From assembly GCA_041578355.1 (NCBI GenBank), contig JBFGHF010000001.1:1-24993 (forward strand): a DNA stretch of 24,993 bases. The letters are read 5' to 3'. This stretch comes from Acidobacteriota bacterium. Lineage in GTDB: Bacteria; Acidobacteriota; UBA6911; RPQK01; JANQFM01. Position 1 is the first letter of the stretch; the number at the start of each line of letters is the position of its first letter. The translations under genes and the position numbers were made by a program. This document shows, one piece after another, positions 1 through 24,993 of the stretch. The notes beneath the pieces were generated by a model. It was not told where the DNA came from. It did not search any database and worked only from the letters and a program-made list of their open reading frames with translations.

Positions 1-738
<738 letters not shown>

Positions 739-936
739 GCTCGAAATCTCCACTTAGGGTTGGCGCGGAAACAAGTTTACAGAACTCGCACCTGAATTGG
801 GCGTCGGATTGCGTCGATCCGAGGAAGCGAAACCGCTAGCGTAGCGGGGCCCAGGTTGAGGACTCTATGACTGAAGCTCGGCCCCGGGCGACCCAAGGTG
901 GGATGCGAAATTGGAAATTCAACCCAGCGCCGACCC

Positions 937-1320
937 TCACTCCTCGTCCAGGTATGCACGGTACTCTGCAGCCGAGAGCAGGTCTTCCAGCTCATCGCGT
1001 TTGGCGGGAAGGAGCTTGAAGATCCAGCCTCCCACGTAGGGATCTTCGTTGAGCGTTTCAGGAACCGAGTCCAGGCTTTCATTGACTTCGATGATCTTTC
1101 CCGACAAAGGGGTGTAGATCTCCGAGACGGCCTTGACGGATTCGACCGTCGCCACGGCTTCGCCGGCCTCCCAAGTTGAGTCGACGTCCGGCAACTCGAC
1201 GAAGACGACGTCTCCCAACTCGTTCTGAGCATAGTCGGTGATTCCGACGGCCGCTCCACTGTCCTCGACCCTCACCCACTCGTGTTCTCTGGTATAGAGC
1301 AAATCTTTCGGAAGGTCCAT
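937..1320 (-). CDS. gcvH: Glycine cleavage system H protein (127 aa)
   Basis: MDLPKDLLYTREHEWVRVE...VGITDYAQNELGDVVFVELP...VESVKAVSEIYTP (lipoyl-Lys motif)...NEDPYVGGWIFK. ATG 1320 is preceded by a purine-rich RBS (AAGGAAAGAGGG). The ORF-track start at 1476 is an upstream extension. Confidence 0.97.
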   Translation of the reverse strand: MDLPKDLLYTREHEWVRVEDSGAAVGITDYAQNELGDVVFVELPDVDSTWEAGEAVATVESVKAVSEIYTPLSGKIIEVNESLDSVPETLNEDPYVGGWIFKLLPAKRDELEDLLSAAEYRAYLDEE

Positions 1321-1381
1321 GGTCCCTCTTTCCTTTTGATCGTCTCGAATATGTCCGGGTCCGTCCAGCGATCCTTGTGCT

Positions 1382-2476
1382 TCATGACTTGGGCCGTTTG
1401 TAGAAGGGGGTCGGTACGACTCGAGCCTTGAGGTGCCGGCCGCGAATCTCCACCTCCAATTCGGTTCCGACCGCACTGCTCTCGGCGGGCAGATAGGTCA
1501 GCCCCACCGCTTTCTCGATTGACGGACAGTAGCTGCCACTGGTGACATTGCCGGACACTTTTCCGTTCATGAAGACCGGATAATGGTCGCGCGCGATCCC
1601 GCGGTCCACCATTTCGAACCCGGTCAGCTTTCGTCCCACCCCGGCTTTCTTCTGTTCCAGCAGAGCCTGTTTGCCGATGAAATCGTCCTTGTCGAGCTTG
1701 ACGATCCAGCCCAACCCGGCTTCCAGCGGAGTGGTGGTTTCGTCGATGTCGTTGCCGTAAAGGGCGTATCGGACCTCGAGTCGAAGCGTATTGCGGGCCG
1801 CCAGTCCCGCCGGCTGAATGCCCTCCTCCTCGCCTGCCTCGAACAGGCGGGTCCAGACCTTCTCGGCGTGGCGCGGCGAGAAGTAGATCTCGAAACCGTC
1901 CTCACCGGTGTACCCGGTGCGGGAAATCAGGGTCTCGGTGTCGGCCACCATGCCTTCCGCGCAATGGTAGAAGGACAGTTTGGCGAGGTCGATTTCCGTC
2001 AGTTTCTGCAAAACGGCTTGGGCGCGAGGTCCTTGCACAGCGAGTTGCACGAAGTCGTCGCTGCGGTCCGCCACCTCGACCCGGCCCTCGCTCTGTCCAC
2101 GGACCCAGCGAAAGTCCTTTTCCCGATTGGCCGCGTTGACACAGATCAGGAAGCGCTCGGCTGCCAGGCGATAGATGACGACATCGTCGATGAAGGTGCC
2201 CTCCGGCGTCAGAAACGCGGAATATTGGGCCTGAGCGTCGGCCAGCTTGGCGGCGTCATTGCAGGTGACCTTCTGAACCAGGAGCAAGGCGTCGGGGCCG
2301 CTGATCTCCAACTCTCCCATGTGGCTGACGTCGAAAACACCCAAGGCTTCGCGGACGGCCCGATGTTCGGGCATGGCTCCCCCGAACTGGACCGGGAGAT
2401 CCCAGCCTGCGAAGGGGACCATTCTCGCGCCCAGCTCTTGGTGGATGGTATGGAAGGCGGTCTTTTTCAGGGTCAA
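1382..2476 (-). CDS. gcvT: Glycine cleavage system aminomethyltransferase T protein (364 aa)
   Basis: LKKTAFH...GARMVPFAGWDLPVQF...FDVSHMGE...SRTGYTGEDGFEI...GLAARNTLRLE...VVPTPFYKR. The TTG start at 2476 overlaps the upstream TGA stop (TTGA). Confidence 0.97.
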   Translation of the reverse strand: MTLKKTAFHTIHQELGARMVPFAGWDLPVQFGGAMPEHRAVREALGVFDVSHMGELEISGPDALLLVQKVTCNDAAKLADAQAQYSAFLTPEGTFIDDVVIYRLAAERFLICVNAANREKDFRWVRGQSEGRVEVADRSDDFVQLAVQGPRAQAVLQKLTEIDLAKLSFYHCAEGMVADTETLISRTGYTGEDGFEIYFSPRHAEKVWTRLFEAGEEEGIQPAGLAARNTLRLEVRYALYGNDIDETTTPLEAGLGWIVKLDKDDFIGKQALLEQKKAGVGRKLTGFEMVDRGIARDHYPVFMNGKVSGNVTSGSYCPSIEKAVGLTYLPAESSAVGTELEVEIRGRHLKARVVPTPFYKRPKS

Positions 2477-2895
2477 GGCAGTTCGCTCGGGCTCTTGAAA
2501 AACTGCTGCTCGGTGAGTGCCCGAAAGAACGCCATACCGAGCAGCGACGAGCGGCTGGGCGGGGCGGTCGAGTAGGTCCACACCGCCACCGACACGTCAC
2601 GGCCCACCACGGTTTGAATGTCGTAAAGAGCGTTGGTGGCCTGTATCCTCGCTCCCATCGGGCCCGGGTCCGGTTCCAAGATCAGAATGTCCACCCTCAC
2701 CGCCAGACCCTCATCGGCCACGCTGAGGATCTCGTAGGCGCTGGGCGACATCTCGAGGATTCGAGTCTTGTATCCCTCGAATCCGGCCAGTCCCTCGAGA
2801 GGCACGGCTGGGCTCTGGAAGAAGATGCTGTAAAAAATGAAGAGCGGCAACCCGATCGCAATCAAGAGCAACAGAACGACCGCCTTCATGCTCAT
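2473..2895 (-). CDS. Hypothetical membrane-anchored/exported protein (140 aa), first gene of the gcv operon
   Basis: N-terminal hydrophobic helix (KAVVLLLLIAIGLPLFIFYSIFF) followed by a soluble domain of normal composition. Its stop overlaps the gcvT start by 4 nt. No family recognised. Confidence 0.75.
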   Translation of the reverse strand: MSMKAVVLLLLIAIGLPLFIFYSIFFQSPAVPLEGLAGFEGYKTRILEMSPSAYEILSVADEGLAVRVDILILEPDPGPMGARIQATNALYDIQTVVGRDVSVAVWTYSTAPPSRSSLLGMAFFRALTEQQFFKSPSELP

Positions 2896-2904
2896 GAGGT
2901 CAGA

Positions 2905-2913
2905 AGTGTATCA
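2905..2913 (-). promoter_or_regulatory. Extended -10 promoter element (TG-a-TACACT) for the orf-gcvT-gcvH-gcvP operon
   Basis: The minus strand reads tctgTGaTACACTtctgacctcATG. The hexamer ends 9 nt before ATG 2895 and there is no SD. Confidence 0.45.
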
Positions 2914-3051
2914 CAGACCCCGGTCCATTCCCGGCTCGGAAAACCGGGCGCTCGAGCTGTTCGTTTTGAAACATTTGCCCCGCCGTTTCATCGAAGAAGA
3001 ACGGTGACCGATGGGGCGCCGGATGCGGTTTTCGCTTGCAGAGGAGAAGCC

Positions 3052-3993
3052 ATGACTGGAATGGATGAGATCAAGAACTTCAAAGATCCCTTGATGGATC
3101 GAGTCAACCCCAAACAGGAATCGAACCACAATTCGGGACCTCCCCCCGCGCCCGCTTCGCAGAAGGGAGGAGGCGGCAGCCGGGGTCTGGTCGTGGCCGG
3201 CGTACTGCTTGTCGCGGTGCTTCTCGGTCTTGGCTATTTTCTCTATCAAGCCCAGCAACAGATCCTGGCCCTCAACCAAGACCTGTTGACCAGCCAGGAG
3301 CGCCTCGCCGAGGTGGGAAGCGAGCTTTCCGAATCGCAAGAAAAGATCGGCGGCCTCCAGGACGGACTCGACCAAAGCACATCGCAGCTATCGGCTCAAG
3401 GCCGCGAGTTGGGCCGCTACAAACAGCTTTACAGCAACCTGCGCGACGAACAAGGCGCCCACGGCAAGGAGATCGAGGCCCTCGCCGTCCGCAAGGCCGA
3501 TCAGAGCCAAGTGGATTCTCTGAGGGATCAGGCTTCGGGGATCGAAGCGAATGTGGGCCAGCTCGATTCACGGCTGTCCCAGACCAGTTCGAACGTCGCC
3601 GATCTGCGCGAGATGAGCACCCGAAACCGACAGGACCTGGAGGGCGTGACGGGCGAGCTGGAGTTGGTCCGCAGGACCGCGTCGGGCAACAGTGATGAGA
3701 TCGCGGGAGTCAAACGGTCGCTGGAGCGCGACGAATACAACTTCGAGCTCCACAAGAGCGGCGGTGTGATGAAGGTCTTCGACGTGGCTCTGAGCCTCAA
3801 AAAGGTGGACTACAAGAAGAAGAGCTACACCATCGAGATCCTGGCCGGCGGCGAGCGCGTGAGACACAAGAACCAGAGCATCAACGTGCCCATCCAGTTC
3901 TACGTAGACCCCGCCAAGAAGCCCTACGAACTGGTGGTGAGCCGCGTCGACAAGGGTGCGGTGGTGGGGCAGTTGCGCGTTCCCAAGGGGTAA
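3052..3993 (+). CDS. Single-pass membrane protein with long coiled coil and C-terminal beta-rich domain (313 aa); resembles a conserved Acidobacteria hypothetical family
   Basis: GAGGAG RBS before ATG 3052. Low-complexity N-terminal tail, TM segment GLVVAGVLLVAVLLGLGYFLY, and about 180 aa of heptad-like Q/E/L/S-rich sequence. C-terminal ERDEYNFELHK...SLKKVDYKK...PIQFYV...PYELVV...GQLRVPK resembles an acidobacterial family (recalled, not searched). Confidence 0.85.
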   Translation: MTGMDEIKNFKDPLMDRVNPKQESNHNSGPPPAPASQKGGGGSRGLVVAGVLLVAVLLGLGYFLYQAQQQILALNQDLLTSQERLAEVGSELSESQEKIGGLQDGLDQSTSQLSAQGRELGRYKQLYSNLRDEQGAHGKEIEALAVRKADQSQVDSLRDQASGIEANVGQLDSRLSQTSSNVADLREMSTRNRQDLEGVTGELELVRRTASGNSDEIAGVKRSLERDEYNFELHKSGGVMKVFDVALSLKKVDYKKKSYTIEILAGGERVRHKNQSINVPIQFYVDPAKKPYELVVSRVDKGAVVGQLRVPKG

Positions 3994-4020
3994 GCAAGCC
4001 CTCGCCGCATGGCAACGCCA

Positions 4021-4165
4021 AACAGGGCCAATGAACCAAGTCTTTTACCGCTCGACTTGGTTCATTGGCACTGTTCCATGTTGGTCCTGCTGGAGATCGG
4101 CCCGTTGCCGCTTCAACACGCCAACCCCCAACAGCAGCGACACCAACAGGACCAATGAACCGAGT
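4021..4165. repeat. Structured intergenic element: two long hairpins plus a 21-nt imperfect direct repeat
   Basis: Perfect 16-bp inverted repeat GCCAATGAACCAAGTC (4027-4042) / GACTTGGTTCATTGGC (4054-4069), extendable to 22 bp with one mismatch. Second stem 4081-4093 / 4143-4155 (12 of 13). Direct repeat AACAGGRCCAATGAACCRAGT at 4021-4041 and 4145-4165. Confidence 0.8.
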
Positions 4166-4206
4166 TTCCTGATCGCCTTCCCACAAGCTGGCGGCGAATT
4201 CCTCCG

Positions 4207-4236
4207 TTGACTTCGCCTCCTCTCCCCTCCTACCAT
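4207..4236 (+). promoter_or_regulatory. Sigma70-type promoter for the M28 peptidase
   Basis: TTGACT (4207-4212), 18-nt spacer, TACCAT (4231-4236). GAGGAG RBS at 4254-4259. Confidence 0.55.
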
Positions 4237-4266
4237 CCCACATCACGAAGAATGAGGAGTTGCTCG

Positions 4267-5943
4267 ATGACGCGTTTTATCGTATTGCTTTCGATCGGAC
4301 TGCTGGGCCTGCTGGCGGCCTGTGTGGACGAGCCTGCCCCACCTGCCGGGCCTGAAATCGACCAGGACGCAATTCTCGCCGATGTGCTCGCTTTGTCGGC
4401 TGACGAGATGGAGGGTCGCGGGGCCGGAACCCCGGGGGAGGAGAAGGCCGCCGCCTACATCGAATCCCGATTTCGCGAAGTCGGGCTCCAGCCCGTTGCG
4501 GGGTCTTATTTTCAGAGCGTCAAGTTGGTGGGAACCAAGAAGGTGGCTGAACAATCTTCGCTGACCATTCAGCGGGGCGGCAGGGAACTGTCGTACGAGA
4601 ACGAAAAGACGCTCACCTACTGGTCGACATCGCAAAAGGAGCGGGTCGAGATCGATTCCGCGCCTCTTCTCTTCGTGGGCTACGGAGTGGAGGCACCCGA
4701 ATACGATTGGGACGATTTCAAGGGCGCGGAACTGGCGGGCAAGGTCCTGCTCTTTCTCAACGACGACCCGCCCGTCTCCGAGGACGGAACGGAGCTGTTC
4801 GGCGGAGCGGCCCGGACCTACTACGGACGCTGGACCTACAAGTTCGAGCAGGCCATGAAGCACGGAGCGGCCGGCGCCTTGATGATCCACACCGAGCCCT
4901 CGGCCAGCTATCCCTTCAGCGTGGTCCAGCACAGCGGCGCCGAGGAACATTTCGCGCTCGATCTGCCGGGAAGCGGTTATCAGGTGGATCTGGTGGGATG
5001 GGTAGACGAAGACACCTCCAACCGGATCGCTCGCGCCATGGACACCGATCTGGCCGGCTTGTTCGCCAGGGGCGCCGAGAGGGATTTTTCGCCCGTCGAC
5101 ACCGGATACCGTGTGAGCGCCGGGATCCAAACCGAGATCAGGCGATTGGAGACCCGCAACGTGATGGGTGTATTGGAGGGCTCGGACGCCGCGCTGAAGG
5201 ATCAAACCATCGTATTTTCAGCTCATTACGACCATATCGGGACCAATCCCGACCTTCCCGGGGAGGACAAGATCTTCAACGGAGCCTGGGACAACGCGGC
5301 GGGGACGGCCGCAATCATCAGCTTGGCCGACGCCTTCGTGAAATCGGCCCAGGCGCCCCGGCGCTCGCTGCTGTTTCTGGCTTGCGCCGCCGAGGAAAGC
5401 GGCTCGCTGGGCAGCCGCTGGTTCGTCAACCAGCCCCCATTCGAGAAGAGTCGACTGGTGGCCAACTTCAACATCGACATGCCCCAGATCTTCGGCGTGA
5501 CCTCCGACCTGGCCGCCATCGGAGTGGATACCAACACCTTGGGTGACGTGCTCAGGGAAGTGGCCGCCGAACACCAAGTCAACCTGGCCGACGGAAGCAC
5601 AAAAGCGCTGCGCGTGACCGGAGATCCCGACCCGGGTGCGGGCAGCTTCTACCGCTCCGACCAGGTCAACTTCGCCAAGGCCGGAATCCCCGCCCTCTTC
5701 CTCAATCCGGGCGTCGACTACGTCGCCGAACTCGGCTTCGATCCCGAGGAGTACCACACGACGCACTATCATCAGGTGGCCGATGAAGTGGACGAGGCCT
5801 GGGATCTGGCAGGTCTGGAGCGCGATCTGAAGGTGGTCTTCGAAACCGCTCTTCGCGTCGCCAACGCCGACTCGATGCCGCGCTGGGTCCCGGGTCACGA
5901 GTTCGAGGAAGAGTGGAAGGCGCTGCACGGTGCTGACCGCTGA
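4267..5943 (+). CDS. M28-family metallopeptidase with PA domain, predicted lipoprotein (558 aa)
   Basis: Lipobox LLGLLAAC after a hydrophobic signal. DEMEGRGAGTPGE; PA-domain segment FVGYGVEAPEYDWDDFKG...YYGRWTYKFE; zinc-ligand motifs SAHYDH, NGAWDNAAG, AEESGSLGS, NFNIDM, RSDQ, YHQVAD. Confidence 0.93.
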   Translation: MTRFIVLLSIGLLGLLAACVDEPAPPAGPEIDQDAILADVLALSADEMEGRGAGTPGEEKAAAYIESRFREVGLQPVAGSYFQSVKLVGTKKVAEQSSLTIQRGGRELSYENEKTLTYWSTSQKERVEIDSAPLLFVGYGVEAPEYDWDDFKGAELAGKVLLFLNDDPPVSEDGTELFGGAARTYYGRWTYKFEQAMKHGAAGALMIHTEPSASYPFSVVQHSGAEEHFALDLPGSGYQVDLVGWVDEDTSNRIARAMDTDLAGLFARGAERDFSPVDTGYRVSAGIQTEIRRLETRNVMGVLEGSDAALKDQTIVFSAHYDHIGTNPDLPGEDKIFNGAWDNAAGTAAIISLADAFVKSAQAPRRSLLFLACAAEESGSLGSRWFVNQPPFEKSRLVANFNIDMPQIFGVTSDLAAIGVDTNTLGDVLREVAAEHQVNLADGSTKALRVTGDPDPGAGSFYRSDQVNFAKAGIPALFLNPGVDYVAELGFDPEEYHTTHYHQVADEVDEAWDLAGLERDLKVVFETALRVANADSMPRWVPGHEFEEEWKALHGADR

Positions 5944-5952
5944 CGGCTGACG
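5932..5952 (+). repeat. Short tandem heptamer repeat GCTGAC(C/G) x3 spanning the peptidase stop codon
   Basis: Sequence reads gctgacc gctgacg gctgacg gct. Confidence 0.6.
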
Positions 5953-6079
5953 GCTTGCCGCTTACGGCGGGGCGGCCACCCGTCGACAGAACTTCGTTCG
6001 AACGCGACGCTGTCAGGGCTGCTCGCGACGAATCACCGCCGGTCTGCATTTTCCGGAATCGGAATCCGAACCCGAAAAC

Positions 6080-7909
6080 TCAGTCGTCCAACCTCAGCAC
6101 GCTGAGGAACGCTTCCTGCGGGATCTGGATCTGGCCCACTGCTTTCATTCGGCGCTTCCCGGCCTTCTGCTTTTCAAGCAGTTTGCGCTTGCGGGTGACG
6201 TCGCCCCCGTAGAGCTTGGCGATCACGTTCTTGCGCATCTGGGGGATTCGCTCGGCCGCGATCACTTTTTGGCCCAAGGCCGCCTGCAGCCGGATCTCGA
6301 AGAGTTGGCGGGGCAGGATATCCTTGAGTTTCTTGACCAGGGACTTGCCCCTGGGGTAGGCCTTTTCCTTGTGGGTGATCAGACTCAAGGCGTCCAAGGG
6401 CTCATTGTTGACGCGGATGTCGAGCTTCACCAGGTCGCCTTCGCGGTATCCCAGCCATTCGTAGTCGAAGGAGGCGTAACCGCGGGTGCGGCTTTTGAGG
6501 GTGTCGAAGAAATCGAGCAGGATCTCGGCCAGGGGAAGCTCGTAATGAAGGATGACGCGGTCGGTCCCGCTGTATTCCATATGTTTGAAGACGCCGCGGC
6601 GGTCGGTGCACAACTCCATGCAAGCCCCCACGTAATCGTTGGGCGTGATGATGGTGGCCTCGACGAAGGGTTCTTCGACCCTCTCGATTTCTCCCCGGTC
6701 GGGCCAGCGGGTGGGGTTGTCGATCAGCTCGACCGACCCGTTTCTCAAGGTCAATTGATAAACCACCGAAGGACTCGTCGCCACCAGTTCCAGCTCGAAC
6801 TCCCTCTCCAGGCGCTCTTGAATGATTTCGCTGTGCAGCAAGCCGAGGAACCCGCAGCGGTACCCGAATCCCAAGGCGGCCGAGGTCTCGGGCTCGAATG
6901 AGAGCGCTGCGTCGTTGAGCTGCAGCCGGCTCAGCGCCTCGCGCAGCTCGGGAAACTGATCGCTGTCCACCGGGTAGAGTCCGCAGAAGACCATGGGCTT
7001 CACCTTCCGGTAACCCGGAAGGGGCTTGGCGGCGCGCCGCTCGGCCTCCGTCATGGTGTCTCCCACCTGGCACTGGCCGATCGACTTGATGGCGGCGTGG
7101 ACGAAGCCGACCTGGCCGCTCCGCAATTCGGAGGCGGACCTCATCTCGGGGGCGAAGACTCCCACTCCCGCCACCTCGGCCTCGTGGCCCGAGGCCATCA
7201 TCCGCACTTTGATGCCGGCCTCCAGACGTCCTTCGAAGACCCGCACGTAGGCAATGATTCCCAAGTAGGGATCGAAGTGGCTGTCGAAGACCAAAGCCCG
7301 AAGATGGCTTTCGTCCTCTCCGGACGGGGGAGGGATCCTCTCCACGATGGCTTCCAGGATTTCGTCGACTCCGATCCCGGCCTTGGCGCTGGCGAGCAGG
7401 CACTCGGATCCCTCGATGGCCAGGGTGTCCTCGATGGCCTGACGGGTTCGTTCCGGCTGGGCGGCCTCCAGATCGATCTTGTTGATGACGGGGATGATCT
7501 TGAGGTCGTGGTTCATCGCCAAGTTGACGTTGGCCAGGGTCTGGGCTTCGACGCCCTGTGCGGCGTCCACCACCAGCACTGCCCCCTCGCAAGCGGCGAG
7601 ACTTCGCGAGACCTCGTAGGTAAAGTCGACGTGCCCGGGTGTGTCGATCAGATTGAGTTCGTAAAGGTGTCCGTCGCGGGCCTGGTAATGGAGCCGGACG
7701 GCTGCCATCTTGATGGTGATTCCGCGTTCCCGCTCCAAGTCCATCTTGTCGAGGACCTGCTCGCGCATTTGCCGCCCCACGACCGTGCCGGTTTCCTCCA
7801 GCAAGCGGTCGGCCAGGGTCGACTTTCCATGGTCGATGTGGGCGATGATGCAGAAATTACGGATCCGTTGGCGGGGGATTCTCGGTTTGTGCTTGCTCTG
7901 ATCCGTCAA
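6080..7909 (-). CDS. lepA: Translation elongation factor 4 (LepA), 609 aa
   Basis: [66 protein letters not shown]-terminal [34 protein letters not shown] start at 7909 with GAGGA upstream. Confidence 0.98.
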
Positions 7910-8066
7910 TTTCTTCCTCGCAACCGAACAGCTTATAACAAATGACGAATGGCGAATGGCGCGCCAGGGCGGTGGGAAGTGCGAGGTACGAGATCTGTGG
8001 AGTTGCTGCCGGGGGACTCTGCGTCTCTTTTCCCGGCCCCGCTTTTGAGTGCCGCGAAAGAAGCTC

Positions 8067-8744
8067 CTAGCTCCGATACCAGCGTTCCAGGCGGGCTGGA
8101 GAGACACCCAGCCAGTAGCCCACCACGATCGACCAGTTGGTGATCGTGGTTCGCACCAAGCCCAGGTTTCGCCAGCGTCGAGAAGAGGTTCTGGCTCGAC
8201 CCGGGGCAATTGCGATCCGACCCTTGCGCCTCAAGCGCCGGATCAGTTCGAAGTCCTCCATGATCGGCATCTCCGGATAGCCGCCGATCTCGTCGAACAC
8301 CCTCGCGCTCACGAAGATCGCCTGGTCGCCGTACGGCGCCTGCAGCCATTTGGAGCGAAGATTGGCGACGTATTCGATGAGGCGCAGGCCGAAGCCCGGA
8401 CTGTCGATCCTCAGCAGGAAGGCTCCAGCCGAGGTCCCGGGGCGGTTCAGAACGTCCTGAACTTGTTTCTCGAAATCTTGGGGTAACTTCGTGTCCGCAT
8501 GGAGAAACAAGAGGATGTCGCCGTGTGCCTCCCTCCTGGCGGTGTTCATCTGTTTAGCGCGCCCGAGATCGGCGCGAACCACCCGGGCGCCGCAACCGGC
8601 CGCGGCCTCGGCGGTGCCGTCCAGGCTACCCCCGTCAGCCACGATTATCTCGACGCCGGGACGCCCGCAGAGGAGCCGCAAGTGTGAGTCGATCCGGTCC
8701 TCTTCGTTGAGGGCCGGGATGATTACCGAGATCTTCTCGTTCAA
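8067..8744 (-). CDS. GT2-family glycosyltransferase of the TIGR04283 (rSAM/selenodomain-associated transferase 2) type, about 225 aa
   Basis: [60 protein letters not shown] and C-terminal [10 protein letters not shown]. The start is TTG 8744 or GTG 8753. Confidence 0.9.
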
Positions 8745-8772
8745 GCTTCTCACCCTTCGGGAGTCGGCGCTG

Positions 8773-8781
8773 AGAGTAGCA
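8773..8781 (-). promoter_or_regulatory. Extended -10 element (TG-c-TACTCT) upstream of the glycosyltransferase
   Basis: The minus strand reads cttgTGcTACTCTcagcg, about 20 nt upstream of GTG 8753. Confidence 0.35.
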
Positions 8782-8790
8782 CAAGCAGGT

Positions 8791-8811
8791 CCCCAAGGCC
8801 CGGCCTTGGGG
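8791..8811. promoter_or_regulatory. Perfect 21-bp palindrome, candidate operator between divergent genes
   Basis: CCCCAAGGCC-C-GGCCTTGGGG: 10-bp arms with a 1-nt spacer, too short a loop for a plausible RNA hairpin. Its function is inferred. Confidence 0.45.
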
Positions 8812-8908
8812 CAAGGGAACACGCCACAAAACGCCGTTTTCGGCGTGTCGCCACTTGTCGCTTGCCGGACTTTCCGGGTCGCCCCAGACTGGGTGCGGAG
8901 CGAAAAAA

Positions 8909-9730
8909 ATGATGAAGCGACATCCGGACTCGTATTGGACTCGCCGACGGATTCAAAGCCTGAGCCGCGTTCTGACCTGCGCCGTGGTGGCCGGCTCGTT
9001 GGGAACCCTCTTCTGGAATCCGCAAGGACCCTTCAGCTACTTGCTGGACGTCCTGTTGCGGACCTATCTGATGTTTCTGGGGACGGTGATGGCTCACGAA
9101 GCCGTTCACGGGCATATGGGAGCGAGCCGCTCCTCGAATTTCCGGTGGGGACGGTTTGCCCTTCTGCCCACCCTGGTGCCTTACACGAACTTCCGAAAGA
9201 CCCATCAATTGCACCACCTGCATACCAACGTCCCGGGGTGCGACCCCGATCTCTTCATGAAGCCGCGGCGGAGTTGGGAGATTCCGTTTCGCGCCTTGGC
9301 CATGCCCCACAGCTGGTTTTTCTGGTTGCGGAAGCGAGGCCGACTGAAAACTCCGGATCTGCGCGAGTTGGTCGCCAATTATCTGGGAATCGCGTTGGTC
9401 TACGGCCTGTTGTGGAGTCAGATCGGCCTCTGGCGTCTGGTTCTGGGGATCGGTCCGGCTCTGGTTTTGGTTTCCGTCCTGCTCTGGTACCCCTTCGCCA
9501 TCAAAACACATGAGGGGTTCTCCACCGGAGCCGCCGAGTCGCGCTCTCACGACTATTACGGCAAATCGATGTACTGGCTTTCGTTGGGCCTGTCGATGCA
9601 CCGCGAGCATCATCTGCAGCCGCGCCTGTCCTGGCTCGAGCTGGGAAGGTATGTCAAGTCCGCGCCGTCCGGGGAAGGATTCCGATTCTGGCCCCGCCGC
9701 GACATTCGGCAAGATAAGGAGGCGGCGTGA
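8909..9730 (+). CDS. Membrane fatty-acid desaturase / hydroxylase / ketolase superfamily protein (273 aa)
   Basis: Three His boxes HEAVH, HQLHH and HREHH with hydrophobic segments between them; HTNVPGCDPD after the second box. GGAG RBS before ATG 8909. Confidence 0.9.
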   Translation: MMKRHPDSYWTRRRIQSLSRVLTCAVVAGSLGTLFWNPQGPFSYLLDVLLRTYLMFLGTVMAHEAVHGHMGASRSSNFRWGRFALLPTLVPYTNFRKTHQLHHLHTNVPGCDPDLFMKPRRSWEIPFRALAMPHSWFFWLRKRGRLKTPDLRELVANYLGIALVYGLLWSQIGLWRLVLGIGPALVLVSVLLWYPFAIKTHEGFSTGAAESRSHDYYGKSMYWLSLGLSMHREHHLQPRLSWLELGRYVKSAPSGEGFRFWPRRDIRQDKEAA

Positions 9731-11052
9731 AGCCGACGTTGCTGGATTGGCTCTGCCTGGCCGCCGAGACCCATTCCCGGCCCCAAGATTTCACCGTCCT
9801 CCTGAGCTTGAAGGAAGGGCCGGGGTGGGGCGATTTGGAAAAGGGCGGAGGGAGCGCCTGCAACCTATATCCCAAAAGCGGCGCTCTGCTTTCTGGCGGG
9901 GAGTGGGTGCCGAATTTCCAGCAGCCTTTTCGGGTTGAGCGAGATCTCTCGGTGAGTGATTTCGTCAACGGCCGCTTCGATCTGACGGTTACGCCGCCGG
10001 TCAAGCAGCTTGTTGTCAAAGCCGACCGCTCGGAAACGATTCTGGCGACGCGCGTTCACCATGCTGCAGCCGACGGAGCCAGCGCGGCGCTTTGGCTGTC
10101 CCACCAACTGGGGGTTGTCCGAGGTTCGATCGATCCGCTGTCCGTTCCCGGGAGGATCCGGAATCCGGTGCTCCGCAGCTTCCGGCGGCCGCGCCGAGTC
10201 AGCCCCTTCGCCTTTCTCAGGCCCGCCGATCCCTTGCATGAGGACGGAACACCCCGGCGGCGTCGTTGCTGGAAGACGGTGGAGGTTCCGGATGGGGAGC
10301 TGCCCGGGTTGGGGAGCAGGAGCCGGCTTGGAGAATTTTCTTTCCAGCGCAGCCTGGAAGGCCGCGCCACGTTGGGGTTCTCGAGGGCTGATTGCCTGGC
10401 TGTGTGTTTGCTGGAGGCGCTGAAAGCCTGGCGATTGAAACGCGGCCGGGGGTACGGCCGTTTCGGGCTCTGGTATCCCGTCGACATCCGGCGCCGCAGG
10501 TGGGGCGGATTCGGCAACGGAACCAGTCGGATCCGCCTTTACTCGCGCTTCCCCCCGGAAGCGGATTCCTTCACTCGTTTCCGCCATTTGCGTCGCCAGA
10601 TCCGATGGTCCATGAGGAACGGCGAGTGGCAAATTCCGGCCGCGGAGTGGCTGCAACGGGTGCCGAGGTCGGTTCTGCTGCCCTTGCTGCGCTGGCTGAT
10701 CCGGCGCCCGCGACTCGACTACGGAAGCGCCGTCTTCACCCTCCTACGCTGGCCCACGGGCCCCTTCGAGGGAATTCCGTCTTCGATTCGAAAGGTCGAA
10801 ATCATCGGTCCCTTGCATCGCCAACACGCCCTGGCCGTCAACTGCGTGACCCTGGCCGGCCGGACATGGCTCACCTTCACCTTCGATACCCACCTTCTGA
10901 CTGCCGGCGACGTGGACGTGATTCTCCAGGCCTTTTTGAGCCGTCTCAGGGAGTTTCGGATGCCGGCCAGGGGCCAGGCGGGGCCGGGTTTCCGCTTACC
11001 CGCGGGGGAGTCGGGATTTCCCCGGGGGCGCGCGCTCGAGCTGCAATCGTGA
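9727..11052 (+). CDS. Stand-alone condensation-domain-like / CoA-dependent acyltransferase (441 aa)
   Basis: Catalytic HHxxxDG motif (RVHHAAADG, nt 10057-10077), mid-protein WYPVDIR...FGNG, and C-terminal TWLTFTFDTHLL, all typical of C-domain/CAT-like folds. AGGAGG RBS; GTGA overlap with the desaturase stop. Confidence 0.8.
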   Translation: MKPTLLDWLCLAAETHSRPQDFTVLLSLKEGPGWGDLEKGGGSACNLYPKSGALLSGGEWVPNFQQPFRVERDLSVSDFVNGRFDLTVTPPVKQLVVKADRSETILATRVHHAAADGASAALWLSHQLGVVRGSIDPLSVPGRIRNPVLRSFRRPRRVSPFAFLRPADPLHEDGTPRRRRCWKTVEVPDGELPGLGSRSRLGEFSFQRSLEGRATLGFSRADCLAVCLLEALKAWRLKRGRGYGRFGLWYPVDIRRRRWGGFGNGTSRIRLYSRFPPEADSFTRFRHLRRQIRWSMRNGEWQIPAAEWLQRVPRSVLLPLLRWLIRRPRLDYGSAVFTLLRWPTGPFEGIPSSIRKVEIIGPLHRQHALAVNCVTLAGRTWLTFTFDTHLLTAGDVDVILQAFLSRLREFRMPARGQAGPGFRLPAGESGFPRGRALELQS

Positions 11053-12770
11053 GAGCTCCCGCTGCAGCAGAGAGAATCAACGATCGGCTTCGGGCCGGGA
11101 TTTCACTCGCCATCAGGTTGTCGGGGCTACTGCTGCACTTGTGGCAGCTGCCCTGCATCCGCCTTCACCCTCTTCGGCAGCGACAGTTGGCTCGCCGCTA
11201 CGGTGTGGCTCCATCGCTACCCGTGCGGCCTTTTTCTCCCGCTCTGGAGCTGCGACTGCGGCGGCGATCGGCCGGAAATCCGCGCTTGGCGGCAACCAGC
11301 GGCACGAGCGGGGGAGGGAAGCAAGTTCCCTACAACTGGTGGCGGCTGCAGCAGGTCAAACTGACTTTTGTGGCAATGTTCGCAAGGCTTTGCTGGTCGC
11401 GGTCGATCCGGCGCACCGGCCTCTTCGTTTTCGCCGCCCCCGACGAAAGCGGATCCCTGACTTCGGTGCTGCTCGAGGAGAAAGCCGGGCCCTCTTATCT
11501 CAGCGGCCTGCAGGCGCCGTATCGGGTCCTTTTCGATCGGGGATTGAGACCGGTGATCCGGCGATACGGCTTGGACGCGGTGCAGCTCTGGATTCTCGCC
11601 GTCTCCAATCCCGGGGTTCTTTACAGCACCAACCCGTCGACGCTTTGGGCCTTCTTCAGCCGTCTGGAGGAGGATTGGCCCCGGGCCGCCCGCCTGGTCC
11701 GCGAGTACGCCGGCGATCCTCTCGCCTTGGGGGAGGAGTTCGAACGAATCGGGCGGCGCATCGCCTCGTCGGGGGCCGATCGGCGGCTGAGAGCCATCGC
11801 TGAGAGTTCCGCACCCCTGCCTCTGGCCACCTTCGCGCCCGCGGTAACGGCCTGCATCTGTTGGACCGGGGGGCAGGTGGGCGCTTTTCTGGAGCGATTG
11901 GAGGGCAAGCTGTCCGGGGCCGGGATTTTCATCGTGCCGATGTTCTCGATGTCTACGGAAACCGTCGAAACCGTGAGTCACTTCGGAGCCGCCGGGCCGA
12001 AGTTCCTACCGATGGCGAGGGGGGTCCATTACGAGTTTCAGGAGGAAGGGGTGGAACTTCGCGGGGCGGAACTGCTGAGGCCCGGTCAATTGCGGAGCGG
12101 CAAGGACTATTCCATGATCGTCAGTGATGGTTGGGGCTTGCTCAGGTATCGCACCGACGACGTCTTCCGATGTCGGGGCTTTGTGGGGAAGGTCCCGGAT
12201 CTCGAGTTCGCGGGACGGCGAGGCCTCTCCTACTCTTTCACGGGCGAGAAACTCACCGGCGCTCAGATCGACAAAGTGCTTCGCCGCCTGGGGCAGGAGT
12301 TCCGTTTCGAAGCCGAGCTCGATTTGATGACCTGTTTCCCCTTCTCCGCTTCGAGCGGAGGATTGCCTCACTACAAGATCGCGGTGCTCGTCGATGGCCG
12401 AGCGGCGAGCCTCGAGGCCGGTTGCAAATCGAGCGAGCTGGATCGACTGGCCTGCAGGGCGGACGAGCTACTCTGCAAAACCAATCCGGAATACAAGTCC
12501 AAGCGCCGGTCGCAACGCTTGGGCAAGGTCGAGGCTCTTGTGATGCGTTACCAAGACCTGCCCACTCTCGTCTCGCCCAGGGGCTGGCATTCCCAGTTCA
12601 AGCATCTGCCTTTCTACCCTCGGCTCGTCGCGGCGTTGCCGGAGGCGGTGAACCATTCCGGAGCCGGCGGTGCAGCCATTCGAAATCGGGAAAATCCCGT
12701 CCCAGCAGAAGAAAAGCCGATCCCGCGCGCCGCGCCGTTTCGCCATCGGTGTCCTGGCGATCGCCTATGA
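11049..12770 (+). CDS. GH3-family (acyl-acid amido synthetase-like) adenylating enzyme (573 aa)
   Basis: P-loop TSGTSGGGK, SMSTET, YEF, LLRYRTDD, SFTGEKLT, NPEYKSKR...RL and terminal QFKHLP. GTGA overlap with the upstream stop. The ORF-track start at 10392 is an out-of-frame overlap with the acyltransferase gene. Confidence 0.85.
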   Translation: MRAPAAAERINDRLRAGISLAIRLSGLLLHLWQLPCIRLHPLRQRQLARRYGVAPSLPVRPFSPALELRLRRRSAGNPRLAATSGTSGGGKQVPYNWWRLQQVKLTFVAMFARLCWSRSIRRTGLFVFAAPDESGSLTSVLLEEKAGPSYLSGLQAPYRVLFDRGLRPVIRRYGLDAVQLWILAVSNPGVLYSTNPSTLWAFFSRLEEDWPRAARLVREYAGDPLALGEEFERIGRRIASSGADRRLRAIAESSAPLPLATFAPAVTACICWTGGQVGAFLERLEGKLSGAGIFIVPMFSMSTETVETVSHFGAAGPKFLPMARGVHYEFQEEGVELRGAELLRPGQLRSGKDYSMIVSDGWGLLRYRTDDVFRCRGFVGKVPDLEFAGRRGLSYSFTGEKLTGAQIDKVLRRLGQEFRFEAELDLMTCFPFSASSGGLPHYKIAVLVDGRAASLEAGCKSSELDRLACRADELLCKTNPEYKSKRRSQRLGKVEALVMRYQDLPTLVSPRGWHSQFKHLPFYPRLVAALPEAVNHSGAGGAAIRNRENPVPAEEKPIPRAAPFRHRCPGDRL

Positions 12771-15582
12771 CCAGAACGCGGCCCGGTTGCAGACCGAATT
12801 CGGCGGCGATTTTCCGCAGCATCCGATGATCGGGTTTGACGGCCCCGATCTCGTCGCCGGCATAGACGGCCGAAAAGAAATTCCCCAAACTCAGAGCTTC
12901 CAGTTTGTGCCGGACTGGATGGTCGGAGTAGACGACCTGAACAGATCCGATCGATTCGAAGTAATCCAACACCGCCCGCACCCCCGGCCGGGGACCCGCC
13001 GAACCGATGGCCCGATCGATCCAAGGCGAGATCCACGGCTGCGTCGTCATTTCCTCGATGTTCGTATTCGGTGCATTCCGTTTCGCCCCAGCTTGTCGCC
13101 TCCGTTCCCAGAGCCGAAGCAGTTCTCCGAGCGCAGCGAACGGCGGCTTGCCGCGCAGGGTCTGCACCCAGCAGAGGCGGCACAGTTGCAGGGCCGCGCG
13201 GCGGCGGCTGTAGAGGGTGCCGTCCAGGTCCCAACAGATCAAGTCCGGCTGCCAGTGCGGGGAAACGGGGAAGGGCGAAAGCGACTCTGCGGCGCCGCTG
13301 ATTCGAGGGGACAGGCGGGATGGCTGCGGCACGTTTCCCCATCTCAAGAGAAGGGCAGGCAGAATGACCAAGTCCGCAAGCAGCGCCGCCAGGATCGAGA
13401 GTGCCAGAAGTTGACCGGTTACGCGGGCGGGTGTGAAGTCGGCCAGTTGCAGAGTCAAGAAGCCCGCCGCCATGACCAGCGAGGTGGAGAGAATTCCTGG
13501 CGCGGCCTCCTGCAGAGCGCCGCAGACGCCGGCCGCACCCGTCACGCCCTGTGGCCGATAGGCGGCCAACAAGTGAATCGTGTCGTCGACACAGACTCCC
13601 AGGATGATGGAAAAGACGATGCAGGAGGAGATCCTCATCTCGATTCCCGAGAGGCCCATGAGAGAGAGGACCGTAAGAGCCGGAAAGACGTTGACCAGGA
13701 TGGCGAAAAAGACCAAACGCCGCGAGCGGAGCAGCGCCGCCAGGGTCACGCCCACGGCCAGGAGGCCCAGTGCGAAGCCGCGTGCGGATTGACCCACCAC
13801 GCGGCGCTGCATCTCCTGAGCCAGGTATACGAATCCTTGAATCTCCAGGCGGCTGTCTTCGCCGAACACCCGGTCGTGAATGGTGCGCGCTTTTTCCAGG
13901 AACTCGAAGGTGCGTGCCGTGCCGCGATCGAAGACCCTGGCTTCGATGCGGGCGATTCCTTCTCTCCAATCCGGAAAAGCGTTCTCGACGTGGCGGCGGG
14001 CCACGGCATCCAGCACTTTCCAATCGGCGGGTGCTCGGGGCAACGGGTCGAGGCCCGTCATGGCGCGCCAGAAAAAGCGGTAGATGGCCGCGGGCGAGAT
14101 CGAGCTGCTGACGAAATCGGGTGCTTGCGAGAAAGTGCTTTCGAATTCTCGGATGCGGGCGGCGAACTCCGAGAATCGTAAGGAGTCTCCGGCCAAGTCC
14201 TCGGACGTGTGGAGGATGAAGGTCAAGGGAAAACCGCCCCCCATCCTCTCTTCGACGGCTTGTCGGGTTTGTCTGATCGGATGACCGGACCGAACGTCGT
14301 CGACCAGCAGGGATTCGACTCGCAAGCGGGGCATGCCTGCCGCAGCCGAGAGGAGAAGGAAGAGGAGGGCTGCGGTGGCCGCTGTTCCGGATCGGCGTGT
14401 CAAGCGTCCGATCCAGCCGACTCCCGAAGCGGCCGAGGGTGTCGGCGCGGGCAAGAGCGACAGTGCCGCCAGTCCCGTGGTCATGGTGGCGGTGTAGGCA
14501 ACCCCCATTCCGAGAGCCGCGACGAGTCCGAAATCTCTCAAAACCGGGATGCCGGTCGCCACCAGCGAGAGAAATCCCGCGGCGGTGGTCGCGGAGGTCA
14601 GGAGCAAGGCGCCGTTGAGCCGTTCGGCGGCCGAAGCGAGCGAAGCTTTCTTCGATCCCTCTTTCAGAGCCCTCCGATAGGCGTGGAAGAGATGGATGGA
14701 GTCGGAACTGGCGGCGAAGGTGAGAATCACCGGAAGCGCGATCGAAAGGGGAGAGAGAGGACGGCCCAACGCGGACTGCAGGGCCAGGGTCCAGAGAATG
14801 GTCGATCCGGCCACCAATGCGGGCACGACGATTCCCAGCCAATGGCGCAGCGTGACGCCCAGGAGCAGCGTGAAGGCGATCAGAACCAAAGGGAAAACCT
14901 TTTTTGCGTCTTGGCGAATCAGCTGAAGATAGGCCTCCCGAGTCGGAGGACTGCCGGTCAGCAGGAAGCTCCGCCCAGATCGGCAACGGGCTTCCAGGAT
15001 TCGGGAGACAGTCTGGAGGAGCGGTTGACGATCCCGCCCGTCGTCGTAATCCGAGTGCAGCCAGAGAAGCAAAATGGCAGTCTTCCCGTCCTCTGATAGC
15101 AGCCGTCCCGCCAGCAGCGGTTCGCCCCGGATTTGCTTCTCGAGATTCTCCCACTCCGTGGGACTGCGGGCTTCGCTTCCGAGGGCGGGAATCAGCTTGA
15201 CGGCGCCGATGCGCCGGCCCGGGTAAAGCAGGTCGAAAAGGGGATCGCGTCGGGCGATTTGGGAATCGACGAGACTGTCCACCTGCTCGACCCAAGGCAA
15301 GGCGCCCAGGGTCTCGGTCAACTCGCGAAGCTGAGTGGCGCCGGAATTCGAAAAAAGCTGCGGATCGGTCCAGAGGACCGTCAAGGTGCGGTCGGCCCGC
15401 CCGAAACGTTCACCCAACTCTTTGTATCGCCGCGTAAGGGGGTCGCGGTCGGCAACGAACTGTTCGAGACTCAAATCGACGTGCAAGTCGCGCAGCGCCG
15501 AGACGGCGGGCAAGCTCAACAGAGCCGCCGTTGCCAGCAGCAGACAGGGACGGCCGATGGAGAAGGCGATGAGTCTCTTCAT
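12598..15582 (-). CDS. MMPL/RND-family transporter fused in frame to a C-terminal HAD-family hydrolase (994 aa)
   Basis: N-terminal TM, two periplasmic loops, and two TM bundles with SSDSIH and GVCVDDTIH. A Pro/Ser-rich linker leads to HAD motifs I (WDLDGTLY), II (YSD), III (KP) and IV (IGDRQDTD). GGGAGG RBS upstream. Confidence 0.88.
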   Translation of the reverse strand: MKRLIAFSIGRPCLLLATAALLSLPAVSALRDLHVDLSLEQFVADRDPLTRRYKELGERFGRADRTLTVLWTDPQLFSNSGATQLRELTETLGALPWVEQVDSLVDSQIARRDPLFDLLYPGRRIGAVKLIPALGSEARSPTEWENLEKQIRGEPLLAGRLLSEDGKTAILLLWLHSDYDDGRDRQPLLQTVSRILEARCRSGRSFLLTGSPPTREAYLQLIRQDAKKVFPLVLIAFTLLLGVTLRHWLGIVVPALVAGSTILWTLALQSALGRPLSPLSIALPVILTFAASSDSIHLFHAYRRALKEGSKKASLASAAERLNGALLLTSATTAAGFLSLVATGIPVLRDFGLVAALGMGVAYTATMTTGLAALSLLPAPTPSAASGVGWIGRLTRRSGTAATAALLFLLLSAAAGMPRLRVESLLVDDVRSGHPIRQTRQAVEERMGGGFPLTFILHTSEDLAGDSLRFSEFAARIREFESTFSQAPDFVSSSISPAAIYRFFWRAMTGLDPLPRAPADWKVLDAVARRHVENAFPDWREGIARIEARVFDRGTARTFEFLEKARTIHDRVFGEDSRLEIQGFVYLAQEMQRRVVGQSARGFALGLLAVGVTLAALLRSRRLVFFAILVNVFPALTVLSLMGLSGIEMRISSCIVFSIILGVCVDDTIHLLAAYRPQGVTGAAGVCGALQEAAPGILSTSLVMAAGFLTLQLADFTPARVTGQLLALSILAALLADLVILPALLLRWGNVPQPSRLSPRISGAAESLSPFPVSPHWQPDLICWDLDGTLYSRRRAALQLCRLCWVQTLRGKPPFAALGELLRLWERRRQAGAKRNAPNTNIEEMTTQPWISPWIDRAIGSAGPRPGVRAVLDYFESIGSVQVVYSDHPVRHKLEALSLGNFFSAVYAGDEIGAVKPDHRMLRKIAAEFGLQPGRVLVIGDRQDTDGETARRAGSAFLLLGRDFPDFEWLHRRLRNGSPPPATPRRAEGRKADA

Positions 15583-15693
15583 TCTTCACCGCCTCCCACC
15601 CTGGGGCAGAAGGCGGGAGGAGGCAAGCGACAAAGTGCGCCAGAGTTTGAGCTGCGGGCTTTGACGGGGATTTCCGGCGGGAAGCTGGCCGGA

Positions 15694-16524
15694 TTAGGGT
15701 TTGGCGGTGTCGTTGAGGCGCCAATCGTAGTCGATGTATCGGACTCGATAACGGCCCTCGAGCAGGAAATTCCGATCTTCCGGCGAGACGTAGTCGATCA
15801 AGTAGTCGAGCACTCCCTGCTCGATCGGGTCCTTCCGGGACCGCTGCCTCTCACCACGGGCCTTGCGAGCCTGGCCGGGCGTCTCGAAGTCCTCGCCGAA
15901 CCACTTGAATATCGAGGACAGGTGCAGCACGCCCTGCTTGCGGTCGATGGTCAAGTTGCGGGGTCGGGAAAGGAAAATGGCGCTCTGCTCCTCCAAGGCT
16001 TGTTCCAGACCGTCCCCTCGGTAAGGCCGGTTGCGAAGGGGCGGACAGCCTCGCGAAGCGCAGACCAGTGCGAAGTGGATGCGCGGCTCGGAGAATTCGG
16101 CCCGCAAAATCTCGTGCTCGATCTGATTGAGGCTCAGCCGTCGGCCCATCACCGGGAACCGAATCTCGTCCCAGACACCGGGGATTTGTTGAATGCTGTT
16201 GGCCGGATAGACCAAGGACCGTATGAAACGGCTCCGAATCGGGTAGTGGTCGATGACGATTCTCAAGGCGAGTGCGTTGTAGGCATTGATCCAAAAAGCG
16301 ATTCGTTCTTCTCGAGTCCATGCGGAGTAGGAGGCGCGGGAGATGGAGCCCAGCCGTTCAACGAATCGGTCCAGGCTCTTTCGTGAACCCTGGAGGCCTC
16401 GATAATCCACCTCTTCTCCCCGCACCCGGTTCTCCAGCACCGCGGCCCAATCGAGGTAGAGGTCGTCGCCGGGCCCGCCGAGCAGCACGCCGAGCAGGAA
16501 CGGCGCTGTGAAGAGGACCCTCAT
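15694..16524 (-). CDS. DUF547 domain-containing exported protein (276 aa)
   Basis: N-terminal hydrophobic signal; VDYRGL, AFWINAYNA, SLNQIEHEILR, EPRIHFALVCASRGCPPL, LSSIFKWFGEDF and YIDYDWRLN match DUF547. Confidence 0.9.
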   Translation of the reverse strand: MRVLFTAPFLLGVLLGGPGDDLYLDWAAVLENRVRGEEVDYRGLQGSRKSLDRFVERLGSISRASYSAWTREERIAFWINAYNALALRIVIDHYPIRSRFIRSLVYPANSIQQIPGVWDEIRFPVMGRRLSLNQIEHEILRAEFSEPRIHFALVCASRGCPPLRNRPYRGDGLEQALEEQSAIFLSRPRNLTIDRKQGVLHLSSIFKWFGEDFETPGQARKARGERQRSRKDPIEQGVLDYLIDYVSPEDRNFLLEGRYRVRYIDYDWRLNDTAKP

Positions 16525-16530
16525 GGGCCT

Positions 16531-16536
16531 ATTCTA
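16531..16536 (-). promoter_or_regulatory. -10 hexamer TAGAAT 6 nt upstream of the DUF547 ATG (probable leaderless transcript)
   Basis: The minus strand reads TAGAAT-aggccc-ATG; there is no SD. Confidence 0.55.
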
Positions 16537-16567
16537 TCCGACGCCCTGAAAGTGGAGAATAGTAGCG

Positions 16568-16576
16568 TGGTATAGT
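16568..16576 (+). promoter_or_regulatory. Extended -10 promoter (TG-g-TATAGT) for the first NTT-family transporter
   Basis: cgTGgTATAGTttcg, 40 nt upstream of ATG 16617 (GGTGG RBS). It lies back to back with the DUF547 promoter. Confidence 0.55.
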
Positions 16577-16616
16577 TTCGCGCCCCCCGGGTGAAGCGTC
16601 GAAGGTCGGTGGTGGA

Positions 16617-17951
16617 ATGGCTGTGACGAGTTCGGAAACGCCCTCCCAACAAAGCGTCCTCGACCGGCTGTTGCGCGTTTTCACCGAAGTGCGACCCGGC
16701 GAGGGAGCCACGGCCCTCCTGATGGCTCTCAACATTTTTTTCATCCTGAGCTGCTACTACATCCTCAAGCCGGCTCGCGAGGCCTTCATGAGCCTGGAGC
16801 CTCGCGGCGCCGAGTGGGCGAGCTATGCGGCGGCGATCATGGCCGTCCTTCTGGTCCCCATCGTAAAGGTCTACGGCAGTTATGCCGAGCGTGTCGGCCG
16901 CAGGCGGCTGATCATCGCGGTGACCGCTTTTTTCGCGCTGAACCTGGTCGTTTTCTATCTTCTGGCGGAAGCGCAGATCCGCCATTTGGGCATCGTCTTC
17001 TTTGTCTGGCTGGGCATCTTCAACCTCATGGTCGTGGCCCAATTCTGGGCCTACGGCAACGACATCTACACCCGTGAGGAGGGAAAACGGTTGTTCCCCC
17101 TCATCCTGGTCGGACAGACCTTGGGGGGGATTGTAGGACCCCTCTTGGCGAGAGGCGCCGTCAGCCTCACGGGCCAAACCCACCTGATGCTGCTGTTGGC
17201 CGCGGCGTTGCTCTTGATTTGCGTGGGATTGACCTTTTGGATCGAGCAGCGCACGACTCGGGGCCCGAAAAGGAGCACCCAGGTCGAAAGCGAATCGGGA
17301 CTGGGGCCGGGCGGAGGCTTTCAGCTGATCCTGCAGCATCGCTTTCTGCTTTTCGTGGCTCTGCTGATCATGGTTCTCAACCTGGTCAACACCACCGGGG
17401 AGTACATTCTGCGCGACAGTGTCTTCAGCGCCGCCCAGACTTCGGGTCAGGCACAGGAAGTATTCGTGGCGCAATTCTACGCGGACTTCTTTTTTTGGGT
17501 GAACCTCGTCTGCCTGTTGATCCAGGCGTTCCTGGTGTCGCGAATCCTGAAATACCTGAGCGTTCGCGGCGCGCTCTTCGTGCTCCCCTGCATCGCCCTG
17601 CTGGGTTACTCGGCAATCGCCCTGCTCCCGGTGCTCTGGCTGGTGAGGACCATGAAGACCCTGGAGAACGCCCTGGACTATTCGCTGATGAACACCTTGC
17701 GGGCCGCTCTTTACCTACCCACTTCGCGGGAGATGAAGTACAAGGCCAAGCAGGCCATCGACACCTTCTTCGTCCGGGCGGGGGATGTGCTTTCGGCGGC
17801 GGTGGTGGCGGGCGGAATCCATCTCATCGGCTTGCGGGCCCGAGGATTTGCGTTGTTGGTCTTGCTATTCGTCCTGGCCTGGCTGCTGTTGGCGCGGAGC
17901 ATCTCGCGCGAATACGGGCGCCTGGTGGCGGAGGGCGAGGGCGAGTCCTAG
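16617..17951 (+). CDS. NTT/TLC-family (Npt1/Npt2, ATP/ADP translocase-like) MFS-fold transporter (444 aa)
   Basis: EVRPGE, YYILKPARE, FNLMVVAQFWAYGNDIYTREEGKRLF, YSLMNTLRAALYLP..REMKYKAKQAIDTFFVRAGD. About 12 hydrophobic segments. Confidence 0.9.
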   Translation: MAVTSSETPSQQSVLDRLLRVFTEVRPGEGATALLMALNIFFILSCYYILKPAREAFMSLEPRGAEWASYAAAIMAVLLVPIVKVYGSYAERVGRRRLIIAVTAFFALNLVVFYLLAEAQIRHLGIVFFVWLGIFNLMVVAQFWAYGNDIYTREEGKRLFPLILVGQTLGGIVGPLLARGAVSLTGQTHLMLLLAAALLLICVGLTFWIEQRTTRGPKRSTQVESESGLGPGGGFQLILQHRFLLFVALLIMVLNLVNTTGEYILRDSVFSAAQTSGQAQEVFVAQFYADFFFWVNLVCLLIQAFLVSRILKYLSVRGALFVLPCIALLGYSAIALLPVLWLVRTMKTLENALDYSLMNTLRAALYLPTSREMKYKAKQAIDTFFVRAGDVLSAAVVAGGIHLIGLRARGFALLVLLFVLAWLLLARSISREYGRLVAEGEGES

Positions 17952-17995
17952 AAACCCGCAGGGCCGTCTCCGAATCCTGGGGCGCGGTCGCATTC

Positions 17996-18361
17996 TTATT
18001 TCAGCGTCGCCCAAATCAGGCAGATCCAGCCCGCCAGAAAGGCCAAACCGCCGAGCGGTGTCACAGCTCCGAGCCAGCGTTGACCGGTGAAAACCAGCAT
18101 GTAGAGGGATCCAGAGAAAATCAAAATTCCGGCTACAAAGAGCCAGCCGCCCAGGTTGGCGACCCCCGGGGCGATCCTGGGCAGCATGGCCGCCAGCAAG
18201 AGCAGCGCCAGGGCGTGATACATCTGGTATCGAACCGCGACCTCGAAGACGTCCAGCATTTCGGCGCTGAGGCGGCTCTTGAGGCCGTGCGCTCCGAAGG
18301 CTCCCGCTACGACTCCGAGAAAAGCGAACGCAGAACCGAGAAGAAAGAAAAGGCGATCCAT
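17996..18361 (-). CDS. DUF423 (YgdD/TMEM256-like) small membrane protein (121 aa)
   Basis: GAFGAHGL, AVRYQMYHAL, GILIFSGSLY, LGAVTPLGG. Confidence 0.93.
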   Translation of the reverse strand: MDRLFFLLGSAFAFLGVVAGAFGAHGLKSRLSAEMLDVFEVAVRYQMYHALALLLLAAMLPRIAPGVANLGGWLFVAGILIFSGSLYMLVFTGQRWLGAVTPLGGLAFLAGWICLIWATLK

Positions 18362-18367
18362 GGAGGA

Positions 18368-18376
18368 ATCATAGCA
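18368..18376 (-). promoter_or_regulatory. Extended -10 (TG-c-TATGAT) 6 nt upstream of the DUF423 ATG (probable leaderless transcript)
   Basis: The minus strand reads TGcTATGAT-tcctcc-ATG; there is no SD. Confidence 0.55.
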
Positions 18377-18451
18377 GGCCCACCGGGCCGCACCCACGTC
18401 GCGGGAGAGGAGCCATGCGCCGGAGTTACGGGGTCGCCCTCGGGTTTCCGC

Positions 18452-18457
18452 TAGACT
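18452..18457 (+). promoter_or_regulatory. -10 hexamer TAGACT 6 nt upstream of the GTG of the NTT-HEAT gene (probable leaderless transcript)
   Basis: TAGACT-acagct-GTG; there is no SD. Confidence 0.5.
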
Positions 18458-18463
18458 ACAGCT

Positions 18464-21154
18464 GTGAACGGACTGCTCAAGCTGATCGGGGTAAGGCGGC
18501 GGGAGGCACCGGTGGCCTTCTTGATGACGCTTTATTTCTTCCTGGCGATGGCCAGCGTGAGCATTCTCAAGTCGCTGCAGAACGCCCTTTACCTGGGTTT
18601 TGTCGGATTCGATTGGCGCCTGCCCGGCCTCTACATCGTTCTGGCAATCGTTTCGGGGCTCGGTGTTCTGCTGTATCGGCGCTTGGCGAGTCGGCATTCG
18701 CGCTTGACGATCAATCTGATCACCCTGGCCGCCTTGATCGCGACCTTGATCCTCTTTTATTTCGCGCTTTCCTATCAAACCAGCTGGGTGTACATGGCCT
18801 TCTACATCTGGGGAGGCATTTTCAGTGTCCTGGTGCCGACCCAGGGTTGGCTTCTCTCCTACGAGTTGTACACGACCAGAGAGGCGAAACGGCTCTTCGC
18901 CGTCCTCGGTACGGGAGGAATCCTGGGGGGCGCGGGGGGCGGATACTACGCCTACTTCGCCGCCGACTGGGGGGCGCCCGAGGGGATCCTGATCCAGATC
19001 TGTTTCGTGCTGCTGATCATGCAGGGAGTGCTGTTGGCCCTGCGGCGCAGGCGTTCTTCTGCCGCCCCGAACCCGGCGCGTGGGAGCGCTTCGTCCGACG
19101 GCTTTCTGAAGACCATTCTCGGCTCGCAGTACCTCTCCCATTTGGCTGCGGTCGTCCTGCTTTCGGCGGCCACGACGACCATCATCGACCTGCTTTACAA
19201 ATGGGTCCTGGAGGAGCGCTTCGAAGGGGATCCCGATCAGATCACCCGGTTCTTCGGGAGTCTCTTGGGCACCATGTTCATCATCTCGGCCCTGGTCCAG
19301 TTGCTCGGCACCAGCAGGATTCTGCGGGCATTCGGTGTCGGAGTGGCCCTGCTGGTGTTGCCCGCCGCCGTGGCAACGGGGTCGCTCGCGCTGATCGTCT
19401 TCGCCGCCTCCTTTTGGCCGGTGGTGGGCCTGAAGATCCTCGACGGGTGTTTGCGTTCCAGCCTCCAGAAAACCAGCGTCGAGATGCTCTATATTCCCAT
19501 CTCCTCGGAACGGGCGACGATTGCCAAAGGGGGCATCGACCTGGTCGCCTTCCGCATCGGAGACGCCCTGGGCGCGAGCTTGTTTCTGCTGGTTTCCAGT
19601 CTGCTCATGGCATTCCCCTGGTTGGGAGGAGTAGCTGTTCTGGTGGCGGCGCTACTCTGGTTTGCGGCAACCAGGAGAATGGCCCGCGAGTACCTCGACA
19701 AGTTGAGACGGAGCTTGGAGGTCCGGGTCTCGCCTCCCCCCAGAAAAATGTTCCGTCTTCACGAAGCCGGGGCCGGAGAAGCTCTTTTGGAGGCTCTGCG
19801 CAGCGAACGCAGCGCCAAAGTGCATTTCGCCCTTCAACAGCTGATGCGTTCGCTGAGCAACGGAGGCGCGCCGGCACTCGAGAGTTCGGAAATGGTCTAT
19901 CCGCGATTCCAGCCCACGGGGGAGCCTCCCTGGCTTTCGTCGGTGGAGCCGCTGCTGGGGCATCAGAATCGCGAAGTGGCGGCGGCGGCGCTTCATCTGC
20001 TGGTCTCGCATCAACCGAAAAAATACTGGAAGAAGATCAGGGTCGACTGTCAAGGCGCGGAGGTCCCGGAGTTGCTTTGCCTCCATTACCTCGATCGTTA
20101 CGTGAAGAATCCCGGCCATCATCTTCGCCCGGAACGCGTCCTGGAATGGGCGCATCGTGCCAGTCCTCCTCAAGCGGTCGTCTTGGCCAGCCTGATGGGC
20201 AAGATGAAGGATCCAATGCTCATGCCGGTGCTCAAGGGTTGGGTGGCTTCTCTCCGGCGCCCGTTGGCTCGTCAAGCCTTGGTGTCGGTCGGGCGACATC
20301 GAGACCCGGCCGACGTCGACTTCCTGATCCAGCATCTGGCGCTGCGCTGGAGCCGCAACGCGGCGCGGCGAGCACTGATCGCACACGGCGAGACGGCACT
20401 TCCCCGTCTGGTGGAGGTATTGAAGAACGAGGAGGAGGATTTGGGAGTGCGCCGCGAAATCCCTCCGATCCTTGCCGCTTTGGGCACTCCGGCTGCCCAG
20501 GAGGAACTGGTGGCGGCCCTTTACATCTACGACCCCGTGATCGCTTTTCGGTCTCTGAAGAGCCTCAACAAGATCCGCACCAAGGCCGATCTGCGTTTCG
20601 GAGAGGATTCCTTTCTGCCCCTGCTCCAAATCTGGGCCCGTGAACATTACGAGCTGACCAACCTCAACCGTTTGCTGGGACAGTGCCGCGAAAGCGAGGA
20701 GCGGCTGCTGCGCAAAGCAGTCCGGGAGCGGATCGGCTGGGGAGTCGAGAAGATCTTTCGGGGACTCGAGCTGTTTCTCCCCCCGGGGGACGCCTATTTC
20801 TCCTATCTCGGCTTCACCAGCGACGACAAGGTCCTGCGCGAGAACGCCATCGAGTTGATCGATATCCGCATCAAAGGCGAGCTGCGCCAGACCTTGATAC
20901 CGATTTTCACGGCCCGCAATTCCAAGGAGATGCAACAGCACGGCCAACGCATCTTTGGCCTTTCCTCCGAATACGAAAAGGTGTTTTCGGACGCCCTGTT
21001 CACCGCCGATCCCTGGCTGAAATGCTGTATTATTGCCGCTGTCCGGTCGAAAAACAGCGACGCCCTCAAGGCTCGCGTGGAGCAGAGCCTGGAGGATTTT
21101 CACCCGTTGGTTCGGGAAACTGCGCAATGGGCGCTTCGCACCTGGGCGGCTTGA
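18464..21154 (+). CDS. NTT/TLC-family transporter domain fused to a C-terminal HEAT/ARM-repeat domain (896 aa)
   Basis: The first ~410 aa carry NTT-like motifs (YELYTTREAKRLF; RSSLQKTSVEMLYIP...AKGGIDLVAFRIGDALG). After YLDKLRRSL come helical repeats (LLGHQNREVAAAA, VRREIPPILAALG, LRENAIELID, DPWLKCC, HPLVRETAQWAL). Confidence 0.88.
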   Translation: MNGLLKLIGVRRREAPVAFLMTLYFFLAMASVSILKSLQNALYLGFVGFDWRLPGLYIVLAIVSGLGVLLYRRLASRHSRLTINLITLAALIATLILFYFALSYQTSWVYMAFYIWGGIFSVLVPTQGWLLSYELYTTREAKRLFAVLGTGGILGGAGGGYYAYFAADWGAPEGILIQICFVLLIMQGVLLALRRRRSSAAPNPARGSASSDGFLKTILGSQYLSHLAAVVLLSAATTTIIDLLYKWVLEERFEGDPDQITRFFGSLLGTMFIISALVQLLGTSRILRAFGVGVALLVLPAAVATGSLALIVFAASFWPVVGLKILDGCLRSSLQKTSVEMLYIPISSERATIAKGGIDLVAFRIGDALGASLFLLVSSLLMAFPWLGGVAVLVAALLWFAATRRMAREYLDKLRRSLEVRVSPPPRKMFRLHEAGAGEALLEALRSERSAKVHFALQQLMRSLSNGGAPALESSEMVYPRFQPTGEPPWLSSVEPLLGHQNREVAAAALHLLVSHQPKKYWKKIRVDCQGAEVPELLCLHYLDRYVKNPGHHLRPERVLEWAHRASPPQAVVLASLMGKMKDPMLMPVLKGWVASLRRPLARQALVSVGRHRDPADVDFLIQHLALRWSRNAARRALIAHGETALPRLVEVLKNEEEDLGVRREIPPILAALGTPAAQEELVAALYIYDPVIAFRSLKSLNKIRTKADLRFGEDSFLPLLQIWAREHYELTNLNRLLGQCRESEERLLRKAVRERIGWGVEKIFRGLELFLPPGDAYFSYLGFTSDDKVLRENAIELIDIRIKGELRQTLIPIFTARNSKEMQQHGQRIFGLSSEYEKVFSDALFTADPWLKCCIIAAVRSKNSDALKARVEQSLEDFHPLVRETAQWALRTWAA

Positions 21155-21182
21155 TCGGCGCGGCCCCGACGCGGTGTCAACA

Positions 21183-21596
21183 GTGCTGAGTACAGTCGAA
21201 AAAGTTCTTCTCCTTCAAGAACTGGATCTTTTCCGGAAAGCCTCCACCGAGCATCTGGCCCGTTTGGCCGCTGTGGCGGAAGAGCGGGAATTGGATGCAG
21301 GGCGAAGGATCTTCGAGCGAAACGAACCGGTGTCGAGAGCCTTTTTTCTGGTGGAGGGACGAGTGCGCCTCGAGAAATCCGTGGACGGTTTCAGCGTCGG
21401 CGAGTGTTGTCTGCTCGACATGCTTTCGGTTCTTTCGGAAGGGCGCCACTCGGTTTCGGCGGAAACCATCGACACTTGTACACTCCTGGTGGTCTCCTAT
21501 GACGACCTCATCGATTTGCTCACCGACGAAGCCGAGTTCTGCTGGACTTTGCTCCGCCACATAGCGGCGGAATCCGCTGAAACCGGGGAAGGTTGA
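21183..21596 (+). CDS. Stand-alone cyclic-nucleotide-binding-domain protein (about 137 aa), degenerate binding cassette
   Basis: MLSTVEKVLLLQELDLF...LARLAAVAEE...IFERNEP...FFLVEGRV...SAETIDTCTLLVVSYDDLIDLL. The start is GTG 21183 or 21174. Confidence 0.85.
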   Translation: MLSTVEKVLLLQELDLFRKASTEHLARLAAVAEERELDAGRRIFERNEPVSRAFFLVEGRVRLEKSVDGFSVGECCLLDMLSVLSEGRHSVSAETIDTCTLLVVSYDDLIDLLTDEAEFCWTLLRHIAAESAETGEG

Positions 21597-21622
21597 ACCC
21601 GTCCGGCACCCCTGTCTAGAAT
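21593..21622 (+). promoter_or_regulatory. Sigma70-type promoter for the Omp85 + kinase-like operon
   Basis: TTGAAC (21593-21598), 18-nt spacer, TAGAAT (21617-21622). The -10 box overlaps the ORF-track ATG 21621, which argues for a downstream start. Confidence 0.5.
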
Positions 21623-21668
21623 GGTGCCCAGTCTTTGCGGGTGCCAGGACACGACAGGTGGATTAGTC

Positions 21669-22934
21669 TTGTTCATTGATCGAGTTGTTGCAGCAAACCG
21701 CAGAACGGTCTGGTTGACTCTGTTCCTGATCCTGATTCCGACGTTCGGTCGGGCGGCCGAATCTCCAGTCCAGCAAGACCCCGCCGAGACCCGCGCCGAA
21801 GAGCTTCGCAGGCTGCGCCTGGCCAAGGCCGCCCAGCTTGAGGAACCCGTCCGGCCCGCCGTCGAGCGGGCGCTGGTCTGGATCGAAGGTTCGGGGCGAG
21901 AACGCGTAGCCAACCTGAATTACAAACGCTTCTTTCCCAAGTTCGGAGGGCTTCCCACCGGTGGAGGCTTTGCGTTCGGAACCCGCTATTGGAACCCCCG
22001 TGTGAAGAGCTCGGGCTGGGATCTTCAGGGCGTCGCCGCTGCGACTTTCAAGGGCTACGAGGTCTTCGAACTGCAAGCCGGCAACATCGATCAGCCGGAG
22101 CGGGATTGGTCCGCCTTTTTCGACTTCGGGTACCGCGACGCTCCCGAGGAGAATTTCTTCGGCCGCGGCCCCGGTTCCTTGCGCGGCCAGCGGACAGACT
22201 TCCGACGCCAGGACGCATCCTACGGAGGGGTGGTCCGATACCGGCCGCGGCGCTGGCTGCGGACCGAGCTGCGGGGTAACTTCCGGCAGGTCGAGGTGGG
22301 AGACGGCAGCAACGACGATTACGCCGACATCAGCACCGTTTTCGACGAAGTCACGGCGCCCGGATTGGCCGAGCAGCCCGATTTCGTGAGCGTCACGGGC
22401 AGCCTGATCATCGACTACCGGCAGACACCCGGCGATCCCCATGCAGGAGGGTTGTTCCGACTCGACTTGGGCCTCTTCGACGGCCTGGGCGGGGACGATT
22501 TCGATTTCAGCCGCATAGCCGCCGACGCCAGACACTTTCTTCCCTTGGGCGTTAGCTCCCGCGTACTGGCTTTTCGTTTCCATACGTCGGTCGATTTCGC
22601 CGACGGGGAGAGCCGGGTCCCCTTCTACTACCAGAACACGCTTGGCGGAAGCGAGATGTTGCGCGGGTTCCGGGAGTTTCGCTTCCGCGACGAAAACCTG
22701 GTCTTCATGTCCGCGGAATATCGATGGGAGGCGATTCCCGCCTTCGAATTCGCGGCGTTCTACGATGCGGGGCGGGTCTTCAACAGGATTTCGGATTTCG
22801 GTTTCAACGACCTCGAGACCAGTTTCGGTGGCGGTTTTCGGGTCAAGAACCGGAGCGGCGTGATCTTTCGCATCGATGTCGGCAAATCGCGAGAAGGCGT
22901 GCGCATCTATCTCAAGTTCGGACCGTCGTTTTAG
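21669..22934 (+). CDS. Omp85/BamA-TamA superfamily outer-membrane beta-barrel without POTRA domains (about 421 aa)
   Basis: Signal-peptide-like N-terminus from TTG 21669 (GGTGGA RBS). Loop-6 motif LRGF (NTLGGSEMLRGFREFRFRD), AAFYDAGRVF, and terminal beta-signal FRIDVGKSREGVRIYLKFGPSF ending in Phe. Confidence 0.88.
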   Translation: MFIDRVVAANRRTVWLTLFLILIPTFGRAAESPVQQDPAETRAEELRRLRLAKAAQLEEPVRPAVERALVWIEGSGRERVANLNYKRFFPKFGGLPTGGGFAFGTRYWNPRVKSSGWDLQGVAAATFKGYEVFELQAGNIDQPERDWSAFFDFGYRDAPEENFFGRGPGSLRGQRTDFRRQDASYGGVVRYRPRRWLRTELRGNFRQVEVGDGSNDDYADISTVFDEVTAPGLAEQPDFVSVTGSLIIDYRQTPGDPHAGGLFRLDLGLFDGLGGDDFDFSRIAADARHFLPLGVSSRVLAFRFHTSVDFADGESRVPFYYQNTLGGSEMLRGFREFRFRDENLVFMSAEYRWEAIPAFEFAAFYDAGRVFNRISDFGFNDLETSFGGGFRVKNRSGVIFRIDVGKSREGVRIYLKFGPSF

Positions 22935-22947
22935 GATGAGGCCCGGC

Positions 22948-24615
22948 ATGATCAGACATTCCAACAGCAACCTGTTCACCACGGAGTCGGCGCTGAGCAG
23001 ATTCGGGTTGATGCTGGCGCTGGCGGCACTGCTCGGCGGGAGCGTTGAAGCTCAGAAGTTCTATCCCGACGATCCGCTCTGGACCGATGACGACCAGCTC
23101 CCCATAGAAAAGCCGCAGGCTTTCGATGCCAGCAAGCTCTTCGATTTTCTGGAGAAGACGTTCCGCTACAAACCCGGCGCTTACAGCTTGGCTACCAACA
23201 TCAACACGCTGGGAGAGGTGCCCGACTCGAGCTGGTTCACCAATCGAATCGGTCGACGATCCATGAGCCTCGATGAACTTCGCCGGGGCTCCAGCCAGGG
23301 CCAGGGGCCCGATGTTCAAGATCGGCCGCTGGCGATCACCTCGCTGAAAATGACAGGCGTGACGCCCGGCTTTGTTTTTCGGGACGGAAGAGGAGATCTC
23401 TACTTTTCCAAAGTGGATCCGCTGGACTATCCCCAGATGGGGACGTCGGCGGAGGTCATTTCCTCCAAATTCCTCCACGCCTTCGGCTACAACGTCCCCG
23501 AGAACTACTTGACGTTCGTCCGTCCCCAGCAGTTTTTCGTCCCCGGTGACGCCACCATCCAGGGTCGGAGCGGCAAGGTCACTGTGATTCGTCAAGCCCG
23601 CCTGCAGGCCATGCTCAAGAACGTCCCCCGCAGGGCCGACGGCACGATCCAGATCATGGCCAGCAAGCGAGTGGCGGGAGAGTCCCTGGGGCCTTTCGAT
23701 TTCCTGGGTACTCGAGCCGACGACGCCAACGATATTCACCGACATGAGCACCGCCGGGAACTGCGCGGTTATCGCCTCATGACGGCCTGGATCAACCACA
23801 ACGATTCCGACAGCGCCAATACGCTCGACGTCTTCCTGCGCACCGATCAGGACCGGGGGTTCGTCAAACACTATCTGATCGACTTCGGGACCACGCTGGG
23901 CAGCGGCGCGGTCGAGCCCCATCAGCCCCGAGCGGGTTACGAGTATTACTACGAGGGCCGGCCCCTCCTGAAATCGTTGCTGACATTGGGGCTCAGCACA
24001 CGGCCGTGGCAGCGGATCGACTATCCCGACCTGCCCTCCGTCGGCCACTTCGAGGCGGATGTGTTCCATCCGCGCGACTGGCGGCCCGACTACCCCAATC
24101 CAGCGTTCCTCAACATGGGCAACGACGACGCTTTCTGGGCCGCCAAGATCATCCAGCGCTTCAGCGACGAAACGGTGCGGGCCATGGTCTCGGAAGGCCG
24201 CCTCGAAGACCCGGCCGCCGAACAGTACCTGGTCGAGTCGCTGATTCGGCGGCGGGACAAGATCGTCCGCTACTACATGTCTTTGATCAATCCGCTCGAC
24301 GAGTTTGCAATCGAATCGGGCACGCCTCGCGAGCTGGTGTTCGCCAACCTGGGGATTCGGGCCGGCTTGGCGGCTGCCGCCGATTACCGCTTCCGCTGGT
24401 TCGACTTCGACAACCTGACGGAGAAAGCCGCACCTCTGGGCGCCCCGGGGACGACCGGTCAGGCTCGAATCGCGGTTCCCGACTCGGCCGGCGCTTTTTT
24501 GCTGGTTGAGATCGAAACGCTCAGCGACGACCAGCCCGATTGGCAGAAGAAGGTACGGGTGTACCTGCGAAACGGTGCGGCCACCTCGGTGGTGGGTATC
24601 GAGCGCGAAAACTGA
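22948..24615 (+). CDS. Exported protein with an atypical protein-kinase-like (HipA/PI3K/CotH-like) catalytic core (about 555 aa)
   Basis: Signal peptide RFGLMLALAALLGGSVEA|QKFY; Gly-containing GVTPGF; YFSKVD (Lys); SAEVISSKF (alphaC Glu); WINHNDSDSANTL (D-x4-N catalytic loop); YLIDFG. Start is ATG 22948 (GAGG RBS) or 22936. The CDS is confident; the kinase call is motif-based inference. Confidence 0.78.
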   Translation: MIRHSNSNLFTTESALSRFGLMLALAALLGGSVEAQKFYPDDPLWTDDDQLPIEKPQAFDASKLFDFLEKTFRYKPGAYSLATNINTLGEVPDSSWFTNRIGRRSMSLDELRRGSSQGQGPDVQDRPLAITSLKMTGVTPGFVFRDGRGDLYFSKVDPLDYPQMGTSAEVISSKFLHAFGYNVPENYLTFVRPQQFFVPGDATIQGRSGKVTVIRQARLQAMLKNVPRRADGTIQIMASKRVAGESLGPFDFLGTRADDANDIHRHEHRRELRGYRLMTAWINHNDSDSANTLDVFLRTDQDRGFVKHYLIDFGTTLGSGAVEPHQPRAGYEYYYEGRPLLKSLLTLGLSTRPWQRIDYPDLPSVGHFEADVFHPRDWRPDYPNPAFLNMGNDDAFWAAKIIQRFSDETVRAMVSEGRLEDPAAEQYLVESLIRRRDKIVRYYMSLINPLDEFAIESGTPRELVFANLGIRAGLAAAADYRFRWFDFDNLTEKAAPLGAPGTTGQARIAVPDSAGAFLLVEIETLSDDQPDWQKKVRVYLRNGAATSVVGIEREN

Positions 24616-24798
24616 GGCTGTTCGGTCGGCGGGGTCCGTGTCCACGGGGCTGCGGGTTCGACTTCCAATGGTTCTTCGTTCGGGTGCGGGGAGACGAACT
24701 TCCTTGCTGTCGCATGACGGCCGCCACGGGTGCTTCCGCCGAAAAGTCCGAGATTCTCAACCGCAGAGCAGCGAGCGTCGATGCCGAAGTTGCGGCGG

Positions 24799-24807
24799 TG
24801 TTACCAT
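24799..24807 (+). promoter_or_regulatory. Extended -10 (TG-t-TACCAT) upstream of hutU
   Basis: ggTGtTACCATacgctgagcgaccATG; 13 nt from the hexamer to the ATG, no clear SD. Confidence 0.45.
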
Positions 24808-24820
24808 ACGCTGAGCGACC

Positions 24821-24993
24821 ATGAGCGAGATCCGCGAAGGAACGATCCGGGCCCCCCGGGGGAGTGAACTCAGCTGCAAAGGATGGCACCAGGAGGCCGC
24901 TTTGCGGATGCTGATGAACAACCTCGACCCCGAGGTTGCCGAGAATCCTTCCGAGTTGATCGTCTACGGCGGGGCGGGAAAGGCCGCTCGCAC
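24821..24993 (+). CDS. hutU: Urocanate hydratase, N-terminal fragment (runs off the right window edge)
   Basis: Manual translation: [57 protein letters not shown], the canonical HutU N-terminus. Confidence 0.96.

What the first reader, a model, noticed from the sequence alone, without database searches (positions are those of the whole stretch)
8909..12770. Coupled desaturase - condensation/acyltransferase - GH3 operon: a carrier-protein-free acyl-amide/lipid pathway
Seen: three genes linked by two consecutive GTGA stop/start overlaps (9727-9730 and 11049-11052), with intact His boxes, HHxxxDG and TSGTSGGGK motifs. No ACP/PCP, A domain or KS gene is nearby. Established: plant GH3 enzymes adenylate carboxylic acids and ligate them to amino acids, and bacterial GH3 proteins are mostly uncharacterised. 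HHxxxDG folds form amides or esters from thioesters. His-box enzymes desaturate, hydroxylate or form alkynes on acyl chains. Inference: a minimal biosynthetic cluster for a modified N-acyl/O-acyl lipid or signal molecule, of a type standard BGC rules may miss.
Basis: partly seen in the sequence, partly recalled or inferred. Interest (0 to 1): 0.78.

Follow-up and report, generated by a model that had tools for sequence, protein, structure and literature searches.

The report
Conserved GH3 lipid-tailoring three-gene cassette
Three tightly coupled genes (a membrane di-iron oxygenase, a free-standing condensation-type acyltransferase and a GH3 acid-amine ligase) form a rare unit kept intact in dozens of uncultured Acidobacteriota, and it most likely builds an undescribed amino-acid-containing lipid by a route resembling the recently found GH3-dependent ornithine-lipid pathway.

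Summary
Genes A (8909-9730, FA_desaturase family), B (9727-11052, HHxxxDG, no Pfam family) and C (11049-12770, GH3) overlap by GTGA at both junctions. All motifs are intact and the contig carries no carrier-protein domain. In 58 species-level genomes, all labelled Acidobacteriota MAGs, A-B-C lie in the same order and strand wherever the contig allows. 4-nt overlaps are possible at about 80% of junctions and the catalytic residues are invariant. The cassette is rare: 5/151 sampled Pyrinomonadaceae genomes and 3/41 genomes of the window's order. About 22 of 58 loci have a HAD phosphatase just downstream; here it is fused to an MMPL exporter. B models as a condensation/PapA5/WS-DGAT fold and C as a plant-type GH3 fold. 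The closest characterised system is OlsH/OlsI of Singulisphaera (PMC12493201), where a GH3 enzyme N-acylates ornithine with free fatty acid. Here the O-acyltransferase is non-homologous and an oxygenase is added. I propose GH3 amide formation, chain hydroxylation, O-acylation, then export. The product is unproven. Carotenoid and hopanoid readings are rejected. This scan noted GH3 plus condensation-like pairs before on other DNA. New variant of a known kind; interest 0.58.

The parts
8909..9730 (+). Gene A: small membrane di-iron His-box oxygenase (FA_desaturase family). An alternative upstream TTG start lies at 8855.
   Evidence: PF00487, E 2e-20, 74 bits. The eight canonical His plus H152, H219 and H232 are invariant in 49 orthologues. 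It is 54-66% identical to orthologues, the best conserved of the three genes. Only weak similarity to CrtR/CrtW models: 40 bits against a cut-off of 475.
9716..9730 (+). A/B junction: AAGGAGG ribosome-binding site inside the end of A, then the GTGA start/stop overlap.
   Evidence: Sequence read. A 4-nt overlap is possible at 43 of 53 A/B junctions in other genomes.
9727..11052 (+). Gene B: free-standing condensation-superfamily (HHxxxDG) acyltransferase of an unmodelled family.
   Evidence: No Pfam hit. H111, H112, D116 and G117 and an FGNGTSRIRLY block are invariant in 23 homologues. AlphaFold model: pLDDT 76, pTM 0.79. It matches NRPS C domains, AzeD, PapA5, Rv2305 and WS/DGATs at TM 0.57-0.68. 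The family has 126 clusters at 50% identity with E<=1e-30.
11049..12770 (+). Gene C: GH3-type adenylating acid-amine ligase. The conserved core ends near 12615 and the last ~50 codons are not conserved.
   Evidence: GH3_M and GH3_C. Plant GH3 chains are the only PDB sequence matches below E 0.02. Model pLDDT 75; the top 29 Foldseek PDB hits are all plant GH3, TM about 0.6, E 1e-18 against 1e-8 for PaaK. TSGT..K, SMSTE, YRTxD, TGEKLT and QFK.LP are conserved in 120 homologues.
11049..11052 (+). B/C junction: GTGA start/stop overlap.
   Evidence: A 4-nt overlap is possible at 41 of 56 B/C junctions elsewhere, plus 7 with a 1-nt overlap.
12598..15582 (-). Convergent MMPL (HAE3/RND) exporter fused to a C-terminal HAD-IA phosphatase; probable accessory partner. 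Its 3' tail overlaps the unconserved tail of C by 173 nt.
   Evidence: Pfam MMPL, Sterol-sensing and HAD. NCBIfam HAE3, E 5e-44. A stand-alone HAD homologue lies just downstream of C in about 22 of 58 loci, and MMPL plus HAD in L064.

Best explanation
A, B and C form one translationally coupled operon that is inherited as a unit and makes a modified acyl-amide lipid, most likely an acyloxyacyl-type amino lipid. Proposed order of steps: (1) The GH3 enzyme C adenylates a free fatty acid with ATP and joins it directly to the amino group of an amino acid or amine, giving an N-acyl amino acid, as OlsH does; this step needs no CoA or carrier protein. (2) The membrane di-iron enzyme A hydroxylates (or desaturates) the acyl chain. 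(3) The condensation-fold enzyme B uses its HHxxxDG base to esterify that hydroxyl (or another nucleophile) with a second acyl group taken from acyl-CoA or acyl-ACP of primary metabolism. (4) Where present, the HAD phosphatase trims a phosphorylated precursor or intermediate and the MMPL pump moves the lipid to the envelope. What is shown: the operon structure, the conservation, the folds and the catalytic motifs. What is inferred: the substrates, the order of steps and the product.
For: The operon is real and is a unit. GTGA overlaps lie at both junctions with an SD before B. A-B-C lie in the same order and strand in 3/3 metagenome contigs and in all 58 genome loci where the contig allows. 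4-nt overlaps are possible at 43/53 and 41/56 junctions. Trees of A and C recover the same major clades. Each triad genome searched has a single A-type gene, at the locus. Enzyme identities: A is PF00487 with invariant His boxes. B has the condensation/PapA5/WS-DGAT fold with an invariant HHxxxDG. C has the GH3 fold and conserved nucleotide motifs. Precedent: OlsH, a bacterial GH3, makes N-acyl ornithine from free fatty acid, ATP, Mg and ornithine. It prefers non-hydroxylated fatty acids, and a separate O-acyltransferase (OlsI) in the operon adds the second chain (PMC12493201). This leaves room for a hydroxylase, which the triad supplies. The authors expect other bacterial GH3s to use other amino acids. 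Lipid and export context: MMPL-HAD lies next door here and in L064. More distant B-like proteins repeatedly sit beside an oxygenase (FA_desaturase or Rieske) and an MMPL (L067, L068, L071, L072). No carrier protein is on the contig.
Against: There is no chemical or expression data, and every carrier is an uncultured MAG. The 2026 review's stringent OlsH search lists Acanthopleuribacterales but not the orders seen here, so C is probably a distant GH3 clade with a different substrate. A could be a desaturase or acetylenase rather than a hydroxylase. Distant B-like proteins occur with oxygenase and MMPL without a visible GH3, so B's substrate need not be a GH3 product. The role of HAD is unexplained by an amino-lipid scheme. 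The cassette is rare, so it is an accessory trait and not a core membrane pathway.
Confidence: 0.42

Rival explanations
1. PapA/MmpL/FadD-like logic. The GH3 enzyme acts only as a fatty acyl-AMP ligase. The condensation-fold enzyme B takes the activated acyl group and esterifies a polar, possibly phosphorylated, acceptor such as a sugar phosphate. HAD removes the phosphate and MMPL exports an acylated glycolipid or wax-like ester. A tailors the chain.
For: B's structural neighbours include PapA5 and the mycobacterial WS/DGATs. MMPL and HAD are adjacent or fused. Distant B-likes pair with MMPL. A phosphatase fused to the exporter fits a phosphorylated intermediate.
Against: Every characterised GH3, including bacterial OlsH, completes the reaction itself by amide formation (PMC12493201). 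No condensation-superfamily enzyme known to me uses an acyl-adenylate donor (own knowledge). A complex prediction for B with C gave no support, which is not evidence either way. MMPL is present in only 2 of 59 triad loci.
Confidence: 0.2
2. Signal or secondary-metabolite reading. A is a desaturase/acetylenase, as in JamB/TtuB or UndB, that produces an unsaturated or terminal-alkyne/alkene acyl chain. The product is a diffusible N-acyl amino acid type signal or surfactant rather than a membrane lipid.
For: Adenylating enzyme plus membrane desaturase is the known JamABC/TtuABC arrangement (own knowledge). The cassette is rare and patchy like an accessory metabolite cluster. Terriglobia loci add a second, DesA-like desaturase.
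Against: There is no ACP, which Jam-type desaturases need. The adenylating enzyme is GH3, not a FAAL. The presence of B and MMPL favours a two-chain exported lipid.
Confidence: 0.12
3. Isoprenoid tailoring. A is a CrtR/CrtW-like carotenoid ring oxygenase (or a triterpenoid oxygenase). B esterifies the hydroxylated carotenoid or hopanoid, and the HpnN-like MMPL exports it.
For: A's best NCBIfam hits are CrtR (E 1.7e-10) and CrtW. The MMPL weakly matches HpnN.
Against: All those scores lie far below the curated cut-offs: 40 against 475, and 81 against 752. No phytoene/squalene synthase family gene (PF00494) was found in any of five triad genomes, two of them single-contig chromosomes, while the control genomes rang. 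Squalene-hopene cyclase matches were only about 30 bits in four of the five genomes.
Confidence: 0.03
4. Plant-hormone conjugation. C is an auxin, jasmonate or salicylate amido synthetase, as in plants, used by soil bacteria to modify host hormones.
For: This is the GH3 family's classical function. Many carriers are soil MAGs.
Against: The window's DNA is held by marine metagenome runs. Strict coupling to a membrane acyl-chain oxygenase and a lipid-type acyltransferase makes small aromatic acids unlikely. Identity to plant GH3 is only about 15% over the fold.
Confidence: 0.04

Closest known systems
OlsH/OlsI(/OlsG) GH3-dependent ornithine-lipid pathway of Singulisphaera acidiphila (PMC12493201; review PMC12971839)
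   Same: A bacterial GH3-type ligase sits in one operon with a separate acyltransferase. In OlsH the first step is ATP-dependent and free of CoA and ACP. The three GH3 nucleotide motifs are present here too.
   Different: The second enzyme here has a condensation/HHxxxDG fold, not the alpha/beta-hydrolase OlsI. A His-box oxygenase is an obligatory third member. There is no OlsG methyltransferase. HAD and MMPL are recurrent partners. The carriers are Acidobacteriota, not Planctomycetes. The amine substrate is unknown, and identity to OlsH was not measured.
Mycobacterial PapA acyltransferase / MmpL exporter / FadD acyl-AMP ligase lipid loci (PDIM, sulfolipid, polyacyltrehalose)
   Same: A free-standing condensation-fold acyltransferase sits next to an MMPL pump and an adenylating enzyme. 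PapA5 (1q9j) and Rv0221/Tgs1 are among B's structural neighbours.
   Different: There is no PKS and no carrier protein. The adenylating enzyme is GH3, not an AMP-binding FAAL. MMPL is present in only two triad lineages. B has no sequence-level match to PapA or WS/DGAT families beyond the HHxxxDG motif.
JamABC/TtuABC terminal-alkyne cassettes (own knowledge)
   Same: A three-gene unit combining a fatty-acid adenylating enzyme with a membrane His-box desaturase.
   Different: The third gene there is an ACP, which is absent here. GH3 replaces the FAAL, and a condensation-fold enzyme replaces the carrier.
OlsBA and OlsF aminolipid synthases with the OlsC/D/E hydroxylases (review PMC12971839)
   Same: The proposed product class is the same: an N-acyl amino acid carrying an ester-linked second chain, with oxygenase tailoring.
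   Different: None of the enzymes is homologous. Those pathways use 3-hydroxyacyl-ACP, so the hydroxyl comes from fatty acid synthesis. OlsE belongs to a different di-iron family from PF00487.

Membership tests
GH3 acyl acid amido synthetases | Pfam GH3 domains over the curated cut-off | tested here: met
   GH3_M scores 48.8 bits against a cut-off of 23.6. GH3_C scores 20.7, just under its 23.6 cut-off. The N-terminal PF03321 model is not hit in the window protein but is hit in many orthologues.
GH3 acyl acid amido synthetases | Three nucleotide-binding motifs (P-loop-like TSGT..K, S/T-S-E, YRxGD-like) | tested here: met
   TSGTSGGGK (83-91), SMSTE (300-304) and YRTDD (367-371). T83, S84, G85, K91, S302, E304, Y367, T369 and D371 are invariant in 25 sequences, and the motifs are conserved in 120.
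GH3 acyl acid amido synthetases | Two-domain GH3 fold | tested here: met
   Model pLDDT 75. The top 29 Foldseek PDB hits are all plant GH3 (E down to 6e-19, TM 0.55-0.62). The next class, PaaK, scores 1e-8.
GH3 acyl acid amido synthetases | ATP-dependent amide formation between an acid and an amine | not testable with these tools
   Needs an enzyme assay.
OlsH/OlsI ornithine-lipid pathway | GH3-like enzyme as first step | tested here: met
   See the GH3 rows.
OlsH/OlsI ornithine-lipid pathway | alpha/beta-hydrolase O-acyltransferase OlsI in the same operon | tested here: not met
   The operon partner is a condensation-fold protein. No alpha/beta-hydrolase lies in the conserved unit.
OlsH/OlsI ornithine-lipid pathway | Ornithine as acceptor; OlsG N-methyltransferase in the operon | tested here: not met
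   No methyltransferase is in the window or the related loci. Acceptor specificity is not testable here.
Condensation / PapA / WS-DGAT superfamily | HHxxxDG catalytic motif | tested here: met
   HHAAADG at 111-117. H111, H112, D116 and G117 are invariant in 23 sequences.
Condensation / PapA / WS-DGAT superfamily | Two-lobed chloramphenicol-acetyltransferase-like fold | tested here: met
   pTM 0.79. Foldseek E 1e-14 to 1e-17 and TM 0.57-0.68 to AzeD, NRPS C/Cy domains, PapA5, Rv2305 and Tgs1.
Condensation / PapA / WS-DGAT superfamily | Match to an existing family model (PF00668, PF03007, TIGR02946) over its cut-off | tested here: not met
   There is no Pfam hit. TIGR02946 scores 18.8 bits against a cut-off of 310, at the motif only. 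The profile against PDB gives its best E of 0.0012. B is therefore a new family within the superfamily.
Membrane FA desaturase/hydroxylase family (PF00487) | Pfam match and three His boxes (HxxxH, HxxHH, HxxHH) | tested here: met
   74 bits against a cut-off of 29.7. All eight box histidines plus three more are invariant in 49 sequences.
Carotenoid oxygenases CrtR/CrtW | Equivalog-level score and a carotenoid pathway in the genome | tested here: not met
   CrtR scores 40.5 bits against 475 and CrtW 24.6 against 350. No PF00494 gene was found in five carrier genomes.
Mycobacterial PapA-MmpL-FadD lipid loci | FAAL (AMP-binding) enzyme plus PKS or carrier protein feeding the PapA enzyme | tested here: not met
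   No AMP-binding, PKS or PP-binding domain is in the window or the conserved unit.

The most novel reading that the evidence does not exclude
The free-standing condensation-fold enzyme B takes the acyl-adenylate made by the GH3 enzyme directly as its donor. That would be a condensation-superfamily reaction needing neither CoA nor a phosphopantetheinyl carrier, so the triad would be a fully carrier-free two-acyl lipid assembly line that current BGC rules cannot recognise.
Probability: 0.1. Interest if true: 0.85.

Novelty: new variant of a known kind. Interest (0 to 1): 0.58.

Why it matters
GH3-dependent lipid synthesis in bacteria was shown only in 2025, for a single planctomycete. Its authors predicted that other GH3 clades make other N-acyl amino acids. 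This cassette gives a concrete, strictly conserved three-enzyme unit in which to test that prediction. It would link a new family of condensation-fold acyltransferases and a small His-box oxygenase to amino-lipid chemistry. It could also explain where the acyl-chain hydroxyl comes from when the GH3 enzyme prefers non-hydroxylated fatty acids. All carriers found are uncultured Acidobacteriota, a dominant soil phylum whose lipids are used as environmental proxies. The cluster has no PKS, NRPS or carrier-protein hallmark, so I expect (not tested here) that standard BGC rules would miss it.

Tried and rejected
1. A single-sequence scan of genome contigs with B found nothing; the alignment-based scan was needed.
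2. A complex prediction of C(1-530) with B(1-412) scored 0.00 and gave 'no support'. This is no evidence either way, so I make no binding claim.
3. The carotenoid/hopanoid reading is rejected. A and the MMPL score far below the CrtR/CrtW and HpnN cut-offs. No PF00494 and no convincing squalene-hopene cyclase were found in the carrier genomes.
4. A PDB sequence search with A gave nothing useful.
5. Three literature searches for bacterial GH3 with desaturase or acyltransferase found nothing on this triad. The OlsH paper came as a lead from earlier notes of this scan, and I then read it.
6. I looked for transcript evidence. Only DNA metagenome runs (marine, one soil at 5%) hold the stretch, so no reads were laid.
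7. I tried to link C to the Pyrinomonadaceae GH3 in the OlsH paper's tree (MBC7916061.1). Six NCBI-sourced orthologues have other accessions, so this is unresolved.
8. The flanking genes conserved in Pyrinomonadaceae loci (APH, acyl-CoA dehydrogenase, DUF892-like, alpha-2-macroglobulin) are absent from the Terriglobia loci and the window. I treat them as lineage synteny, not as part of the unit.


Full report
**1. Observation**

The window holds three co-directional ORFs: A at 8855/8909-9730, B at 9727-11052 and C at 11049-12770. Both junctions are GTGA start/stop overlaps. A canonical AAGGAGG lies 4 nt before the GTG of B, and 9727 is the most upstream start the frame allows. The start of C at 11049 is set by homology, since orthologues begin a few residues before the conserved INDxLR block.

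The translations show the stated motifs. Pfam assigns A to FA_desaturase (74 bits) and C to GH3_M/GH3_C, while B has no family. No carrier protein, adenylation domain or ketosynthase lies in the window. A PP-binding search of the whole 746-contig assembly finds six hits, none on contig C1, which is the window.

**2. Conservation**

B has hundreds of homologues at 35-39% identity, all named 'hypothetical'. On three long contigs the neighbours were FA_desaturase upstream and GH3 downstream, on the same strand.

An alignment-driven scan of one genome per species returned 58 loci. All are labelled Acidobacteriota MAGs: mostly Pyrinomonadaceae, also Terriglobia, Bryobacterales, Blastocatellia and Marinacidobacterales. 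tblastn shows A-B-C in the same order and strand in every locus where the contig is long enough. A is 54-66% identical, B 31-40% and C 39-48%.

- A start codon overlapping the preceding stop by 4 nt is available at 43/53 A/B junctions and 41/56 B/C junctions.
- Trees of A and of C recover the same major clades, with the window's copy on the longest branch.
- Five carrier genomes each have a single A-type gene, at the locus.

The genes therefore behave as one inherited unit. The unit is rare. It occurs in 3 of 41 genomes of the window's order, 2 of 301 of its phylum sample and 5 of 151 sampled relatives of a Pyrinomonadaceae carrier. The B family as a whole has 126 clusters at 50% identity with E<=1e-30. 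The window's DNA is held by marine metagenome runs.

**3. Recurrent partners**

- A HAD-IA phosphatase homologous to the C-terminal domain of the window's MMPL-HAD fusion (12598-15582, minus strand) lies just downstream in about 22 of 58 loci, convergent in most of them.
- L064 has MMPL plus HAD.
- Terriglobia loci add a second, DesA-like desaturase and a 237-aa unknown protein between C and HAD.
- A TPR protein lies divergently upstream in 31 loci.
- Other flanks are lineage synteny only.

In the window, the unconserved tails of C and of MMPL-HAD overlap by 173 nt. The conserved cores do not overlap.

**4. What the proteins are**

- **A.** All eight box histidines and three further histidines are invariant in 49 sequences. 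Its nearest curated models are CrtR and CrtW, but at a tenth of their cut-offs.
- **B.** HHxxxDG and an FGNGTSRIRLY block are invariant. The model (pLDDT 76, pTM 0.79) matches the two-lobed condensation fold. Hits include AzeD, NRPS C/Cy/E domains, PapA5, Rv2305 and the mycobacterial WS/DGATs at TM 0.57-0.68. Sequence profiles barely reach any solved chain. It is a new family inside the superfamily.
- **C.** Plant GH3 chains are the only PDB sequence matches below E 0.02. The model's top 29 structural hits are all plant GH3, ten orders of magnitude ahead of PaaK-type ligases. The nucleotide motifs are conserved in 120 homologues.

**5. Mechanism**

A lead from earlier notes of this scan pointed to Rivera-Najera et al. 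2025, which I read. OlsH, a GH3-like enzyme of Singulisphaera acidiphila, forms N-acyl ornithine from free fatty acid, ATP/Mg and ornithine without CoA or ACP. It prefers non-hydroxylated fatty acids. OlsI, an alpha/beta-hydrolase in the same operon, adds the ester-linked chain. The authors expect other bacterial GH3 clades to use other amino acids, and a 2026 review still lists OlsHI as characterised only in that organism.

The triad fits the same logic with different parts. GH3 makes the amide, the His-box enzyme supplies a chain hydroxyl (or a double bond), and the condensation-fold enzyme esterifies it from acyl-CoA or acyl-ACP. HAD and MMPL would serve trimming and export.

Independent support for an 'oxygenase then acyltransferase then export' core comes from distant B-like proteins. 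They sit beside a FA_desaturase or Rieske oxygenase and an MMPL (L067, L068, L071, L072). I put 0.42 on this scheme. I put about 0.9 on the weaker statement that this is a real, conserved lipid-type biosynthetic operon.

**6. Rivals**

- A PapA/MmpL/FadD-like glycolipid scheme, with GH3 acting only as an acyl-AMP ligase: 0.2.
- A Jam-like unsaturated acyl-amide signal: 0.12.
- Hormone conjugation: 0.04.
- Carotenoid/hopanoid tailoring: 0.03. Five carrier genomes lack PF00494 and mostly lack a credible squalene-hopene cyclase.

A complex prediction for B with C gave no support and is not used as evidence.

**7. Novelty**

GH3-dependent amino-lipid synthesis is a known kind since 2025. The pairing of a GH3 with an unmodelled condensation-fold family and an obligatory His-box oxygenase, restricted so far to uncultured Acidobacteriota, is not described in the papers I could find. 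Earlier agents of this scan noted GH3 plus condensation-like pairs on other DNA, so the theme recurs. I class it as a new variant of a known kind, interest 0.58.

Noticed in passing
window 8067-8822 (-): The divergent upstream GT2 gene scores 258 bits on TIGR04283 'arsenosugar biosynthesis glycosyltransferase' (cut-off 182). A DUF547 gene lies at 15694-16524 (-). Neither gene was found next to the triad in the other 58 loci (tblastn).
   Followed up: partly
window 12598-15582 (-): This is a 994-aa MMPL (HAE3) exporter fused to a C-terminal HAD-IA phosphatase. Its 3' tail overlaps the unconserved tail of the GH3 gene by 173 nt. Stand-alone HAD homologues follow the GH3 gene in about 22 other loci, so the fusion joins two recurrent partners of the triad.
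   Followed up: partly
L034:10810-13353 (-) and the same stretch in L044, L045, L052, L053, L056, L058, L069: Terriglobia versions of the locus carry an extra convergent block after GH3. It consists of a 370-388 aa DesA-like FA desaturase, a 237-aa protein with no family, and a HAD phosphatase.
   Followed up: partly
L067:2407-8120; L072:3650-8303; L071:164-2375; L068:15-2893: More distant B-like proteins (E 1e-23 to 1e-35 to the family profile) sit in other small units with no GH3 gene seen on the fetched stretches, several of which are short contigs. The units are Rieske oxygenase - FA_desaturase - B-like - MMPL, Rieske - B-like with a convergent MMPL, FA_desaturase - B-like, and MMPL - B-like.
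   Followed up: partly
L018:5621-6898 (-) and 30 other loci: A TPR protein with weak YbgF/BamD/LapB-like matches lies divergently just upstream of gene A in 31 loci (Pyrinomonadaceae, Blastocatellia, one Terriglobia). It is absent from the window.
   Followed up: no
L043:9221-9781; L049:9959-10765: In two long-contig loci the GH3 match covers only part of the gene. This may be a frameshift, an assembly error or decay of C. I did not examine it.
   Followed up: no
window (whole): The window is a complete 24,993-bp contig of a 74%-complete MAG. Its DNA is held mainly by marine metagenome runs, whereas most relatives of the triad come from soil-type MAGs. The window's A and C sit on the longest branches of their trees.
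   Followed up: partly
L069:7001-8683: A 560-aa B homologue has a 250-residue N-terminal extension of no known family, next to a 279-aa protein with a weak SRPBCC/polyketide-cyclase match in place of gene A. The contig has low (2x) long-read coverage, so errors are possible.
   Followed up: no

Follow-up and report, generated by a model that had tools for sequence, protein, structure and literature searches.

A single-frame fusion of an MMPL-type RND transporter and a HAD-IA phosphatase beside a GH3 operon of a marine Acidobacteriota genome, and the separate gene pairs of its relatives

Lipid synthesis by bacterial GH3 enzymes was first described in 2025 for OlsH, the only characterised bacterial GH3 homologue, an ornithine-lipid N-acyl synthase demonstrating that bacterial members of this family make N-acyl amino-acid lipids (PMC12493201). 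OlsH forms its product with ATP and without a carrier protein; it requires ATP, Mg2+ and free fatty acid and liberates PPi. Its in vitro activity does not depend on a phosphatase, and it did not work in living E. coli, for which its authors hold scarce free fatty acid responsible; the OlsH/OlsI pathway has no known phosphorylated intermediate (PMC12493201). Ornithine lipids are known to concentrate in the outer membrane (2026 review, PMC12971839), and a word search of these two publications yielded no phosphatase, exporter or RND protein for GH3-made lipids. Among RND transporters of the MMPL type, structures of MmpL4/MmpL5 are reported to include a cytoplasmic biosynthetic partner, AcpM, and MmpL3 is reported to possess a C-terminal cytoplasmic domain (PMC10171966).

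The stretch of DNA analysed here (the window, 24,993 nucleotides) originates from an uncultured marine Acidobacteriota MAG (746 contigs, 74% complete) and contains an operon with an OlsH-type GH3 gene that converges on a fused exporter-phosphatase gene. Its features are (evidence in parentheses):

8855..9730, plus strand: membrane di-iron desaturase/hydroxylase (FA_desaturase), same operon as GH3 (Pfam, synteny)
9727..11052, plus strand: HHxxxDG acyltransferase-like protein, 441 aa, same operon as GH3 (weak profile matches, synteny)
11049..12770, plus strand: GH3-like acyl-acid amido synthetase (OlsH-type), convergent to the fused ORF and presumed to work together with the HAD (Pfam GH3_M and GH3_C; synteny; overlap statistics)
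12598..15582, minus strand: whole fused ORF, 994 aa (P0001), RND/MMPL transporter, linker and HAD-IA phosphatase (Pfam, NCBIfam)
13339..15582, minus strand: RND (MMPL-type) transporter, residues 1-748, with 12 transmembrane (TM) helices and two periplasmic domains, approximately residues 33-210 and 420-583 (Pfam, AlphaFold, Foldseek)
14692..14703, minus strand: TM4 motif D294-S-I-H297, putative proton-relay residues (RND alignment)
13573..13590, minus strand: TM10 motif V665-D666-D667-T668-I-H670, putative proton-relay residues (RND alignment A4)
13246..13338, minus strand: linker, residues 749-779, about 30 residues, Pro/Ser-rich (sequence reading, pLDDT)
12658..13245, minus strand: HAD-IA phosphatase domain with C1 helical cap, residues 780-975 (Pfam, NCBIfam, structure model)
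13216..13230, minus strand: HAD motif I, D785-L-D787-G-T789 (family alignment)
12925..12927, minus strand: HAD motif II, S886 (family alignment)
12835..12837, minus strand: HAD motif III, K916 of K916-P917 (family alignment)
12745..12765, minus strand: HAD motif IV, G940-D941...D946, codons within the convergent overlap with the GH3 ORF (family alignment)
12598..12657, minus strand: C-terminal tail, residues 976-994 and stop, non-conserved (family alignment stops near residue 975)

As in the OlsH/OlsI/OlsG system of Singulisphaera acidiphila, the GH3-like enzyme shares its operon with an O-acyltransferase candidate; however, the latter is of the HHxxxDG type in the window, whereas OlsI is an alpha/beta hydrolase, and a di-iron desaturase/hydroxylase is added. 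The GH3_M model was matched with 48.8 bits (cut-off 23.6) and GH3_C with 20.7, just under its cut-off of 23.6; the WS/DGAT and Condensation matches of the 441-aa protein were weak and confined to the HHxxxDG motif, its Atlas neighbours including PapA, AATase and Condensation types, and the CrtR/CrtW-like NCBIfam matches of the desaturase were likewise weak. The 3' end of the GH3 ORF overlaps the fused ORF by 173 nt.

The fused ORF is a single unbroken frame of 994 codons from the ATG at 15582 to the stop at 12598-12600, and its Pfam and NCBIfam domains bear out the earlier note, in which it had been read as one MMPL plus HAD protein. The end given there for the MMPL part (near 13340) agrees with the last TM helix (residues 717-748), which sets the end of the RND part near 13338, and the four HAD motifs considered intact indeed fall on conserved positions (D785, D787, T789, S886, K916, D941 and D946 are invariant or nearly invariant columns in an alignment of 102 HAD family sequences).

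Based on sequence and structure model, residues 1-750 are a member of the RND superfamily, MMPL family, for which proton-driven lipid transport is predicted. The Pfam model MMPL (PF03176) matched in two stretches, one per half (E 1.4e-27, 97 bits versus a cut-off of 20.5), and the Sterol-sensing model also exceeded its cut-off (31.9 versus 22.3). A hydropathy scan and the AlphaFold model (pLDDT above 90 over residues 1-750) revealed 12 TM helices in a 1+5 / 1+5 arrangement with two large periplasmic domains. The best solved folds in Foldseek, and the closest structural matches to this part, were MmpL4/MmpL5, HpnN and MmpL3 (TM-score by target 0.7-0.8, at most 0.80; MmpL4, 9b43: E 8e-23, 0.79; HpnN and MmpL3 within the top 25); they have the MMPL Pfam family and the conserved polar motifs of TM4 and TM10 in common with the fused protein, but only 13-17% sequence identity, and lack any enzyme domain. 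In an alignment of 60 RND sequences, H297 of TM4 and V665, D666, D667, T668 and H670 of TM10 occupy nearly invariant columns; by analogy with MmpL3 and HpnN, the polar residues of both helices are putative proton-relay residues. The actII/MMPL and HpnN models of NCBIfam remained far under their cut-offs. The protein resembles the HAE3 (TIGR00921) and HpnN subfamilies without being assigned to either: HAE3 reached 150.5 versus 351.9, and the HpnN models TIGR03480 and NF052374 reached 81.3 versus 751.85 and 48.7 versus 1100, respectively. A cytoplasmic domain after TM12 is also present in RNDs of the same broad branch (P0007, P0030, P0036, P0076); their appended domains, C-terminal cNMP-binding in P0007, P0009, P0030, P0036 and others and GGDEF in P0076, are ligand-binding or signalling modules and not a pathway enzyme as here.

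Residues 780-975 belong to the HAD superfamily, subfamily IA, with a predicted Mg-dependent phosphomonoesterase activity. The Pfam HAD models PF00702, PF13419 and PF13242 matched residues 780-961 (PF00702: 53 versus a cut-off of 26.4), and the NCBIfam model HAD-SF-IA-v1 (TIGR01549, cut-off 23.3) was exceeded by the whole protein (40.9) and by the domain alone (46.3). Of the two aspartates in HAD motif I, the first acts as nucleophile and the second, two positions downstream, as acid/base. The domain model, built with the 102-sequence alignment (pLDDT 91.0), consists of a Rossmannoid core and a C1 cap, the helices of which (model residues 24-108) lie between strands 1 and 2; RND and HAD parts were modelled from separate alignments, and a combined alignment for a full-length fold, in which MAFFT misplaced all HAD-only rows, was dropped. 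Fold matches were of the phosphoglycolate phosphatase, NANP and beta-phosphoglucomutase types, all C1-capped HADs. These HAD-IA phosphatases (phosphoglycolate phosphatase 2hsz, NANP 2w4m, PH0253 2om6, beta-phosphoglucomutase) share the core, the cap and the four motifs with the fused domain at 13-23% identity, whereas the subfamily present here is distinguished by a signature of its own (a W before the first Asp, an SDY...KL block and LHIGDR..TDG) and by its own genomic context. In NCBIfam, the phosphoglycolate phosphatase model (TIGR01449) was missed (32-36 bits versus 180), every other named HAD equivalog model was far under its cut-off, and the match to the pyrophosphatase PpaX was weak.

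The genomic context ties this HAD subfamily to the GH3 operon. Among loci with a flank of at least 2.5 kb on both sides, GH3 stands beside the HAD gene in 40 of 62 loci from genomes and in 11 of 18 from metagenomes, of which 35 and 6, respectively, also include the acyltransferase and the desaturase; in most HAD-GH3 loci there is no RND nearby, the exporter being an accessory of a minority. Furthermore, GH3 and HAD form single-protein fusions in L020 (P0164, 759 aa, GCA_964528245.1) and L158: the same HAD subfamily is joined there to another member of the pathway, the adenylating enzyme in place of the exporter, and this provides an independent link between the HAD and the GH3 module. At L020, the acyltransferase candidate is an OlsI-like alpha/beta hydrolase and not an HHxxxDG protein; an OlsI-type alpha/beta-hydrolase O-acyltransferase was absent from the window operon and seen only beside this GH3-HAD fusion. 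Conserved synteny and GH3-HAD fusions thus strongly back the link between the fused gene and the convergent desaturase/acyltransferase/GH3 operon that the earlier note had proposed. An operon in a genome of the same taxonomic order (G023), which seemed to lack the HAD gene, was discarded as a counter-example: it carries an IS1595 transposase at the HAD position and an acyltransferase split over two frames, its congeners G402 and G410 retain a stand-alone HAD, and it looks like decay. Shadow ORFs and fusion links dominated a single-linkage clustering of all ORFs from 164 loci, run to detect further conserved partners; the one addition was a second desaturase, present in some Terriglobia loci, and sulfatase, SDR and aldo-keto reductase neighbours occurred inconsistently.

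In six related loci, an RND gene of the same subfamily is directly followed by a HAD gene of the same subfamily, in the same order and on the same strand, as separate genes in different frames and with GH3 next door, as at the fused locus: contig C730 (L016) of G002, a genome of the same family as the fusion host, a Ca. Marinacidobacterales MAG (L079), two metagenome loci (L133, L179) and two Planctomycetota MAGs (L061, L069). Start and stop of the pairs overlap by 4 nt (GTGA/ATGA) in L061, L069 and L179 and by 16 nt in G002, there with a GGGAGG Shine-Dalgarno sequence, whereas the window gene has one frame and a linker of about 30 residues. The finding that the earlier note had named as refuting, separate genes in all relatives, was thus obtained, but it has two sides: because all relatives found (6/6) keep two genes, the fusion is lineage-specific and not a conserved architecture; yet the RND and HAD genes are a conserved, translationally coupled pair and not a chance juxtaposition. 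The HAD-adjacent RNDs constitute one clade (SH-aLRT 99), with the window protein inside its Acidobacteriota subclade, and the nearest RND relatives without a HAD neighbour (P0003, P0004) reside in unrelated contexts; a single origin of the RND-adjacent HADs was neither supported nor rejected by the HAD tree. L179 initially resembled a second fusion, its HAD lying in a 1030-codon stop-to-stop frame, but the RND is in another frame (RND end at 4959, HAD ATG at 4956), and high GC content accounts for the spurious long frame. Across 401 genomes of the phylum, the HAD-subfamily matches lie in frames of 238-283 aa, the fused frame (995 aa) being the single long exception. No MMPL-HAD fusion was found beyond this genome in the protein collections searched; literature searches on MMPL plus haloacid dehalogenase fusions and on RND phosphatase domains gave nothing relevant, in line with the impression that the fusion was undescribed, and a word-based search among long proteins with this HAD returned only two unrelated double-HAD proteins of Nocardiopsis. 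Next to the conserved genes, a SAM methyltransferase stands beside the HAD in G002, a further resemblance to the OlsH/OlsI/OlsG system; upstream of the fused gene (15694-17474), a DUF547 gene and a 317-aa gene are not conserved beside the pair in any relative and are for this reason excluded from the system.

On balance we favour, with modest confidence, the view that an exporter and a phosphatase, translationally coupled and serving an amide-lipid pathway, became fused in this lineage alone. The ancestor would have possessed a two-gene unit, an MMPL-type RND lipid exporter followed by a coupled HAD-IA phosphatase with its start overlapping the exporter's stop; a frame change or stop loss at this junction would have joined the short C-terminal tail of the exporter to the N-terminal extension of the phosphatase, resulting in a disordered linker of about 30 residues and a phosphatase tethered to the cytoplasmic end of TM12. 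The RND topology would place the HAD domain on the cytoplasmic side. The operon (8855-12770) may then make an N-acyl (amino)lipid at the inner membrane by means of its desaturase/hydroxylase, HHxxxDG acyltransferase and GH3 enzyme, the HAD domain may dephosphorylate a head-group intermediate at the membrane face, and the RND part, driven by the proton gradient, may carry the finished lipid from the inner toward the outer membrane; the identity of the lipid, the substrate of the HAD domain and any channelling benefit of the fusion are what we infer from this arrangement. The enrichment of ornithine lipids in the outer membrane and the binding of AcpM by MmpL4/MmpL5 agree with this model. Against it stand the finding of the fusion in a single MAG at low read depth, the lack of a known phosphorylated intermediate in the OlsH/OlsI pathway, the phosphatase-independent in vitro activity of OlsH, the scarcity of RND genes at HAD-GH3 loci, the undecided HAD tree, and two non-conservative changes in the RND part among the six SNPs of the metagenome runs; with two genes in all relatives, selection for the fused state would be hypothetical.

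The same junction could have arisen neutrally, if a frameshift or the loss of the stop recently joined the genes where stop and start overlap and the parts work as well as they would apart, so that the fusion means nothing mechanistically beyond adjacency and may even be slightly harmful or transient. Its uniqueness (6/6 relatives separate; the single long frame in the 401 genomes), the one-base change that suffices to fuse the frames at a 4-nt overlap, and a linker that resembles two former termini run together, without conserved features, fit such an event. In length, the linker approximates the sum of the C-terminal RND tail and the N-terminal HAD extension seen in relatives; it includes an in-frame GTG (V763) but no ATG (a TTG, L780, follows just past it), and residues 755-795 are disordered in the AlphaFold model (pLDDT below 50). 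Against a neutral origin, the genome carrying the fusion (G000) contains no second member of either subfamily, which makes the fused gene its sole copy of both functions; all catalytic and proton-relay residues are intact, the single SNP inside the HAD domain is synonymous, and related RNDs tolerate C-terminal cytoplasmic domains. We judge a purely neutral origin to be somewhat unlikely.

A further alternative concerns the HAD reaction, which might leave the exported lipid untouched and feed or pull the GH3 reaction instead, with the fusion to the exporter as a mere membrane anchor: by hydrolysing acyl-phosphate, which PlsX produces, and so providing GH3 enzymes with the free fatty acid they require; by freeing an amine acceptor from phosphoserine, phosphoethanolamine or a similar phospho-amino compound; or by splitting pyrophosphate to drive adenylation. 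Such roles are equally compatible with the data; the substrate requirements, PPi release and E. coli failure of OlsH point in this direction, as do the GH3-HAD fusions that put the HAD beside an adenylating enzyme, and the domain is closest in sequence and fold to HAD-IA phosphatases of a generic small-molecule kind, a putative phosphoserine phosphatase among them, the PpaX match being weak. Yet cells already possess SerB-type phosphatases and inorganic pyrophosphatase, no specific enzyme family match reaches its cut-off, and a supply role leaves unexplained why six loci couple the HAD to the exporter rather than to GH3; as a whole, a role restricted to the supply of GH3 appears doubtful.

That a false indel in the MAG contig merged two genes of different frames is very improbable, even though the source genome is a fragmented MAG and its closest relative keeps both genes in different frames. 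Read support over 13200-13400, which the earlier note had wished to see verified, is given at the level of assembled contigs: Logan contigs from four marine metagenome runs, assembled separately per run, span 13169-13468 and the remainder of the gene including its 3' end without insertions, deletions or joints, at a depth of only 3-5 per run and in runs that are probably the MAG's own samples. Since the separately assembled contigs of four runs cross the junction without indels, the fusion of the exporter and phosphatase genes is genuine and not an assembly artefact; moreover, unlike in G002, an ATG with a Shine-Dalgarno remnant is missing at the HAD start of the fused ORF. Least credible of all is a HAD that merely senses or switches the transporter like the C-terminal cNMP-binding or GGDEF domains of the related RNDs (P0007, P0009, P0030, P0036 and others; P0076), given that its subfamily is mostly free-standing beside GH3 operons without RND, is fused to GH3 in another lineage and conserves the full catalytic motif set.

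Gene fusions serve as Rosetta stones for function. The fusion, the six coupled pairs and the GH3-HAD fusions link three uncharacterised subfamilies into one pathway, namely one clade each of MMPL-type exporters, HAD-IA phosphatases and GH3 enzymes, the last with acyltransferase and desaturase; as the fusion is a singleton, it is of value for the partnership it suggests rather than as a new architecture of wide occurrence. The locus supplies two candidates for GH3-made lipids, an exporter and a phosphatase step, and its natural single-polypeptide form would be handy for structural studies of the contact between an RND lipid pump and the protein that supplies it from the cytoplasm. An extension of the favoured reading, which we consider speculative and on present evidence improbable, regards the RND-HAD pair as the missing maturation and export machinery for GH3-made amide lipids: the lipid would be assembled on a phosphorylated head group, the HAD would sit on the exporter's cytoplasmic face (by a covalent link in the fused protein), removal of the phosphate would be the committing step, and the RND would take the product straight to the outer membrane. 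If true, this dephosphorylation-gated lipid export would be a mechanism without described precedent, and the RND part would give acyl-amide membrane lipids their first assigned transporter.

The window is the entire contig C1 (24,993 bp) of a fragmented MAG that totals 4.34 Mb in 746 contigs at 74% completeness; among named LepA relatives, the best are Acidobacteriota. On it, RND and HAD are joined in a single polypeptide that keeps every functional residue:

15582 (ATG) to 12598-12600 (stop), minus strand: fused RND-HAD gene, a single unbroken frame of 994 residues
D785-L-D787-G-T789; S886; K916; G940-D941...D946: the four HAD motifs, read from the sequence of the fused frame

Pfam placed MMPL (E 1.4e-27, two stretches) and Sterol-sensing within residues 1-750 and matched the HAD models PF00702, PF13419 and PF13242 to residues 780-961; the top NCBIfam models for the transporter part were HAE3, HpnN and actII/MMPL, all far under their cut-offs, and HAD-SF-IA-v1 matched the C-terminal domain over its cut-off. 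The HAD motifs sit on columns that are invariant or nearly so in a subfamily alignment of 102 sequences, and the model built from this alignment (pLDDT 91.0) has a Rossmannoid core with a helical C1 cap, resembling phosphoglycolate phosphatase, NANP, beta-phosphoglucomutase and similar small-molecule HAD-IA enzymes (13-23% identity). Residues 1-750, modelled from an RND-only alignment at pLDDT >90, comprise twelve TM helices (the last at residues 717-748) and two periplasmic domains; the closest solved folds are MmpL4, MmpL5, HpnN and MmpL3, and the TM4 motif D294..H297 and the TM10 motif V665-D-D-T-I-H670 fall on conserved columns. Residues 755-795 were modelled at pLDDT <50. Because RND proteins have an N-in/C-in topology, the HAD domain would reside in the cytoplasm on a flexible tether past TM12. 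The description of the gene in the earlier note, made from the sequence alone, was accurate, since frame, domain matches, motifs and folds agree.

The fused stretch is present in four marine metagenome runs, with Logan contigs assembled independently per run; across the linker and both flanks these show neither indels nor joints:

13169-13330 and 13305-13468: contigs of run X2
12050-13273 and 13281-13816: contigs of run X1
13281-13913: contig of run X4

Assembler error is thereby ruled out. Depth is low (3-5) and the runs probably stem from the samples behind the MAG itself, so the agreement falls short of independent biological replication. Six single-base variants were detected in the fused gene among the runs, four of them synonymous, including the sole variant in the HAD domain. 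Run-level variants at 13553 and 13763 would replace P677 by R and L607 by P, within or close to TM helices of the RND part, and represent either strain variation or low-depth assembly noise. The junction contains neither an ATG nor a Shine-Dalgarno remnant for a HAD start, the only start-like codons being an in-frame GTG (V763) and TTG (L780).

In a search of 5.8 billion proteins the fused protein formed a singleton cluster; among the best 120 of 356 matches none combined MMPL and HAD, and the nearest RND had 28% identity to the fused protein. A word-matching search with the HAD domain, confined to long proteins, returned two Nocardiopsis proteins only, both unrelated, and an exhaustive HMMER search of 1.84 billion representatives with the HAD part yielded stand-alone proteins of ~200-290 residues, with the exceptions of P0164 (759 aa) and P0251 (510 aa). 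Five of the 401 genomes sampled from the phylum possess the HAD subfamily, in frames of 238-283 codons except for the window (995). Literature searches turned up no MMPL-HAD fusion, in line with the earlier note. Domain accretion is common in this RND branch, since nine relatives (P0007, P0009, P0012, P0030, P0036, P0038, P0042, P0076, P0084) bear other appended domains: C-terminal cNMP-binding, cNMP-binding plus GGDEF, or DUF1329/LolA-like.

HAD-alignment scans of genome and metagenome contigs gave 160 loci. In G002, the sole same-family genome with an orthologue, the HAD gene, in another frame, begins 16 nt before the TGA that ends the RND gene and is preceded by a GGGAGG Shine-Dalgarno sequence. 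Five further loci have an RND gene directly upstream of HAD on the same strand:

L079: RND-HAD pair, Ca. Marinacidobacterales
L133: RND-HAD pair, metagenome
L061 and L069: RND-HAD pairs, Planctomycetota
L179: RND-HAD pair, metagenome

RND and HAD are separate genes in different frames in every relative with the pair: L061, L069 and L179 each have a 4-nt overlap between HAD start and RND stop, and in L079 and L133 there is a candidate 4-nt overlap or a gap of 5-17 nt. The RND gene of the Marinacidobacterales MAG (L079:5618-7932) is broken into two overlapping frames (237 + 559 codons), the cause being a frameshift or else an indel error from long reads. A tree built with the 73 best RNDs of the database grouped the six RNDs that adjoin HAD in one clade (SH-aLRT 99), divided into an Acidobacteriota subclade, which holds the window, and a Planctomycetota-type subclade; the sisters of this clade (P0003, P0004) have unrelated gene contexts. 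RND and HAD, each from a dedicated clade of its own, make up a translationally coupled pair, and the window's genome contains no second member of either subfamily. The linker (~30 residues) is roughly as long as the C-terminal tail of RND and the N-terminal extension of HAD taken together in unfused pairs; a linker of that length is what a change of frame at a stop/start overlap would yield. The fusion is a one-off form of a two-gene unit that relatives conserve: the single polypeptide with intact motifs claimed by the earlier note is real, whereas all relatives found with the pair keep separate genes.

The dominant neighbour of the HAD subfamily is not RND but an operon that is convergent to HAD in the window:

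8855-9730, plus strand: FA_desaturase-type di-iron enzyme
9727-11052, plus strand: 441-aa HHxxxDG acyltransferase-like protein (~400 aa in general)
11049-12770, plus strand: GH3-like enzyme

When the count was confined to loci flanked by 2.5 kb or more on each side, GH3 occurred in 40/62 genome and 11/18 metagenome loci, and all three operon genes in 35/62 and 6/18, respectively. HAD and operon are convergent in Acidobacteriota and Latescibacterota; in Myxococcota, Bdellovibrionota and some others they point the same way. In two loci GH3 and HAD form one protein:

L020:2696-4975 (GCA_964528245.1): GH3-HAD fusion, 759 codons
L158:2901-5678: GH3-HAD fusion, ~926 codons

GH3 and HAD are partners in one pathway, and the interpretation first proposed is partly supported, namely in its partnership with the convergent operon. 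Remoter HAD relatives (Lachnospiraceae and elsewhere) are devoid of this context. In a Planctomycetota MAG (L069:5698-16554, JBFWYD010000007.1), RND, HAD and GH3 lie in this order on one strand and lead into one 2104-residue frame with AurF-like, FAAL, ACP, KS, AT and DH domains; the GH3 substrate in this lineage may be a polyketide-type fatty acid.

The same-order genome G023 was rejected as a counter-example (operon without HAD): an IS1595 transposase occupies the HAD place, the acyltransferase is frame-split and congeners retain HAD. Its desaturase-acyltransferase-GH3 operon (L184:7781-13553), with the acyltransferase in two frames, looks like a decaying copy. Six Terriglobia loci (L037, at 8873-10510; L028, L029, L035, L045, L052) have a second, larger FA_desaturase-family gene between HAD and GH3. 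In the window, the 3' ends of the GH3 and RND-HAD frames overlap by 173 nt (12598-12770) over the HAD motif IV codons; such GH3/HAD overlap, judged on open reading frames, recurs in 19/62 convergent loci (4-378 nt) and could reflect antisense interference or shared termination. Two minus-strand genes at 15694-17474, overlapping each other by 4 nt, lie upstream of RND, 111 nt from its start: a DUF547 gene and one of 317 aa that matches no family. Neither is conserved beside the pair in any relative examined.

[quoted passage not shown] An alpha/beta hydrolase just upstream of the L020 fusion could be an OlsI-type acyltransferase. A SAM-dependent methyltransferase (Methyltransf_11/25) between HAD and the convergent GH3 in G002 (L016:1355-2197, contig C730) recalls OlsG of the OlsH operon and is absent from the window. 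Neither PMC12493201 nor the 2026 review PMC12971839, which describes ornithine lipids as enriched in outer membranes, mentions a phosphatase or exporter. The window module is treated as working like the OlsHI pathway; it is set outside that pathway because its acyltransferase is of the HHxxxDG type and it has an extra desaturase/hydroxylase and an extra HAD.

Our preferred reading, tentative and by itself rated somewhat below even probability, is that HAD would strip the phosphate from a phospho-head-group amide lipid just ahead of RND, which would then extract the dephosphorylated amide lipid. The main alternative, plausible because OlsH requires free fatty acid, is a supply role of HAD: conversion of acyl-phosphate to free fatty acid or of phospho-amine to amine, or PPi removal. 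Dephosphorylation ahead of export and supply fit the data alike. The fusion itself may confer channelling or may be a neutral accident; what makes it interesting is that it gives GH3-type amide lipids a candidate exporter and a candidate phosphatase step.

Follow-up and report, generated by a model that had tools for sequence, protein, structure and literature searches.

Why should a marine Acidobacteriota genome carry two ATP/ADP-carrier-like transporters adjoining an Omp85 barrel and an exported kinase-fold partner? In the textbook view, the bacterial periplasm is free of ATP, and NTT carriers are tools of intracellular parasites and plastids. Based on the analysis below, we consider it evenly balanced whether this locus represents an envelope module that is widespread but has not been described before, in which an NTT-supplied kinase operates under an Omp85 barrel.

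Gene content of the locus

The window analyzed here is a stretch of 24,993 nucleotides (contig JBFGHF010000001.1, assembly GCA_041578355.1). An initial annotation had described five co-oriented genes interrupted by an inverted DUF423 gene, and all six were confirmed at the positions it reported, with the exception of one start codon. NTT1 (16,617–17,951, forward strand) is a plain NTT/TLC-family carrier of 444 amino acids, and the second carrier (18,464–21,154, forward strand) is an NTT-HEAT fusion, in which a membrane domain (approximately residues 1–400) is followed by a 498-residue soluble tail of HEAT repeats. Both were assigned to the NTT/TLC family (PF03219, TC 2.A.12) because their Pfam TLC scores (49.5 bits for NTT1 and 48.4 bits for NTT-HEAT, which also matches HEAT_2) exceed the cut-off of 21. 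A crude hydropathy scan gave 11 peaks for NTT1, or about 11–12 hydrophobic segments, and 10 peaks for NTT-HEAT, compared to a family norm of about 12 transmembrane helices. The best PDB sequence matches of the plain carrier were the ADP,ATP carriers 9j3n and 9j3j (E = 1e-6), and the fusion matched PDB entry 9j3j (NTT1) and, over residues 551–764, alpha-Rep HEAT proteins. Both carriers share their Pfam family with the characterized translocases that exchange ATP and ADP in Chlamydia, Rickettsia and plastids, and two motif blocks can be aligned with the solved carriers, but the two are very distant from these, belong to a free-living host and, at 39 and 45 bits, fall far under the TIGR00769 cut-off of 387 bits. 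This distant similarity counts against our preferred explanation, and adenine nucleotides are a putative substrate here.

Directly downstream of NTT-HEAT, 20 nucleotides after its stop codon, lies the gene for a single-domain cNMP-binding protein of ~140 amino acids without a signal peptide (21,174–21,596, forward strand; Pfam cNMP_binding, 39 bits). The gene had been called correctly, but the sequence points to a GTG at 21,174, and not to position 21,033, as the likely start. A cNMP-binding homologue also adjoins NTT-HEAT in six other loci. The same pair, in which an NTT domain carries HEAT repeats at its C terminus and the gene for a cNMP-binding protein (cNBD) starts a few nucleotides downstream, was published in 2017 without an assigned function (Major, Embley and Williams, PMC5381601), and so this part of the locus is not new. 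In the retrieved passages of that paper, cyclic-nucleotide regulation of NTT-HEAT transport is proposed and ATP uptake or exchange, not periplasmic supply, is considered, and neither Omp85 barrels nor exported kinases are mentioned as linked to the pair. Literature searches for the kinase–barrel–carrier module, like those for ATP export by free-living bacteria, found nothing relevant. Hanks-type kinases encoded beside NTT-HEAT were also considered as a sign of periplasmic ATP. Their kinase domain comes after approximately six membrane helices and a stretch of positive charge and, judging from this sequence layout, is probably cytoplasmic, so these proteins provide no evidence for periplasmic ATP.

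The remaining forward-strand genes encode the Omp85 barrel (21,621–22,934; Pfam Omp85, 57.6 bits), whose translation may actually begin at a TTG near 21,669, and the 555-residue exported kinase-fold protein (22,948–24,615). On the reverse strand, the DUF423 gene (17,996–18,361, start taken from the translation; Pfam E = 7e-31) encodes a small membrane protein, which is present in only 3 of 80 related loci, falls outside the conserved cluster and is unlikely to be a member of the module. A scan for promoters and terminators produced matches no more common than in shuffled sequence and is uninformative on operon structure. That the gene arrangement is not due to chance follows from other genomes, in which both the Omp85–kinase adjacency and the NTT linkage recur.

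The Omp85 barrel and its kinase-fold partner

The Omp85 protein had been described as lacking POTRA domains, which was borne out by Pfam, with no POTRA match, and by an AlphaFold model (pLDDT 88.6) in which a signal helix and a periplasmic two-helix hairpin (residues 58–97) are all that precede a barrel of 16 strands. Based on Foldseek, the model resembles the barrels of TamA and BamA (E = 1e-11), and the sequence contains both lid-lock motifs: LRGF, representing the loop-6 motif (V/L)RG(F/Y), and FYDAG, representing the strand-13 motif FxDxG. The strand number and both motifs place the protein in the Omp85 superfamily, and the absence of POTRA separates it from BamA, TamA and TpsB. It is instead of the noNterm type (Heinz and Lithgow 2014, PMC4104836), to which LIC12252, LIC12254 and LIC12258 of Leptospira also belong (PMC11358297); these proteins likewise have 16 strands, lid-lock motifs, no POTRA and no assigned function. 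The present barrel differs from them in its conserved periplasmic hairpin and dedicated kinase-fold partner, whereas no kinase partner is described for the three Leptospira proteins and the word 'kinase' is absent from PMC11358297.

Searches of Pfam, NCBIfam and PDB sequences with the partner protein, including a profile of 76 sequences, returned no match, and its placement therefore relies on comparison of folds. The structural model is very confident (pLDDT 94.6) and consists of a signal peptide, a conserved N-terminal docking segment, a HipA/PI4K-like core (residues ~110–450) and a C-terminal beta-sandwich (450–555). Its top Foldseek matches were almost all kinases, including CtkA, Fam20C, HipA/HipT, PI4K type II, Vps34 and Rio2, which indicates a bilobal fold in the HipA/PI3-4K-like branch of the protein-kinase-like superfamily. 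The closest structural matches were Helicobacter pylori CtkA (probability 1.00, TM-score 0.52 normalized by target length), which is likewise exported, and HipA/HipT; in contrast to these, the present protein begins with a signal peptide, has additional domains at both ends and is paired with an Omp85 barrel, and it gives no significant sequence match. While the protein itself matches neither the HipA_C nor the HipA_2 profile, the model of one relative matches a HipA_2 cluster (TM 0.75) and 10 of 76 relatives have weak HipA_2 profile matches (E below 0.1, best 5e-4).

The initial annotation had also reported a signal-peptide protein with intact kinase catalytic motifs, and all five catalytic positions are indeed present: the lysine (K155), the glutamate (E169), the D-x4-N loop (D286 and N291) and the DFG motif (D312-F-G). 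These positions are conserved in 88%, 70%, 87%, 92% and 96% of 76 family representatives for K155, E169, D286, N291 and D312, respectively, and 74 of the 76 have an N-terminal hydrophobic, signal-like segment. The family is large, with >6,000 members in the 90% clusters; at 50% identity, 3,366 clusters are obtained. Six long homologues (685–1,158 amino acids) were examined as candidate fusions of the kinase with NTT or Omp85, and their extra parts had no Pfam match and so give no evidence of fusion.

Modeling of the Omp85 and kinase-fold proteins together predicted a complex with the kinase docked under the barrel (ipSAE 0.82 in three runs, whereas none of three controls scored above 0.00). 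Among solved complexes, 58 of 80 attained this mark, compared to 2 of 110 pairs that were mismatched. In the modeled interface, the conserved N-terminal segment of the kinase and its invariant R256–D262 motif contact the periplasmic hairpin and two periplasmic turns of the barrel. The barrel had been thought to either anchor or export the kinase; the model favors anchoring, on the periplasmic side, and speaks against passage through the barrel. The residues of the kinase protein that vary least map to this predicted interface, and the catalytic residues are not invariant, so invariance may reflect binding as opposed to catalysis, which counts against our preferred explanation.

Linkage of NTT carriers to the Omp85–kinase pair

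Comparison across genomes revealed a near-obligate association between the barrel and the kinase, which have directly neighboring genes in 77 of 80 related loci: the Omp85 gene precedes the kinase gene on the same strand in 72 and lies just downstream of it in five. NTT genes were counted by HMM search together with gene calling that takes GC3 into account. Of 59 kinase copies with good flanks, 14 had an NTT gene within ~10 kb and 12 had one within 5 kb. Proximity is thereby some ten to twenty times more frequent than our own estimate for chance (1–2%). A higher figure of 35 NTT loci, obtained from clustering of ORFs, was rejected because it was inflated by shadow ORFs in high-GC DNA. The placement of NTT genes varies, being upstream in some loci, downstream in others and in some on the opposite strand. 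Plain NTT genes directly adjoin the pair in many loci and often follow the kinase gene by 5–40 nucleotides on the same strand, giving an operon-like appearance. Proximity to NTT is scattered over the kinase tree, requiring 12 changes, of which at least 8 are forced by supported branches. Two inner-membrane NTT-family carriers are linked repeatedly and independently to the Omp85–kinase pair. The expected link of NTT genes to the kinase was upheld as a strong enrichment, but it is facultative and seen for about one-quarter of kinase copies, leaving the idea unrefuted; the other three-quarters, without an NTT gene nearby, count against our preferred explanation.

At the level of whole genomes, NTT and the kinase-like gene co-occur in two phyla. 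NTT genes were present in 24 of 29 kinase-positive versus 31 of 122 kinase-negative genomes of Acidobacteriota, and in 9 of 10 versus 29 of 91 genomes of Gemmatimonadota, all being raw counts that ignore kinship. The only two TLC genes of the source genome are those described here, beside its only kinase copy. Two observations point the other way: at least three near-complete genomes (93–99%) have the kinase and no NTT, and NTT-HEAT genes are common in kinase-negative genomes (see also PMC5381601). Two further kinase-positive genomes contain only a weak MFS match in place of NTT.

Exported enzymes with a possible role in dephosphorylation recur near the pair as well. Metallophos enzymes with signal peptides adjoin it in approximately ten loci, and a PAP2 phosphatase adjoins one distant Omp85–kinase pair.

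A proposed nucleotide-fed kinase and competing explanations

These features suggest that some free-living bacteria may send ATP into the periplasm. In the proposed mechanism, the Sec-exported kinase-fold protein, encoded directly after the POTRA-less barrel, would bind this barrel, sit at the outer membrane on its periplasmic side and consume a nucleotide that is most simply ATP. The NTT carriers would deliver it by antiport, with ATP leaving the cytoplasm and ADP entering from the periplasm, and the HEAT tail, which we take to be cytoplasmic, may adjust the flux together with the cNMP-binding protein. The target of the kinase could be an envelope protein or lipid, and the exported phosphoesterases beside the pair in other genomes may reverse the phosphorylation mark. 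Fam20C-type kinases of the secretory pathway, among the fold matches, are fed by an ATP/ADP exchanger of the ER and Golgi. The logic of a non-cytosolic kinase with a carrier bringing ATP to its compartment is the same, although this is an analogy only, with an unrelated carrier family and a different compartment. Extended to some free-living diderms, in which cyclic-nucleotide-controlled NTT antiport, exporting ATP against ADP, would energize the periplasm and power an Omp85-anchored kinase in a reversible cycle with exported phosphoesterases on envelope proteins or lipids, the idea falls somewhat short of an even chance in our judgment. The interpretation given in the initial annotation is, as a whole, partly supported.

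A different explanation is that two independent modules lie side by side, with the NTT, NTT-HEAT and cNMP-binding proteins importing or scavenging nucleotides, the Omp85–kinase pair working alone and the linkage reflecting shared envelope or nutrient regulation. Import is the known direction of characterized NTTs. Such independence would account for the kinase-negative genomes of both phyla that have NTT genes, the kinase-positive genomes that lack them, the majority of pairs, which have no NTT nearby, and the free-standing, widely distributed NTT-HEAT and cNBD unit described in the retrieved part of PMC5381601. However, it fits poorly with proximity at ten to twenty times the chance estimate, at least 8 gains or losses on the kinase tree, operon-like spacing behind the kinase gene and co-occurrence in two phyla, and we regard it as unlikely while deserving of attention.

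The nature of the kinase-fold protein can also be questioned. Kinase folds are known to perform other chemistry, as in SelO and SidJ, and instead of being an ATP-dependent kinase the protein could act as a scaffold with a pseudokinase fold, depend on a different donor or catalyze another reaction such as AMPylation. Its role would then be that of an accessory subunit in outer-membrane assembly by a BAM/TAM-like barrel. Although a BamA/TamA-like barrel and a partner with invariant interface residues but catalytic residues kept in 70–96% of relatives would agree with this, we consider it improbable given the intact catalytic positions of the present copy and most relatives, together with the recurrent exported phosphoesterases and nucleotide carriers, both of which fit phosphotransfer. 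We judge it slightly less probable still that the barrel passes the kinase-like protein to the surface or medium in a type V-like manner (cf. TpsB and PlpD), to act on other cells or external substrates like CtkA. The gene order, with the barrel first and a cargo after it, is reminiscent of two-partner secretion (TpsB/TpsA), the best structural match, CtkA, is a secreted kinase, and Omp85-family barrels fused to enzymes are known (PlpD of type Vd and Metallo-Omp85; PMC4104836). Against this, the barrel has no POTRA, resembles the closed barrels of BamA and TamA and keeps its lid-lock motifs; the kinase-like protein has a kinase-like fold and, by Pfam, no N-terminal TPS domain; the predicted complex sets the folded kinase against periplasmic elements; and inner-membrane nucleotide carriers would be useless to an external kinase.

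The conserved module described here connects NTT carriers with an exported and, by its motifs, apparently active kinase modeled under an outer-membrane barrel. If the nucleotide-fed kinase is real, it would give a role to the widespread NTT and NTT-HEAT proteins of free-living bacteria, give a function to POTRA-less Omp85 barrels and make ATP-dependent envelope regulation a new field of study. Three proteins suffice for a direct test of the hypothesis. Should ATP export prove wrong, the Omp85–kinase pair still represents a large unannotated family with a confident predicted complex.

A PPK2 gene lies between NTT1 and Omp85 in only three closely related loci, and a more distant match occurs in one further locus (L081). 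PPK2 as a possible supplier of ATP was set aside as a side note.

Gene arrangement and carriers

Open reading frame listing and profile scans of the window bear out both the gene list and the arrangement of the initial annotation, which had proposed a candidate envelope phosphorylation system. A plain NTT/TLC-family carrier (NTT1, 16617–17951, +; 49.5 bits to Pfam TLC, cut-off 21) is separated by a DUF423 gene on the opposite strand (17996–18361, −) from NTT-HEAT (18464–21154, +; TLC 48.4 bits, cut-off 21), in which an NTT domain is fused to a HEAT-repeat tail. GTG 21174, 20 nt past the NTT-HEAT stop codon, is the most likely start of the cNMP-binding gene, and an Omp85 gene (21621–22934, +) ends 13 nt before the gene for an exported kinase-like protein of 555 aa (22948–24615, +). 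The source assembly comprises 746 contigs and is 74% complete, and marine metagenome runs contain DNA near-identical to the window.

Both carriers fall far short of the TIGR00769 cut-off of 387 (39 bits for NTT1 and 45 bits for NTT-HEAT). Among solved structures they come closest to the ADP,ATP carriers 9j3n and 9j3j (E 1e-6 to 1e-10), with which two motif blocks can be aligned. NTT-HEAT consists of a membrane part of ~400 residues and a soluble tail of 498 residues that matches HEAT_2 and alpha-Rep proteins. The combination of NTT-HEAT with a neighbouring cNBD gene was reported in 2017 as widespread, with no function known, and cyclic-nucleotide control of its transport was put forward as an idea (PMC5381601).

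Other genes lie upstream. Three overlapping same-strand ORFs occupy 8491–12770 (+), the middle one with a weak wax-ester/DGAT-type acyltransferase match and the last a GH3-like adenylating enzyme (GH3_M and GH3_C matches). A single 994-aa frame at 12598–15582 (−) combines an MMPL/RND-type transporter (MMPL, sterol-sensing and HpnN-like matches) with a C-terminal HAD phosphatase domain, and NTT1 is closely preceded by a DUF547 gene (15694–16524, −). Locus L053 has a 49%-identical DUF547 copy (13075–13809) just downstream of its kinase gene, and is the one other locus where DUF423 and the cNMP gene accompany the two NTT genes, in rearranged order.

The kinase-like protein and its predicted complex with the barrel

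The kinase-like protein had no sequence match in Pfam, NCBIfam or PDB, even when searched with a profile of 76 relatives. Its family is nonetheless large, with matches to >6,225 proteins in 90% clusters and, at 50% identity, to 3,366 clusters; named members are all 'hypothetical', and labelled members are mostly from Acidobacteriota. The AlphaFold model is very confident (pLDDT 94.6, pTM 0.92), and Foldseek returned almost only kinase folds, led by Helicobacter pylori CtkA (E 8.5e-5, probability 1.00) and followed by Fam20C, HipA/HipT, PI4K type II, Vps34 and Rio2. Additional N- and C-terminal domains in the query keep the TM-scores modest (0.29 by query length, 0.52 by target length). The ESM Atlas agrees (Fam20C, HipA_2 and PI3_PI4 kinase), the model of a close relative reaches TM 0.75 against a HipA_2 cluster, and 10 of the 76 relatives have weak HipA_2 profile matches. 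Some family members (P0125, P0237, P0147 and P0129) carry 200–600 additional C-terminal residues without a Pfam match.

In the AlphaFold model the catalytic set occupies the expected fold positions: a strand carries K155 and the next helix E169, helix 270–281 leads into the loop with D286 and N291, and D312-F-G comes past the next hairpin. Each of these five residues is retained in 70–96% of the 76 relatives. By sequence, the window protein appears to have a classical signal peptide that ends VEA, followed by QKF. An N-terminal signal-like hydrophobic segment is present in 74/76 relatives, and a lipobox-like motif in 12/76.

The Omp85 model (pLDDT 88.6) contains a signal helix, helices 58–72 and 80–97, and 16 strands, and lacks a POTRA domain. 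It resembles the TamA and BamA barrels (TM 0.80 against a barrel-only TamA structure) and retains the lid-lock motifs LRGF and FYDAG, which places the gene product among the functionally uncharacterised 'noNterm' Omp85 proteins (PMC4104836, PMC11358297).

Co-folding of mature barrel and mature kinase gave ipSAE values of 0.82–0.83 in three runs, whereas the highest-scoring of three controls reached 0.00; in calibration, the 0.82 mark was attained by 58/80 solved complexes and 2/110 mismatched pairs. On the kinase side, the predicted interface comprises the conserved N-terminal segment 35–65 and residues 256–263 and 326–356; R256, D259 and D262 are invariant in 76/76 relatives. On the barrel side it comprises a helical hairpin (54–90) and residues 311, 314 and 367–379, which fall on periplasmic strand ends and turns (strands 10–11 and 12–13) when strands are counted from the periplasmic N-terminus of the barrel. 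Since the interface lies on periplasmic elements, the model favours a kinase docked under the barrel, and of the two roles earlier proposed for Omp85, anchoring or exporting the kinase, this predicted complex favours anchoring.

Linkage of the carriers to the kinase–barrel pair

The gene-neighbourhood comparison proposed in the initial annotation was run on 80 loci, all in species-representative genomes. In 77 of them the kinase gene is adjoined by an Omp85 homologue, which lies directly upstream in the same orientation in 72 and directly downstream in 5; the homologue lies elsewhere in 1 and is missing from 2, one of them a locus without upstream DNA. Even a distant kinase homologue (36% identity) is adjoined by Omp85. 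After Omp85, the most frequent specific neighbour is NTT, detected in 20/80 loci using an HMM from the window's carriers, with two more copies cut by contig ends. In eight loci (L029, L034, L045, L054, L063, L064, L108 and L112) the gene directly after the kinase gene is a plain NTT, and in L019 a plain NTT lies upstream of the kinase gene, while NTT-HEAT and the cNMP gene occur on either side of the pair or on the opposite strand, varying by locus.

We enlarged this set by 50 loci from evenly drawn genomes, removing duplicates, which yielded 59 kinase copies flanked on each side by 5 kb or more. NTT lay within 5 kb of 12/59 and within ~10 kb of 14/59, compared with a chance of 1–2% per kinase copy, a figure estimated by inference rather than simulation from 2–3 NTT loci per 4–5 Mb genome. 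On a maximum-likelihood tree of the 59 kinases, the 'NTT nearby' label required 12 changes, at least 8 of them forced by well-supported branches, and clustered no more than shuffled labels; it follows that the linkage was not inherited as a single block of synteny.

The main rival reading is that the carriers and the Omp85–kinase pair are functionally separate, and genome content bears on it in both directions. Among 151 Acidobacteriota genomes (kinase in 29, TLC match in 55), TLC was found in 24/29 kinase-positive versus 31/122 other genomes, and among 101 Gemmatimonadota genomes, screened with a different NTT profile, NTT was found in 9/10 versus 29/91, both as raw counts that ignore kinship. 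Kinase and carrier lie within 10 kb of each other in seven Acidobacteriota genomes and within 6 kb in two Gemmatimonadota genomes, and in the window's genome the sole two TLC genes adjoin the sole kinase gene. Counting against strict dependence, no NTT was found in three kinase-positive genomes that are 93–99% complete (G029, G045 and G126), and two others (G088 and G148) have only a weak MFS match in its place.

The predicted Omp85–kinase complex and the repeated, independent NTT linkage are the better-grounded part of the proposal and are well supported. That the carriers export ATP is coherent and compatible with the data, and we infer it with even or slightly lower confidence. A 2014 hypothesis paper argued that periplasmic ATP-dependent processes imply some prokaryotic ADP/ATP transport and named no gene (PMC4289276), and neither the kinase–barrel pair nor its association with NTT carriers was described in the literature we searched.

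Further genes beside the pair

Phosphoesterases of the Metallophos type, mostly bearing signal peptides, adjoin the kinase–barrel pair in ~10 loci; in five of the compared loci (L020, L022, L023, L026 and L037, about 5200–13000), two divergent pairs surround an exported enzyme of this type. A PAP2-family phosphatase directly follows a distant (36% identity) Omp85–kinase pair (L084:9913–10791 and L085:3175–4053), and genes for response regulators, histidine kinases and DegP-type proteases are likewise repeated neighbours. These neighbours are compatible with envelope phosphate chemistry and point to no particular substrate.

In three related Acidobacteriota loci, the nucleotide-phosphorylating enzyme PPK2 (E 1e-66 or better) is encoded inside the module, between a plain NTT and the Omp85–kinase pair (L077:7624–8562, L074:1424–2404 and L068:7720–8544). 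A Hanks-type Ser/Thr kinase, its kinase domain preceded by about six N-terminal membrane helices, adjoins NTT-HEAT in two phyla (L108:14134–15828, L112:7602–9299, L129:7182–8786 and L131:14255–15928), with a DegP-type protease nearby in the two loci checked, L108 and L129. Finally, a cNMP-binding domain fused to a histidine-kinase ATPase domain (L115:11993–13372) adjoins an Omp85–kinase–NTT operon, and is an alternative coupling of a cyclic-nucleotide sensor to the module.
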